A program made the position numbers and the translations under genes. DNA of 64,000 bases from Leidyana gryllorum EB-2025a (Eukaryota > Protista > Apicomplexa): NCBI GenBank assembly GCA_048772705.1, contig JBLWGC010000136.1, forward strand, positions 1-64,000, in the 5' to 3' direction. Positions 1 to 64,000 of the stretch are shown one piece after another. The notes under the pieces are model-generated. The model was not told the DNA's origin. It made no database searches and saw nothing but the letters and a program-made list of their open reading frames with translations. Within the stretch, counting starts at the first letter, position 1. Every line of letters starts with the position of its first letter.

Positions 1-1159
1 CGTCTCCGCTCGGGTACAAAATCGAGTTGGAGGCGATCATGTCATCAACCACACTTGCTTTGGTGATCTCTTTACTCCTAAATTGGCGTTCGGAACTAAG
101 ATTCAGTCCGTCGTTATTCCCGAGATGGTTGTAAGAGCAAATGCTGGTGGGTTTGATGCCAGTGCTGACCAGAAACTCAGCCATTACAGACTTGAATTTG
201 GTCTGGCCTGTCTTCAAATCATCACCGATCAGATACACACCTTTCTCCTGAGCCAGCGCGACCAGTCCGGGACAGAAGGTGTTCTGAGGCGAACCATTAA
301 TAAAGGCACATCCTTCCTGCACGGCGGCGATCGCATACAACAAGGAAGGCGCGATTTCTGCGTGATCGTCTTTAACAGCCTTCTCCAGATTCTCCCATGT
401 GTCATGTACCCCTTCCAGGTGATCGCTGAAACGTTCGGTATTACCACTCCAAAATATAATGACCTGTTTCAAGTCATTGGCCGTCCGCCATTCATGAATA
501 TCCCTCCTCAATCTTGCCACTTGCTCGGCTTTGGTCCCACCAATCACGTTGTCCGCTCGGACTTCTTGATTGGACGCAATGAAGTCTTTATCATAGATAC
601 CAGGCCAAACAGGAATGCTAGTCATTTGGGGGGCTACGGCTTTCTGGACTTCCAGCGGCAAAACTCTGGCACGGCGCATCGCGTCAGGCAAAGAAGTAGT
701 ACTGATATCCCAGCCACCAACAACAATGTCATTCGGGTGCAGCATCGGCAACATGGAACGCACAGGAACATATATATCCTTCTGAGTCTCACAATCCACA
801 CCGAGTCTTGTAGTCCCTGTCATGGCTACTGACCCATACCAGTTTGCTTTGCACTCTCCAACTTGGGTTTCCCACATTGTCTCCATCCGATTGGCGAGCA
901 GACCGGCGACAAAAGTGGTTCCATTGTTTCCCCCAAGTCCAACTATCAACACGCCAGTTCGGGGCACTCGCAGATCAGTTGTGAACTGGATCCGATCTTC
1001 TTGGGGAACGGCGTGAGCTTTGCCGTCTCTCAAATGTACTTGCGTGGAACGCAAAGTTGAATCGGCCACCAGGACGTGTCGTTCCGGGTCAACAAGGGCC
1101 GGTGTGACGACAGCAGTCTCCTGACTCAGGCACTCAATCATCGACACTTTGTCCCCCAT
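1..1159 (-). CDS. INO1: myo-inositol-1-phosphate synthase, 3' end beyond the window
   Basis: Missing from the ORF track because it has no stop in the window. Manual minus-strand translation from ATG 1159 gives MGDKVSM...GLGGNNGTT...GGWDIS...FWSGNTERF...INGSPQNTF...GDDLKTGQTKFKS...SYNHLGNNDG, the hallmark MIPS motifs. No intron seen. Confidence 0.96.
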   Translation of the reverse strand, partial: MGDKVSMIECLSQETAVVTPALVDPERHVLVADSTLRSTQVHLRDGKAHAVPQEDRIQFTTDLRVPRTGVLIVGLGGNNGTTFVAGLLANRMETMWETQVGECKANWYGSVAMTGTTRLGVDCETQKDIYVPVRSMLPMLHPNDIVVGGWDISTTSLPDAMRRARVLPLEVQKAVAPQMTSIPVWPGIYDKDFIASNQEVRADNVIGGTKAEQVARLRRDIHEWRTANDLKQVIIFWSGNTERFSDHLEGVHDTWENLEKAVKDDHAEIAPSLLYAIAAVQEGCAFINGSPQNTFCPGLVALAQEKGVYLIGDDLKTGQTKFKSVMAEFLVSTGIKPTSICSYNHLGNNDGLNLSSERQFRSKEITKASVVDDMIASNSILYPSGD

Positions 1160-1196
1160 GTTGATTCCAGGGTTGCGTGAAACCAGATTTTTTTGC

Positions 1197-1967
1197 TCAC
1201 TGTCCAGTACACACACGGCCCTGTCTGGCAACACGGCTCTTCAGGTCGGCCAATATCTCAACAGCACTGTCGTCTGCTACCCCCTCGAACATTGCCACCA
1301 ATCGGTCTGCATCCACCTGCAATTGATCAATTGCTGCTTTTGCCTGCCAAGAGTTATTAAAGTTAAGATCAGAGGAAATGTCAACAAGTTCTCTCCTACA
1401 TTGTTGAGGGCCGCATTGCCCGATATTTTCCTCAATCCCTGAATCTGAATTTGCATTTCCCTCAATCCTTTCGTCATCGATTGCTCCACTTTGCGAGTGA
1501 GCTTCACCCAGACCTCTTTGGTAAATTCGACATCTTGCTCGTCCAACTGCACCGAAATGACCTCCAATCCACCCCCTTTCGAGTGACTCACAATGTTCAG
1601 TAGGGTCGCAGTATCATTAACGATCATCTGTAACTCATTCAAGCACTCCGTTGGTCCAGTGACTCTCGTACTTCTCTTGCTCATTTGCACACGCAAGTAC
1701 ATATGGGCGTTAGACAGCACCTGAGTGAACAGCCGAACTCGCTCCTGAATAAACTCGTCCGTAGACTCCAGGATTTTCTGTCACAGATCATTCACAATCT
1801 CACACTCAGCTCCGTTACCCACCGCTTTCAATTCTTTGATGCTCTCGGAGGCCCATTGTGCAAAGTGGGTCTGTAACTTTGTCATATCAGCCTTGTCCAA
1901 AGCTGGCAGCGACAACATTTTGAGCAAATGTAAAGAGGTTTCTGTGAGAGAATGATTGATATAAGCG

Positions 1968-2018
<51 letters not shown>

Positions 2019-2801
2019 GTTACCTTGTTTCTGCATCGAAGGCGCGCCTTCGGCTTCGACGGTCGCCATTGCACAGGAGAAGCCCTTAAGCCAGACCGTC
2101 GCGATATCCAATGCGTTGCAGGTCAACAAATCGCTCTCTAACCACTTGGATGGCATTCCTGAGAGATCCAGTCGTGTTGCCTCTCGGACAATACCTTCCC
2201 ACACACTCACCGACAATGAGATTGACGAAAGGACTCTCCAGGAATGTCGACGTATCCCCGGTCTCGAGGTTGGTCAGCTCTCTGAACACAAATGTCTGAC
2301 GCCTCAGTCCGACATCAACTTGGAAACAACTTACTCTCCACGTCTCCTCGGCGACACCCAACGCATCATTATCCAAAGGCTCGTAGACTGGCCACAGCCA
2401 ATCCTCGTAGGGCTTGAAGTGACGGAACAACTGCCATATCTCGACAGCTTTCTGCTCTAATGGCAATTCAGCAGCCAACACGTTGTCCAACACCGTGGCG
2501 AAACTGCTCCTTAGCCGTGTCTCCTTGGCGGTTGGGACGTCGGTTTTGGTGGTGTAGCGGCTCAAAGCGTCTTGCAGTGATAGACGGGATTGAAGTAACC
2601 TTTGCCGGGTATCAGACACTGTGCCCAGCTGTTCGAGTAAAGAACGGATATCTGCGACCAAGAGACCACTCGCCAGAGGAATTAGGAAAGGTAAGACATA
2701 CGGTCGCCAGTTCTCGTTATCTCGGTGAATATGCTTCGGTCGAGTTGGGGTGGGGTGAGGTCCAACTCCTTCAAGCTGGCGAGCGCCAAGTGCAGGTCCA
2801 T
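1197..2801 (-). CDS. multi-exon helical hypothetical protein, weakly resembling RINT1/TIP20-type tethering subunits
   Basis: ATG 2801 (MDLHLALASLKE). ORF pieces 2086-2661, 1781-2074 and 1277-1720 can be joined through GT-AG introns, ending ...RVCTGQ* at 1197. The family guess rests only on helical character and AAIDQLQVDADRL. Confidence 0.6.
1969..2016. repeat. (TG)24 microsatellite inside an intron
   Basis: Perfect TG run inside a predicted minus-strand intron at 1942-2023 (GTAAC...CACAG). Confidence 0.97.
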
Positions 2802-2887
2802 CTCCACTTTTTTGCTAAGGGCGATATATCATGCCGACGTGAGCACCTCAGGGTTTTTTTGTCCGTGAGGGGCCTGCGCTGACATGA

Positions 2888-5800
2888 ATGTGGTCATCTC
2901 ACTCTAAGGCCTTCACATCAAGATCCACAGGTTCACCTTCCAGCGTCCGCAAATTTGTAATCAATCCAAGTCACCCAGATGACCTGTCCCGATTCCAGTC
3001 GAACAAAGCCAGTTGTCATCGATCAAAAGTAAGATTGGTGGTCATAGGTACCGACGTGTCTCATGATGTTGTCTGACTCAGTGGCATACGGCTCTGCTGC
3101 TCTTCTGGTGGGAGGAGCTCATCAGGCTTCCCAACACATTACTGCTGCTAACTATCGTACTGGAGACATATCGAGCGAGTAAGTCTCGGCCGAGTGATCT
3201 GGCAATTGCGCTTGGGCAGCTTTGGGAACCGTCTATGTGCGATGGTCTTACGCCTTGTTGGCACCGATGCTGATTTCCTCTCTCACCAAAATGTATGAGG
3301 AGTGGAAACTCTTTCGGGGAGCACAGGCGATCAACGCCAGGCCGTATACCCTGGTTGAACAACGGTCTCCTCACTTGCGAGTGGTTCGACGGGAAGATTT
3401 ATTAGTTGGCCAAATCATTCTGGTAACACGGAATGATGAAGTTCCAGCTGATTGTCTTCTGCTCGCTACGTCAAGTCCGGATGGCCGCGCCTACTTCTCC
3501 AGCGGTAAATGACGTTTTCAGCCCAGCTGATCCGCTATCAAAACAGTGCAGAGTTAGTCACGGGGAATGAGGATTTACTGCTGCGAGTGGCTGTGAAGGA
3601 AACACGCAATGACGCCACCGAGTCCGCTATGGCTAATCTAGCAGGTTCTGTCATATGTACACCGCCTAGTCCCACCCCAGAAGTTTTCACAGGAGGTCTT
3701 CGTCTCAAAGCTCACCCCAGGACGGCTCATTTGGACAGGCGCAACTTTGTAATGGAAGGCAGTGTTCTGCGCCGAACTCACTGGGCGTTCTGTTTGATCG
3801 TCTATACGGGCTCCGATACTAAGAATGGACGGCAAATTCCACGCTTGCCGCAGCGACGATCGAAGCGTGTCATGTTGGAGCATATCACCAATCGAATTGG
3901 ACTGTTGACCTACCTCGTGGCTTTCCTTTGCGCCGTGGTGAGTGTAGTTGAGTGGCACAGCCCAGTAAATCCAGCGTCGTCTCGCAGGCGAGTGGCTTGA
4001 CCAGCTATCGGTTGAGCAGCGATAAACATATCTTCTTGAATTATATGTTTCCACACAAGAGGGAATGCTTCCTGGGCCTCCTGATTCATTACTTTGTGGT
4101 GTTGTCAGCTTCGATCTGTCCTCTCATGTTGACCACCAATGACATTATTGCTGTCATTACTGCTCGTGTTGCTGAAAAAAGTCTGACTCGATATGCTGCC
4201 GACATCAGCCCCCCTGAATATGAGGCACTCACGTTGGGTGAAAGAACGAATACTCATGCAGCTCCTTCGCCCTCGGAAGCTCCAAGCTCGGGAGTAAGGC
4301 ATGTTTTTTCAGCCCTACCCCGTTTGATAAAGCGTAATGACACTTATTCCACCTATCATACTACCGAGAGTGGATCCCGCTACCAATTCCCGTCTCTGCC
4401 GGATGTCTACATCTCCCATGTGGATATCCTTAGTAACCTCGCAAAAGTGGATTATTTATTGACCGACAAGACCGGAACACTCACCTCCGGCACGGGATAC
4501 TCTGTGGTCTTCATCTCCATTGGCAAAAGGATGTATGGACAAGCACACAAAGCACAGAGCGAAACTACCGTCAAAACTGCCCTGCAAACTCTTCCCACAG
4601 TACGCAACAGCAAGCTCAAGTCCGTCCTCAAAGGGTCCGTGTCTCGCAATAAACGCTCTGTAGACGAGGCAGAAGAGGCTGATGATTCAGCCCCTCCTTC
4701 GAAGAGCTTCCGATTCGACAGCAAGGTTAAGGTACGTGTGTCTCTGTCTCCCAGATCTATATCGAACAAACGTGATCGTCGCAGAGGGAAGATACTGGAT
4801 CCACGTTTCCCGCGGATGCGAGTGGAGCGCAAGACGGCTCCCGCACCCACAGACTTGACTCACCTCAGCCACGAACAGGAAATAAAACCAGTCCAAGTTC
4901 TTCGGCTCGCGGAGTGGGTCCGCGGGCTCGAAGCTCCACCGGCTCGGGGTTCTCCCGAGGGGTGGTGGGACGCAGAAGTTTGCGACGGCGAGTCGACCAG
5001 TCCGAGCGTACAGTTTCACGTGCAGAAGCACGAAGTCGAATAATGCAATTCCGGGTGGCTGATCACCCGGAACTAAAATGTGAATTTGAGGATGTGCAAA
5101 TCCTCCGTGACCTGCGTAAGGGTGGGGTGCGCTCCGCTCTCATTGACGACTTTGGTCGGGCTCTCGTACTGTGCACTTCTACCATCGTTGTGGCCCCGCA
5201 TCTGCCCGATGTGGAAGTGGGCTACAGCCAGGAACGAAGTGGGTTGCGGAGAACGAGTAATAACACCCCCGCCATGGTTCGGGACATGCATGGGACCTTC
5301 TCTGGTATCTCGAATGAACATCGAAGTTTGCTGTTGAGGGAAGGCGGGCCTGATGTGCGTACCCCTTCGCCGAGTACTTTGTCGCCCCCAGGCCTAAATA
5401 GTAGCGCATCCCTCACTCGACTGCCCACAGGCGCTGCCGGTTCCTCCACCGAGAGTCTGAACAACCGAAGGTAGGCCGTTGTCAACCCGCAGACTTGTTT
5501 GCACGTCGACGTGATTTACGCGCTTTCATCGGAATCAGGGCCGGACGCGACATACCTTGTATCAATTTCTGCAGGGGAGGTTCCATGAGCGTTCCAGTGG
5601 TCAAGAGATTCGGCTCTACACTCAAGGATGAGACCGCTCAGTTTGCCTTAGCCTACAAATTAGGCTACGGTCTCATAGCCCGAACATCAAGTGATCTAAC
5701 CATAGAAGTGAATGGCAAAATCGAGTCATATCATATCTTGTTCTCGCTGTCACATACTGCGACGCATCCGAGAAATCTGGTGGTCTTGCAAAGGGGTATG

Positions 5801-8800
5801 AGGCTCTCTCACACCAGCTGCTGTTGTAATACAGTCTTGTAGAGAACAGCGCTGAAGCCATTGTTCTGTGCAAGGGTGGAGCTGTCTCCATTCTCGATAT
5901 GGTAGTGGAAAGGAGAGATCCAAGATCTCGAACGCTGGTCAATCTTCATGCCGCCGCCATCAAACACGCCAATCGTCTTATATCTCACGTGAGCTCCCAC
6001 CTTCACCACGTAGTCTCATGTGACCGTAGGGCTTCCGTACCCTGGCGATGGCACAAAAGATTCTGGAAGCCCGCGACGTCAAAGCCCTTTGTCATCAACT
6101 GGATCGGTTGGGGGGTCTCGCAGCAGAAGAAAAAGATGCCACAATGTTAGCCATTGCAGAGTTCTTGGAGAGCGGCCTACACGTGAGTTGTAGCTCACAA
6201 CCCACTCAAACTCTGCTGTGCAGTTACTGGGTGTCTACGCAATACGAGAACCACTACATCAGGGAGTCACCAAAACCTTGAACCTTTTGACACAGGCTGG
6301 CGTAAAGACATGGATGGTAACGGGCGACGACTACGAGCGAGCCATAAGCTGTGCATACAAAGCGCAAATCTTCAAGCCTCATATGCGGCTTTTACACGTG
6401 AACATCTTGAGCGATGCAGAGACCGATGTCGCACATGCCTATGAGTCGTTTGTGGCGGAGTTGAGGACGATGGGTGAAACAGAGGAGATTGGATGTGTTC
6501 TGAATGGAACCAGTCTCGATATCTATATGAGCTCGAGTGAGTTGCAAGCCTTACTGTTGACGATGGTGAGCGGAACGTGTTTTCGAACACAATGTTCGTG
6601 TCTCCCAGCTTACGCAAAGTGAGGCAGTGGTGGCTTGTGAGATGACGGGAACTCAGAAAGGTGTGCTCACACGGCTGTTGAAAGAGGGAGTAACACCGAC
6701 ACCAGTCATACTGGCAGTTGGCGACGGCCTCAATGACATTAGCATGTTTAAAGAGGCACACGTTTCTGTTGCCGTTGCATCGGACAACACCTCTGTCAAA
6801 GCGAGTAGGGCACACATATTTGCCAAGCTCCACGCAGATGCGTATGTTCCGACCTTCTCGCTACTCCGGCCACTGTTATTCGAGCATGGGCGGAAGTCAT
6901 TACACACGGCGACGTAAGTTCTACTTCATCTTTGGTAGCTGTGGCCACACTGCTTCATTTCAGTACTTGGATGCGAGTTTCCGTGATGATGGCCGTTATC
7001 TGTCTGGTTCCGACAATGCTTTTCGCTTCGAATAGTCTGTGGTCGGGCGTCCTGCTGTACTCTCGAGTTGGGTGGGCGTTTTACCATTGTCTACCAATGG
7101 CAATAATATGCCTCACTGGCGCTTTCCACAACGTGGAAATCCCGAGTGTAATATTGTGGAATGTTCCCATCCTCTACACTGCAGTAAGATGAATGGTGAA
7201 GAGACTTGAAAGCTCTTGATGTGTCCCATAGACCCGGCGTCGAGGAATGTTCCACATGGGTATCTTGATCATTGACGTGGTGTATGCAACTGTAATATCC
7301 CTGTTCATGTCAATGGCAACCACTGAAGCGCTCGGGTCACCATGGATTCTTACTGGCACGGGTACTTCCTGTGATTTCTTGACGGTGTGGGCTCATATTG
7401 TGGGCATCGGCGGTCAGGGAGCTGTGACTGTGTGGCTCGCATATCACGCACCCAATGGACGCGGAAAACTGTTCACCTTCGCTGTCGTAGTGTACGCAGC
7501 CATTTTATCGACGACGGTGGTGACTGAGGCTGTCCCTCCAATGTTATTTAATCCGGGGTTGGGAGAACAAATTACCACATGTGCGGAATCCGGCGGGAGC
7601 ACACTTCGGAAGTCAATGTTACTGTGTGCTTTCATAATGGGCTCCGTCGTATGCTGTTTCTCTCTCCGAAGAATTCAGCTCGTGTAAGATCGGTCGATCG
7701 GTGATGTTTCGTTACACTTTTCAGCGCCTTCCCCAACATCTCGCATTACACCAAAGTACAGCTGATGCGCGCGTATCCTGCTCACGCTCTCTCACCACGA
7801 GATCTGCGTCAATTGTCGAGCCCACGGAGTCGGTCAAACGCAACAGCTCACCTCATGAGTTCAGCCACTCTGACCCCTCGCTCGAACAACAAGGAACAAA
7901 CGCCCCACATTTTCAATCCCGAGGGTCATAGTATCCGCGCCAGCATATACACCAAAGACTTGCGACGCGCTCTCAATCCAATGCTCCACCCACAGCTGGC
8001 AGGACTGCTTCCGATGCCTCGGGAATTTTATGTAGCCAACTTTGTTGGCTCGCTTGAGGGTGGACGGAAAGTCCGAACGACTGCAATAATTGACAAGTGA
8101 GTCACGGCGACGACTGACCACTTCTTATTCTTCAAATAGACTGACTTTGCGCGTATGCGGGGTGACAAAAGGACGACTGGCTCTACCGGCCGCTCGACCG
8201 ATGCAGAACTTCACGAGTCCTCTGGGTGATGCTTGGCAGAGTATGCGAGTCAACTTACCCTTAACTCCACGGGCTGTGGGCTACATCACAGAGACGTCCA
8301 GCTCCTGTGTTGAGGGGGAGAGAGATTTGCAGTTGCCGAGCGCGTCAGAGCTTGTGGAGAATCAGTCCGACAATTTCCGCAATCTGGTCCATGTCTTCCG
8401 TCTCACGTTCAAAGACGAGCAACTGGAAGCGGATTATCAAGTTTCGCGGCGCCAATATATACGGTGAGGGCGGATCACCTTACTCTGATCACTTGGCAAC
8501 TTTGCAGGGAACATAAACTCTCTCACCGTCTGAGTTTCCTCTTCTTATGCATAGTGGCCCTAGTCCTGCGAATCCCGGATCTCTTCTGGGGTGAACCCAC
8601 CCACACTGTGTTCCAGTCTGTCGTGTCATTAACTCCCTACGCCGTGTCCATCATCCTCTATGGGTTGACGCACTGTGGCTTACTCCTCCACAAATCCTTT
8701 GACTTGGTGATCGGTAGTTTCATCCTGATGATGGCCATCAGTCAAATGATTGCTGACACCATCCTGTCTCAGGACGGAGTTGCGTCAATTGCGATTTATT

Positions 8801-11800
8801 GCGTCGCAGTTTTCATATTCTTCTCGATTCCCTGGTACCATGCACTCACCTACAATGCGATTCACCTCATCATCTTCATTGTCCGCTATGGCTTTACTGT
8901 GAATCTGGCGCGACGCAACGCGGATGACGATGAACGACAGCTCCAAAACCCTGTCATTGCTGAACGTCTCGGAGGGGATCCCGTCAACTTTCGGAAGCTG
9001 TTCTGCTACTTACCTATTCTGTGTGGTAAGAATCGCTTTGTGGCGACGGACAGTCTTTGAGCCAATGTCGGCAATCCAGGGATTGAGATTTTCACAGCGT
9101 TTGCCACCTATCGGCTAGAATTCAAGCGACGCAAAGCCTTTCTGCTCAACTATCAGGCGGAGAGGACCAGGAAGAAGCAGACCGAGATACTGAATACAAT
9201 GTTGCCTCCCTTCGTAGTGAATAGAATGTTATATGGACCTTTTGATGACAATGGGTAAGTAGATTGCGGTGCTCATTCTCATTCGGTGCTCCTAGAATTC
9301 CCCGTGGATTGAAAGCCGAGGATCGAGGAACAGTTTCGGTCATTTTCTGCGATGTGTCAGACTTTCAAACCATTGTGGCAACTGTGGCGGCTGCCGACTT
9401 GGTCAAAATCTTAGACCGTCTCTTTCTCAACTTCGATAAGTGCGCCGAAAAATGGAGATGCACCAAGATCGAGACTGTTTTCGAGACCTATCTGGCGGCC
9501 GCCGGGATAGCCCTTGACGAGAACGGTGATAACCCCGAGATCGCAACCCCAGAGGAAGATGCTTTCGACGCTCTGTCCTGCGCGCTGGCTATGCTGGATG
9601 TCAGCTTTGATACTTCCTACGCCACCTTGATGCAGCATAGTGCAAAGCAGCAACTCTTGGGCACTGGTACGAGCATTGAGAGGTCGGGTACCAAGGCAAC
9701 CGGAATCATCCAGTCCAAAGATGAACAGAGTCCTCACGCCAGTGGTCACATGCACTCTCTAAGTGTCCAAATCGGAATTCACTCCGGACGCGTCATCAGC
9801 GGAGTTGTCGGTGCCAAGAAACCTCAGTATGCCTTATTCGGGGACACAGTCAATACCGCCAGTCGGATGAAGAGTACGGGTAAACCCGACCACATACACG
9901 TGTCTCACACCACCTATGAGCTGTTGAAAGAGGATCGGAACCTGGTATGGGAGGACCGACAAATCCAAGTCAAAGGGAAAGGGTTGATGACCACGCACTT
10001 GCTAACAGGGGTGCTTGTCATGAATCGCGTAAATTCTCGTTGGCGGCGCCAAGGATCATTGCCGCGCTCTCCGTTGGTCCACACCCCTTCCATAGGCGAT
10101 GGTAGCGAGCTTAGTGATCGCTCTGCACCCCTTGGTCCAGTGATCGACGCCACACACGTTAGCTGTTTGGGCCGGGTGTGTCCCCGTGAACCCGTGGAAG
10201 CACCACCGGTCGTTCGCCCAAGACCCCAACAAAGAAAAATCCGTTTTAACTGGGTGCTGCTGACCTTTCGGGATCCTAAGCTCGAAGGCGCATATAAATC
10301 GCATTTCTATGCGAACACAAGCAATGTGAACAATATTGGGAGAGCGATTGTAATATTCATCGTGAGCACGTTAATCTTGGCGGGTTTGATTAAAGATCGT
10401 TCTGCTGCAGGCAACCCACACCATTCAAACGCTAGTTCAAACTGCTGTTCCCCGGTATGGGTTCATCTGGTTTTACGAGGGATCAACGTGGGTAGCCTTC
10501 AAGATTCGGTCCTTGATTACTGGTGTTGCGTTCATGCTCTGGCTCCTTCTGCATTTCCGACACCAAATAGGTTTAGCAGACGAGAAGGGGGTGAAGGCTA
10601 TTATCTTTGTGCTGACTGCGCTATTCCTTTTTGCAGCCTGCACTGTGATGCTGGAGCCCACATGGACGGTCAATGTGCCGGACGATACCCGAGTCGCTTG
10701 GATCCACATTGATACCCTTGAGACGTTCTTGTTCATCACAGTACTGCATCATTACAGCGGTTTGCTCGTTCAATACATTGTTGTAATTGACATCGCGTTT
10801 GGCGTCATGACCACAGTATACCTCCGTACGGTAATGGAGCACACAGTTTTGGCTATCGAAGCGCTTTTTGTTCTTCCATTGTTCATCCTTGCCAATGTTT
10901 TCTCTGTGTTCAACAAGGTGAGTGTTTCAGCGGTGACGACGAGTGTCTCTTTTCCAACCAGGAGTATGTTGAGCGGCAGTCCTTCGTCGTTGATGAAGAG
11001 ATGCAAGAAATGCAGAAGAGAGGGGGGATTTTATTGAGGGATATGATGCCAGAGGAGGTACTGGAAGAATTCAAAGCCGATAGCCTCAAATTGGCTTATC
11101 ACTACGATGAGATCACATTTATCTTCGCGGATCTATGTGGATTCACAAAATGGGCAGAGACAGTGGACGCGAGTGAAGTGGTCACGGTGTTGCAGACACT
11201 GTTTGCCAAATTTGACCGCGATTCTACTAGATTCGGTGTATTCAAAGTTTGTACCATCGGTGACGCTTACGTAGCCGTGAGCAATCCCATAACCCGGGAA
11301 GCTGCCGAAGCGGGTGCTTACGATCCCGCCATGGGAGCGCTGAGCGTTATAGCTCTGGCAGAATGTATGATCGCGGATATCAAGACTGTGAGGGAGAATT
11401 TGCAGGTGAGATCTACACTCCCCCCTTCCCGGGTTCTCGGCCGACCATTTGTCTCCCCCTCCAGATTCCAACACTGGATATGCGCGTCGGCCTGCACTTC
11501 GGAAGTTGTGTGGGAGGCGTTATCGGATCGGGCCGACTGCGATATGACTTGTGGGGATCTGATGTGGTCACGGGCAACAAGATGGAGAGCAACGGTCTCC
11601 CAGGCAAAATTTGCGTCTCAGAACCACTGATCCTCTACTTGATTGAACACTTCCCGTCGTAAGTCCGGTGACCGTCGGTCGAATTTGTCTCACTGTCCCA
11701 CCAGCCGCTTCCATTTCGTGTTCCATCGCACAGTGCCAGTTTTGGGGAGGACTGTTAATGCATACATCCTCATGTCGAGTGCATACAACAAGAAGAAAAC

Positions 11801-11999
11801 TACAAGAGCCTCCAATGTAGGGAGTCGTGAGGGTGGCGAAATTCTGTTGAGCACATTACCGCATCATCTACCCTCCCAAATAGGTCGCACCGAGGCTAAC
11901 TCGGGTGCCTACTCGTTGCATACGCCCTTTACTGCCCCTTTAATCAACAACAGCAAACGATCGGGTGGAAGATCCCGAGCGATGTTGATGAGAGGTTAA
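2888..11999 (+). CDS. bifunctional P4-ATPase (flippase-like) / guanylate cyclase, multi-exon
   Basis: ATPase motifs: VPADCLLL, DKTGTLT (4465-4485), WMVTGD, AVGDGLNDISM. These are followed by TM blocks and two class III cyclase domains: IFCDVSDF/KIETVFETY/QYALFGDTVNTASRM and IFADLCGF/CTIGDAY/RYDLWGSDV. This architecture is typical of alveolate guanylate cyclases. Confidence 0.93.
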
Positions 12000-12023
12000 T
12001 GATCAGATAGCGTTTATCGACGA

Positions 12024-14067
12024 CTAGCTCTCCATGCCTACACGCCTGTTGGTAAATCGCAATCCCAGATACCCCATGGCCCTCCAGAAAACTGCCATCA
12101 CCAACATGAGACCAATGTTGAACCATGGACTGCGGGGTTTCTCGACTCCCCAGCAGGTCTCCATCACACCCATATCGCGGTAGAAGTAGGAAATGACAGA
12201 GTTTAGACCATAACGAATATGCGAGATATGGCGGAACAAACCCCAGAATGGCCCAAGAGCGTCTTCTGTGATCATAAATCCGCTCACTAAAGTCAGGATG
12301 GTCAGCCCAAGAGGTGCAATGACACCCAACATCATTGGAGCGTTCACCAGCGAAGCTCCAAAGAAAATCCATCCGGTAGAGGCCCACGTGGCACAAAGTA
12401 AGTTGAAATAGAAGAACCACCACGCGGCAGCTCCGCTTGCTGCAAGAGAGAGCATAAGAGTCACATAGACCACCAAACTTACAGTACTGAACCAACCACC
12501 AAACGATGAAGGTGATCACCATGGGGTCGAGCGCTATAAATAGAAAGTCAGCTATGTGAATTGCAATCGCAAAGGCTCCCATGTGATACATCCCCCCAGC
12601 CACCTCTCTATTTAGTTGGGCCCGCATGAAGGGGAACTGAATATAGTGTCCAATGGCTCCGAAAGACACCGCCATCACGGGGAAAGTGCTTGCGCCCAGG
12701 AAGTTGAAGAAGCTCACACAATCTGTGGAGCTCTGAGGCTTAGCGACGTCGAAGAAAATGCCTCCATTCAGTAAAGCTTGAATTGTGTTTACAATGATCC
12801 TCACGATCGTCGTAGCCGGATCTCTCGATCGGTTCTTCGCACTCCTCCCAGTCAACGCAACCAGAGAGGTGATGAAGCGACCGACTGAATGTGCGACAGT
12901 CTTGACGGGACCGGGTGGAATGGGAGAAGGCGACGTCTCCATCGTTGTCACAACCTCCATTAAAGCTCGCCCTTCTGGGCTTCCCATGAATTTCGCCGGC
13001 ATCTCTCGCAGCTCTTCCTCTGAGGCCACGATCCGGCCTTCCGGCTCAGGATCCTCTGCCATATCCAAGCCCCGTCGGTCGAGCTCTCTCGGACTCCACA
13101 TAGCGTCTTTTGAGTGATCTCGACTGACCCGACCTCTACTCTGCTGGTCATCGGTGAGCTCAGACTTGTCTCCCGATGGTGTCAGCAGGTCTAAGAGGAA
13201 GTCGGCAGCGTTGAAGGTGGGAGGGCACGAAAATCCTATGGACTTAAGATATGCTGATGCCTGATCAGCAGGTCCATGATACACCAGCTCTCCACCGCTC
13301 AATAGACAGAGTCCATCAAACATCTGCCGGAACAATTGATTGGAGTCGAGGTGATTATGGCAGAGACCCACCTGAAAAATCTGTGAGCGGGGTTGGTGAA
13401 TGGTAGCTATCACCGTGCGGCCGGCCTTTGCCAACTGCCGCAAAATCTTAACCACGTCGAAAGCGAGAGATGAGTCAAGCCCACTGGTGGGTTCGTCCAA
13501 GAAGAGCAGTGGCGGATCATCGAGCAGCTCGATAGCGATACTCACTCTTTTCTTCTGTCCGCCCGACACCCCTTTTCGAATATGGTTCCCGATCAATACA
13601 TTCTGACATGCGGTCAAACCCAATGCTTCGATGACTCTCTCGGTACGGCCTTTCACCTCAGCACTGCTGAGAGACGCGCCACCTTTAAGACGAGCTGCAA
13701 AATGTATAGTCTCATAGACAGTCAGATACGGGAGCAAACAGTCTCGTTGCATTACATAACGACTGTACCCCGCAGCTTGTTGAGCATCCATTCTGTTGCC
13801 GTTCAGGTAGAGCTTCCCGTATGGCCTGACACCTCTTCGCAAGTGGGTTATGCCACCTTCGATTGGGTCCATCAGCTTGGGGTTTGTTCTGCCTGCTAGT
13901 ACGTTGAGCATTGTCGTCTTGCCAGAACCCGATGGCCCCATGATGGCGTACAGACTACTTCCAGGAACTGCAAGGTTCACATCTTTCAGAATCCGTTTAG
14001 GCTCAGCCTTTCCACCATTCACAGCAGCATAGCAGTTTACATCTCTGGCGAGTAGAGAAACTGTCAT
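12024..14067 (-). CDS. ABCG (White family) half transporter
   Basis: GPSGSGKTT, VSGGQKKR, LFLDEPTSGLDS and TIHQP, followed by a C-terminal TM domain. The likely ATG is 14067 (MTVSLL); the last exon is in ORF 12024-12476. Confidence 0.95.
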
Positions 14068-14084
14068 GGAGACGAACAAAAAAA

Positions 14085-16010
14085 ATGTGGGTTCACAGCC
14101 TTGTGGCTGCCTTCGGGGTCGTCTGTGCGCTACAGGCAGATGATCAGACGCACATCCATGAGGTGTTTGAGAACCCGCCACTGCCGTCTCATGAGTTCCT
14201 CGTACGACTGGAGAACCCCCGGTCAATAGTGTACTTTGATACACCCCAACGGCGTGACGCTCATACCGGCCTGCTGGAGTACTTGAGAGGTGAGTTGTTG
14301 TTGTATATCCGTCTCTACAGATGATCTTTGCGCAGCCGAGGGACACCACCTTGAAACCGCGGTGGCGAATGACACCTGGAAAGCAGACGGCATCGACACC
14401 ATAATCGTCATTGCCCATGACGTCCCCTCGCGTACGCCTATTTTCAGAAGCTGATACTCTCTTCCATAACAGGAGTTCGGGAACTTGTTGTGAATCACAT
14501 CGACCAACGCTGGCTGCTGCCCGATGCTTACCACCCAAATAAGAGGAGTAGTTTGGGTTTGCCCCCATCGGTCGTGCTGCTGGTCGATCAGGATTGCGCC
14601 GATCCGAAATTGTGTACTACCGAAAAGCCCTCCGCTTCTGCCACTGAGATGAGCAAGTTGACCAATCAGCTGGGCATGTACACTATGCCGCATCGGAGTG
14701 GCGCCCTGGGTACCAAAGACCGCAACCTTGCTGTCGTGGACTCAACTTCAGAACTCGCTTTTCGTGAAGTCTCTCACCCCACCATCGGCACCAGTGAAGG
14801 TGCGGCTTTACTCAAAGAAATTGCGGGCACCAAGGCGGCCTCGGGTCGAGTGCATCTGCTGAATGAAGAAAACAAGCACACCCAATCGCTGATAGCGCCC
14901 TCACTAGCACCGGTGGCTACCCCTGGAAAGATGGCCCCAGTGGATATAAGCAGTGCCACCCCTCTCGCTGGTAAGATCAAAATTCCGATACTCTACCATC
15001 TACTGCCACAGCCCTCGCTGAGAAGCAAAAGCAACTTCGTCCCACATCACGGGCCAGTGTGGTATCCTTGATGACAGGCACTCGATCTCTCGGTCGAGTG
15101 GCGATCGCTACTCTTCCCTACCTGTGTCAAGACGCTGAGGTCCCCAATCGAGTCTGCCAGTTCACAATGGACTGGGCTACTCACCGCCGAGGTACGTCAG
15201 ACTCGAGACTGTATACACTTTCTGCCAGATTTCACTACCTGGGCCAATTTACAGCATTACCGAGTCTCGAGCCCGCGCACATGGGATGAGTTCACTGGCT
15301 CACTCGTCAAGTCTGAGTGGAATATGGCAGATTTGAGCAGCATTGACATGAGTCGCCCATATTTGTACACCATCCGAGATGAGATAATAGTGTCCATAGA
15401 TTTGTACGACATCCGGCGGTCTAGCAGTGGCAAATTCGAGTGGAAACCGCGTCGTGCGTCTCCAATGGTGGAGATGGAGTATGCAATGATGGTGCCATAC
15501 GTCCGGAAACTGATGCTACCGAGTGCCCAACAGGCTCAAGCCTCTCCTTTGCTGAGTGCTTTGCACAAAGTTTACCACAACGACGGGGAACTGGCCAGTG
15601 CACGTGACCTTCTTCCCTTGCGTGTGTGTTCTGCAACGCACTGGGCCCACTTCAAGGTAAGAGTAGCCTATTCTTTGCCGCCACCACCAAATTCGGTTGA
15701 TCAGGCCCCAGTTCAGCATGGCATCTTCAAAGTAGCCTTGAGGAGCATTGCGGGCGACACTCCGCTGGATGTGGAAACTTTGGTGCCACTGCGAACGTAC
15801 AAGCATGACCAAGGTCCCCGGTTTATGGTTGCGGCGTACCCGTACTACGCCACTCTTATCATCGCAAGTGTAGCTTTCGGATTGCTTGGGATTGTGTGGC
15901 CGGCTATGGTCTGGGGTACTAAAGACGCAGAAGAGACGAAAGGAGGTAGTGTGGTTGATAAGGGGGTGAACAAGGCAGTGGAGAGTACCCTCCGATGCCG
16001 GAAAGATTAG
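14085..16010 (+). CDS. WBP1: oligosaccharyltransferase subunit OST48/WBP1 (divergent)
   Basis: N-terminal signal peptide. The C-terminal segments YTIRDEI, APVQHGIFKV and PLRTYKHDQGPRFMVAAYPYYA plus a TM helix match the DDOST/Wbp1 'RFIxxAYPYY' signature. Confidence 0.8.
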
Positions 16011-16061
16011 GCTGTTTTTTGAGGGGCTGTACGTGAGATGTATTGAAAACGAGGCGAAGCG

Positions 16062-18634
16062 ATGAATCCATCTTATGTAGCATCTCCTGGGAATGCTGTA
16101 CAAATACAGGCCTTCTCGGAAATAGCCTTGGTGAGGCCAGGCTTGGCCTCGGTCGACACAGGCGAAGACGACGAGCCTTTCACGCTGCATCTGAGTGAAA
16201 TAGATGGCGAAAACAGGTCCACTGTTATTGTGGGCTATCCTTTCCATGACATTGAGGTGACTATCAACTCAAGTGTGTCTTTCGGATGACGAGCGCTGCA
16301 GTTAGTTAAGAGGCTTTTGCTTAAGCGACTCGGCCTTCGTCGACGCTACAAGATTTCCGATGTAGAAATCCTATACAATGGAATCGAGATGCCCAATAGG
16401 CGACTCCTCAATTCATTCGCTTCGATCGCTGAGACGGAAGTACGTATGCGTTGGCGGCTGAAGGAGCGGATTTCGAAAGGCACAATGCTTCGTGGACTTC
16501 GCGAACGAGCTGGTACCAAATTGCATCCTAGACTCCAACCAATAGTAGAGGAAGTACACATAGCATTGCAGAAGCGTATAAACCCCAAGCTTACTATGGA
16601 AGGAACAGGTATGTAAATCTGGAGCTGTTGGTGTCAATCTCGCTCCAGGGGCAACCTATCTTTTGTATGATACACGGTCGAGACCAGTGGGCGTATTCAA
16701 ACCCAATGATGAAGAAGCTTTTGCGCCAAACAACCCCCGAGGATATGTGGGGAAGATGGGCCAACCGGGCTTCAGAGCTGGGGTATGGCATCCGAATGGT
16801 GGTGTTGCCGATTTGTCTGCTTTTAGGTGATGTCTGGCGAAGGAGCTACTCGCGAAGTTGCAGCTTTTTTGTTGGATGCATTTTATGGAGGCTTCAGCGG
16901 TACGTCGACACTCCAGAAACGCCCAGACAGTATGTCTGACAGGGGTCCCGGTTACCGTGCAAGTGGATATGATCCACCCTCATTTCTGCTATGACCCAAG
17001 CAACCCTCGGAAGATGCGCTTCGAAGACGATGCGGAGCTTTTCGCTGACGGACTTCTCAGAAAGAAGAAGAAGAAGAAGGATGAGGAGAACCCTGATTTG
17101 GCCCTGGCTTGGAAACAAGGATCTCTACAGGAGTTCGTGAACGCCCGTGACAGCGCCAGTGACTACGATCCTCGGATGTTCTGTGTCGGAGATGTTCATC
17201 GTGTTGGTGAGTAGATCAAAGATCTGCAGTGTTTGCATTCCCTCTCCAAAAGGCATTCTTGATATACGATTGGCCAATATGGATCGAAATGATGGGAATC
17301 TCTTGGTGGTGAAGAATGAGGATGTGGAGATGTACAGAATAAACGAAGAGTTACTGTATCCCCGGTACATGGAAGAGCGACCAGAGTATAAGGCAGCAGC
17401 TCTTATGACACCAGAGGACAAGGTGGCCAAGTGAGCTTAGCGCCTGGAGCGCGTGGTATCAACGACCATCTTTCAGGCTGCGGCTAATACCGATCGATCA
17501 TGGACTGACACTTCCGGACTGTCTGGACATTACGGATTTTGACTTGGCATGGCTTAACTGGCCTCAAGCCCATATGCCGTTGCTGCCTGCGGAAATAGAG
17601 TACATCCAATTGCTGCGGCCGGACAAAGACGCGGATTGGTTGTCTAATAAATTGGCTTTGAGGTAGTCCAGACGCATGTCAAGTGTGACACACACTTCCT
17701 CATCGATTTCAGGCCTGCCTGTTTGCGAGTAATGCAAACCACCACCCGGCTGCTCAAACGAGGCGCCCGACATGTAAGAAGATCTCCATTTACTGATATA
17801 ACCGGTTTTAGGGCTTGACCTTACATCAGATGGCAATGCTGATGGTCCGTTTATCACCGGGAGAACTGTCACCCCTCGAAAAGGTCATCAAGTTGTCTGT
17901 GTCGCAAGCCGCTTTTGCAAACTTCGCCACTTCTCTTGTCCACAAACGCGATCTGGGCATGAAGTATGCTATGGATCTAGCAGCCACTGTGCCGGTTAGA
18001 GAGACACCAGTAAAATCAGTAAACTGGCAGTACTCGTAAGCTTTCGTCAATGTATTGAGTGGCTGAGGACTTATTATGCCTTGGTTTCCACCCGAGCTCG
18101 AGTGATATGTACCACTCCTGATCTGAGATCCTGATCACCGATTGTGTTTACATCGCAGGGAGGATGAGTCACGCCAGGAAAGTGAGGAGCACTTCAAAAA
18201 CGGCGCGTCGGCAAGTAGCGAGGAACAGAAGGAGGGGGCAGGTGGTGGGCGACCACGGTCTAAGACCATGGGGCGCATTAGTCTGGGTGGAGGACCTGCA
18301 GGAGTGGGCAGCGATGTTGGCGGAAGTACTCGGCTCCGCAAGCTGAATTTCACAACTTGGAGGGAGTGAGTTTTTTCCGGCTACACCATGTTTGCATCAC
18401 GGGTTTCACGACAGGCGGGACGAAGCTGCAAGCTTGAATTCGCTGTGGACAGTTGTGGATAGCGGTGGCAGGTTGGTCACACCGGACTGGTCTGATGCTC
18501 GGTTCAAAAGGTGTGATAGTCATGAGTGGTTTGGATATAATCTCAATCTTAGGCTGTTCTTTGAGGCACTAGAGACGATGTTAGACTTCTTGATCAAGGA
18601 GAAATATAGACCGAAGGTGCCCGAAAAGCCATAA
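16062..18634 (+). CDS. type II (gamma-like) phosphatidylinositol 4-kinase with a probable N-terminal ubiquitin-like domain
   Basis: Spliced motifs VGVFKPNDEEAFAPNNPRG, REVAAFLLD, KQGSLQEFV, GILDIRLANMDRNDGNLLV and LIPIDHGLTLP. Confidence 0.9.
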
Positions 18635-18642
18635 AAAAAGCG

Positions 18643-18973
18643 ATGTTCTGGCAAACAGTGGAGGAGTACCGAGCAGAAGTGAGCGAGGCGATACTGCGCC
18701 AATTCCCATGCCCTGCCGAAAGCTTGGAGCGGACTTTGGATCGAACCTTGGGGATGAGCGAAAGTCCCCATTTTATGAAGCCGATCGCGAATAAGATGGG
18801 CAATGACAGTCTGGCAATCCAACTGGTGTCGAACCCCGCGAAATGGTTAGTGGCCAGCTCTCCTGTGCTGCTCTGACAACTTCTTCCGGTGCAGTGTAAT
18901 AGGAAGAAGTGTCCTGGACGGACTGGTGGACGAGTTTTTATCCAGCTCAGGACGCGATGGGCAGCAGAAATAG
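18643..18973 (+). CDS. small hypothetical protein (about 94 aa, 2 exons)
   Basis: ORF 18643-18876 joined by an intron (GTTAGT...GTGCAG) to ...CVIGRSVLDGLVDEFLSSSGRDGQQK*. It fills the gap between neighbouring genes. Confidence 0.55.
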
Positions 18974-18985
18974 ATAGGTCGCCCT

Positions 18986-20497
18986 TTATGGCCCTCCGTC
19001 TTGCTTCACGATGAGTTGGCCGTGACCCTCACGTCTGAAAAGTTGATTGAGCAATTCCACAAGCCTGCGTCGGTCGTGCCGCCTCTCCACTTCCACGATC
19101 AATGGAAAAGTGTGTTGGGCGAAGTACATGACTGCAACGCGGTCTTCCACATTGCTGAGCACACTGTTGGGCACATCACCCACTTTCAGACTTTGATCAG
19201 CTGCCAAATACGACTTCACTGCTCGTCTCCGTAAGTCGATCCACAGCAGCTGCCGTAGGTAGTATAGTTTCGTACGTCGTCTTCTCGTCAGTGTGATTGC
19301 AACTAAGGGGCCACTGTCGGTCTGGACCGCCCTGACTGATAAGACAAAGTCAGGTAGCAGTCTCACTCCGGGAGGGCCACGAACGACACATGCGCATGGT
19401 ATACCAGCTTCAACCGCGGTGATAAAAGAGTTGCCGCCAGTTCTGACTGTCGTCGGGACGGTGTCGGTGGTCTCCTCTTGTTTGGATTCGACGTTACTCA
19501 GCATAGCAGCAACAACGGCGTGGTTCTGACCCATCAGGGAAACCCTTCGAGTTAGACTTGCTCGTATGTCGTCCTCTCGAATATGAACCTGCTTGTTCGA
19601 CGAGGCCGGAACTGCGTCCAATGCCTTATGAGAGGGTGCTGCTTTACCCATCTCAGCGGTACTCCGCAGATTGTCGAGCGGGTGGGGACCTTCATTTGCC
19701 TTGAGGGGTACGTCGGCATCCTTGTCTGCGGAGGTGGACGCCTGCTTCGAGATAGCCCAGTGTAACTTGGTCCTCTTAGATCTGTGCAATGATTCGTGGC
19801 TGTCTACCGGCTTCAGAGCGGCTGTCCCTGGTCCATTCGACCTGGGGGTTCTTGAGGAAAGAGAATCTTTGTCTTCTTGGTCATTGACGCAGCCTTCGGT
19901 TTCTGGATGAGGTTTCAGAGAAGAACTGTACTCTTCAACCGAAAGTTTGCGGTCGATTACTATACCAACTACAATATCGGACGAGCAGATGCTATTTGAC
20001 TTGTTAGACGACTTGAGAACACTATGTGCTTTTGGCTCACTGCCGGGAGGAGACCGTTTTGGCGTGGGTAGTGGGGACAAGCGCGCCTGTGCGATACGTA
20101 AAGGCGGTGATCTTGATCGTTTAGAGGGCGTCTGGGACCTTGGGTGGGGGCTGTGCAGTCGAGACGTATCATTCTTTGGCGAATTCTTAGACGTCGGAGT
20201 GGAGCGGGTCAGTAGCGTAGCTAGCGAGGGGTTCAATCCGAACGGAGAGTACCCTTCTTGTTGAGCCAGCTGCAGCTCCCGCCTGCTTGAATGGTTTGGG
20301 CTCGCCATATGCAGATCAGGCGGAAGCAGTTCGAGCGGTGGCCCTGGGCAACACATCCGCTTGATCCAGTTGGAATCACTGGACTCAAGTGACTGCCAGT
20401 CTTGCCTGGAGCCGTGCTGAAAGCGGTTGCCCTTCCGAGGCCATGGCGATAGTCTCCCTCGCGACAACCCGAACGAGGGGGATACCAGTGTTGCCAT
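18986..20497 (-). CDS. Ser/Pro-rich protein with a C-terminal ISP-like PH domain (tentative)
   Basis: Uninterrupted ORF of about 500 aa, first ATG at 20497. The last ~130 aa look like a beta-sandwich with a terminal helix (VAVMYFAQHTFPLIVEV...RRRLVELLNQL). Confidence 0.65.
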   Translation of the reverse strand: MATLVSPSFGLSRGRLSPWPRKGNRFQHGSRQDWQSLESSDSNWIKRMCCPGPPLELLPPDLHMASPNHSSRRELQLAQQEGYSPFGLNPSLATLLTRSTPTSKNSPKNDTSRLHSPHPRSQTPSKRSRSPPLRIAQARLSPLPTPKRSPPGSEPKAHSVLKSSNKSNSICSSDIVVGIVIDRKLSVEEYSSSLKPHPETEGCVNDQEDKDSLSSRTPRSNGPGTAALKPVDSHESLHRSKRTKLHWAISKQASTSADKDADVPLKANEGPHPLDNLRSTAEMGKAAPSHKALDAVPASSNKQVHIREDDIRASLTRRVSLMGQNHAVVAAMLSNVESKQEETTDTVPTTVRTGGNSFITAVEAGIPCACVVRGPPGVRLLPDFVLSVRAVQTDSGPLVAITLTRRRRTKLYYLRQLLWIDLRRRAVKSYLAADQSLKVGDVPNSVLSNVEDRVAVMYFAQHTFPLIVEVERRHDRRRLVELLNQLFRREGHGQLIVKQDGGP

Positions 20498-20555
20498 ATT
20501 CCCAAATCTCGAAAACAATCATACAATATGTGCCATCTGTTCTAATTGCGAAATC

Positions 20556-20884
20556 ATGACCTTCAAGCAACACGATCTGTGAGTACATTGATTCCGCCCC
20601 CTACTATCTCCTATAGGTCCAAGCCCGCCGCTCACATGAAGGACGAGGCTCAAAAGTTTGCCCAAAAGGCGCACAAGGAGGCCAGCGGGCTTCTCAACGA
20701 AGAAATTGAAACTGCCAAAACACTGGGTCAACATGCGCGTGATAACGCCCGCATAGCTCTCCAAACCACTCTCAATAAGCAGTACTCCGTCAAAAGCTTC
20801 GCACTGCTCTTCTTGGTTCTGGCAGCACTGCTCTTCGTCCTTCGCAAGCTCTTCCGCGGCCGCCGTCGCGAGCGCACCGACTGA
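20556..20884 (+). CDS. small tail-anchored membrane protein
   Basis: MTFKQHDL, then an intron (GTGAGT...CTATAG), a helical region, a single C-terminal TM (FALLFLVLAALLFVL) and a basic tail. Confidence 0.65.
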
Positions 20885-20903
20885 TTCATTCAAACTGTCA
20901 ATG

Positions 20904-21281
20904 CTACCGTACCATCGAACTAAGCATCTTCCCAACGGCGCTACTGTCTTGTGCCTCCAAGTCTAATTCGCCCGCCATAGCTCTGCAGGTTCCGAGTGAG
21001 CGAGCATGCACACGCTCAACGTAAATTAATAAACTCACATTGAGTCTCCCCTGATCACAAGTGCCCCCATTGGCAGGCTGATCAGCCTGCCTTGTTCCAC
21101 CACCTTCTCCTCGCACTTCTCCAGCACTAGGTTGGCAGATTGATCGAAGCTCAGAAGAACTCCTTGGAAGAGCCGGCCTTCCGTCGTGAAAACAGACACT
21201 GTCTCTGCAGCCAGGTGTGGAAAGGTAGGTATCCGGTACCGGTAGCTTACGTTGGACAAAGCTAGCGAGGATGGTGGACAT
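20904..21281 (-). CDS. LSM8: U6 snRNA-associated Sm-like protein, LSm8-like
   Basis: Three exons: MSTILASFV / TVSVFTTEGRLFQGVLLSFDQSANLVL...GALVIRGDS / IAMAGELD, containing the Sm1 and Sm2 motifs. Confidence 0.82.
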   Translation of the reverse strand: MSTILASFVQRKLPVPDTYLSTPGCRDSVCFHDGRPALPRSSSELRSICQPSAGEVRGEGGGTRQADQPANGGTCDQGRLNVSLLIYVERVHARSLGTCRAMAGELDLEAQDSSAVGKMLSSMVR

Positions 21282-21310
21282 GCTCGAATGCCCAAATTTT
21301 TTCCTCTCCA

Positions 21311-24300
21311 CTACACCCCCTCCAACACTCCCAACATGCGTTCAACCCGCTCACAAAGTCTCTCAGCAATCGATCGCACCACTAACGTCCAGCCCGCCAA
21401 CGCATAATCAATGCCTTCAAACTTGACACCATCCACCGCAGGACGGTTCGACTCGCTCAAGAACGCCAGCCCCAGATACAACGCACCCTTCCAGACCGGT
21501 AAGATCGCGTCGAGAGGTAGAGCATGTCTAAAACACAATTTATCCAATCAAACAAAGTATCGAACACTTACTTAACCAGACCATATCCGAGCAGCTCTTG
21601 GTCAGGGACCACCATGAGCAGGTGATCATTGTGGACGCATAGATAGTGGGCATGGGGCTGCAATGTGTGTAGATCACTCACTCACTCACTCACGCACTGG
21701 CCGGGCAGCTAACCAAGTCTCACCTTCATTCGGTCGGCCGAAACTACCCGACAGGGGATGACCAGTTTATCCTTCGCATGATCTTCCGCAAAGTTGCCCA
21801 CACTGGTGAAATCTATCGTTTCGGGAGGAGTTTTGGGCGGTACTTTGTGGCCTGATCGATGGGCTAAGTGCACCAAACGGATGCGAGCGTCAGGCGCGAC
21901 CATATCAGAGTACGCCATTGCATCGCACATATTGGGTCCCAGCCGTTCAGAGCTGTAAAGGCCCGCGTCTCGACAGTCGTCGATCAGAAACAACAATTCC
22001 AGGATGCGTTCCAATGCGACTTTGGGAGACTCTCCACACCGCCGTCGTACCACGCCTTGGGGGGAGAGATTTGGTGGACATCAGACATTACTACTCACGA
22101 TCATATATGAGCCTGCGTCTGAGGGAACCCTCGACTCGCCGTGTGTTTTGGCTCAGAAGCTCAGCAGCGGTCATGGCTTGACGCATCTCAAATGTGAAGA
22201 TAGACAATGTTAGAATGGCCATCTGCGTGAGGGTGCGACTATCGCTTTTCGCCTCGTTGAGGGTTTCCAGTCGGGGCAGCCAAAGACGGCCCTTCAGAAT
22301 CTGAATTGCTTCCATTATTGCCAAAGGAGATTTCCCGGTCGTCACGCCTGGCTGCGTTCTGGCGAATATAAAGGGTAGGCGTGTCAGACGCTGCCCAGGT
22401 ACACAGGTCTGTACCAGGTTGTACAGAGGCCCAGGCTCCAGAGCAAAGAAGGACAATTCATCGCGCCAATACATGGCGAGCTGGATCTCTCGCTGCCGCA
22501 ATTCATCCTGCACGCTGACACCAGGGACTTGCAGAAGGGTACGAAGCAGAAGCCTCAGTGCTCGAATTTCGACAATTGACATGGTGTGGATGTAGAACAA
22601 ACTAGACCAAACTGACCAGAACCATTCCAATTCATCGATGTCTTCCCGTGGGAAACTCAGTCTCATCACATAGACTCCTCGTCGATGGGTCAGTGCATTC
22701 TCTACCTTGCTGTATGTGGCGTTGTGGAGATGTCTCCCTTGGATCTCCACCACCTTGTGGTCGGCCAAGTCTTCTTCAGGCTTGCGCCCAATCAAGGGGG
22801 GAGCTGACGCGGGAAAGGAACCCCCCAAGAAACCGAGAGGGAGCTTTGAGGCCTTTGGCTGCACACTGTCGGGCATAGTGATGCGAATCTCTACAGAGAA
22901 GACGTCAGCCGATGTGTGAGGCTCGTCGAATATATAGGCCGAGAGGTTGGACGAACTCCCACGAATAGACTTGGTGAGGTCCACAGCGGTGGGTGTGAGC
23001 GGCGAACCTGCTGATGATCACCTCTCAGAATGAGCAGTCGCATCACGGGCGTCTCTTACCTCTGTCAAGATTGACGGTGCCCATTCTGGGACTGGTGAGC
23101 AGTGTTGGGTTGCGTGGTGAGGCAGCCACGGGGGCGTGCCAGTCGCTGGGTTTCAATTTCACGATGCTCAGATATTTGGAATTGAATCGCGCTTCGCCAC
23201 CCGAGTTGTTGTTCATCCCCATCAGCAATTCTGCCAAGTCGTAGGCGAAGAAGCGAGCCGAGACGACTGCTTGTTGCATCCGAACAGCCGTGAAGGTTCG
23301 TTGCTCATGAGACGCGTTATCTATCACACTCTGGATCTCCTCGTGAATACGGGGACTCCTCACTCGAGACCACGCTTCGGTTCTAGCGCCGTGAGTCGGA
23401 TTTCTCACCAGGTGACCGTAATGAGTCATACTCTCGCCGTGACCGCAAAACTCCGCACATTGACGCACGGTGCCCCAGAGCTGCGCTAATACCAACTTGA
23501 GCAGATCACTTGTCTCCTTCTCTGCAGCGGTTCCCGCGAACCATACGCTGCTCGGCCAGGCAGTTGCACTCCGACAACAACAACATGTCCCGTCCGACGG
23601 ACGGTTGGCGGCCAACTTGGGCATCAGACTGCACAGTCTTTGGGGCATATTCGGTGAGCTGACTTACTGGAGGAATCCCATTCCATACACATGGCACATA
23701 ACAAATGCTGGCAGACTCGGCGCGCTGAGCAATAATTCTATGAGCATTTGAGGGATCGGCAGGCTCATTTTCTGAATCAGCACATTGACAAAGTGGACCT
23801 GCGACAACAACATACCAAGCGTACGCGCTCTAAACAAATGCGAGTTGCCACTGGGTCCAGCCGAAAACCTCGTAAATCCGTCACTCCCTGACCTGGAGAC
23901 CCATGCAGAGGAGCGCGTCTGATCTCCTTGGTGCTCTTCACGCACATTGTTGACCGTCTCCGCCGCCGTGCCGTCTTGAACGGTGAGCTGTTTCCCCTGG
24001 AGTCTGAGTCCTCGCTATCTTCCGGCGACGAAAGACCGCGACGTCGATTTGGAGTGGCCTTACGCCCACTTCGCAGTAAGTGAAGTGTGGACGATCTCGC
24101 GGTGACGAATCGAGATCTTTTGTTCGTGAATTTGGTCTTGAGCGATACGTCGCCTGGAAGTGGATAGGCAGTGATCGACCTAATACACACAGGAAGCACA
24201 AAGCGCTCCAACATATACGCCAACACTTTCTGCAAAGTCGAAGAAGGCCTTTTGCTCCCATACAACGGCTTCTCACCGCTTGTCTCGTTGGAGTCTTGAA

Positions 24301-25820
24301 TGCTGCACTGGCCAACAGCTCGTCCACGAAGGATATGAAATCATCAAAGTCGTCTGTGCTCATCAAGCAGCGAGTTGTCGTTCCCGTCATGGGGTCAATT
24401 GCGAGGCTCACCAACAGCGTGCTGAACCCGGAGTCCGACATCACCGCAGGACCGGCACTGCACTGTTTGCCGGTCAAGATTCTGTACTGGGGTCGGGTCC
24501 TCCATGGGCTCTGGGATGTCCAAACATTGGCACACCATTGACCTGCGATCCAGCAGTGGGCGATCAATCTTCATACTGAGCAGTCTGAAAGCTCTGTCCA
24601 ACTATACACGAGTGTCGCTGTGCCGGGTCCCTCCACTCACAGCAGCGCCGAAATGAGGGGCTCGGAAACACAAATGGTCGGTGACTTGCTCAGGCAAGAC
24701 TGTTGTTCAAGGCGGCTTGTGGGAATCAGCACGATGTGAATAGGCTCCTTACCTTGTAACAAGCTGAACATTGAGGATTGTATATGGGTCCTGACCATGG
24801 GATCGGGATGGGCGAACAACACCAATTGCACTCGCCACAGCGAGCACTGATCACAAGTCGAGTCATTGAGCGAGCACCAGAAATTGACCTCCCCTTACCT
24901 CCACGGCGCCATCCGAGGTTTTGATCAGTGCCGTCACCGTGTCGGAGTCCACCATTTGAGCAATACTCTTGATGAGTGAGACGAAGCAACTCACGAAATC
25001 TGAACCTTCGGCACTCTCCAGATCGGCCACTGTGATGAGACCCTCGTACGTAGCAGGTGACTCCAAATAGGTGGCCACGGCCAATGAGCGAAGGGTGCTG
25101 GGCAGTATGCCGAAAGGTTCCACTAGGTACAGAGTGGCCTGGAGCACCTCATCTAAGCGAAACCTCTTCAATAATTGTAATACTGCGCTGGGTGTCGTAC
25201 GAGCGCTCTGGGCGGCTATACATAGGGTATGTATCATGGGAGTGAGAATGCTAAAGTAGGTCGAGAGTGATAGACGCGATCTCTTGTCATCCTCCAGCTG
25301 ATACCAAGTTTTTGGCAGCTGGAGGATGAACGAAAGCACCTGGGCGAATATTGCGCAGGTCTTCTCTACCCTGGACAGAGAGAGAGAGTTAGAAGAGTGG
25401 ACTGAGGGCAGAGGCCATGGGTTCTCACTCTTCCGGAACTGATGAGGGCAGCGATGCATCTCTACCTTCGTCGCGCAGTCTCTCGACCACTGCATCGCCC
25501 AGTTGCTCGACGGCCTCTCTGACTTCGGCAATGTCAGGAGGCGTATTTGTATTGTAGAGATGAGTCACATCCTTGGATATCCGTACTCGACTGATAAGAT
25601 CTCGTGGTTTAGCGGAGATGGCATTGGCCCATCGTGATATGAATGAACTGGCAGGGGGAGTCGAAAGTGGAGGTGGAGTGGGTTGCTCTTTCTTATATTG
25701 GAGCCACTCAATAGTCAACTCAGGGAAGAGTGTCGGATTAGCTGTCTCCAAGAAGGAGCCAAAGCCAATCAAATCCAACGCTGCTACTACTCTTGCAAGG
25801 TGAATGTCTACGTTCGTCAT
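21311..25820 (-). CDS. CLEC16A/GFS9(TT9)-like FPL-domain protein, multi-exon
   Basis: VSCFVSLIKSIA and LFAHPDPMVRTHIQSSMFSL resemble the FPL domain (FFNHPESMVRIAVR). C-terminal IPCRV...YLCVHNDHLLMVVPDQELLGYGLVK resembles CLEC16A 'LVEPDVSRLGWGVVK'. ATG 25820 is inferred, and the span could be more than one gene. Confidence 0.68.
21674..21693. repeat. (TCAC)5 tetranucleotide repeat in an intron
   Basis: tcactcactcactcactcac inside a predicted minus-strand intron. Confidence 0.8.
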
Positions 25821-25825
25821 ATATT

Positions 25826-26595
25826 TTACGAAAGGAGTTTCTGAGCCTTGAAATGGTTGGTTAAATGCATGACCGAGAGAATCGTCGAAGCCAGTACAAC
25901 TCCCATCTGCATTAGAGAGCACCAGACGACCCGACTTCCCAGGCTTTGGGTAGAACTGTGAATAGTGAACTCCTGGAATAGCAGTACGAACAAAGGGCGA
26001 CGCGCACAATGCACCAACCTGCTCTTCTTTATAGGCATTCTCAGAGTGGAGGGTGCGAACTTTGTTCGCCAGATTTCTGATCAATTGCTCATTGCTCTCC
26101 ATAGTATGTCCCTTAGCCGCAGCCTTTTGGTGCAGTGACAACATGTACCCTCATGGCGCAGCCGCTCACCGCAAAGTTTATCTCCGTGTCGCCTAGATCT
26201 ACCGAGAAGGTCCATTTTACCATGCTCGTACCAAACCACTGCTCTCAACCTTCAGGAAGAGTTGGACAAAGTACGCTCACTTTAGTGGACGGACAGGATA
26301 TGCACGCTGAATGCTGACCGGGTTCGCGAGTTAGATGCGTCAACTTGCCTTCCGACTCATCCTGTGTAACTTCGCGCTTTGCTACTTCACGACTGTGAGG
26401 ATCCACGATCGTTACAGCACAGGTGATGCCGGGGTTGTCTGCCGCCGCATATGTCACAGTAACGGGCAACGCAGCGGGCGTGTTCTCATAGAAACAGCGT
26501 TTCTGGCCCTCAGACACATAGAAGTAAGCTTTCCCCAGTGCCTGGGCCCGTACAGATCCTGCGCACAACAAGAACACTGCAGTGACCAACTTCAT
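25826..26595 (-). CDS. p24/emp24/TMED GOLD-domain cargo receptor
   Basis: Signal peptide, YFYVSEGQKRCFYE, GQHSACISC, a coiled coil, then RVVWCSLMQ TM and HFKAQKLLS* tail. Confidence 0.92.
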
Positions 26596-26625
26596 CACGT
26601 TTCAAATTTTTTACGGTGAGAGGTG
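26596..26625. promoter_or_regulatory. candidate 30-bp bidirectional promoter core containing AAATTTTTT
   Basis: This is the whole spacer between the divergent TMED and CBF5 start codons. Similar A/T tracts occur at most other gene junctions. Confidence 0.5.
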
Positions 26626-28183
26626 ATGACCAGCAAGTCATCCACCTTTGTCATTGCCCCAGAGGCAAATCCGGCTCCAATTGATACCTCGACTTGGCCG
26701 TTGTTGTTGAAGGTAAGGTTGCATCGCTAAGGTATGGATATTTCTATGGCAGAACTATGCAAAACTCAACGTCCGGACCGGCCATTATACTCCCAGCAAC
26801 TGTGGTTGCTCGCCCCTCAATCGCCCTTTGAGCGAGCATCTGGCTACCGGGATCATCAACTTGGACAAGCCGTCCAACCCATCGAGTCACGAGGTTGTAA
26901 GTTGGGTCAAGCGAATCCTCAAGTGTGAAAAAACTGGGCATTCTGGCACCCTTGATCCAAAAGTCACTGGCTGTCTCCTGGTCTGCTTGAACAGAGCTAC
27001 TCGACTCGTCAAGTCGCAACAAAGCGCCGGAAAAGAATACGTTGCCATAGCTAAGTTCCATGCTACTCCCAAGTCGCGAGGCGAGGTGGAGAGGGCTTTG
27101 TCTACCCTCACGGGCGCCCTTTTCCAACGCCCCCCTGTGATCTCGGCCGTGAAGCGCCAACTTCGAGTTCGTACCATCTACGACTCCAAACTCATTGACT
27201 ACGATGCTGAAAAGAATCTGGCCTGTTTCTGGGTGTCCTGCGAGGCTGGTACATACGTTAGAACGCTGTGCGTCCATTTGGGTCTTCTCATTGGCTGTGG
27301 AGCCCATATGGCCGAGTTGCGCCGTGTGCGCACAGGGTGTCTGTCGGAGGTAGGGTTTGGTTCAACACGCATTTGACTAATTCACTCTCTGCAGGAGGAT
27401 CATTTGGCCACAATGTACGATGTGATGGATGCCCAGCACGTATATGAGACCAGCCGTGACGAGCGGTATCTGCGGCGTGTCGTCCTTCCCTATGAGCTCC
27501 TGCTCGTTGGGATGCCTCGGATTGTCGTGAAAGATAGTGCTGTAAATGCCATCACGTATGGAGCGAAGCTTATGATTCCAGGCGTGCTCCGTTACGAGAA
27601 CGGCATTGACATCAACACAGAAGTGGTTCTCATGACTACAAAGGGGGAAGCGATAGCCATTGGTATAGCTCAGATGACCACAGCTACCATAGCCTCGGTT
27701 GATCACGGCACTGTCGCAGTGATCAAGCGCAACCTGCTTGAGAGAGACACTTACGACATGCGTTGGGGCTATGGGCCACGGGCAAAGGAGAAGAAGGAGC
27801 TCATCCTCAAGGGTCTTTTGGATAAGAACGGGAAGCCGAACGCCAACACGCCGATCACATGGTTGAACGTAAGCACTCCGATCATCCCTTGTTGGTATAC
27901 ATAGTCGCAGGCTGAGGGTATTTTGCCCCGTCTTTGCGGCGGGACGGATGACGTAGCGACCACCAAGTTGGAGTCAGATGTCAAGGTGGAGGTTGTTACA
28001 AAAGAGGAAGAGAAAGCAGACAGCAGCAGTGATGACGAGGATAAGGTAAAGTTTGCATATTGTAGCTTGACGTCATCAAAAACGTTATTGCAGTCAAAGA
28101 AGAAGAAAGATAAGAAGAAGCGGAAACAGCGGGACGGCGCTGAGTCCTCCAAAGATTCAAAGAAGAAGAGAAAGAAAGATTAG
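26626..28183 (+). CDS. CBF5: H/ACA pseudouridine synthase dyskerin
   Basis: [50 protein letters not shown], a PUA domain and a Lys-rich tail. Confidence 0.98.
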
Positions 28184-28290
28184 CTATTGACGGGCTCGTT
28201 AGTTTGTTGCTCGTATCTACTGCCTGCCTGCCTCTCTCTCTCAATCCAATCCAACCCAATCCCTCCATCTCTCGCCTCAACCTTGGCCAC

Positions 28291-31200
28291 ATGTCATTTT
28301 ACCTGCGTGTTGTGCCAGACCGAGGGATCCTCTTTGAGGAGTCTGCCAAACCGAACTCTACCTACCGATTAAGCGTCGGTGATGCGCTCAAGGTGATAAT
28401 CGATTGTGGCGACCGCTTCGCTCAGCTGGATTGCGTCCTGCGAGTGGTGAACGGGGATGGCAGCATATACACCCTCCCATTTGAACGGAGTAACCTTGGA
28501 AGTGGTGTGTGTGAGTGGATACCGACAGTGTCGGGTCCAGCGAAACTTTCAATTTGTTCAAGACCCCTGAATAGCTCAGATACAGATGTTATTCAATCTC
28601 CTGAGAGTCTCATTGTTGTGCAACCTCGTCTGGTTGTGAAAGGGAAAGCCGTACCTCATGAAGGTATCTGCATGTCTACTGTTATATCTCAACGACTGGG
28701 GCCGGTTGAGCGATGGGCAAAGGTTCTACGGATCGTTGCGCGTCAACGGTTCAATGCTGTGCACTTTACGCCTGTGCAAGTTTTGGGAGAGTCTCGGTCG
28801 TCGTATTCCATTGCTGAGCCTACTAAAGTCTCGCCGGTCTTTACAGACAACGGTTGGCAAGCAGTGCGAAAAGTTCTGGACGACATCAGATCCGAATATG
28901 GGTTGCTAGCTTTCAGCGACTTGGTACTGAACCACGCGGCTTCCAACAGTCCTTGGCTCGCCGAGTTCCCCGAGTGCGGTTACAATGAACGAAACTGTCC
29001 ATGGCTGTTGGGTGCGGTCGAGTTAGACAATGTAAGTACCCTCTCACTACTGTGAACCACAAACTCGCACTCTCGCACTCTAATAGGCCATCAAACGCTT
29101 CAATCGCGAACTGGTTGAGGGAAAGTGGTCCAGCCGCTACGGAGTGGGCTCCGAGATCCACTCGGAACAACAATTGTCTTCTCTCCTCAATGCCTTCCGC
29201 GAGCAGTGCTTGAACCACTTCAAGTTATCTTCTTTCTTTGTTCTCGACATCAATGGGTGCTGTGAAGCATTGAGACGCGAACTCCACGCTGGGAAAGAGA
29301 GCAAGAAGTTGCCTCATGCACAAGAAGAGGAATTCGCCTTCAAAGAAGCCTTGAAACTCGTCGGCACCTCTCGCGAGGGCTTCATGATTCCCACAGAGTC
29401 TTTGCTGCAGATCAGCGACAGTGTGGGAAACCTGCGCCGTGTCCTTGAACGCGTGCAGGCCAGACTCTACCGACAAGCAGATGAAGTTTACGACTCGATT
29501 GTCAAAGGTCTGGAAGGCACCGTCAGATATGAGAGATTAGAGAGCAAGAAGGGCAGAATCGACTGCTCGCCCTGGAACTCGCTCGTTCCCTGGTACTTCA
29601 CCCCTGTACGCTGCGCCAAGGACGGTGTCACTTATCATCTCGCCAACAATGGATGGGTGATGGGCTGGGACACCACTCGCGACTTTGCAGACGCGGGCAC
29701 TTTGGTATACCTGAATCGGTCCTTGGTGGCCTGGTCTGACTGTGTCAAACTGCGCTATGGTCAGTGTCCAGAGGACGCGCCCGAGCTTTGGAGAAGAATG
29801 GCGGAATACTGCGAGCTCACGGCCGAAGCCTTCGATGGTGTGCGCCTGGATAACTGTCATTCAACGCCTCTCCATGTTGGCAAGGTAACTAACCAAGAAA
29901 AAGAACTTCTCCACATTCTTCTCGCAGTACCTTCTGAGCAGAGCGCGCTGCAAGAGACCCAATCTCTTCGTCTTTGCTGAGCTCTTCACTGGCGATGCTG
30001 CTCGCGACGTCACTTACGAGCGTGAATTGGGGCTGGATGCTCTCGTCCGAGAGGCGGTCCAAACGTCCTCGCCAGGCGATCTTGGATGGCACGCCCTCAA
30101 GTTTGGCAGTCGACGAGTTGGAGAGTTGCCGTTGAAGCAAAAGACACCTGACTTCCATGTCGCAGGAGAGAAGTGTGAGCTCCTGCAGCCCAGCCATGCA
30201 AAGACTCTATTCTACGATTGCACTCACGACAACGAGACGCCCTTCCAGAAGGGCCGCGCTCAAGACGTTCTGGCGTGCGCAGCAATGGTGAATGCGTCAC
30301 CGTACGCCGTAGGATCGACGTTCGGTTACGAAGTCTTGGTGAAAAGCAACCCGTCCGTGATGGCTGATGGCAAGTTGTATCAAATCTATAACATACAAGA
30401 CGAGGACCAGCAAGCCGACCGCGAGCCAGCGGAAGCAGTGCACATCAAGTGGCTGGGCCGTGCGCAAAGCGTGAAACTCTGGGGAAGCTTCAACGCTTGG
30501 CGCGACGGAGTCGAGATGCAGCCTTCTGGATCATCCGAGGAGTGGCATCTCGAACTCCCGGCAGCAGAGTATGGAGATTGGATCTTGAGACAGGACATAC
30601 AGTTCAAGTTTGTTGTCGACGGACAGTGGCTGACCAGTCCTCACTACCAGCGATCTCGGACCGCCGATGGCCACGAGAACAATGTCTTCAATCTCGCTCC
30701 CGAGCCAAGCAGCGATCTCAACAAGAATCCAGGCATTGTGGAAGCCCGCAGACTCTTGAACGAAATTCATCAGCGCCTCAACTCTGAAGGTTTCACTGAA
30801 GTCAACGTGCAATGGCCGTGTTCGGACTTCACTGTAATTGAGCGCCATTCGCCCTCGTCTGGTCTTGCCGCCTACTTCTTTATCCGTTCACACTGGTGGA
30901 AAGGCGCAGACCGACCGGACACGAGCAATGTAAGGCATGTGGGACGGACAGTGAGGTAATCTTTCAATCAGGTGGCGGTCCGTGGCCGTGTGATTCGGAA
31001 AGTCTTGGGAGCCCGAGTGCATATTGATCAAGGACAATTCCACATTGGAGCCGATGGAAATGAAATTAGGGGAATGGCTGACCAGCACAGTTGCTTGGTG
31101 TCCCTTCCCGACCCCCACAGCCATTACGAGAGCAACAATGACATGACTCATTTCAACTTTGACTACTTGCCCAGTGGATCTGTCTACATGGTCTTCTCAG

Positions 31201-33377
31201 AGGTGCGCCGCCCGGAACCCCAAATACATCTGCTGCTGGACAAAGAATTGGCCGAGGCTTTGGCTTCTGTTACTCTGGATTGCATCAACAGGGTGCTGTG
31301 GAGTTGCGATCGTGAAGAGCGTGATAGATCCAATCACACACGGGGAGTGTACCAATTCCCAGGCATGTCAACTCTGGAGTACGCTGGCATCAGTGGCGTG
31401 ATCCAAGCCATCCAAGACGCCAGAATGCACAATCAAGAGGCTGATCATCCATTTGTGGCCAACGTGAAGAGTGGTGATTGGCTCATGGACTACCATCTGG
31501 CTCGCGCCGGCACTCTGCCTTGTCAGTCGGAACTTTTCCAAAAGGCGTTGACACGAGCATTGAACTCCATCAAGGGCACTCCTCACAATGACCTCAAGCC
31601 GTCTGCTGTCGATCTCCTCTTCTGTGGCCTCTTCAAAGGATTGGTCCGTCGAGCTTTGGAAGTCATGAACCTTGTTGATTGCCCTGATCTCTTGGTCCAA
31701 GAGATGGCCATCGTAGGCACACAGCTCATCGGCAGCGTGCCAAGCGCCTCTTTGTACGAGACACGCGTCACGCCGACCCTGAGCGCAGGCCTGCCTCACT
31801 TCTCTGCTGAGTACATGCGTGAATGGGGTCGAGATACCTTCATTGCTCTCCCTGGCATGACAGTGGCGACCAACAGATGGGACGATGCTCATCGGGAGAT
31901 TATGGCCTATGCTCGGGTCTGTCGCCACGCCATCCTACCCAATCTGCTTGACTCGGCGAACAAACCCCGATACAACGCCAGAGATGCTGTATGGTATTGG
32001 CTTTATGTAAGTACACCTGACTTCGGCCTCCCCGCAAAGACACATTCTCCCAGTCGATCAGAATGTACGTCACCTATGCTCCGAACGGCAAGGAGTTGCT
32101 CAAGCATTTTGTCCAACTGAAGTACCCCATGTCTCTCGAGTATGATGTGCCTCCAGTCGAGACTCTACAAGAGCTCATTCACACGATCCTATCATGCCAT
32201 TATCGGGTAAAGATTCTTTGATGGAAACCGGCGTGCTATACATCTCATTGGCAGGGCATCAAGTTCCGCGAGTGGAATGCTGGCCGTCAGATCGATGAGC
32301 AGATGAAAGATCCAGGCTTCAACATCGAGATCCGATGCGATGCCAATACGGGTCTCTGCTTTGGAGGTAACCGTCATAACTGTGGTACCTGGATGGACAA
32401 GATGGGATCGTCGGAGAAGGCGGGCAACAAAGGTGTCCCGGCGACTCCTCGGGATGGGGCGCCCATTGAGCTCAGCGCCATCCTTTACTCAACACTTCTC
32501 TGGGTCGTTGAAGAGCTGATGCCAAACAACTTGTGGTCACAAACCCACACCCTGGACTTGGGCGGGCAAAAAGGCATTGCGTACAAAGACTGGCTCGCCA
32601 AAGTGGCCGCTTCGTTCCACAACGCCTACAAGATAACGGCTGACGATGAACGTGTCTATCCACGCATCGCTCACGAGGGTGCCTACAAGGATATCGAGGG
32701 GGTGAGTCTAACAAATGACTTTGTCGACATTAGCGTCACTGCAGTGCTCCGTCGTGGAAGAAAATTATCATCTGAGATGCAACTATTCCTTTGCTCTGTC
32801 CGTGTCCAACCAAATAGCTCCCAAGGTAAGTGTGGAGTACGGGAATGTGAGTGTGGCCCCTCAGGAATATGCCAGACGGGCTCTGGACATTGCTTACCAG
32901 CGGTTGGTGAATGAACCTAATCAAGTGGGAATGAAGACTCTGGATCCCGAACATCCGCTCTACCGAGCAAACTATGATAACTCCAATGATGGTTACGACA
33001 AGAATGTTGCTCATGGATGGAACTACCACAATGGGCCAGAGTGGGTGTGGCCGTTCGGAGCTTGGCTCACAGCCCGATATCTCTACGGCGACGAAGACCC
33101 GAGAAAAGCTGTTTATCACTGTACTGAGAAGCTACGAAATGTCAAGACTTGGTTGAAGAAGAGCCCGTGGTGGGGACTACCCGAGCTCATGGATAACAAT
33201 GGTCGAGTGTGCCGGGACTCGTGTCAGACTCAGTCTTGGTCTGTTGGGCAGATCCAATGGTTCCTGTTCTTGGCAAGCCAACAAGAGGTGACCTGGAAGA
33301 GCTGCAAGGGGCACGATTCTGAGCCCACGAGCGAAACGCAAACGCAAGTGCCAGCCAGTCCTCCACGCTGTCAGTGA
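28291..33377 (+). CDS. AGL: glycogen/amylopectin debranching enzyme (4-alpha-glucanotransferase + amylo-1,6-glucosidase)
   Basis: HFTPVQ, DLVLNH, WSDCVKLRYG, GVRLDNCHSTP, YDCTHDNETP, AGLPHF..WGRDTFIAL, CGTWMDKMGSS, NYHNGPEWVW and GLPEL. Confidence 0.96.
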
Positions 33378-34879
33378 GCAGCAACTTGCTCGCTCACGAA
33401 ATGAAGCGGGATGGATTGCTGAGGCCCCGTGAGAATTCGTCTCTTAATATACAGCAGCCCTGAGTGGCGTGCTACGACAACCTCTGCCCCATTCGCCGCA
33501 ACCGTCTTCTGACAAATATCATCAATGACTATTGGAGGTTGACGAGATTCCGGAAAACTACGCGGCAAAAAGCTGGGAAGCGGGACAAGTTGACGATTCT
33601 GGTGTCTGGAGTCCAAACGTGACGCGACGGGGATGGCTTTGTAGCCAGCCACTTCGCAATCAGATGAGTCCAGAACTAACATTTCCCCCTCTCGAAGAGA
33701 AACCCACTTTTGAGACTCCATTTCAGAGTCCGCCTGAAAAGGTGGAGGTTCGTCAACATTGCGCTGGGGGGCCATCGTCAGGAAAGGCCCAGATGGTTCA
33801 GGCCGGTGCCCTTCGAGTGCCCGCCGTGCAGCCTCTGCACTCCGAAAGGCCGTGTACCCGGAAGGATGAACCATTCGCAGAAACAGGTCCGCGGTCCGAC
33901 AATCATATTCATCCCCGACCACCGTCGGTTCAGCTACTATCCACCCAAAAGTGCCTGTGGCTGTCTCCAAGTCGATATCTTCCAGTGGCTCCAACAGGTA
34001 CACCTCAGACCTGTCGTGCAGTGCCACTGCAAAAACGGGGGCTGCTGGAGGTGCTGGTGGTGGGGGGGATGCTGCTTCCACCAGTTCCTCTCGTCGCTGG
34101 GGAAAGGTCACAGACCTGGCCGAACCCAGCGAACGAGCAGTTCCAACTGAGCGGACTGAGGCAGCCGTTGATCTCTCGGTCGCTGCAGTGCCCAGTGGTA
34201 CTAGATATGAGTCGTAGCCCGATGTTGTCGTCAACTCATCTTCCATAGTTGGAGCCACAAGGATTCGTGGTAGGCTTTCCATACTTGACAGCACCCCTGG
34301 TGACCGTTGCACATCACGGGTATAGCCTATTCCCGCGACTGTGGCTACACATGGCACTCGCCCTTCATCCGAGCCGGAATGCGTGACGGTGTTGCTGCAG
34401 TCGTCTGACCCAGTGGAGCTGTGGTCCACATCCTCTTTGCTCCCAACACACACAATCTCTTCGGTGTCCATTGACTGCTCACACGTCGAGCTGCTCCGTG
34501 GGGAGCTGCTTTCACTGGAGATGCTCCCGCTCCTGTCCGAAGGGGTGGCATTGGCGAGCATGGCTTCACGCTCTTCGCACGCCCTTTTCTGAGCGTCTGG
34601 ACCTAAATCTTCAAGTGTAGCAAAGCGCGCCCGCATGCTCGGACTCAAATCAGCCCAACAGTTGATGATGGCCAACTCTTTGAGGGAATCATAATGCCGT
34701 AGGACATCGCCAGGGAACATTTTAACATCTGCAGTCCCCAAGCTCCAGTCCAATCCCACAATCAGGCCCAAACGGCCTGACAAATCCGCCACCAACACCT
34801 GCCGTACCAGAGTCTCGCTCAATTGTGACTCAACCTGGACTTCAGGGGACAAACACTTCGGCTTGTGATTCGCGTTCAT
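33371..34879 (-). CDS. hypothetical protein (502 aa)
   Basis: Long intronless ORF preceded by AAATTTTTTT on the + strand. No family recognised. Confidence 0.7.
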   Translation of the reverse strand: MNANHKPKCLSPEVQVESQLSETLVRQVLVADLSGRLGLIVGLDWSLGTADVKMFPGDVLRHYDSLKELAIINCWADLSPSMRARFATLEDLGPDAQKRACEEREAMLANATPSDRSGSISSESSSPRSSSTCEQSMDTEEIVCVGSKEDVDHSSTGSDDCSNTVTHSGSDEGRVPCVATVAGIGYTRDVQRSPGVLSSMESLPRILVAPTMEDELTTTSGYDSYLVPLGTAATERSTAASVRSVGTARSLGSARSVTFPQRREELVEAASPPPPAPPAAPVFAVALHDRSEVYLLEPLEDIDLETATGTFGWIVAEPTVVGDEYDCRTADLFLRMVHPSGYTAFRSAEAARRALEGHRPEPSGPFLTMAPQRNVDEPPPFQADSEMESQKWVSLREGEMLVLDSSDCEVAGYKAIPVASRLDSRHQNRQLVPLPSFLPRSFPESRQPPIVIDDICQKTVAANGAEVVVARHSGLLYIKRRILTGPQQSIPLHFVSEQVAAH

Positions 34880-34939
34880 GACACGACACTAAATTTTTTT
34901 ATCGTGATTGAGATTGTCGACTTGATGACATCTCCCACT

Positions 34940-37735
34940 TTATTGTCCGAAACCTCGAGAGAAAGCCCGATTTAACACGTGTGTTTGCTCCGTCGCCCGC
35001 GCCAAAGCTTTTGCATGATTGTTACTCAAGTACAGCAGCTGTCCGAGACCCTCAGGGAACGATTTAGCCTACGCCACTATCACAAGACCCCTGTCTATTT
35101 TGCGTACCTGCAGTTCATCGAGTTCATCGCTCAAACCCAGAACCTCTTCTTCCAGCTGATCAATTTGATGATTCAAAGTGGCAGCACGACCTGATCACGA
35201 ATGTGTAACAGTAACCGGAGGCCGCAGCTTACCCTCTAACACATTGGTTCGATGCCCTTCAGGCAGTCGACTCAAAACTTTCTGTTCCATCTTGGAGATT
35301 GTGCCGAGCATCAGCTTTTGACGGAGCTAATCAACAATTGGACACCAAATGATTGACCGAAACCTTACCTCGACCTTATCAACAGTTGAGATGACATCTT
35401 TCTGTCTCGCCTCGAGCCGATCTTGCTGAGTTTGGATGGCAGCTAGTTTTTCAACGTATTCAAATAGTGTCCTGTCCAGATCAGTAATGGCCTTGCTGTA
35501 TTGCTTGAAGGCTTCCACATGCAAGCTCAGCTTCCTTTCCCATATGCGTATGAGCTCTTCAATCTTATCCTTCCCGAGCAGTTCCAGTTGCTCTTTCCGT
35601 TGCACAGGTTGTACATCTTGATCGTCGTCCGGCTTCTCCTTTTTCTCCTCCTTTTGTGCAGTTGTTGTGAGGAGACTGCTGCCTGCAGCACCAGATTTTT
35701 GCTCAGCTCCAGCTGTTGCTCCTTCAGACGCTGCTCCTGCGCCAGCCGAGGTTGTGGTCGTAGTTGTAGTGCTGCCAAACAGGCCACCCGTCGCTGCAGG
35801 GGCGTTAGTAGCAGTGGTAGCTGCGGCGTTGCCGAAGAAGCCGCCTGTCGCTGCAGGTTGACCAGAGGTAGCGCTGCTAGCGGGTGCGGTGGTACTGGCA
35901 GTGAAGAAGCCACCCGTCGGGGCTGTGGCAGTTGCGCCAGCAGTGGCCGGAGCTGCGGCAGTACCGAGAGCTGGGGTACTACCGAATAAGCCTCCTGTGG
36001 TCGAAGCCGCGGTAGTCGCAGGAGCGGCGGTATTAGGAGCCGCAGCCGCAGCGGTAGTAGTAGTAGGAGCAGATGTACTTCCAAACATGCCACCCGTAGT
36101 TGCAGCCGGAGGAGCTGCGGTAGCGGCCGGAGTTGTTGTACTTCCGAACATGCTACCGGTTGTAGTCGCTCCAGGCGCTGCTGTCGTGGAAGGAGCCACT
36201 GGCGTACTCCCAAATATACCCCCGGTTGTCGACGTGGTCGAGGCAGGCGCCGCGGTGGCGGCCGCAGCAGGCGTACTACCGAACATACCACCCGTGGTGG
36301 AAGCCGCAGTGGTGGCCGGAGCAGGCGTACTACCGAAGATGCCACCCGTGGTGGAAGCCGCAGGAGCCGCTGTAGTAGCAGCAGCAGGCGTACTTCCGAA
36401 CATGCCACCAGTTGTGGTCGTGGTCGTTGCAGGCGTCGTACCAGCGGCCGGAGCTGCGGCACCGGTAGCAGGTTTACTGCCGAATATACCACCCGTGGTG
36501 GACGCCGCAGGAGCTGCCGTAGTAGTAGGAGCAGCCGTATTTCCAAAGAAGCCACCCGTTGTGGTTGCCGCTGGGGCAGCCGTAGCGGCAGGAGCAGCCG
36601 TACTGCCGAAGAAGCTACCCGTTGTGGTTGCCGCAGGGGCAGCCGTAGCAGCAGGAGCAGCCGTATTTCCGAAGAAGCCACCCGTTGTGGTTGCCGCTGG
36701 GGCAGCCGTAGCGGCAGGAGCAGCCCTACTGCCGAAGAAGCTACCCGTTGTACTTGCCGCAGGGGCAGCCGTACCAGCAGGAGCAGCCGTACTGCCGAAG
36801 AAGCTACCCGTTGTACTTGCCGCAGGGGCAGCCGTAGCAGCAGGAGCAGCCGTAGCAGCAGGAGCAGCCGTAGCAGCAGGAGCAGCCGTACTGCCGAAGA
36901 AGCTACCCGTTGTAGTTGCCGCAGGGGCAGCCGTACCAGCAGGATTGCTTCCGAATATGCCGCCTGCTGTGGGTGTAGCCGTACTTCCGAACATTCCGCC
37001 TGTTGTGGTTGCAGCAGAGGTGGCGGTAGCAGGTTTACTGCCGAATATGCCGCTTGTTGTAGGGACGGCAGGGGCTGCCGGAGCAGGCGTACTCCCAAGT
37101 ATGCCCGTTGCTGCCGGGGCCGCAGCATTGGCGGGGGGGTTGGTCACAGCTGTCGGGGCAGCGGGTGTGCTTCCGAAGATACTAACAGCGGTGGGGGCTG
37201 AGGTCGCGGGGGCAGCCGTACTGCCGAAGAAGCTACCCGTTGTAGTTGCCGCAGGGGCAGCCGTACCAGCCCGATTGCTTCCGAATATGCCGCCTGCTGT
37301 GGGTGCGGCAGGGGCTGTGGGAGTAGCCGTACTTCCGAACATTCCGCCTGTTGTGGTCGCAGCAGAGGTTGCGGTAGCAGGATTACTCCCGAATATGCCG
37401 CTTGTTGTAGGGACGGCAGGGGCTGCGGGAGCAGGCGTACTCCCAAGTATGCCCGTTGCTGCCGGGGCCGCAGCATTGGCGGGGGGGTTGGTCACAGCTG
37501 TCGGGGCAGCGGGTGTGCTTCCGAAGAAACTAACAGCGGTGGGGGCTGAGGTCGCGGGGGCAGCAGTACTGCCGAAAAAACCGCCTGGAGCTGTGGCAGT
37601 AGCATTGGTGGCTCCGGATGTGTTGGCTCCAGCACCTCCTCCTCCAAGAGTCACTCCTTGTTGTTGAGTAGAAGTGCCACTAAAGAGCCCTCCCGTCGCC
37701 GCGCCAGCCTGTTGAGGAGCGCCGAAGAAGCTCAT
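34940..37735 (-). CDS. NSP1: FG-repeat nucleoporin, Nsp1/Nup62-like
   Basis: Many GxFFG/GIFG/GMFG/GLFG repeats in Ala/Thr spacers, then a Nsp1_C-type coiled coil (IEELIRIWERKLSLHVEAFKQYSKAITDLDRTL). Short 3' exons end ...RGFGQ* at 34940. Confidence 0.88.
36530..37575. repeat. coding tandem repeats with periods of about 348, 60 and 18 bp
   Basis: actcccaagtatgcccgttg occurs at 37091 and 37439 (348-bp offset). ccgaagaagc(t/c)acccgttgt recurs about every 60 bp at 36600-36920. gcagccgtagcagcagga is repeated in tandem near 36830-36880. Confidence 0.9.
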
Positions 37736-38029
37736 TGGCGCAAAGTATATCGCTCAAGAAATTCAGACACCTTTTTTTAGTGTCACATGTTCATTGGACA
37801 GGTTCGAAGTTGTGCCCAACCTCCTCTGATGCCCGACAGGTTACGAGAGGAAGGTAAGCACTCAAAAGAGATCTCTTCGCTGGTGACCTCCAGCAGATCT
37901 TCAATTTCGAAGAGCCTGTGAGAAGTCCCATCTATGTATCAACTATTGTTTGCTGACAGCCAATTGAGGAGGGAAGTGATGAGTTTGCGGATACGCTGTC
38001 TGGATGTAAGCGAAAAATTACACTGGAAA

Positions 38030-38350
38030 TCAGCCCCCGAAGCCATAGATCGTTCTACCTTGACGCTTGAGAGCGTAAACCACGTCCATGGCGACAACGG
38101 TCTTGCGCTTTGCATGTTCTGTATAGGTTACACTATCACGGATAACGTTCTCGAGGAAGGTCTTGAGAACGTTTCGAATTTCTTGATAGATGAAGGCACT
38201 GATTCGTTTAACCCCCCCGCGGCGCGCGAGGCGACGAATTGCTGGTTTGGTTATGCCTTGAATATTGTCCCTCAGGACTTTGCGATGCCGCATTGCGGCT
38301 GGGGCACCAGCCTTACCGAGCCCCTTTCCTGCCTTTCCACGTCCTTGCAT
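38030..38350 (-). CDS. H4: histone H4 with a divergent N-terminal tail
   Basis: [31 protein letters not shown]...[15 protein letters not shown]. Confidence 0.98.
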
Positions 38351-38426
38351 ATCAATGAATCACAGCAAATTTTTACGCACTCTGCGTCTGCGGCATGTCT
38401 CCGCCTCCCATCGTCGGCTAGCTACC

Positions 38427-40387
38427 CTATATGATACCCTGACGTCTCAGGTCCTCGTAAGTTTGTGGAGTCATCACATTGCCTTCCGCATCTTCGACTT
38501 CAATCTCTTGCTCAACAAGGAACGACTGGGGACGACACTGAAACGCAATCACACCCATCCACTCACCTTGGCTTCCGTTTCTGTCTTCAACTTTTCGTAC
38601 AAATTGATCGCGTCATCTATCTTGGTTATCTCCTGTAATAATGGGTGAAATGATGAGCACACACACGCAGAACTCACTTTGAAGTGTAATGTGTTTGGAA
38701 TTTTCAGGCATCTCATCCCGAAAGCATGTCGCCACTCCTGGAAATGTCGCTCGAATACACGGCGTCCCCAATATGAGTGATTGCCGCAAATCTCGCATTT
38801 GAACTCCTGTCCCAAGCCGTGCAGCTTGTACAACCAATATGGTATGGGTTTGCCATCCCAACCTGGACCAGATTTCTTTTATGTGAATAAGGTGTCAGCT
38901 TACCTAACGGTAGATTAAGAGGGTTTCGAACCTTCTTGGTGGGTCCTCCCTCGTCATCATCATCGCTCTCATCATCCATGTCTCCATGATCGTGTTTGCG
39001 GCCGGCTCCAGCATACATTCCGGACTCAGCTCCCAAGAAGTCCATATCCTCGTCTTCATCAGACTCCTCAACTTCCATCTCGTTGAGGTTGCGTGACTGT
39101 TTCTTTCGGACGTGTTGGATGGTACTCTGGTGAGCAAAGTAAACAAAAGAAGTGACAGGTACTCACCTCAATGACTTGAGCGAGATTCTCAGCGTAGCGA
39201 CCGATCAAATATTCTAGCCGAGCCAGATGCTTATCGTGCGCTCTGGATTCCTCCACTCGCTGGTTTTCGTTTCCTGCCAGCTTGGTCAAAGCGGTCTTGT
39301 AGCGTTTACTGTCCTTGTGGCCTTGGCAAGCGCTCTCACTTGCAAATAGACGATCTGTGGCGGGAGCATAGAACTTATTCATCTGCGATGTGGGAGGTTG
39401 CCAATGCGGCAACGACTGGTCGCCCCACACGCGCTCAAAATCTGATTCCATGGCCGCCTCGATTTTCGCGTGGTGTGCTAATGGATGTGATCGACGATAA
39501 AAGTCGCGTAGATACTCATGCAATTCCGTCAGGTAGCGCTGATAATCCTGATCCCGATATTTGCAGTATCGAGGGACGCTCTTGAAGTCTGTGAACACAG
39601 TCCGTATGTAGCGCACATAGTCCATCTCGTGGAAATCGAGCTTCTTCTGAACCTCTGGATCTTCCAGGTTGATCTCGACTTCAGCAACAGATGCGGGTAC
39701 GTTGGGTCCGCCCTTTTTCTTGTCCTTGTCATACTTGGCACGCTTGAGACGGGCGAGGGTGGCCCTTTTATTATCCATTTCGCGGTGCTGTCGATACTTC
39801 TTCCAGTTGGCAAAGTTGTCGAAAGCACTCGACAGATCCAATACTTGGCCCTTAGCTTCCCGTTCAGTGAAGACGCCTTTCAGATTCGGAACCTGTTCGA
39901 TAGCCTCGAGCACAAAGTATGTCGCATCACGAGCTTCCGGGAACTCGTTCTGCGCTCCGAAGGATTTATAGTAGTCCTGTATGACCTTCAGGCGATCGTA
40001 GAACGATCGCCAGACTTCGCGACTCCCCCCTTCCATCGGAGGAGGCGCTGGACGATTGGGGGGTGGTGGCCGCCCGCCAGTTGGAGGCGGCGGTGGGTGT
40101 GACGGCACTGTTGTCGTGGCCGCCCCAATGCGACGTAATTTCTGTCCGCTGAGTGCGGCTAGCTCTTCTGCCCGCAAGCCATCACCGTCCTCCAGCAGCT
40201 CGAGTGCTATACGTGCTTTCTTGTGCAACTGACTAGCGGTGTGAACTACTCGGTGGTCCCATAGTGGACGTTTAATGTGATTCCCATTGAATTTCTCCTG
40301 TTCAGCCAGCTCAATAGCACCAGCACGCTCCAAATACTCTATGTCCTCCAGATGACCTCGGATGGTCTCCGTGACGGAGCTGGCCAT
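38427..40387 (-). CDS. SF3A3: splicing factor 3A subunit 3 (PRP9)
   Basis: [63 protein letters not shown]; ends [22 protein letters not shown]. Confidence 0.96.
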
Positions 40388-41124
40388 CTCACTTCTTTTC
40401 AGTAATTTTTGTCTACCTATGGTGGAGGAGGCGCACCGAACATTTCTTTGCCGATATCCCCCGGGCACTCGACCCCCTCAAGCACCCGACGCAGGCACCG
40501 TTCCCCAGGGTAGCGTGCCGGTATGCCTCATATGATTGGAATAGTAGTTTTGCTGATAGCAAACACCTAGAAAGTCAGGCATACTTCTTACAGTGCTCAT
40601 TAGCAATCCACCACCTCTGCGTCGTCGAAGAAGCAGTCATACGTACAAACATGTGGTCCACCAGCGGCGACTGGGAGTGCGACATCCACAAAAGCTACAC
40701 TCATTTTTGCCCACTGTGACAGCAAGACCACCATTTCAGTCTTTCAGGCTGAAAATCCGCCCTTTCCTTCTTTCGTACTTAGAGAAGCTTTCAGCGAGGA
40801 AGCAGCGACCGGTGTGGGAGATCTAAAAGAGTGGACTTCCTCCTATCATGTGTGATATTTTGTTGTTGTCTATTCAGCAAATCCTTCATGACTCTTCATA
40901 TCTTCTCTCTAATTCGATGGGGAGGTATCTTATGTTGTGCCAAATCCAACTATTGCTATCGCTACCTCTTTACTCAGTTTCCGCTGCAAAGGGGGTGAGC
41001 ACCTCGAACTGGGACCGAGACGATCTTTGTTGAAACTCGCGGCTGGGAGGAAAGGAGTGGATATATATCGGTTTGTTGGTAAGCTGTGGATATACACAAA
41101 CTTTGGTGGAGTTTCAAATTTCTA

Positions 41125-41553
41125 CTACTGGGGCCGGATGATAGTCGCGGGTAATTGCTGAACTGGAATTGAAATGAGACTTCCGGCTCGAGTCTGCACA
41201 CGAGTGCTGATTTTGCTACCACTGCCTTTGCTGTGGCTGCGTGGGAGTTCAATGTAATGCGGAGTTGTTGCTTCACGGGTTGTTGCGTCAGCGACCTTGA
41301 ACCCTTGGTCTTCCCAAACTCCCAAATGGGGGTCATTTCCTGCCCCTTCCAAATCGTCATCCCAAACCTCCACGGTCAAATCAATTTCTTGAACCTGTTC
41401 CTCACGTTCTTTATTTCGGCGCAAACACTTGGCAAATAGACAGTAATATAGGAAGGTTCCCAAGAGGACGAGCGCCACGGCTCCAAAAACGGCGCCAACT
41501 ATGACTCCCACTATCCTGCGACGCTCATCTGAGGCTTCCACTATCTCATCCAT
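41125..41553 (-). CDS. single-pass membrane protein, hypothetical
   Basis: TM segment IVGVIVGAVFGAVALVLLGTFLYYCLF followed by a Cys/basic juxtamembrane patch. An A7 tract lies upstream. Confidence 0.65.
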   Translation of the reverse strand: MDEIVEASDERRRIVGVIVGAVFGAVALVLLGTFLYYCLFAKCLRRNKEREEQVQEIDLTVEVWDDDLEGAGNDPHLGVWEDQGFKVADATTREATTPHYIELPRSHSKGSGSKISTRVQTRAGSLISIPVQQLPATIIRPQ

Positions 41554-41588
41554 AACCTTCTTTCCAAAAAAAGCTTTGCTACTCTACC

Positions 41589-41791
41589 TCACCGGGCCAA
41601 CTCGGCCCATAAGCTGGGGGTCGAAGACTCTAGACTGACATTTTCTTTTCGATCCGCGGCCGTAGCACTATCTGTAGATACACTCACGATACCCAATGAC
41701 CTCCGCAAGAGGATAATTAGGAACGTCACAGCGGATGCACCCAGTAGGAATATCAAAACGGAGCTCAAGACATACTGATACTCTGGTCGCA
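41589..41791 (-). CDS. small single-TM hypothetical protein
   Basis: MRPEYQYVLSSVLIFLLGASAVTFLIILLRR. The start is uncertain (41791 or 41831); the longer track ORF would overlap POP5. Confidence 0.5.
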
Positions 41792-41855
41792 TAGACGTCC
41801 AGCCCACCTCTATCCTCCGGACGTGCCCCATCAGTGTGTAAAAAACTGTCCAAAA

Positions 41856-42506
41856 ATGGTTCGTATCAAGCATCGGTGGGTGACGGTCCAGTTGCGTACT
41901 CAGCATGACACAAAACTCGATAGTCTCCTCACAAACACAGCCGAGACACGTAACCTGAAATCCGTCGGGTCAACTCTGCAAGCCCGTGAGAGATTGTTAA
42001 GTCAAATAACTGAGTCCGCGCTGAGCTCGGTGAGTAGAAAAGTTTACACCTCTATGCTACACAAGTATCAATGCAGGCTGTGAGAGACACAATGGAGCAT
42101 ACTTTTGGCCTCGTAGGTCTCGGGTCGCTGCTTCAGAACTATGCGAGTGAGCGATCGTTAATGTTTCTCATGTGATCCCCACCATAGTTTCCTATTGGAA
42201 TCCCAAAATCGGTATTGCGATGGTGAAAATACTCTACGACCATAACACAATGGTTCGAGCTGCTCTCGTGTTCCTTTCCAATATCAATGATATTCCCATT
42301 CAGCCGCACGTGATTTGTGATTGCGGTAAGTACCTGACTTTTACCCATTAGCAACTCTGGGCCGCTCAGCCACCCTCGTCCAGGCGAAGCGGTTCCTACT
42401 CAACCACTTGCATCAGTGGTTGAGCGTTTATGCTCCATGTATGAAGACCGAGATGCTTCAGGGCTACCAAAAGAATGAAGAGACGTCGATCATGAATTGT
42501 ACATGA
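41856..42506 (+). CDS. POP5: RNase P/MRP subunit POP5 (Rpp14/Pop5 family), 4 exons
   Basis: Spliced translation MVRIKHRWVTVQ...AVRDTMEHTFGLVGLG...SYWNPKIGIAMVK...VRAALVFLSNI...CATLVQAKR matches the Pop5 pattern. Confidence 0.85.
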
Positions 42507-42580
42507 CGCATCACGGCGCAATCACTTCACAACTTCAGCATCGTTGTTGAGTCCCGAGTACACACCCTCGATCGCCTCAG

Positions 42581-43723
42581 TTAAAGAAAACTGTAGTCAA
42601 CTACGCCTTGACGTACGAGCCCCTCCACCAGCGAGAGCACCCCGAACATCATGAACAAGGTGCCACCTAATAGATTGGTGGCTCGTTCGCTCATATATTG
42701 GTGGAGCATCATTGCGCAAGTCACCGCGAGGAGGGTCACAACCCCATGTCCCAAGCTGGCTCCTTTAGAGTAAATGAGACGTGGGATGGAGCTCTGAGGC
42801 GCCGTCCTACCTATGAAAACTCCATAAGGATTCTGGGAGGCAGCGAGGGCCATCGTCGAGAACATGGATCGATCTCCGAACTCAGCTGCAGTGACCAACC
42901 AGAAGGCCTTGTAGAAAACACTCTTTTTCGAATCAGTGTTCAGACTTGGGGACTGTTGTTAATGTATGATGAGTTCGATCACCGCAGCAACACATCAGCA
43001 GCTTACCCGATTCAGCTCAGCCGACGCTTCAGCAATCGCACGAGCCGACCCTACCGACAAGCGTCGGGTAGGACGAGCAGGAGGTGGCAGACTACTGGGG
43101 GTCGTCGCCTGGCTAGTTGCCGCACTCACAACCGGCAGGAGCTTCTCCATCAAGGCATTGTCGGTCTTCGCCGGGTCTGCTTTCCCGCAAAGTGGGGAAG
43201 GAACAGACTCGAGGTCATGCTGCAGATCTTCATCATGTTCGGCGCTGGGCCAAAATCCATCCTTAAGGTGAAAGACGCCGAAGATGAAAAGTAGAAGCGC
43301 AGCGACATAATCATCAAGCGGCCAAGCCATCCATCCAGATGTGCGAGATGGCAAATGATGTACCAATGAACCAATCACTGAGCATCCCAGAGTCTGGAGC
43401 CATAGAGCTGCAACACTGCCCAGAAATACTGGGAGCTTAGCGTACTTTGTTGCCAACATGGCCGCAACGAAAAAGGTCTTGTCTCCCATTTCGGTAACAA
43501 TGGTCAATGACCCAGCCGCCGCAACAGCTGACGTGAAGCGTCCGAATGCAGTTCCGACAGGAGGAACAACAGAGGCGTCAAAGGTTCGGGCTCTCTCTTC
43601 TTGACATTGGTCACCAGCGACTGGCATCAATGAGGCATCGACCGTCCAAACTCCTGCATCGCAGTAGACACGTGGGGTCAAGAAGGCAAGTAGGCAGCAA
43701 ACGGTCAAGCTTCTACCCCACAT
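42581..43723 (-). CDS. GDT1: GDT1/TMEM165 (UPF0016) Ca2+/Mn2+ transporter
   Basis: Two E-x-G-D-[KR]-[ST] motifs (EMGDKT, EFGDRS), a signal peptide and multiple TMs. Confidence 0.93.
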
Positions 43724-43897
43724 GGTACTACAAGGGTTTGGGTGATCAAGGGTTGACCGGATGTCGCAAAATTTAGTTCACGGCATTTTCGTTAAGGTAG
43801 CCCTATCTATCACTCCCCCATTTCATTTGAAATCTAGTCTTGAGAGAGTATTTTGGTGTTGGTCAGGTGGATTCAAGTCTTATTATTACTTGATACA

Positions 43898-44410
43898 ATG
43901 TCAATGGCACGACGAGGCTCTTCAATGGCAGCCGCAGTCATCTTTTTAGGCGGCGCTGTCGCCGATGCATCTACAAGTTTTACATTGCCGAGTCCACCCC
44001 TATTGAACGAAGCGAGACAATCAGGGGAACTGGCCATTCACTTGACTGGAGACTGTACTTCTCGACATAATCTACCGCAATGTGATTGTGACTTTGTCGT
44101 CTCACAAGGTGCATCAATGACTTCCCGCGCTTCACTCGATCCTCCTACCCCGCTCGGCGGAAAGGGGCGAAGATCAAGTCGGACTTACTATCTGGACACT
44201 CCGTCCAATGTGGAGGACTGGGTCGCAGACTCACAAGCAGTCTTGAGATCTGAACTCTCCCTCGTAAACCAGATTATCCAAGGGGAACCCCCGCAGCACT
44301 CCTCGTCGCAAGAGAAGACGACGACCAATAATAATGTTTCGGGACCAGCAGCTCTAATGCTACTTTCTTCAACGGCTATCATGGCTGCTCTTGCTATCGA
44401 CAAGAAGTGA
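43898..44410 (+). CDS. small secreted or possibly GPI-anchored protein
   Basis: Hydrophobic N-terminus (AAAVIFLGGAVADA) and a hydrophobic C-terminal tail after NNNVSG. Confidence 0.6.
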   Translation: MSMARRGSSMAAAVIFLGGAVADASTSFTLPSPPLLNEARQSGELAIHLTGDCTSRHNLPQCDCDFVVSQGASMTSRASLDPPTPLGGKGRRSSRTYYLDTPSNVEDWVADSQAVLRSELSLVNQIIQGEPPQHSSSQEKTTTNNNVSGPAALMLLSSTAIMAALAIDKK

Positions 44411-44421
44411 ATCAGTTTTTT

Positions 44422-47400
44422 CTAACGCTTCCGCCCATAATGACGAGGTGCCATGGTACCTCGCCCCCCCCTTGATGAGGCACACAGTGCCAGTCTAGAT
44501 CTAACATTGCTCGCTCCGGGATAGTTTCGAAGGTTAGACGGTGCCTCCGTGGGTGTGAACTCATCAGGGCATGCGCCATGATGTTCGGCAAACTCGTCAA
44601 GACTAGTCATCCCAAACGGAGGTACTGGCAAGAGAGCGCGGCGGGGAATGATAATGCCGCGCATCTCGGGGGTCCTGCCTCCCAAATCGCTCGCGCCTTG
44701 GTGAATAGAAATGAAACTGCGTCAAACCAAATCATGTCTCACCTATGCAACTCTTCTCTAACAACACTTCGGCCAAGTCGTCGAGCCCTGGCTCTCTGGG
44801 TGGGTCGTCACGCAGCACGTGGTTTGGGCCCCAGTACAGTCCGATGACCACACCGAAGGTGCCTGGTGGGATGGGACTCCCAAACTTGATTGTCACAACT
44901 CTCTGGCCCAGCTTTAGGTGACATGCATTGCGCGATTGAACTACACAGACTTCATGTGTACCAGCGTACGGGATTCCACTTACCGGGATTGAACAGACCT
45001 CGAATGACGTTCTGGTGTCCCGCGACCAGAACAGGGAGCGGAATGACGGCATTGGTGGCGGTTTCGTGCTCCTCAATCATCCGGGCCAGCTTGATGACAC
45101 CCTCTTGAGAGAGAAACTCGGATCGCTTCCCAATGGAACCGAGTCTGTAGAACGGTTGGGCCCGTAGCCACCCAAGATAGGTTTGGAGACACCAAATGGG
45201 GAGCTCGTTCTCGGTATCCTCAGCCGAGCTTGGCAGAATCGCTGCCAAGGGCAGAGGTTTGTGTTGACTCTGGAGAAGAAAATACCAATGCTAATCAACA
45301 CGACGATCTCAATGCTCACCACGGCGTCTTGCATAGCCTTCTTCAAGTTGGGGAGGTAGAAGAAAACTTGCTCAATCAGCCCCAACACCTTCGGAGAGAA
45401 GGAATACTCTGTGTGTGTCCGTCGAGAACTCAACGAAACCACAGAGTACCCGGGCACCCCCATTGAGGCATCCTGCCCTGTTGCCACATTTCTTGTTTCC
45501 CGTATGAGGTTCAGCCCAATGTCCACCGCATTATAAGACTTGGGTACCTTCACCAGTACCCTTCGCAGCAACCATTTGACCATCACTGTGCTCATCTGTG
45601 TGGCCTCTGCAATCTTGACAACACTCAGCCATCGACTTCGATCTGACGACTCGTTGGTATGCAGTGGATGAGGTTTCGGCACTCTCGCTCGATCATCGGT
45701 GGCCAGTAACTCATATTTCGCCTGAATGTTCCAGCGAGTCTCCAGAGACTCCGTTCGCAGGAATGTAGAAATCACCCCGCCCTCTGCGAACTGAGGCGAG
45801 AATTGAAGAAAATAACCAGAACAGAACACTTACTGTCTGCGAGACGTCCCCGAGCACACCAAATACAGTGCACTGCGCAGTACACAGCACTTTCTCGTGT
45901 TTAGAAAGGGTGTTGGCCAAAGTGTTGCCAGTCGGTACCATGTCGGACAAGGCTCTCTCTGTCAAACCAATCTTTCGGTCGATCAGCCGAATTTGCGGCC
46001 AGAAGCACAATTTGCTCTCCGTTGTTCTAACTCGGGCAACTCTGTTCGATTATGATGAGTGATAAACGAGTGTTGAGTCTTACGGTTTGCCTGCGAGATT
46101 CTCTGCAATCTCTTCCAACTCCAACACCTCAAACATAATTCGTTTCCAGTTAAAGTCTTTGAAAGAGGTATTCCGTCCTATCGACGCATTCTTCTTATCC
46201 GTCTCCTGATGACTGATGTAGCGAGACTGTAGTCGCGCCAGCGTGTCGTGAAGCGAACGGAGAGCCTTAGCCTCCTCAGCTTCCAGAGAAACGGTCTCTT
46301 CCGGGAAGTACAGACCAGATCGGCACAGCACCTCGAATCGTCTGCTGGCAATGGAATCAAAGAATTGAGTTATCTTCGAGTTGGAACTCTTGAGGGCAAC
46401 ACTGTTCCGCAGCGGGATACGATCGGGACCGTTGGACTGTTGTGGTCCAGAGAACTCTGCGAGGTCGTCCAGAGGTATCAAAGGACAGGTAATGTGGAGG
46501 GCATGTTGAGTCAGCGGGATATAACCGAGCTCAGCAGTCCAAATACCAATCAATTGTCCAACAGTCCTTAGGGGGAAATCGTACTCCACCGTGGGACACT
46601 CAAGATATTGTGTGCTCGTTCCCATACGCTGAGCAAGCGGGGAGAGAGAATTCTCGAGTTCTTTGAAGATATGGGCCAAACTCGCAAACGTGCTGGAATG
46701 TGGCTTCAGAGACATGATGAGACTGGTATTTCGAGTCAGTCGATTGAAGATTTTCACACGGTTCTTCAGCCTCTCCACATTTAGAATCCTGCAAGCGTCG
46801 CCACTCAAGGCACCCGGAGTGACATTGAGAACCTTTTGGCACTCGTAGAAACTTGGCTGATAGTGTGTTTTGGCGTAACCTGCCAGAAGTGCCGATCTAT
46901 GAGGGCCTCGTTGGAGTTGGGCGAAAGCGAACTCTACAGGCAGCTTGTAACCGATCAGTGAGGCCCCAAAGATCGCAGGAAGATCTTTTAGGGGGGAGCC
47001 GATGAACTTTGTGTCAATCCTTGCAGTCTTCGAGTTGAGGATTCCAGCTTTTCGCAGGACACAAGTTGCAAGTCTGGAAGTCTCAGCCATAGTCTCTCCC
47101 GTGGACGAGTGCGAGTCGGCGGACATGTAGAGGAACACGTTTCCGATACGATTGCGGGCCAGCTCGGCTGGGGCCAACTGCTGCTTTTGGAGCTGACCGG
47201 TCATAGCATCAATTAGGCGTCGCTCGTCAATGAACGGCAACAGGGCCACCCCGCCCCATGGTACATTGGTGCCCTCCAAGTCAACCGGAAAGTGCTCTGG
47301 GTAGTAATCGATGATCGGAGAGCTCGGCTCGAGCATAAGTGGCCGCAGTGCTTGGGGTAAAAGTTCCGCCGAGAGCGGCGGCAAAACAGCCATCAACTGT

Positions 47401-49443
47401 TGGTGGGGTTCAAACGGGTCGCCTAAATCGAACTTGGGACGCCACGAGGGACTGCACAGGAGAGAGTAGACGCTGGCACGAGTGGGCACTTACTTTGCGA
47501 CCAGAAAGTGGAAGAGATCCTTCGTAAAAGGCGCGTAGTGGAAGGGAAAATACCACGACCAGCTTGGAACACCAGCAAAGTAATACGTCATGCACTGCGA
47601 CCATCGATGTGGACACGCTTGCTTGTGAGTGAGACCTTACCCATTGTACACCCTCCAAGTAAGACTCGAGCAGTTTATTGAGCTCTTGTCGCCCTCCACT
47701 GTCCTTTCCGACTTGGATGTCGAAGTGCATCTTGCGCCAATAATGAAAAGCTCTGTGGTCATTGATCGATTCAAGGGTGTGTCCGAGTCGGAGCCAGCCC
47801 TCTTCTGTAAAAGTGTTATCTTGGTCCCTATCATCGATGCCTTCCAATGGCCCATCCCCAACGGCATTCGACGGGGGTCTGAATTCCATCGGGGTCAGCC
47901 TTTGTTTCCCAGACAGCCACTTCTTATCAGATACCTTCTCTCCAAAAAGGCCCTCCTCATGCTCAGCGCAACGGCCCAGGAAGAGACGAAACGGTACCCA
48001 GGCAATCTGCCCACCCTCGCCGAGAAGATAAGGACTTTGGGTTTCCTTTACTTGCGCGTATACCCATTCCTGCGGGAGAGACGTGTAGCACCACAAAAAT
48101 ACTCCTTTCCTTACTGCTAAATAGGTTGTATAGATATCCAGTAGAGTTTCGATCCCTCCTTTGGAGATGTCGGCAAAAGGGAGGTGGGGCAGGAAGTCAT
48201 TGCCAGCAAGAGAGCAGATGAGCAAAAAGTCGTCCAATACGCGCTCCGGCTCGAACCGAAAACCGAAATTCCCAATAAACGTCTCATCCGAGATCATATG
48301 GTCCCATGATTTCTTGAATAGCAGCGACGACGAGCCGGAGCTGCTCTTCAGTGGCTGACCATTGCTCTTCAACTGCCGCATGTACTCCGCGTCATCGGCT
48401 GCCAAACCCGTATTTCTGGGTTTCTTCTTCAACTTCTTGGTGTTTGACTGTTGTTGGCTGTCGGTCAGTGGCCCATTTTTAGCCATCAGTCCCTCCAGTA
48501 TATCAATAACTAGATATTCTCTTAACACGGGCAGATGAAGGAGCTGAAAGTTTGCGGTCGCAGATATTATCCGCCGCTGGTCGGCTGCCCAGCGAGGCTC
48601 TCCGTCCAGTCTGACTTCTTCTCTCAGCAAAGTGAAATGGGGTTCGTGGGTCATTAGTGACAACATGATCAAATCGGCGTCGAGGCCTTGCAAACAATGG
48701 GAGAGGTTGGGGGGATAGTCAGGCTGGGAACGGAGGGCTCTGATGAATTCCATGATTTTATGCTCCCCCTCGCCAGGTACATCGGGACCACTCAAAATCA
48801 CCTCCAGATCATGCCAGCTCGCGTTGTGCGACATCTGGTGGGCAATCATGAACTGCAAATGGTCCATGAGCTGTTCCATGAATTCCGTGCCCGGGGTAAT
48901 GCAGTTGGAGTCGAAGGGTGTCTCATGGCCTTTCGTGGTCGGCGGGCACACGAAGAGCTCCGGGGATACTGACTCTCGCAGCTGAGCATCCTTCTTGTGC
49001 GACTCGTGTCTCTCACGTGCCGATCGGAAACGTCGCGAACGCTGCTGGTTCATCTTCGCCCGAGGAGCTACGCCATCCACTCCGATGAAGAGCAGCCTTT
49101 TTGGCTTGGCTATTTGAACCAAATTATCTATGTATCTCATGACATTAACCCAGACCTCGCTGAAGCTCTGCTTGATATCAAGTCGGCCACCATCACTATT
49201 AGCGTGGGTCGCATTGTGGATAACACCGTTCAAGTCCAGATACAAGCAATCCACTGGGAAACTGGAAGCGCTTCTGTCCTGAAGACTCCCAAGTTCGGCC
49301 CGAACTTCCGGGCAGCTTGCCTCGTACAGTCGGGCAAAGTCGTGGCCTGAGGTGTTACCACTAGCCGCCAGACTCGTGCATAGCTTCTGGTTGATTCTCG
49401 GATATCGCTCAGACAACCATCGATAGAAACGTGGTACTCCCAT
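44422..49443 (-). CDS. XRN1: 5'-3' exoribonuclease 1
   Basis: [67 protein letters not shown] and QQLMAVLP. The long C-terminus with an SH3-like GTFGVVIG segment indicates XRN1 rather than XRN2. Confidence 0.95.
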
Positions 49444-49457
49444 TTTTTGGGTAGAGT

Positions 49458-49887
49458 ATGAGCAAAGATAGCGTACAATCCCTCTTTGCGATCATAGCTG
49501 ATTCGTTGGATGAACTCATTGGTGTGAAAGACAAACCGGAGCGCTTGCTGAGGATCACCAACGTGGTAATCGCTGTGCTCCTGACCAGCACCATACCGGT
49601 GTTCACATGGCTTCCCACCGGAGAACTACAGACTGAAGATGATCATCTACACTACTCCCTGTGGCCTAAGGCACTGGTGCACAACGCCACTGTCTTAGCC
49701 AAGTCGCGTTCGGCTGTACGCGGGCTCTTGATGGGCTTTGTGTTCCTGCTTCTAATCTTACTCTTCCTCCTGAATATGTAAGTGGCGTTCTCTCTGTCTG
49801 TCACGGCTCTTCCTTAGGGTTGGCACAGCGGCAATCCGTCAGTATCATTTGGACAAGGCGGCTAGAAAAGAGGAGAAATCAGAGTGA
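49458..49887 (+). CDS. small two-TM membrane protein, possibly Pkr1-like
   Basis: Two hydrophobic segments. An intron (GTAAGT...CCTTAG) leads to a charged tail ending ...KEEKSE*. The family guess is from topology only. Confidence 0.6.
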
Positions 49888-50212
49888 TTAAATTAAGTAC
49901 CAGCCCCGGAGGTTCCGACCTGGAGTGTCCGTGCGATAACCATGTGTTCCATACTGGCTTTCTAGCATTGAGTAGCCTGCACTGTAGTACCCTGGTCGGT
50001 ATCCCCCGTACCGTGCTCGATAGGTGTTAGAGTGTCTGTGCGCGCGTGTGCTGTTGTAGCTGAGTGGAAGTTCTCCTCACCCCAACATTCGCATCCAGGG
50101 AGGGCCATTGGCCCAGGTGAATAAAACGTTCAAGGTAACTAGAAGCGCTCGCATGTGATGCGTGTGGGGACGTCGCTCAGCTAAATTTGTTTTTTCAAGT
50201 CCTTCCAACACG

Positions 50213-50935
50213 ATGTCCGTGGCCGCCGCAGCACAAGCTGAGAGCAATGTATGCGTTCCGGGTCTTCTGCCACCCTGCGGACTGGAGAAAGTCTCGATGG
50301 GTACAACCATCATGGCTTTGAAATACGCAGGAGGTGTGGTGCTGGCCTCTGATAGTCGCACATCAACGGGTATCGTGACCGGCAAAGCGGCTCAGAAGAT
50401 AACACCCATAAGCGATAAGATATTCATGGCCAGATGTGGAGTCGCTTCCGATTCGCAGTTTGTTGCCCAGTTGGTGAAGCACTACATTTTCCAACACCAA
50501 GTCGAGTTGAATGGCAGAAGCGCTAAAGCGTTCGCTCCACCCACTGTCAAGTCTGCTGCCGCACTGACAAGGCTAATCACGTACAACAACAAAGATTATC
50601 TGACTCTTTCTATGATTGTGGCCGGGTACGACCATGTAAAGGGACCCCAAGTATACAGCATCGCATCTGGGGGTGCCATATTTGAACGCAACATCGCAGT
50701 GTCAGGAAGTGGCTCTACCTATATTCTTGGTCTGTCAGATTACCTGTACAAGCCAGACATGTCCAGGACGGAGGCTCTAGAGCTCGCCAAAACCTTAGTC
50801 CATCACGCATTGTCGCGAGACGGCGCCTCTGGAGGGATGATTCGGTGGGTCGTTGTGGACAAGGACGGGGTTGAAGATGGATGCATACCCGGAGATAAGA
50901 TTGTACCCCTTGAGGTCCTAACCGCTCACCATTGA
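50213..50935 (+). CDS. PSMB6: 20S proteasome subunit beta type-6 (beta1/PRE3)
   Basis: Propeptide ending SMG|TTIMALKYAGGVVLASDSRTS, then SGSGSTYI and SRDGASGG. Confidence 0.95.
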   Translation: MSVAAAAQAESNVCVPGLLPPCGLEKVSMGTTIMALKYAGGVVLASDSRTSTGIVTGKAAQKITPISDKIFMARCGVASDSQFVAQLVKHYIFQHQVELNGRSAKAFAPPTVKSAAALTRLITYNNKDYLTLSMIVAGYDHVKGPQVYSIASGGAIFERNIAVSGSGSTYILGLSDYLYKPDMSRTEALELAKTLVHHALSRDGASGGMIRWVVVDKDGVEDGCIPGDKIVPLEVLTAHH

Positions 50936-51025
50936 GCTGCTCGCCACCCTTAGACCGTAGCCAGACCCTCACTTTCTCAGCGTGTCTCTGCGTTTACAAC
51001 CTAAAGCACTACACTTTCAATCTCT

Positions 51026-51716
51026 TCATTCGTTGTCTGAGTCAAATGAGAGGCAATATCTCTTCATCGTGTTCTCGAGCTCTACGCGTTGAGCTCCTAC
51101 AATCTCTCTCAGCATAACAAGCTTATCGAGCTTATTCATGTCCGACCCAGCGCGCCATTTGTACAGTCTGAAGGTGGGGAGTCCACGCACACCAGTCTCC
51201 CAGGTGTCTGCCTCATCTACGTCCACTTCTATGATGGCACATTTGAAACAATAGCGGAGGGCTTCAACCACTGGAGCAATCTGCTGGCATGGTCCGCACC
51301 ATTTGGCACCGTATTTGATAAGAACAAATCGCCCATCCTAAAACAGCCATTGGTAGAATGCGTGAGAGTGCCTCACCGCCTCATTGGCGAGGAACACGTG
51401 GTCCTTCGACCATTGGGTCAACAGGTTCTCAACGTCCTGTGATGACTTTGCCTTAGAACAAGGAGCTTCACGGCCTGCGGTGACAGATAGTTGTGAGACT
51501 CGGCCTGTGCTGGTACTCGGCTTCACCTGCTTGGGCTCGTTCTTTCCTCAAGGTAGCCTTATCATTTCCCATAAAGCGGGGCGTGACCAACGCGGCCGAG
51601 TTAGCACCAGACACAGCCTGTCGTCCGCGTATAAAGCTCAAGATTGGTCCGAAGAGGAACGCTACGATGGCGAAGAGATGCCATATCGGAATGCAGACAG
51701 GGCCGATGCAAATCAT
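51026..51716 (-). CDS. thioredoxin with an N-terminal hydrophobic anchor (3 exons)
   Basis: The spliced product contains KYGAKWCGPCQQIAP, EVDVDE and GVRGLPTFRLY. N-terminus MICIGPVCIPIWHLFAIVAFLFG. Confidence 0.87.
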
Positions 51717-51869
51717 ATTTTGCTAACTATGTTACAACAACTACTTATTTAGACGTACGATGGCCCACTAGGGGAAGAGGAGACGGTGCGCGAGCTGATG
51801 TTGATAGAGGACATTGACTATGCCTGTTAGGGTTTCTGACACAAAGCAACAGAATTCCGTCTACCAAAC

Positions 51870-52256
51870 TTAGTCGAAGAGACCGAAGCCCATGTCATCA
51901 TCTTCCTCCTCCTCGGGCTCCTCCTTCTTCTCCTCCTTCTTCTCCTCAGCAGCAGGAGCAGCACCACCAGCAGCAGCAGCGGGAGCAGCACCACCGGCAG
52001 GGGCGGAACCAACGGAGGTCATGAGGCCACTATAGTAGGAGGTGAGAATGCACAGAAAGGCGGGTGAATTCACTTACTCAACGTCGACTCCCTCAAGAGC
52101 TTGGCAGAAGAGCTTGGGCCAGTACGGCTCAACCTTGCCACCAGCGGCGTCGATGAGCTTGGAAATGCTCTCGGCATTGATCTCCATACCCTCGTCCTTG
52201 AGGATAAGAGCGGCCATGGAGACCATCATCTCGCTAGCGTCACGGGGGGCAGCCAT
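51870..52256 (-). CDS. RPLP1: 60S acidic ribosomal protein P1
   Basis: MAALILKD...VEPYWPKLF, an Ala-rich hinge and [13 protein letters not shown]. One intron. Confidence 0.97.
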
Positions 52257-52395
52257 TACGGTCAATTACGCAGAAGGTGTTGGTAGAGCGAGAAGTTGTA
52301 ATGCCGAACAGCAATTTAAGCCCACGCTATGAACTCAAAAAAAGCAGTGAGTGCTGTCCAAAAAAGGGACACGCAAGAAGACAAAACTGAGCGGT

Positions 52396-55300
52396 TCAAA
52401 CCTTGGGTTTCTTGAACTGTTTCTGAGCAACGGCCACGTTGGCCATGAGCAAATCTGCATCGCAAAGTGGCCAGCGCCAAGACATAATCGCTCACCAAAT
52501 GGTTCCCGATTCTCTTCCAGTACCTTCTGATATGGTGTGTTACTAAAGTTCTTGCATAGACGTTGTACATTGCCGAACATCCTGGTTCCAACTAGATCTG
52601 AGAGCTGTTCCGATGTCTCGCTTACTTTGTAGCCATGTGCTTTGCCATATAATTCTGCACAGATTGTGGAAGGAAGTTGATCTTCACATCCATCACGGCA
52701 ACCATCATCACATAGGTTCGGCGGGGTCCCATCTGCAACAACAGTATTCGTTGCTGCCAAGTCGCTGAGTCCCAAAGTTCTTACAGGACTTAATGAGAAG
52801 CTTAGTATTGGCATCTCCATTGAAGTCACACTCGCTGAGGACTTTTCGGGACACGGAATCCCGAACATCGTGGTAGCAACCTCAGGCACATTGAAGCCCC
52901 ACATCTGATCGCCAGCGATTGGCTGGGGAGGGGGAGAGCACTGTTTGTTACCTGTACAGCATGAAGTGGGGAGATCAGTAGAGCGTCTGTCGCCATGCCC
53001 ATGAACACCAGCTCGCGCTGCAGCACTCGATCATGACACTCTCTTTCGAAGGTCAGAACTCACTTTGCTGAGCGGCCAGGGAAGATTGACACCGTACGAG
53101 AATACGAATTGATAGGGAGTGACAGAGTAACATCGCTTGGTTTCGGAGAGGAACGGGATCCAGTTTTTGTGGCTGTCCCCGTCATTGACGAGTGCCATCG
53201 CTTCGTCCACGTCTGCCTCGGCGACCCCGGCGATGAAGGCAAGTATCACTCCACCTTGAATTGTTTTCCACCTGATTATATTGCCTCCGTCAAACCTCAT
53301 ATCCCCCCACCCCAGGGAGACGAGCTCGGCAGCCGGCATGCGGGAGATTAGAGGGAGAAAGATTTGAAATCGCCGCGCTTCGCTTTCGAATAGACGCATT
53401 CTGTGACATCTCCAGTCGGAGCAAATGCGACCCAACACATCCGCGACCTCCTCCACATACCGCTCTTCAAATTCCTCCAAGTCACTCGCTTCCAACGTAG
53501 TCGACTTGAAGCAAACAGACACTCGTATCGGCGACACAGCAGTACAGTAGGTCGTCCAACGTTCCCGACCCGATTTGGCAGGCGTCTTGAGATTTTTGAC
53601 CAGAGAGGGATCGTATTTGCCCGTGCCGAAGATGGCCACTGGGAACTGCTCGCAAGCAATGACCGGATTCCCGATTGCCTTTCTGCCTCCTGAAGGTCCA
53701 CGTCCCACATCAGCCAGGAACTGATCTATTTGTTCCTGTGGAGTCCCATGGATATTGATTGGGGTACCGCGTAGATCCTGGAACTTTTCAAAGAAGGCCA
53801 CGCCGGATTCAGCCAGCACGTCATCAATAATTCTCAGTTTGCGCGCTATCGAGGTTATATCTTTGTCGGTCGTAAGCACACCAGCAGAAGTCCCCTTATT
53901 AGAACGGCTGGAAGAAGGCGCGATGGGAATCGGCTTTGACCCGTTCAGGACAGATTGGACGAGGAATATGGGGACAAGATCGATGTCTTGAAGGTTCTCC
54001 AGAATCTCATTCTGCAGGCTCACTAAGATAGCATGAGGTACTCTGCAGTCTTGATGATCTGCTTTGGCTCTGATCTCTTCCAGCATTGAGTTCCAGCGTG
54101 CTATGTGATTGAGATCAAACTTCTTGGGTGTTGGGATGGGTGCTGGGGTGTAGAACGGTGTCTCGTCGATCGATTTTGGATGATGACTTTTATCTATGCT
54201 CGTGAGAGTCGGGGCGGGGGACCCCATGTCGCCTTTGGTGGCAACGTGAGTGAACGCTGGGGTGTGCGCCCCCCTTGAGCTGGTGGTAGTCAGTCCTCGA
54301 GTAGGGGAGTGTTTGGTGTCCGTAGTCTGTCCGTGACCACCCGACGCTATGCTGTGGTACGATGCCAAAGGAGACTGGGCGAGCTGTGATCCGTGCAGGG
54401 AGGGGCTGGAGGAGGTCGGGTCTTCATGGGAGCGGAATGATTGACCAACGATCGATGGGGGGGGAGACGCAATCTTCACGGTTCGCGCCTTGCTGGCTTG
54501 CCGGTTCCGGTGGACGGCGGCCAGTGGCGATGCTGCCATCTCGCGTGGATTCGAGGGTGACTGAGAAGTGAAATCCTTGCTCTGATGGGCTTGTACTCTC
54601 CCGTCCGCAGGTGCCGTGCTGGTGAGATGTGGACTGTTCGAGGGATATCGGGGGATGCGAGAGGGTCCTTGCTGCGGTGTACCCGCTCCAGAGGAGAAAA
54701 GAGGGGAAGTCTGGGCTTCTGTGGAGGAGCTTTGCTGAGGTGATGCTGGGTGTTGATGCGTCATCATCATTGGGCTAAGGCAGCGGAATTGGCTAAGAGC
54801 GACCTTCATATTGACGGTCTGGTTGGCCGTGCCGATATAGGTAGTGGAAGCCGTGGAGCCAGCCGGTGAGGGCGGATACGGGGAATGAGGGCTCAGCGTT
54901 CTCGGTAGTGTTGCATAGTCGTCCTTGTGGATCTTAGACGGCATTTCACGCGAAAGAGGGGCGCTCAAAACGAACCCATGGGGGACGGACATGGCGGAAC
55001 ATGTCGGACTTGCCCGAAGTTCACTCACATCACCTTCAAAGCCTATTAGGCTCGATCCCGTTTGGATACCCGCCTCTACGGTCGTGCGTACTCTGCTTGA
55101 GGGAGACTTCATAAGCGGTACCGTTAAGGGATCCTCCGCTTCTCGTATAGTACTTGGTTGACGATGGTCGGTTGTGGTGGCAACGCCCTTATTGGGCATT
55201 GGAGATATCATGTCCCGCGCATATGTGGCAACGAAGGGGCTGTATATAGCCGATGCGGTGGGGTGTGGCTGCTTGACGTAGTTGGTGAAACTATGACTGC

Positions 55301-55427
55301 CATGTACTCGACGAGAGTTGGTGCTAGCAGCGTTGAAGCTACCGTGAGGCAAGACAGGATGATTTCGTCCTGCAGAGAGTGGTTGGCTAGCGGAAGGGGG
55401 GTTCACTGCTAGATGTTTGAGTCTCAT
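52396..55427 (-). CDS. START/Bet v1-like lipid-binding domain protein with a long disordered N-terminus
   Basis: EADVDEAMALVND..HKNWIPF...VNLPWPLSK/RELVF is a START-type motif. The Ser/Pro-rich N-terminus is about 440 aa. The 3' end is inferred through introns. Confidence 0.75.
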
Positions 55428-55483
55428 GGTGTAATCTTCTTCTAACACGAAGACAGAAAGGCGCCACTATCACCAAAAACTGC

Positions 55484-56207
55484 TTATCGGGCTGCTGCTG
55501 TTGATCTCCATGACTCCAGGTTGTGAGTGATTAAAGCGCGGACCACCTTCTGATCTCTGACTCCGTCTGGCTCAGGGCACTCTCTCAGAGCAGAATCGAG
55601 CATACCCATAGCTCTTGACGCATCCTTTTGTAACTCATATACAAAGATGGCCCGGTTGAGGATCGTGGCCAGACGGAGGGCATGACCTGCAGGAAGTCTC
55701 CTGGACGCTTCCTCGGCCGCATGGAAGGCACGGTCAGCCTCGGCCATCTTACTCGTGTCGACTTCGGCCATATATCTGCAGAAGGTTCATTAAAGTAGCA
55801 ACTTGAGGCCTAAGATCAGCTCACCTCAGGAAATCTGCTTTCTGTTTTGCACACCAGGCGTGTTGATCGTCACGGTGCGCTTTCTTGGCAACCTGGTCCA
55901 ACATGTCCAGACCTCCTTGACATAAAGCTGTCACTCGGGTAGCCAGTGTACGCCGATATTCCTTAATTTCTAGCGTAGCAGTATATTGTCCCGCCTTCCG
56001 CTCCTCTACTTGGCCCAGTAGCCTCCATCCTGTCCGGTACTTGCCAACACATTTTCGATACGCTTCTGAGAAAATTCCCCGTTCTTGTGGTGTCAGATCT
56101 CCCCCGCGAGCGACCAGTGCATTGGCGCAATCGACCATATCGTCATACCGCTCGGCTTTCTCAGCAATGATCGATTGCAGCAGTGGGTCTGTGATGTCGA
56201 TGGGCAT
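55484..56207 (-). CDS. divergent 14-3-3 family protein (2 exons)
   Basis: AEKAERYDDMV, LTPQERGIFSEAYRK, KADFLR/YMAE, HALRLATILN..IFVYE and HNLESW. Confidence 0.88.
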
Positions 56208-56243
56208 GTTGGTGGAAAAAATTAAGGGCTCCCACCGCCTTAA

Positions 56244-57970
56244 CTACAGAAAATTGGGTGCCCGGCGTCGGGCATCAACACCCCGCACCATTGGCTGCGA
56301 TGGTTCTCTACTGTGCTGCGAGTCGTTGGAGTGCACCGATTCTTCCACAGTGTGGGCGTGGCGAGGGGACGGGCGCTTTGCAGTAGTGTTCTTGGGTTGC
56401 GGCTGGAAGCGCGGGAGGGCCAGACGAGCACCCCCTACCAGACGGCTCCGGGTTGACAAGTCGCGCTTATCGTCTTTCTCGCGTAATTGAAGGGTGTTGG
56501 TGTGCATGACCACCGGCCTCTTCGCCTTGTCATTAGACTCAAAGTGTAGATGGTACTCGTACAGCTTCCGCAGGAACCATAATGAACGGAGATACAGCGC
56601 GGTCAGGGCCTCAAAGTCGTAGCTGTCAATCGAGACCGGCACCATGCAAATTGGGTAGGCCTTCAGCTCTCGAGAGAGGGGTTCGTTGCAGTGTACTTGT
56701 ATGGCCACGAATATCTGGTCGGATGCTGCAGCGGCTTCTTCAGGTGACCCTGCGACAGGCGACCGTATTCCTGATCCGGTGTCGCCGTCCATGCAGGAAG
56801 AGCCCCCCTCTCCCTGAGCAGACAGGTAGGCTCCGCTACACTGCACCGTGGCCGCGGAATCGACGCCGAGCGAGTACCGATACTGAAGAATTTGACCTCG
56901 ACGAGCTCCCTGCGACTTGACAATCAATTTGGTCATCCACGGGGAGACTCCGTCCTCCAACGCCCATGACTGGATTGCCTCTGCTACTCTCTCACTTGTG
57001 GTATAAAGTTCGTCTCCTGCGGGTGCAGAGTAGTTGAGAGCGGAGACTCTCAATGAAACTTACGGCATGCTGCTGCTTCTTCCACAGCCGCCTGATTAAT
57101 ATGGTGATACTCCGTGTCTAACTCCCAGAATAGAGACGGCATATTGTGCAACATTCCTAAGGCCTTCCGGAGGGTCTCTCCAGCTGCTGGAATGCCTCGC
57201 GCTTTGCAAGGCACTATCAGTAGGCGACCTGTCAGCCAGTTCTGGAACACGAGCGATCCATGGCCGACGGCGCGCCACCAGAAAGCTGATACTTCAGGGG
57301 GAAGTTTCTTGAACCTGCAGAAATGGTTGGTCGCTGTCGGTCAGTCAGTCGGTCGGTCGGTCAGTCGGTCGACGAGATGTGATGTGAAGAGCCCTACCTG
57401 AAATGGGGGATGATTCTCTCTAGATATATGTGCACATGCTGGGGGTTCTCAATTGACCGGAAGACTTTCAGAGAGTCATTCGGTATTTCGATTGGGCATG
57501 GCACCCCCGCTAACACGCAGGCGAGAAGTAGATTCTTGTGAACATGCAGATGCTTCCGCCAAATGCCGCTGGTGGTGTGTTTCACAGCGAATATAGAGAT
57601 GGGTTCCAGATCTTCCGCATTTCGCTCCAATACCTCGATCTTTGTTACGATTCGCAGGCCGCCAATGATCGACAGTTCATGCTGCGTAACACGTAACCCT
57701 CGGCTATTGTCCTCGTTCCATCGCTCGATCGTGTGAATAAGACCCTTGGCGGCTTCCGGAGGACTTTCATTGGGCAGAGGACTCAAATCATCCGCACATT
57801 CCTCCTCGTCAGCTCTGGTCGTCGGGGTCGCTCCTGTAGGTTTAACCAGTCTACCGATGAGAGCTTTGCTGAAAGGAGGAGCTTTATATCTGGAGTTACG
57901 ACGCTCACGAGTCAGAAAGGTCCTCGTCAATATCTGAGGGTGTGTCCTGTCGAGCCTCGCAGTAGTTCAT
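56244..57970 (-). CDS. multi-exon hypothetical protein
   Basis: ATG 57970 splices in frame to ORF 57394-57930. Further ORF pieces at 57050-57250 and 56244-57053. No family recognised. Confidence 0.6.
57336..57371. repeat. (GTCR)9 tetranucleotide repeat in an intron
   Basis: gtcggtcagtcagtcggtcggtcggtcagtcggtcg. Confidence 0.8.
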
Positions 57971-57986
57971 TTTATGAGTGTTTTAT

Positions 57987-59573
57987 CTAATATTCAACAG
58001 CTAGGAAACCATCTCTGAGGTCTCGATTCAACTCCTCGTATTCCACCACTGAGACTGGCTCCATGCCCCGAACGTGTAGCTTTTGATTGAAAATATGAAA
58101 CTCTGACTTGTAATGTGTACGGATACTCGAGCATTTCAGCTCTTTCAGGTAGTCCAAGTTACACACTGGGCACCATGTCTGGCTATCGGACGGCGGAGGA
58201 CGCGCAATCTGCTGTTCTGTGGTACCCCCTTCCACACCTTGCGGCACCTCCGCTTCCTCTGCCTCCTTCCGCTGCTTGCTGAGTTTCTCCGCAGCCTTCC
58301 GCTCAGCATCACGTTCCGCCCGCTCGATAGCTTTCAGCTTCCGACGCCTCTCCCGAGTGTTTTCTTCTTCCAGATCAATCTTTGCATCTTTACTCTTTCG
58401 GCCCTTCCGGCTCTTGGTGCCACCCTCAGACTTCGTCTTGGTATCTTCCGATCCCGCTGCTGCAGCTGGAGGGCCTGTGTTTCCGTCAGTCTGCTTGGCA
58501 GCCGCCGCCGTCTCCTTGTCTTCTTCGCCAGCGCTTTTCTCGTCGCCCTCCTCCTCCTCAGCGGATTCGTCCTCTGATTCAGAAGAAGAGTTGTCTCCTA
58601 CGAGTAGAGCAAATCCTGACTGTGCACCTCTACCCCCGATCTGCTGCAGGACTTCTCGACTCTCGCTCTCATCATCATCGTCTTCCTCCTCTTCTTCCTC
58701 CTCCTCCTCCACATCTTCCTCCTCAACGTCAGATTGCTCCTCATCCTGATCACCTTTTACATTCTTGTTCTCCACTTGTCGTCTGACTCGCCGGAGAGCC
58801 ATATCGGCCGCCGCTTCCGGGGTTCCCTCGTCGTACATGTTAATCACAGTGATGGCCAACTTGCCGTTCTTAGAACTCACAAGCCGCTCCTGAATACTCC
58901 AATCTGAGGGGAGCGCCCGATAAGTGAACAACACACGCGAGCCTCCGGCTAAAAGTATGCTAGACAGGATTTCCGCTTCCAGCACTGTTCTGAGGAAGTC
59001 TTCAACTTCTTCCTCAAATTCCTCAGGCACCTCCATTTGAGCTCGCATCAGAGCCAAATAAACCTGATCACTCAACTTCAAAGCCAGCCGCTGAGCCACC
59101 TTGGCCGCAGCGGCCTTGGCACTTGCGCCTTGTGTGTATTTGGGGCGATATCGTATTTGCTTCAGACATGTGTCCACCACATCCGGTGTAAGCTTGAACC
59201 CAGTCGCACGGCTGATCAACCGCTGACCCGCTATCGTGCATACTTCCTTATGGAACTCCGCCGCTTGAACCTTCCTCTCTTTTCCACTGACTTGAACAGT
59301 GCCCTTCTGCAGGATGACTCGAGTAATTTCATTGATATCTGTTGTACCAAAGTCCCGTCTTAAGTCTTCTTCGGGGGCGAAGCGGCCCTTCACCACGCTG
59401 GTGAAGATGTGGTCCGATTGTAGCACCTCCGATACATCACTTTCGAGCCCGCTTCGCCAGTCTTGAACCTTGTTGGGGTAACATGCTATTTCAAATCGAG
59501 CCCCTCCGCGACGCAGCCGCACTACTGCCACATTGGTGAGCCTTACTTGGGTAACTGGTTGCGTGATGACCAT
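57987..59573 (-). CDS. SBDS: ribosome maturation factor SBDS/Sdo1 with a C-terminal zinc finger
   Basis: QVRLTNVAVVRLRRGGARFEIACYPNKV...VLQSDHIFTSVVKG, an acidic linker and CPVC...HYKSEFHIFNQK. Confidence 0.95.
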   Translation of the reverse strand: MVITQPVTQVRLTNVAVVRLRRGGARFEIACYPNKVQDWRSGLESDVSEVLQSDHIFTSVVKGRFAPEEDLRRDFGTTDINEITRVILQKGTVQVSGKERKVQAAEFHKEVCTIAGQRLISRATGFKLTPDVVDTCLKQIRYRPKYTQGASAKAAAAKVAQRLALKLSDQVYLALMRAQMEVPEEFEEEVEDFLRTVLEAEILSSILLAGGSRVLFTYRALPSDWSIQERLVSSKNGKLAITVINMYDEGTPEAAADMALRRVRRQVENKNVKGDQDEEQSDVEEEDVEEEEEEEEEDDDDESESREVLQQIGGRGAQSGFALLVGDNSSSESEDESAEEEEGDEKSAGEEDKETAAAAKQTDGNTGPPAAAAGSEDTKTKSEGGTKSRKGRKSKDAKIDLEEENTRERRRKLKAIERAERDAERKAAEKLSKQRKEAEEAEVPQGVEGGTTEQQIARPPPSDSQTWCPVCNLDYLKELKCSSIRTHYKSEFHIFNQKLHVRGMEPVSVVEYEELNRDLRDGFLAVEY

Positions 59574-59601
59574 AGCGTCTTTTGATTTTTTCTGGAGGAG
59601 G

Positions 59602-62600
59602 ATGGATGTTCAAAGTCTACAGCAGTTGGAATCACTCTGCAGCAAGTTCTATTCGTCAGATGCGGCTGAGCAGAGCTTAGCACACCGCACACTCCTACCA
59701 CTAGTCTCTCAGCCACAATATGTGCCACAATTCCAAGCTGTGCTAGCTCATTCGCACGACACGCAAGCAATATTGTTTGCAGCGAATGCCCTCCATAAGC
59801 TTTTCACGAGGTATGTGCCTGACTTCTGAGCCTCTACGTGTTGTCAGTGAATGGAACTCTTGTCCAGAGGCATGCAAGAACGACACTCGCTCCTTCCTCC
59901 TATCGTACCTGGTGAGCGGCACACCCATCAACAGTTGGCCTATCCAACCCCACAATGCAGTTCAACAACGGCCCGAGCTTCCTTCCGAATAATGTACCCA
60001 CCCTCAACGCTTTGATTCGCCTGCTCGTTCGAATCGTGAAGCTGCAATGGTTGGAGAAACCCGCTTACCAAAATATCTGCGACCAAGTGTCGTCATTTCT
60101 AGCAGCGTCAACTCGCGAATGGGTGGTCGGCATCTCCATATACTGCGAGCTCACCGCAGATATGGCTCCAGTTCTGGGTGGTGGCCTTGCACGAGCACGA
60201 CGAACTGCTTTTGCCTTTCGCGACACGGCGCTTCCACAGATCTTCACCACCGCTGTGGAGACCCTCCAGCAAATCAATGCCGGAGCGATAACCATTGCCA
60301 ACGCCGACGAAGAAACGCAGTTATTGCGGACAGTGCTCGGACTGGCTCTGCAGTCTCTGAGTTTCGATTTTATGGGAACTTTACCTGATGAAACCAACGA
60401 TGAGCGCTCGGTAAGGAACATTCCATCGTTGCATATCGTTTGTGTCTTGCGTTTGGCAACTGGGTCACTTCGTCGCGTAGCATCACGGTACGATGATTAT
60501 ACGGCTTGGAGGCGGTGATGCAGCTACTTGGTCGGCGACGGGCTCTCGTACTCTGTGGTGAGGCTGCAGGTGACACTTTCGCCCGCGAAGTGCAACGTTC
60601 TGATTGTCCTGAGAGTGTGATTTTGATCGCGTAAATGTGCTTTGTGGTCTTTCGCGCCTAATGTATAAGGTTCATACCTTGTTGTCAATCACAGGATCCG
60701 GTGATGATTCCTTCGAGTTGGACAGTGGTGAAAGAAGCAAATCTGCCGGCTCTGTTCTTCGAGATATACAAGAAATGCTGCACACCGGTCAATGGCACCC
60801 GGGCACCAGCGCAGATGGAATGCGCAAGATACTGCTTACACTGCCTTGTCCAAGTGGCTTCTCTCCGGCGCTCATATTTCACCAAGGAAGAGGAACGGAA
60901 CGCACATCTCTCTGAATTGGTGAATCGAACAGTCATGATCTTGGATGACAGAATTGGGATTGATGCTGATGAAGGTTGTTACCATCAATTTTGTCGACTA
61001 CTCGGAAAAATCAATGCAAGCGTACCCATCTATGACTTAAAAGCGAGCTTGCAGAGTCGGAAGGGCACGCCGAGTGCTAGCGCTGCTCCGGGAGAACCCA
61101 GGACTATGTAAGTTGTCTAAATAGAACTCTCAATATCACGTCAGAGAAGATTATCCGGGACAGTCATAGTGATGGGAGCGAGCTCTAGTGATCCTCGAGA
61201 GTGGGGCCCTCGCGATGCTTTCATGCTATCCTGGTTGTCAAAGGTTTGCCAGTTCACCTTGGAGTCTCTGAGCAGATGGACGTTCCAGCCCAACTCGAAG
61301 CACTATCTCTTAGGTGAGTCCGATCCTCGGCTTAAACGTCCCATGATGCGGCAGGCTTTTGGAGCTCACTGGTCAATCCGTTTTTGAGTCGAAACTCACG
61401 ACTGCCTCCAGAGATAGGTCAGCATGTACACGTCGTGTTTCAGGCCTTCGTGGACAGTTGCTTGAAGATCGGCGAAGCTTCTGCTCTGATGGAGAGTAAC
61501 CTCACACAGTCCCAGTTGCAGTTGGCAGAACCAAGTCTCCTCTTCAAGCTTGAGGAAGTACGCGACGCTTCCGAACTTGAAGATCCTTTGGAGCACGAAG
61601 TCTTCCGAGCCGAGCAACTCGAGGTCATCCAATCCTTAGGTCGTGTCCACTATGTACAGTGCGCACAGTATGTGATGCGGCATTGGCAGAATGCGTGGAA
61701 TGCGGCCGAGAGGAAGTCTTTGCCCGTGGAGGTGGTTGAGCGGCGTTTGACGTGGCTCATCTACATCGTCGGAGCCTTGATTGCCGGCCAAAATCATACA
61801 CGCAACATTTTCAATCTCCGGATACCAAGTAATGTAACAAGTTTCATCGGGAGATCTCATGGCGGTCTAGGAATGGATTCCGAATCGACCATGGGGGGTG
61901 AAGACGATGACAAACGGACGGGAACAGGGGGTGATTCGGCTGGACCCGAAGACGCCACACGGGCAGTCTCGTCAAGTGTCTTCAAGCTTATGATCCTCAC
62001 AACCACTCAAGGCTCTGAATACTCTCCAGTGAGCACCCACAGCCCTTCCTCGATTGTAAACTCCCCATCCATTATCAGACCGACGCTCAAAGCAAGGAAT
62101 ATAGAGAGCTGGCCTACCTCTTCTTCCTTGAGGCGTTTAGAAAGCTCCACTTCTCCGACATCGCCCAACCTCAGTCTGAGGTAGAAGAGCGAGCGCGACA
62201 GTACAGTGCGGCCATTGGAACCAACGAGGATGTCATGTCCATCACCCTCCAGAAGATCTTGATGAACTTGCAGACTTGTGGGCAATACGAAGTTGTCATC
62301 CGGAAGTCCCTCCAACTATTCAAGGATTTGTCCTCATCTGTTATGATGGTGGGGCCTTCTACCAGCCCTGCGCACATCGTCACGGGTAAGTTTATTATAT
62401 CCTCGAATTGTTCGTCCCCTTCCTGCGCCCTCCTTCCCCACCCCTACGCTCCTAAAGCAACACTGGACTCCCTGATCTCAGCTGTGTGTCATCTCGACTC
62501 TGATCGTCGTTTGGCCATCACTGAGGACTTGATTGCCGCCCGCATGCAGGCTGTAGACGGTGCCATTAAATATGGCCGATCTATAAGACGTGTGTTGCTC

Positions 62601-64000
62601 TCCATCGTTCCCCATCTGGTGTGCACTTCCCACTTGGATGCAGTTTGTCGCATTGTATTGCTCTTTCTCGTGCGTCTGTGTGCAAAACTGTGCCCTGAGC
62701 GGTTGCCCATTGCACTTGCCCTATGTGCGCACTACGAAGTGTGTGATGCGCTGCGCACACACGCAGCAAACGAGTGCTCAGCTGCTGCGCGCGCCACTGC
62801 AAATCACCCCCCTGTGTGCACATTGTTGCTCATCTCGGAGCTTGTTGTGCTGCACAAATCCCGCTAGTGTCTCACCCGTTCCTTCCTCGCCCTTCCCGGC
62901 CCTCTTCCCATTTTACATATGCTCTTCGAACTTCAGGTAAATTGTTGTTGAGAAGCCCAGTTATTCAAGAGCTGCTGTCTCCCCAAGGAAGCCGAGCCAT
63001 TGTTAATTGCTTTGACGGAATCACGGCGGGGAAGCATAGAACGAGTTTCTATCACACACTGAGCAAGTTATTCTTCCTGTCATTGAATGACTTTCCTGGG
63101 GAAGTGATAGACTTGCAAGATGTCGAGGGGAGCACTTCTCCAAGTTCGCCGCACTCACAACGACCATCAGAACAGCTGATGTTCTACAACTATATGGCAC
63201 CCCTGGCGGACGTGATGTCAGAGGTGTGGCCAGCGAGTGGACCAAGTGGCTTGACAATCGCCCCCCAACTGGTGGAACAACTCGCCCGTCCTGTACACGA
63301 TGCTCAACAACGGGTCGTACTGGCGGGTCTCTTCCGAGATCTGCGTGGGATCTGTCAGACGTTCACCACCTGCGAGTCTTACAACCACTTTTTCAACTGG
63401 TTGGTCAACCGACCCAAGCGTCCTGAACATTGTCGAGTGAGTATATAATGCTGCTAATTCACATTCCTTCATCAGTTACACTTGCTTTCCATTGTGTTGA
63501 AAAACATGTGGAATGATCCGCCTGTAGCAGTTGCCGCACTGCGATTGGCTGCTGAGATCACCAACAACCGAGGACAGCGTATCAACTTCGACACAGCATC
63601 GCCGAATGGCATCATTCTCTTCCGAGAAGTGTCGGCTATCATCAATGCCTATGGGCCCGCGATCCTTGCCCAGCCCGACACTGCCTTCCGTGATCTCTAC
63701 AAAGAGAAGTACAAAGGACTTGCGATCAGTTTGGCTATATTCTCGAATGCTCTCAGTGGCAATTTTGCCAACTTTGGAGCTTTTGAGGCGTATGGTGACC
63801 AGACCCTCCCTGAAGCCATTCGGTTGGGCATCAATATGGGATTAGCGATACCCGAAGAAGGTGAGAGAGGAATGATGAGTACTTACATAGTGGTTCTCAG
63901 ATCTTCAATCCTTCATCAAATCCCTCAAGCCCTATTACACGTTCATAGACATAGTCTGTCACTATCACATGGCTCACTTGCTGAAACTTCCGGCAGCTTC
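59602..64000 (+). CDS. XPO7: exportin-7 / RanBP16-like karyopherin, 3' end beyond the window
   Basis: LQQLESLCSKFY, ARRTAFAFRDTALPQIF, LSFDFMGT, VMIPSSW, CLVQVASLRRS, CYHQFCRLLG, RLTWLIYIVG and NRGQRINFDTASPNGIILFRE. Confidence 0.93.

What the first reader, a model, noticed from the sequence alone, without database searches (positions are those of the whole stretch)
49441..49460. Head-to-head genes with only 14-30 bp between start codons
Seen: spacers between divergent ATGs are 14 bp for XRN1/membrane protein (49443/49458), 17 bp for ABCG/WBP1 (14067/14085), 28 bp for SBDS/XPO7 (59573/59602) and 30 bp for TMED/CBF5 (26595/26626). XRN1, SBDS and XPO7 have conserved N-termini and TMED has a signal peptide, so those starts are well constrained. 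Established: one Pol II preinitiation complex covers more DNA than this. Inference: the genes have nearly leaderless mRNAs from a minimal shared promoter, or 5' UTRs overlapping antisense into the partner CDS, or 5' ends supplied by processing such as trans-splicing.
Basis: partly seen in the sequence, partly recalled or inferred. Interest (0 to 1): 0.8.

Follow-up and report, generated by a model that had tools for sequence, protein, structure and literature searches.

The report
Tiny A/T-tract spacers between divergent genes
In this very compact gregarine-like (apicomplexan) genome, many back-to-back gene pairs really do have start codons only 14-30 bases apart around a short run of A's or T's, which is most likely a minimal two-way promoter like those of Giardia and microsporidia; no RNA data were available to show where the transcripts begin.

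Summary
Observation confirmed. All four spacers are exactly as described (14, 17, 28 and 30 nt). The start codons are well constrained for XRN1, SBDS, TMED, CBF5 and the small membrane protein. They are less well constrained for XPO7, WBP1 and ABCG.

Every spacer holds an A/T run of at least 6 bases. So do three further pairs on other contigs (36-44 nt) and one unverified pair in the window (24 nt). Such a run is expected in about 1% of stretches of that length.

Genome-wide, CAT-tract-ATG occurs 1,250 times, against 578 for the swapped-orientation control and 317 for the reversed control.

The XRN1/membrane-protein pair is head-to-head in two other species, with spacers of 23 nt (T8 run) and 102 nt (T5).

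Best reading (about 0.5): the dA:dT tract is a shared core promoter/initiator that gives very short leaders, as in Giardia and microsporidia. Unlike Giardia, this genome encodes canonical TBP and TFIIB.

Rival (about 0.3): 5' UTRs that overlap into the partner gene, as reported for Cryptosporidium. An RNA-derived contig from a relative spans the orthologous spacer.

Trans-splicing is unlikely. Three of the eight sense-strand spacers contain no AG, and no dinoflagellate-type spliced leader was found.

No RNA run was listed for this organism, so the transcription start sites remain unmeasured.

The scan had already found the same phenomenon on other pieces of this genome.

The parts
49441..49443 (-). 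XRN1 start codon (CDS first exon 47410-49443)
   Evidence: XRN_N profile positions 1-241 match from residue 1. Orthologues in L036 and L037 align M1 to M1 at 58-59% identity.
49443..49448 (.). T6 run (A6 on the XRN1 sense strand) that abuts the XRN1 start codon. It lies inside the 14-nt spacer 49444-49457.
   Evidence: The orthologous spacers hold a T8 run (L036) and a T5 run (L037).
49458..49781 (+). Small two-transmembrane protein (107 aa). An in-frame TAG lies at 49452-49454.
   Evidence: No Pfam match and no word-search hit. Exhaustive HMMER found 5 relatives, best E = 2e-19. The conserved core starts at residue 8.
14065..14087 (.). ABCG (-, start codon 14065-67) / WBP1-OST48 (+, ATG 14085): 17-nt spacer with an A8 run at 14078-14085.
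   Evidence: CATG at 14065-68 creates an out-of-frame ATG at 14066, 19 nt upstream of the WBP1 start.
26593..26628 (.). TMED/p24 (-, start codon 26593-95) / CBF5-dyskerin (+, ATG 26626): 30-nt spacer with a T6 run at 26607-26612. On the TMED sense strand it reads AAAAAATTT. Both genes have an in-frame stop inside the spacer (26602-04 and 26617-19).
59571..59604 (.). SBDS (-, start codon 59571-73) / exportin-7 (+, ATG 59602): 28-nt spacer with a T6 run at 59586-59591 and a T4 run at 59579-82. An alternative in-frame XPO7 ATG lies at 59566-68 and overlaps the SBDS start (ATGACCAT).
41829..41858 (.). Candidate fifth pair: an 80-codon ORF (-, start at 41831) and a 75-codon ORF (+, ATG 41856), with a 24-nt spacer and an A6 run at 41840-41845.
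   Evidence: Neither ORF has a Pfam, PDB or Atlas match, so the pair is unverified.

Best explanation
Each ultra-short spacer is a minimal two-way core promoter built around one short dA:dT tract (5-8 bp; sometimes an A-run followed by TTT).

Inferred mechanism. Pol II initiates at or within a few bases of the tract, in either direction. Mature leaders would then be about 0-30 nt, and at most about 6-8 nt for XRN1 and WBP1, whose A-run touches the ATG. The pre-initiation complex of one gene necessarily sits on the first codons of its partner, so one DNA copy can fire only one of the two genes at a time. Translation would have to start at a cap-proximal AUG. Longer read-through or overlapping RNAs probably coexist with these short-leader mRNAs, as in microsporidia.

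Shown: the spacers, the start codons, the tract, its genome-wide enrichment, and its conservation with the gene pair.

Inferred: that the tract is the initiator, and that the leaders are short.
For: 1. An A/T run of at least 6 bases is in all four spacers, in one further candidate pair in the window, and in three pairs on other contigs. Those three are proteasome-alpha/SET (44 nt), RRP40/proteasome-alpha (36 nt) and ORF/proteasome-alpha (40 nt), with N-termini fixed by the Proteasome_A_N signature. The chance per spacer is 0.4-1.4%.

2. Genome-wide, CAT-N(0-26)-T6-N(0-26)-ATG occurs 1,250 times, against 578 for the same trinucleotides in swapped order and 317 for the reversed pattern. The version with spacers of 30 nt or less occurs 458 times against 61. 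In the 205-kb sample the counts are 33 against 7 and 6.

3. Runs of at least 6 bases mark gene starts in general. 42% have an ATG opening at least 60 codons within 40 nt, against 22% of random sites and 26% of mixed A/T hexamers. For runs of at least 7 bases the figure is 60%.

4. The XRN1/membrane pair is head-to-head in two other species. The tract is on the same strand next to the XRN1 start, with 23-nt (T8) and 102-nt (T5) spacers. Protein identity is only 44-59%.

5. The tract cannot be a -30 TATA box for XRN1 or WBP1. It abuts their ATGs, and the XRN1 N-terminus is conserved from residue 1.

6. Upstream ATGs sit close to several starts: at -19 (WBP1, out of frame), -36 (XPO7), -46 (TMED) and -52 (XRN1). 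There is no depletion of sense ATGs upstream of the tract at 42 tract-linked starts. Both fit leaders that do not reach beyond the tract.

7. Precedents exist. In Giardia an AT-rich initiator spans the transcription start site, leaders can be as short as 1 nt, and two-way initiation can occur at the same nucleotide (PMC1885649, PMC3792122). E. cuniculi has an AAATTT-like signal and 5' UTRs under 7 nt (PMC2803860). Here the motif A5+TTT occurs 10 times in 205 kb, and 8 of these have an ORF of at least 50 codons within 45 nt downstream. Read in the opposite orientation, only 1 of 10 does.
Against: No transcript 5' end has been measured: no RNA run was listed for this organism.

The closest well-studied lineage, Cryptosporidium parvum, shows extensive UTR overlap regardless of strand (bioRxiv 10.1101/2025.01.17.633476).

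A Logan contig assembled from a locust RNA-seq run (SRR5171258; PMC7643970) runs without a break from the XRN1 coding region across the 102-nt spacer into the membrane gene. This suggests that RNAs cross the spacer in that relative.

The distance from the tract to the ATG is not fixed (-1 to 26 nt in pairs, up to about 45 nt at single genes).

An A-run just before an ATG could partly be translation-initiation context.

Apicomplexan leaders tolerate upstream ATGs, so the upstream-ATG argument is weak.

Giardia lacks a clear TFIIB, whereas this genome has TBP and TFIIB, so the analogy is functional only.
Confidence: 0.5

Rival explanations
1. Overlapping divergent 5' UTRs. Each gene starts transcription tens to hundreds of bases upstream, inside the partner's coding sequence, so the two mRNAs are antisense to each other at their 5' ends. 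The tract would be only a nucleosome-excluding or TBP-attracting centre of the shared region.
For: C. parvum shows extensive UTR overlap between genes whatever their strand (bioRxiv 10.1101/2025.01.17.633476).

The RNA-derived contig L037 spans the XRN1 5' coding region, the spacer and the membrane gene in a relative.

In EukProt single-cell eugregarine transcriptomes, the SBDS hits sit on contigs up to 20.6 kb long that carry several ORFs (labels p4, p6).

Head-to-tail gaps of only 35-56 nt in the window (for example before 56207 and 41553) force some transcript overlap anyway.
Against: This model does not explain why a homopolymer run is obligatory inside every spacer and conserved there.

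WBP1 would carry an out-of-frame upstream ATG overlapping its start. XPO7 would gain 12 non-conserved N-terminal residues.

There is no depletion of sense ATGs upstream of the tract.

Contigs cannot show where RNAs start or how abundant they are. The spanning RNA may be minor read-through.
Confidence: 0.3
2. 5' ends made by processing. Long primary transcripts are trans-spliced to a spliced leader, or carry a 5'-UTR intron, so the genomic spacing says nothing about the mature leader.
For: Some spacers look acceptor-like on the sense strand of the + gene (T-run followed by AG: TTTTTTGGGTAG, TTTTTTCTGGAG). The related alveolates perkinsids and dinoflagellates trans-splice (background knowledge).
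Against: The sense-strand spacers of XRN1 (ACTCTACCCAAAAA), ABCG (TTTTTTTGTTCGTCTCC) and TMED contain no AG (sequence).

The tract occurs in either orientation relative to the gene.

No match to the dinoflagellate-type spliced leader was found in the 15.5-Mb assembly with up to 3 mismatches.

Spliced-leader trans-splicing is not known in apicomplexans (background knowledge).

An earlier follow-up in this scan found the AG no more frequent than chance (s1-592185, not re-tested here).
Confidence: 0.05
3. Artefact of start-codon choice. The true starts lie downstream or in unseen upstream exons, or one partner of each pair is not a gene.
For: The ABCG frame is open 167 codons upstream, and its homology starts only at about residue 20. 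The WBP1 first exon has no detectable homology. XPO7 has a second in-frame ATG.
Against: Five starts are pinned by homology from the first residues and/or by in-frame stops 6-9 nt upstream. The focal pair is conserved with the same start positions in two other species. No downstream ATG precedes the conserved cores of XRN1, SBDS or the membrane protein.
Confidence: 0.05

Closest known systems
Giardia lamblia AT-rich initiator / bidirectional core promoters (PMC1885649, PMC3792122)
   Same: A short A/T-rich element lies within about 0-25 nt of the start codon. Divergent neighbours share one element. The inferred leaders are very short (in Giardia most are under 20 nt, and some are 1 nt). The element works in either orientation.
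   Different: Start sites are measured in Giardia and not here. Giardia has almost no introns, a highly divergent TBP and no clear TFIIB. This genome is intron-rich and encodes TBP and TFIIB. The element here is typically a pure homopolymer run in a genome of about 52% GC.
Microsporidian (Encephalitozoon cuniculi) AAATTT-like and CCC-like signals with 5' UTRs under 7 nt (PMC2803860)
   Same: An A-run followed by TTT lies 10-30 nt upstream of the ATG and is orientation-specific (8 of 10 sites against 1 of 10). XRN1 reads CCCAAAAAATG. In microsporidia, short-leader monocistronic RNAs coexist with long overlapping RNAs from both strands. That mixed picture would reconcile the evidence here.
   Different: Microsporidia are an unrelated lineage (fungal relatives), so any similarity would be convergent. 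The CCC-like motif was not tested systematically here. The 5' ends are unmeasured.
Cryptosporidium parvum compact transcription units with overlapping UTRs and polycistrons (bioRxiv 10.1101/2025.01.17.633476)
   Same: It is the nearest well-studied lineage to gregarines. Its genome is very compact, and transcripts overlap their neighbours on either strand.
   Different: The passages I read in that preprint do not mention start codons 14-30 nt apart around a homopolymer tract. C. parvum is AT-rich (30% GC), so such a tract would not stand out.
Yeast/mammalian bidirectional promoters (nucleosome-depleted region with poly(dA:dT); background knowledge)
   Same: The gene pairs are divergent, and dA:dT tracts act as orientation-independent promoter elements.
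   Different: In yeast and mammals the two start sites lie roughly 100-200 bp apart at the edges of a nucleosome-free region. Here the two start codons themselves are 14-30 bp apart, which is less than one pre-initiation-complex footprint.

Membership tests
Giardia-type AT-rich initiator promoter | An A/T-rich element lies within about 25 nt upstream of the start codon | tested here: met
   The tract lies -1 to 26 nt from the ATG in 8 of 8 pairs.
Giardia-type AT-rich initiator promoter | The transcription start site maps inside the element, and the 5' UTR is mostly under 20 nt | not testable with these tools
   No RNA run was listed, so read laying could not be used.
Giardia-type AT-rich initiator promoter | The same element drives transcription in both directions | tested here: inconclusive
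   Only the shared position between two conserved genes and the genome-wide enrichment of the divergent arrangement bear on this. There is no expression data.
Giardia-type AT-rich initiator promoter | Reduced general machinery (no clear TFIIB, divergent TBP) | tested here: not met
   TBP repeats are on C169 and TFIIB cyclin repeats on C159, all above the Pfam cut-offs.
Microsporidian AAATTT/CCC start signals | An AAATTT-like signal upstream of the ATG, oriented towards the gene | tested here: met
   A5+TTT occurs at 10 sites in 205 kb. Eight have an ORF of at least 50 codons within 45 nt downstream. In the opposite orientation only 1 of 10 does. The sample is small.
Microsporidian AAATTT/CCC start signals | [quoted passage not shown] | not tested
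   It was seen at XRN1 (CCCAAAAAATG) but was not surveyed.
Overlapping-UTR architecture (Cryptosporidium-like) | RNA molecules that continue from one gene's 5' end into the partner's coding sequence | tested here: inconclusive
   The RNA-derived contig L037 of a relative spans the spacer and both genes. There is nothing for this species, and contigs do not show RNA ends or abundance.
Spliced-leader trans-splicing | An AG acceptor lies between the primary-transcript start and every ATG | tested here: not met
   There is no AG in the sense-strand spacers of XRN1, ABCG and TMED. An acceptor would have to lie inside the partner's coding sequence.
Spliced-leader trans-splicing | Spliced-leader RNA genes in the genome | tested here: inconclusive
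   The dinoflagellate/perkinsid-type leader is absent with up to 3 mismatches.

The most novel reading that the evidence does not exclude
A single 5-8 bp dA:dT tract is a complete, symmetric Pol II core promoter in an intron-rich apicomplexan with canonical TBP and TFIIB. It fires back-to-back transcripts whose 5' ends lie a few bases apart, so hundreds of genes make capped mRNAs with leaders of 0-15 nt. That would imply a non-scanning, cap-proximal mode of start-codon selection. It would have evolved independently of Giardia and microsporidia, and it has been conserved with gene order across eugregarine species.
Probability: 0.35. Interest if true: 0.75.

Novelty: new variant of a known kind. 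Interest (0 to 1): 0.58.

Why it matters
If the tract is the promoter, this genome shows how small a eukaryotic Pol II promoter can be while the standard machinery (TBP, TFIIB) is kept. Two essential genes would share less DNA than one pre-initiation complex covers.

It would be a third, independent origin of the minimal A/T initiator with near-leaderless mRNA, after diplomonads and microsporidia, and in a lineage that still has many introns.

In practice, the tract plus the first ATG is a usable start-site signal for annotating gregarine genomes, where gene models are poor.

The conserved XRN1/membrane-protein pair, with spacers of 14, 23 and 102 nt in three species, is a natural series for testing how spacer shrinkage affects start-site choice.

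Tried and rejected
1. RNA evidence. The look-up of sequencing runs listed no RNA run, so read laying could not be used.

2. Genome-wide sampling. Three family searches (Pkinase, Helicase_C, Ras) returned coordinates only.

3. ORF-only histogram of divergent first-ATG pairs. It showed no peak. Random ORFs of at least 50 codons are too common at 52% GC, many first exons are short, and several true starts are not the first ATG of their open frame. I rejected the method, not the phenomenon.

4. A codon-usage classifier separated sense from antisense too weakly to build gene models.

5. Synteny test for SBDS/XPO7. The only relative with DNA (L034/L035, RNA-derived) has at least 357 nt of non-coding sequence upstream of SBDS and no XPO7.

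6. XRN1 relative P0001 (L014): there is no divergent start within 130 nt.

7. Exact look-up of window proteins: none is in the collection.

8. POP5 identity for the ORF at 41856, recalled from memory, was not supported by Pfam, PDB or Atlas.

9. Asymmetry in tract-to-ATG distance between the T-run and A-run sides is suggestive in the 8 pairs, but it is not borne out by the genome-wide match list. I make no claim about it.

10. The joined (spliced) protein models of XPO7, CBF5 and WBP1 were not searched.
Full report
WHAT IS THERE

The window is part of contig C136 of a 15.5-Mb, 237-contig assembly. It has about 52% GC and many short introns.

The organism is a eugregarine-like apicomplexan. The best hits of its SBDS protein are EukProt transcriptomes of Gregarina spp., Blabericola migrator and Protomagalhaensia, at 44-52% identity. 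Coccidia come next, and they share the same C2H2 zinc-finger extension. None of the window's proteins is present in the 15-billion-protein collection, so no close relative is available.

THE FOUR SPACERS

- CATTTTTTGGGTAGAGTATG, 14 nt, at 49441-49460.
- CATGGAGACGAACAAAAAAAATG, 17 nt, at 14065-14087.
- CATCACGTTTCAAATTTTTTACGGTGAGAGGTGATG, 30 nt, at 26593-26628.
- CATAGCGTCTTTTGATTTTTTCTGGAGGAGGATG, 28 nt, at 59571-59604.

ARE THE START CODONS RIGHT?

XRN1: the Pfam XRN_N profile is matched from its position 1 at residue 1.

SBDS: residue 3 aligns with residue 3 of human SBDS.

CBF5: residues 6-29 align with residues 4-27 of yeast Cbf5. An in-frame TGA lies 9 nt upstream.

TMED: it has a signal peptide, the EMP24/GOLD domain starts at residue 24, and an in-frame stop lies 6 nt upstream.

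The small membrane protein next to XRN1 was the weakest partner. It has no Pfam family and no hit in the word-based search. The exhaustive HMMER search found five relatives, the best at E = 2e-19 and 1e-17. The conserved core begins at residue 8. An in-frame TAG lies two codons before the ATG, and there is no other ATG before the core. Both starts of the focal pair are therefore fixed.

Three starts are less secure:
- XPO7 exon 1 has importin-beta N-terminal features (Atlas score 0.97, 26 of 30 hits in IBN_N clusters). A second in-frame ATG lies 12 codons upstream at 59566 and overlaps the SBDS start.
- WBP1 rests on a signal-peptide-like N-terminus. Only a later exon carries the OST48 middle domain.
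- ABCG homology begins at about residue 20, and the frame stays open for 167 codons antisense to WBP1. No alternative ATG lies downstream before the Walker A region.

THE COMMON ELEMENT

Every spacer contains a homopolymer run of A or T at least 6 bases long, counting the T of CAT or the A of ATG where the run abuts the start codon. Only 73 such runs occur in the 205 kb I could read. A random stretch of 16-46 nt holds one in 0.4-1.4% of cases.

In the window, 13 of 25 runs lie within 40 nt upstream of an ATG that opens a long frame. Over all the sampled DNA, 42% of runs of at least 6 bases have such an ATG opening at least 60 codons. For runs of at least 7 bases it is 60%. The figure is 22% for random sites and 26% for mixed A/T hexamers.

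The run occurs in either orientation relative to the gene.

A sub-motif, an A-run of at least 5 followed by TTT, is directional. Eight of ten sites have a gene start downstream, against one of ten when read from the other strand. This resembles the AAATTT-like signal of microsporidia (PMC2803860).

IS IT GENERAL?

The proteasome loci were fetched without regard to the motif. They gave three more pairs whose alpha-subunit starts are fixed by the Proteasome_A_N signature at residues 4-9:
- proteasome-alpha / SET-domain protein: 44 nt, T6 (L018).
- RRP40 / proteasome-alpha: 36 nt, T7 (L033).
- a 58-aa ORF / proteasome-alpha: 40 nt, A8 (L030).

The window has a further unverified candidate at 41831/41856 (24 nt, A6). 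So four, and probably five, of roughly eight divergent junctions in the window are this short.

Across the whole assembly, the pattern CAT-N(0-26)-TTTTTT-N(0-26)-ATG and its complement occur 1,250 times. The same trinucleotides in swapped order occur 578 times, and the reversed pattern 317 times. With each gap limited to 12 nt, which allows spacers of up to 30 nt, the counts are 458 against 61. CAT and ATG are each about 1.4-1.5 times commoner than GTA and TAC. A satellite unit, CATGTTTAACACTTTTTTGCCACATG, inflates both the test and the swapped-order counts. The swapped-order control is therefore the fairest. It still leaves an excess of several hundred sites.

COMPARATIVE EVIDENCE FOR THE FOCAL PAIR

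Two relatives of the membrane protein lie on Logan contigs that also carry the 5' end of XRN1 on the opposite strand, so the head-to-head pair is conserved.

In L036 (ERR10900127) the CAT is at 322-324 and the ATG at 348-350. The spacer is 23 nt, GGTAATTTTTTTTAACAAGGAAT, with a T8 run.

In L037 (SRR5171258) the CAT is at 507-509 and the ATG at 612. The spacer is 102 nt and contains TTTTTCTTTGGGG.

The XRN1 N-termini align M1 to M1 at 58-59% identity. The membrane proteins are 44-48% identical.

At this divergence the gene order, the orientation and a T-rich run on the same strand near the XRN1 start have all been kept, while the spacer length ranges from 14 to 102 nt.

A fourth XRN1 relative (L014) has no divergent start within 130 nt.

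HOW IT MOST LIKELY WORKS

The tract abuts the ATG of XRN1 and of WBP1, and the XRN1 N-terminus is conserved from residue 1. The tract therefore cannot be a TATA box placed 25-30 nt before their start sites. It has to act at or next to the start site, or else initiation lies upstream of it.

The reading I prefer (about 0.5) is that the tract is a shared, orientation-independent initiator/core promoter that gives leaders of about 0-30 nt. Giardia is the precedent: its AT-rich consensus spans the start site, leaders can be as short as 1 nt, and two-way initiation can occur at the same nucleotide between adjacent genes (PMC1885649, PMC3792122). E. cuniculi is another, with 5' UTRs under 7 nt (PMC2803860).

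Weak supporting points:
- WBP1 would carry an out-of-frame upstream ATG if its leader exceeded 19 nt.
- XPO7 would gain 12 non-conserved residues if its leader exceeded 36 nt.
- Sense ATGs are not depleted upstream of the tract at 42 tract-linked starts.

Unlike Giardia, this genome encodes TBP and TFIIB. The arrangement is therefore run by standard machinery, whose footprint must cover the partner's first codons.

THE MAIN RIVAL

The main rival (about 0.3) is overlapping 5' UTRs.

C. parvum, the nearest well-studied lineage, shows extensive UTR overlap on either strand (bioRxiv 10.1101/2025.01.17.633476).

SRR5171257 and SRR5171258 are transcriptome runs from locusts (PMC7643970). L037 is therefore an RNA-derived contig, and it runs unbroken from the XRN1 coding sequence across the spacer into the membrane gene. 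Some RNA must cross the spacer in that species. A contig cannot show where RNAs start or how abundant they are.

The EukProt gregarine SBDS hits also come from transcriptome contigs up to 20 kb long that carry several ORFs.

Both pictures may hold at once, as in E. cuniculi, where short-leader monocistronic RNAs and long overlapping RNAs coexist (PMC2803860).

OTHER ALTERNATIVES

Trans-splicing is unlikely. The sense-strand spacers of XRN1, ABCG and TMED hold no AG. The tract occurs in both orientations.

KNOWN OR NEW?

The Porospora gigantea genome paper reports 84% coding sequence and 28-nt introns. It does not contain the words "intergenic", "UTR" or "bidirectional", and its one use of "promoter" is in the reference list (PMC9250747). 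My literature searches found no description of this architecture in gregarines.

Within this scan, the same phenomenon had already been noted and followed up on other pieces of this genome (s1-592207, s1-592185, s1-592192). I treated those notes as leads only. My own tests agree with them. They add the conserved XRN1/membrane pair, the genome-wide controls, the presence of TBP and TFIIB, and the RNA-derived contig that keeps the overlap model alive.

LIMITS

No RNA run was listed for this organism. Only about 205 kb of the genome could be read. Gene models are my own rough ones. Spliced protein models were not joined; exons were searched separately by reference.

Noticed in passing
window 41829-41858: Candidate fifth ultra-short pair. 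An 80-codon ORF with a transmembrane segment (-, start 41831) faces a 75-codon ORF that begins MVRIKHRW (+, 41856). They are 24 nt apart around an A6 run. Neither ORF has any family match.
   Followed up: partly
window 59566-59573: ATGACCAT: an in-frame upstream ATG for XPO7 (12 extra codons) overlaps the SBDS start codon on the other strand. Which XPO7 ATG is used depends on where transcription starts.
   Followed up: partly
window 14068-14568 (-): The ABCG reading frame stays open for 167 codons upstream of the accepted start, antisense to the first WBP1 exons. No family match. Probably non-coding.
   Followed up: partly
window 26604-26612, 34891-34900, about 38370, 21294-21302; L021: An A-run followed by TTT (AAAAAATTT) lies 10-30 nt upstream of the ATG and points at the gene in 8 of 10 cases. 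It resembles the microsporidian AAATTT-like signal.
   Followed up: partly
window 56208-56246, 41554-41591, 55428-55486: Head-to-tail gaps of only 35-56 nt between one gene's stop codon and the next gene's ATG, each with an A/T run inside. The 3' end of the upstream mRNA must overlap the next gene's promoter or coding sequence.
   Followed up: no
G000 contigs C23, C25, C26, C31, C37, C38, C41 (coordinates): A tandemly repeated unit containing CATGTTTAACACTTTTTTGCCACATG recurs at spacings of roughly 130-280 nt. It looks like a satellite, and it inflates the genome-wide pattern counts.
   Followed up: no
G000 C3:5257-5286, C5:38344-38374 and 45807-45836, C13:20968-20998, C20:1579-1604: A multi-copy head-to-head ORF pair (MRWGLHNGRLAQ... 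/ MTTLSTVLSG...) with a 19-20 nt spacer around a T6-7 run, present on several small contigs. Possibly a subtelomeric or repeat family.
   Followed up: no
window 49458-49781; P0241, P0242, P0244, P0245: The small two-transmembrane protein belongs to a family with only five detectable relatives among 1.84 billion representative proteins. It has no Pfam family, and its function is unknown.
   Followed up: partly
(EukProt names): In single-cell eugregarine transcriptomes, SBDS sits on contigs of 3.8-20.6 kb that carry several ORFs (labels p2-p6). This hints at pervasive overlap of neighbouring transcripts, or at genomic DNA carry-over.
   Followed up: no
L034 1-357 and 1945-5998: An RNA-derived contig with an SBDS orthologue has at least 357 nt of non-coding sequence before the ATG and 4 kb of AT-rich (30-35% GC) sequence with few ORFs after the gene. 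It may be chimeric, or from a less compact species.
   Followed up: no
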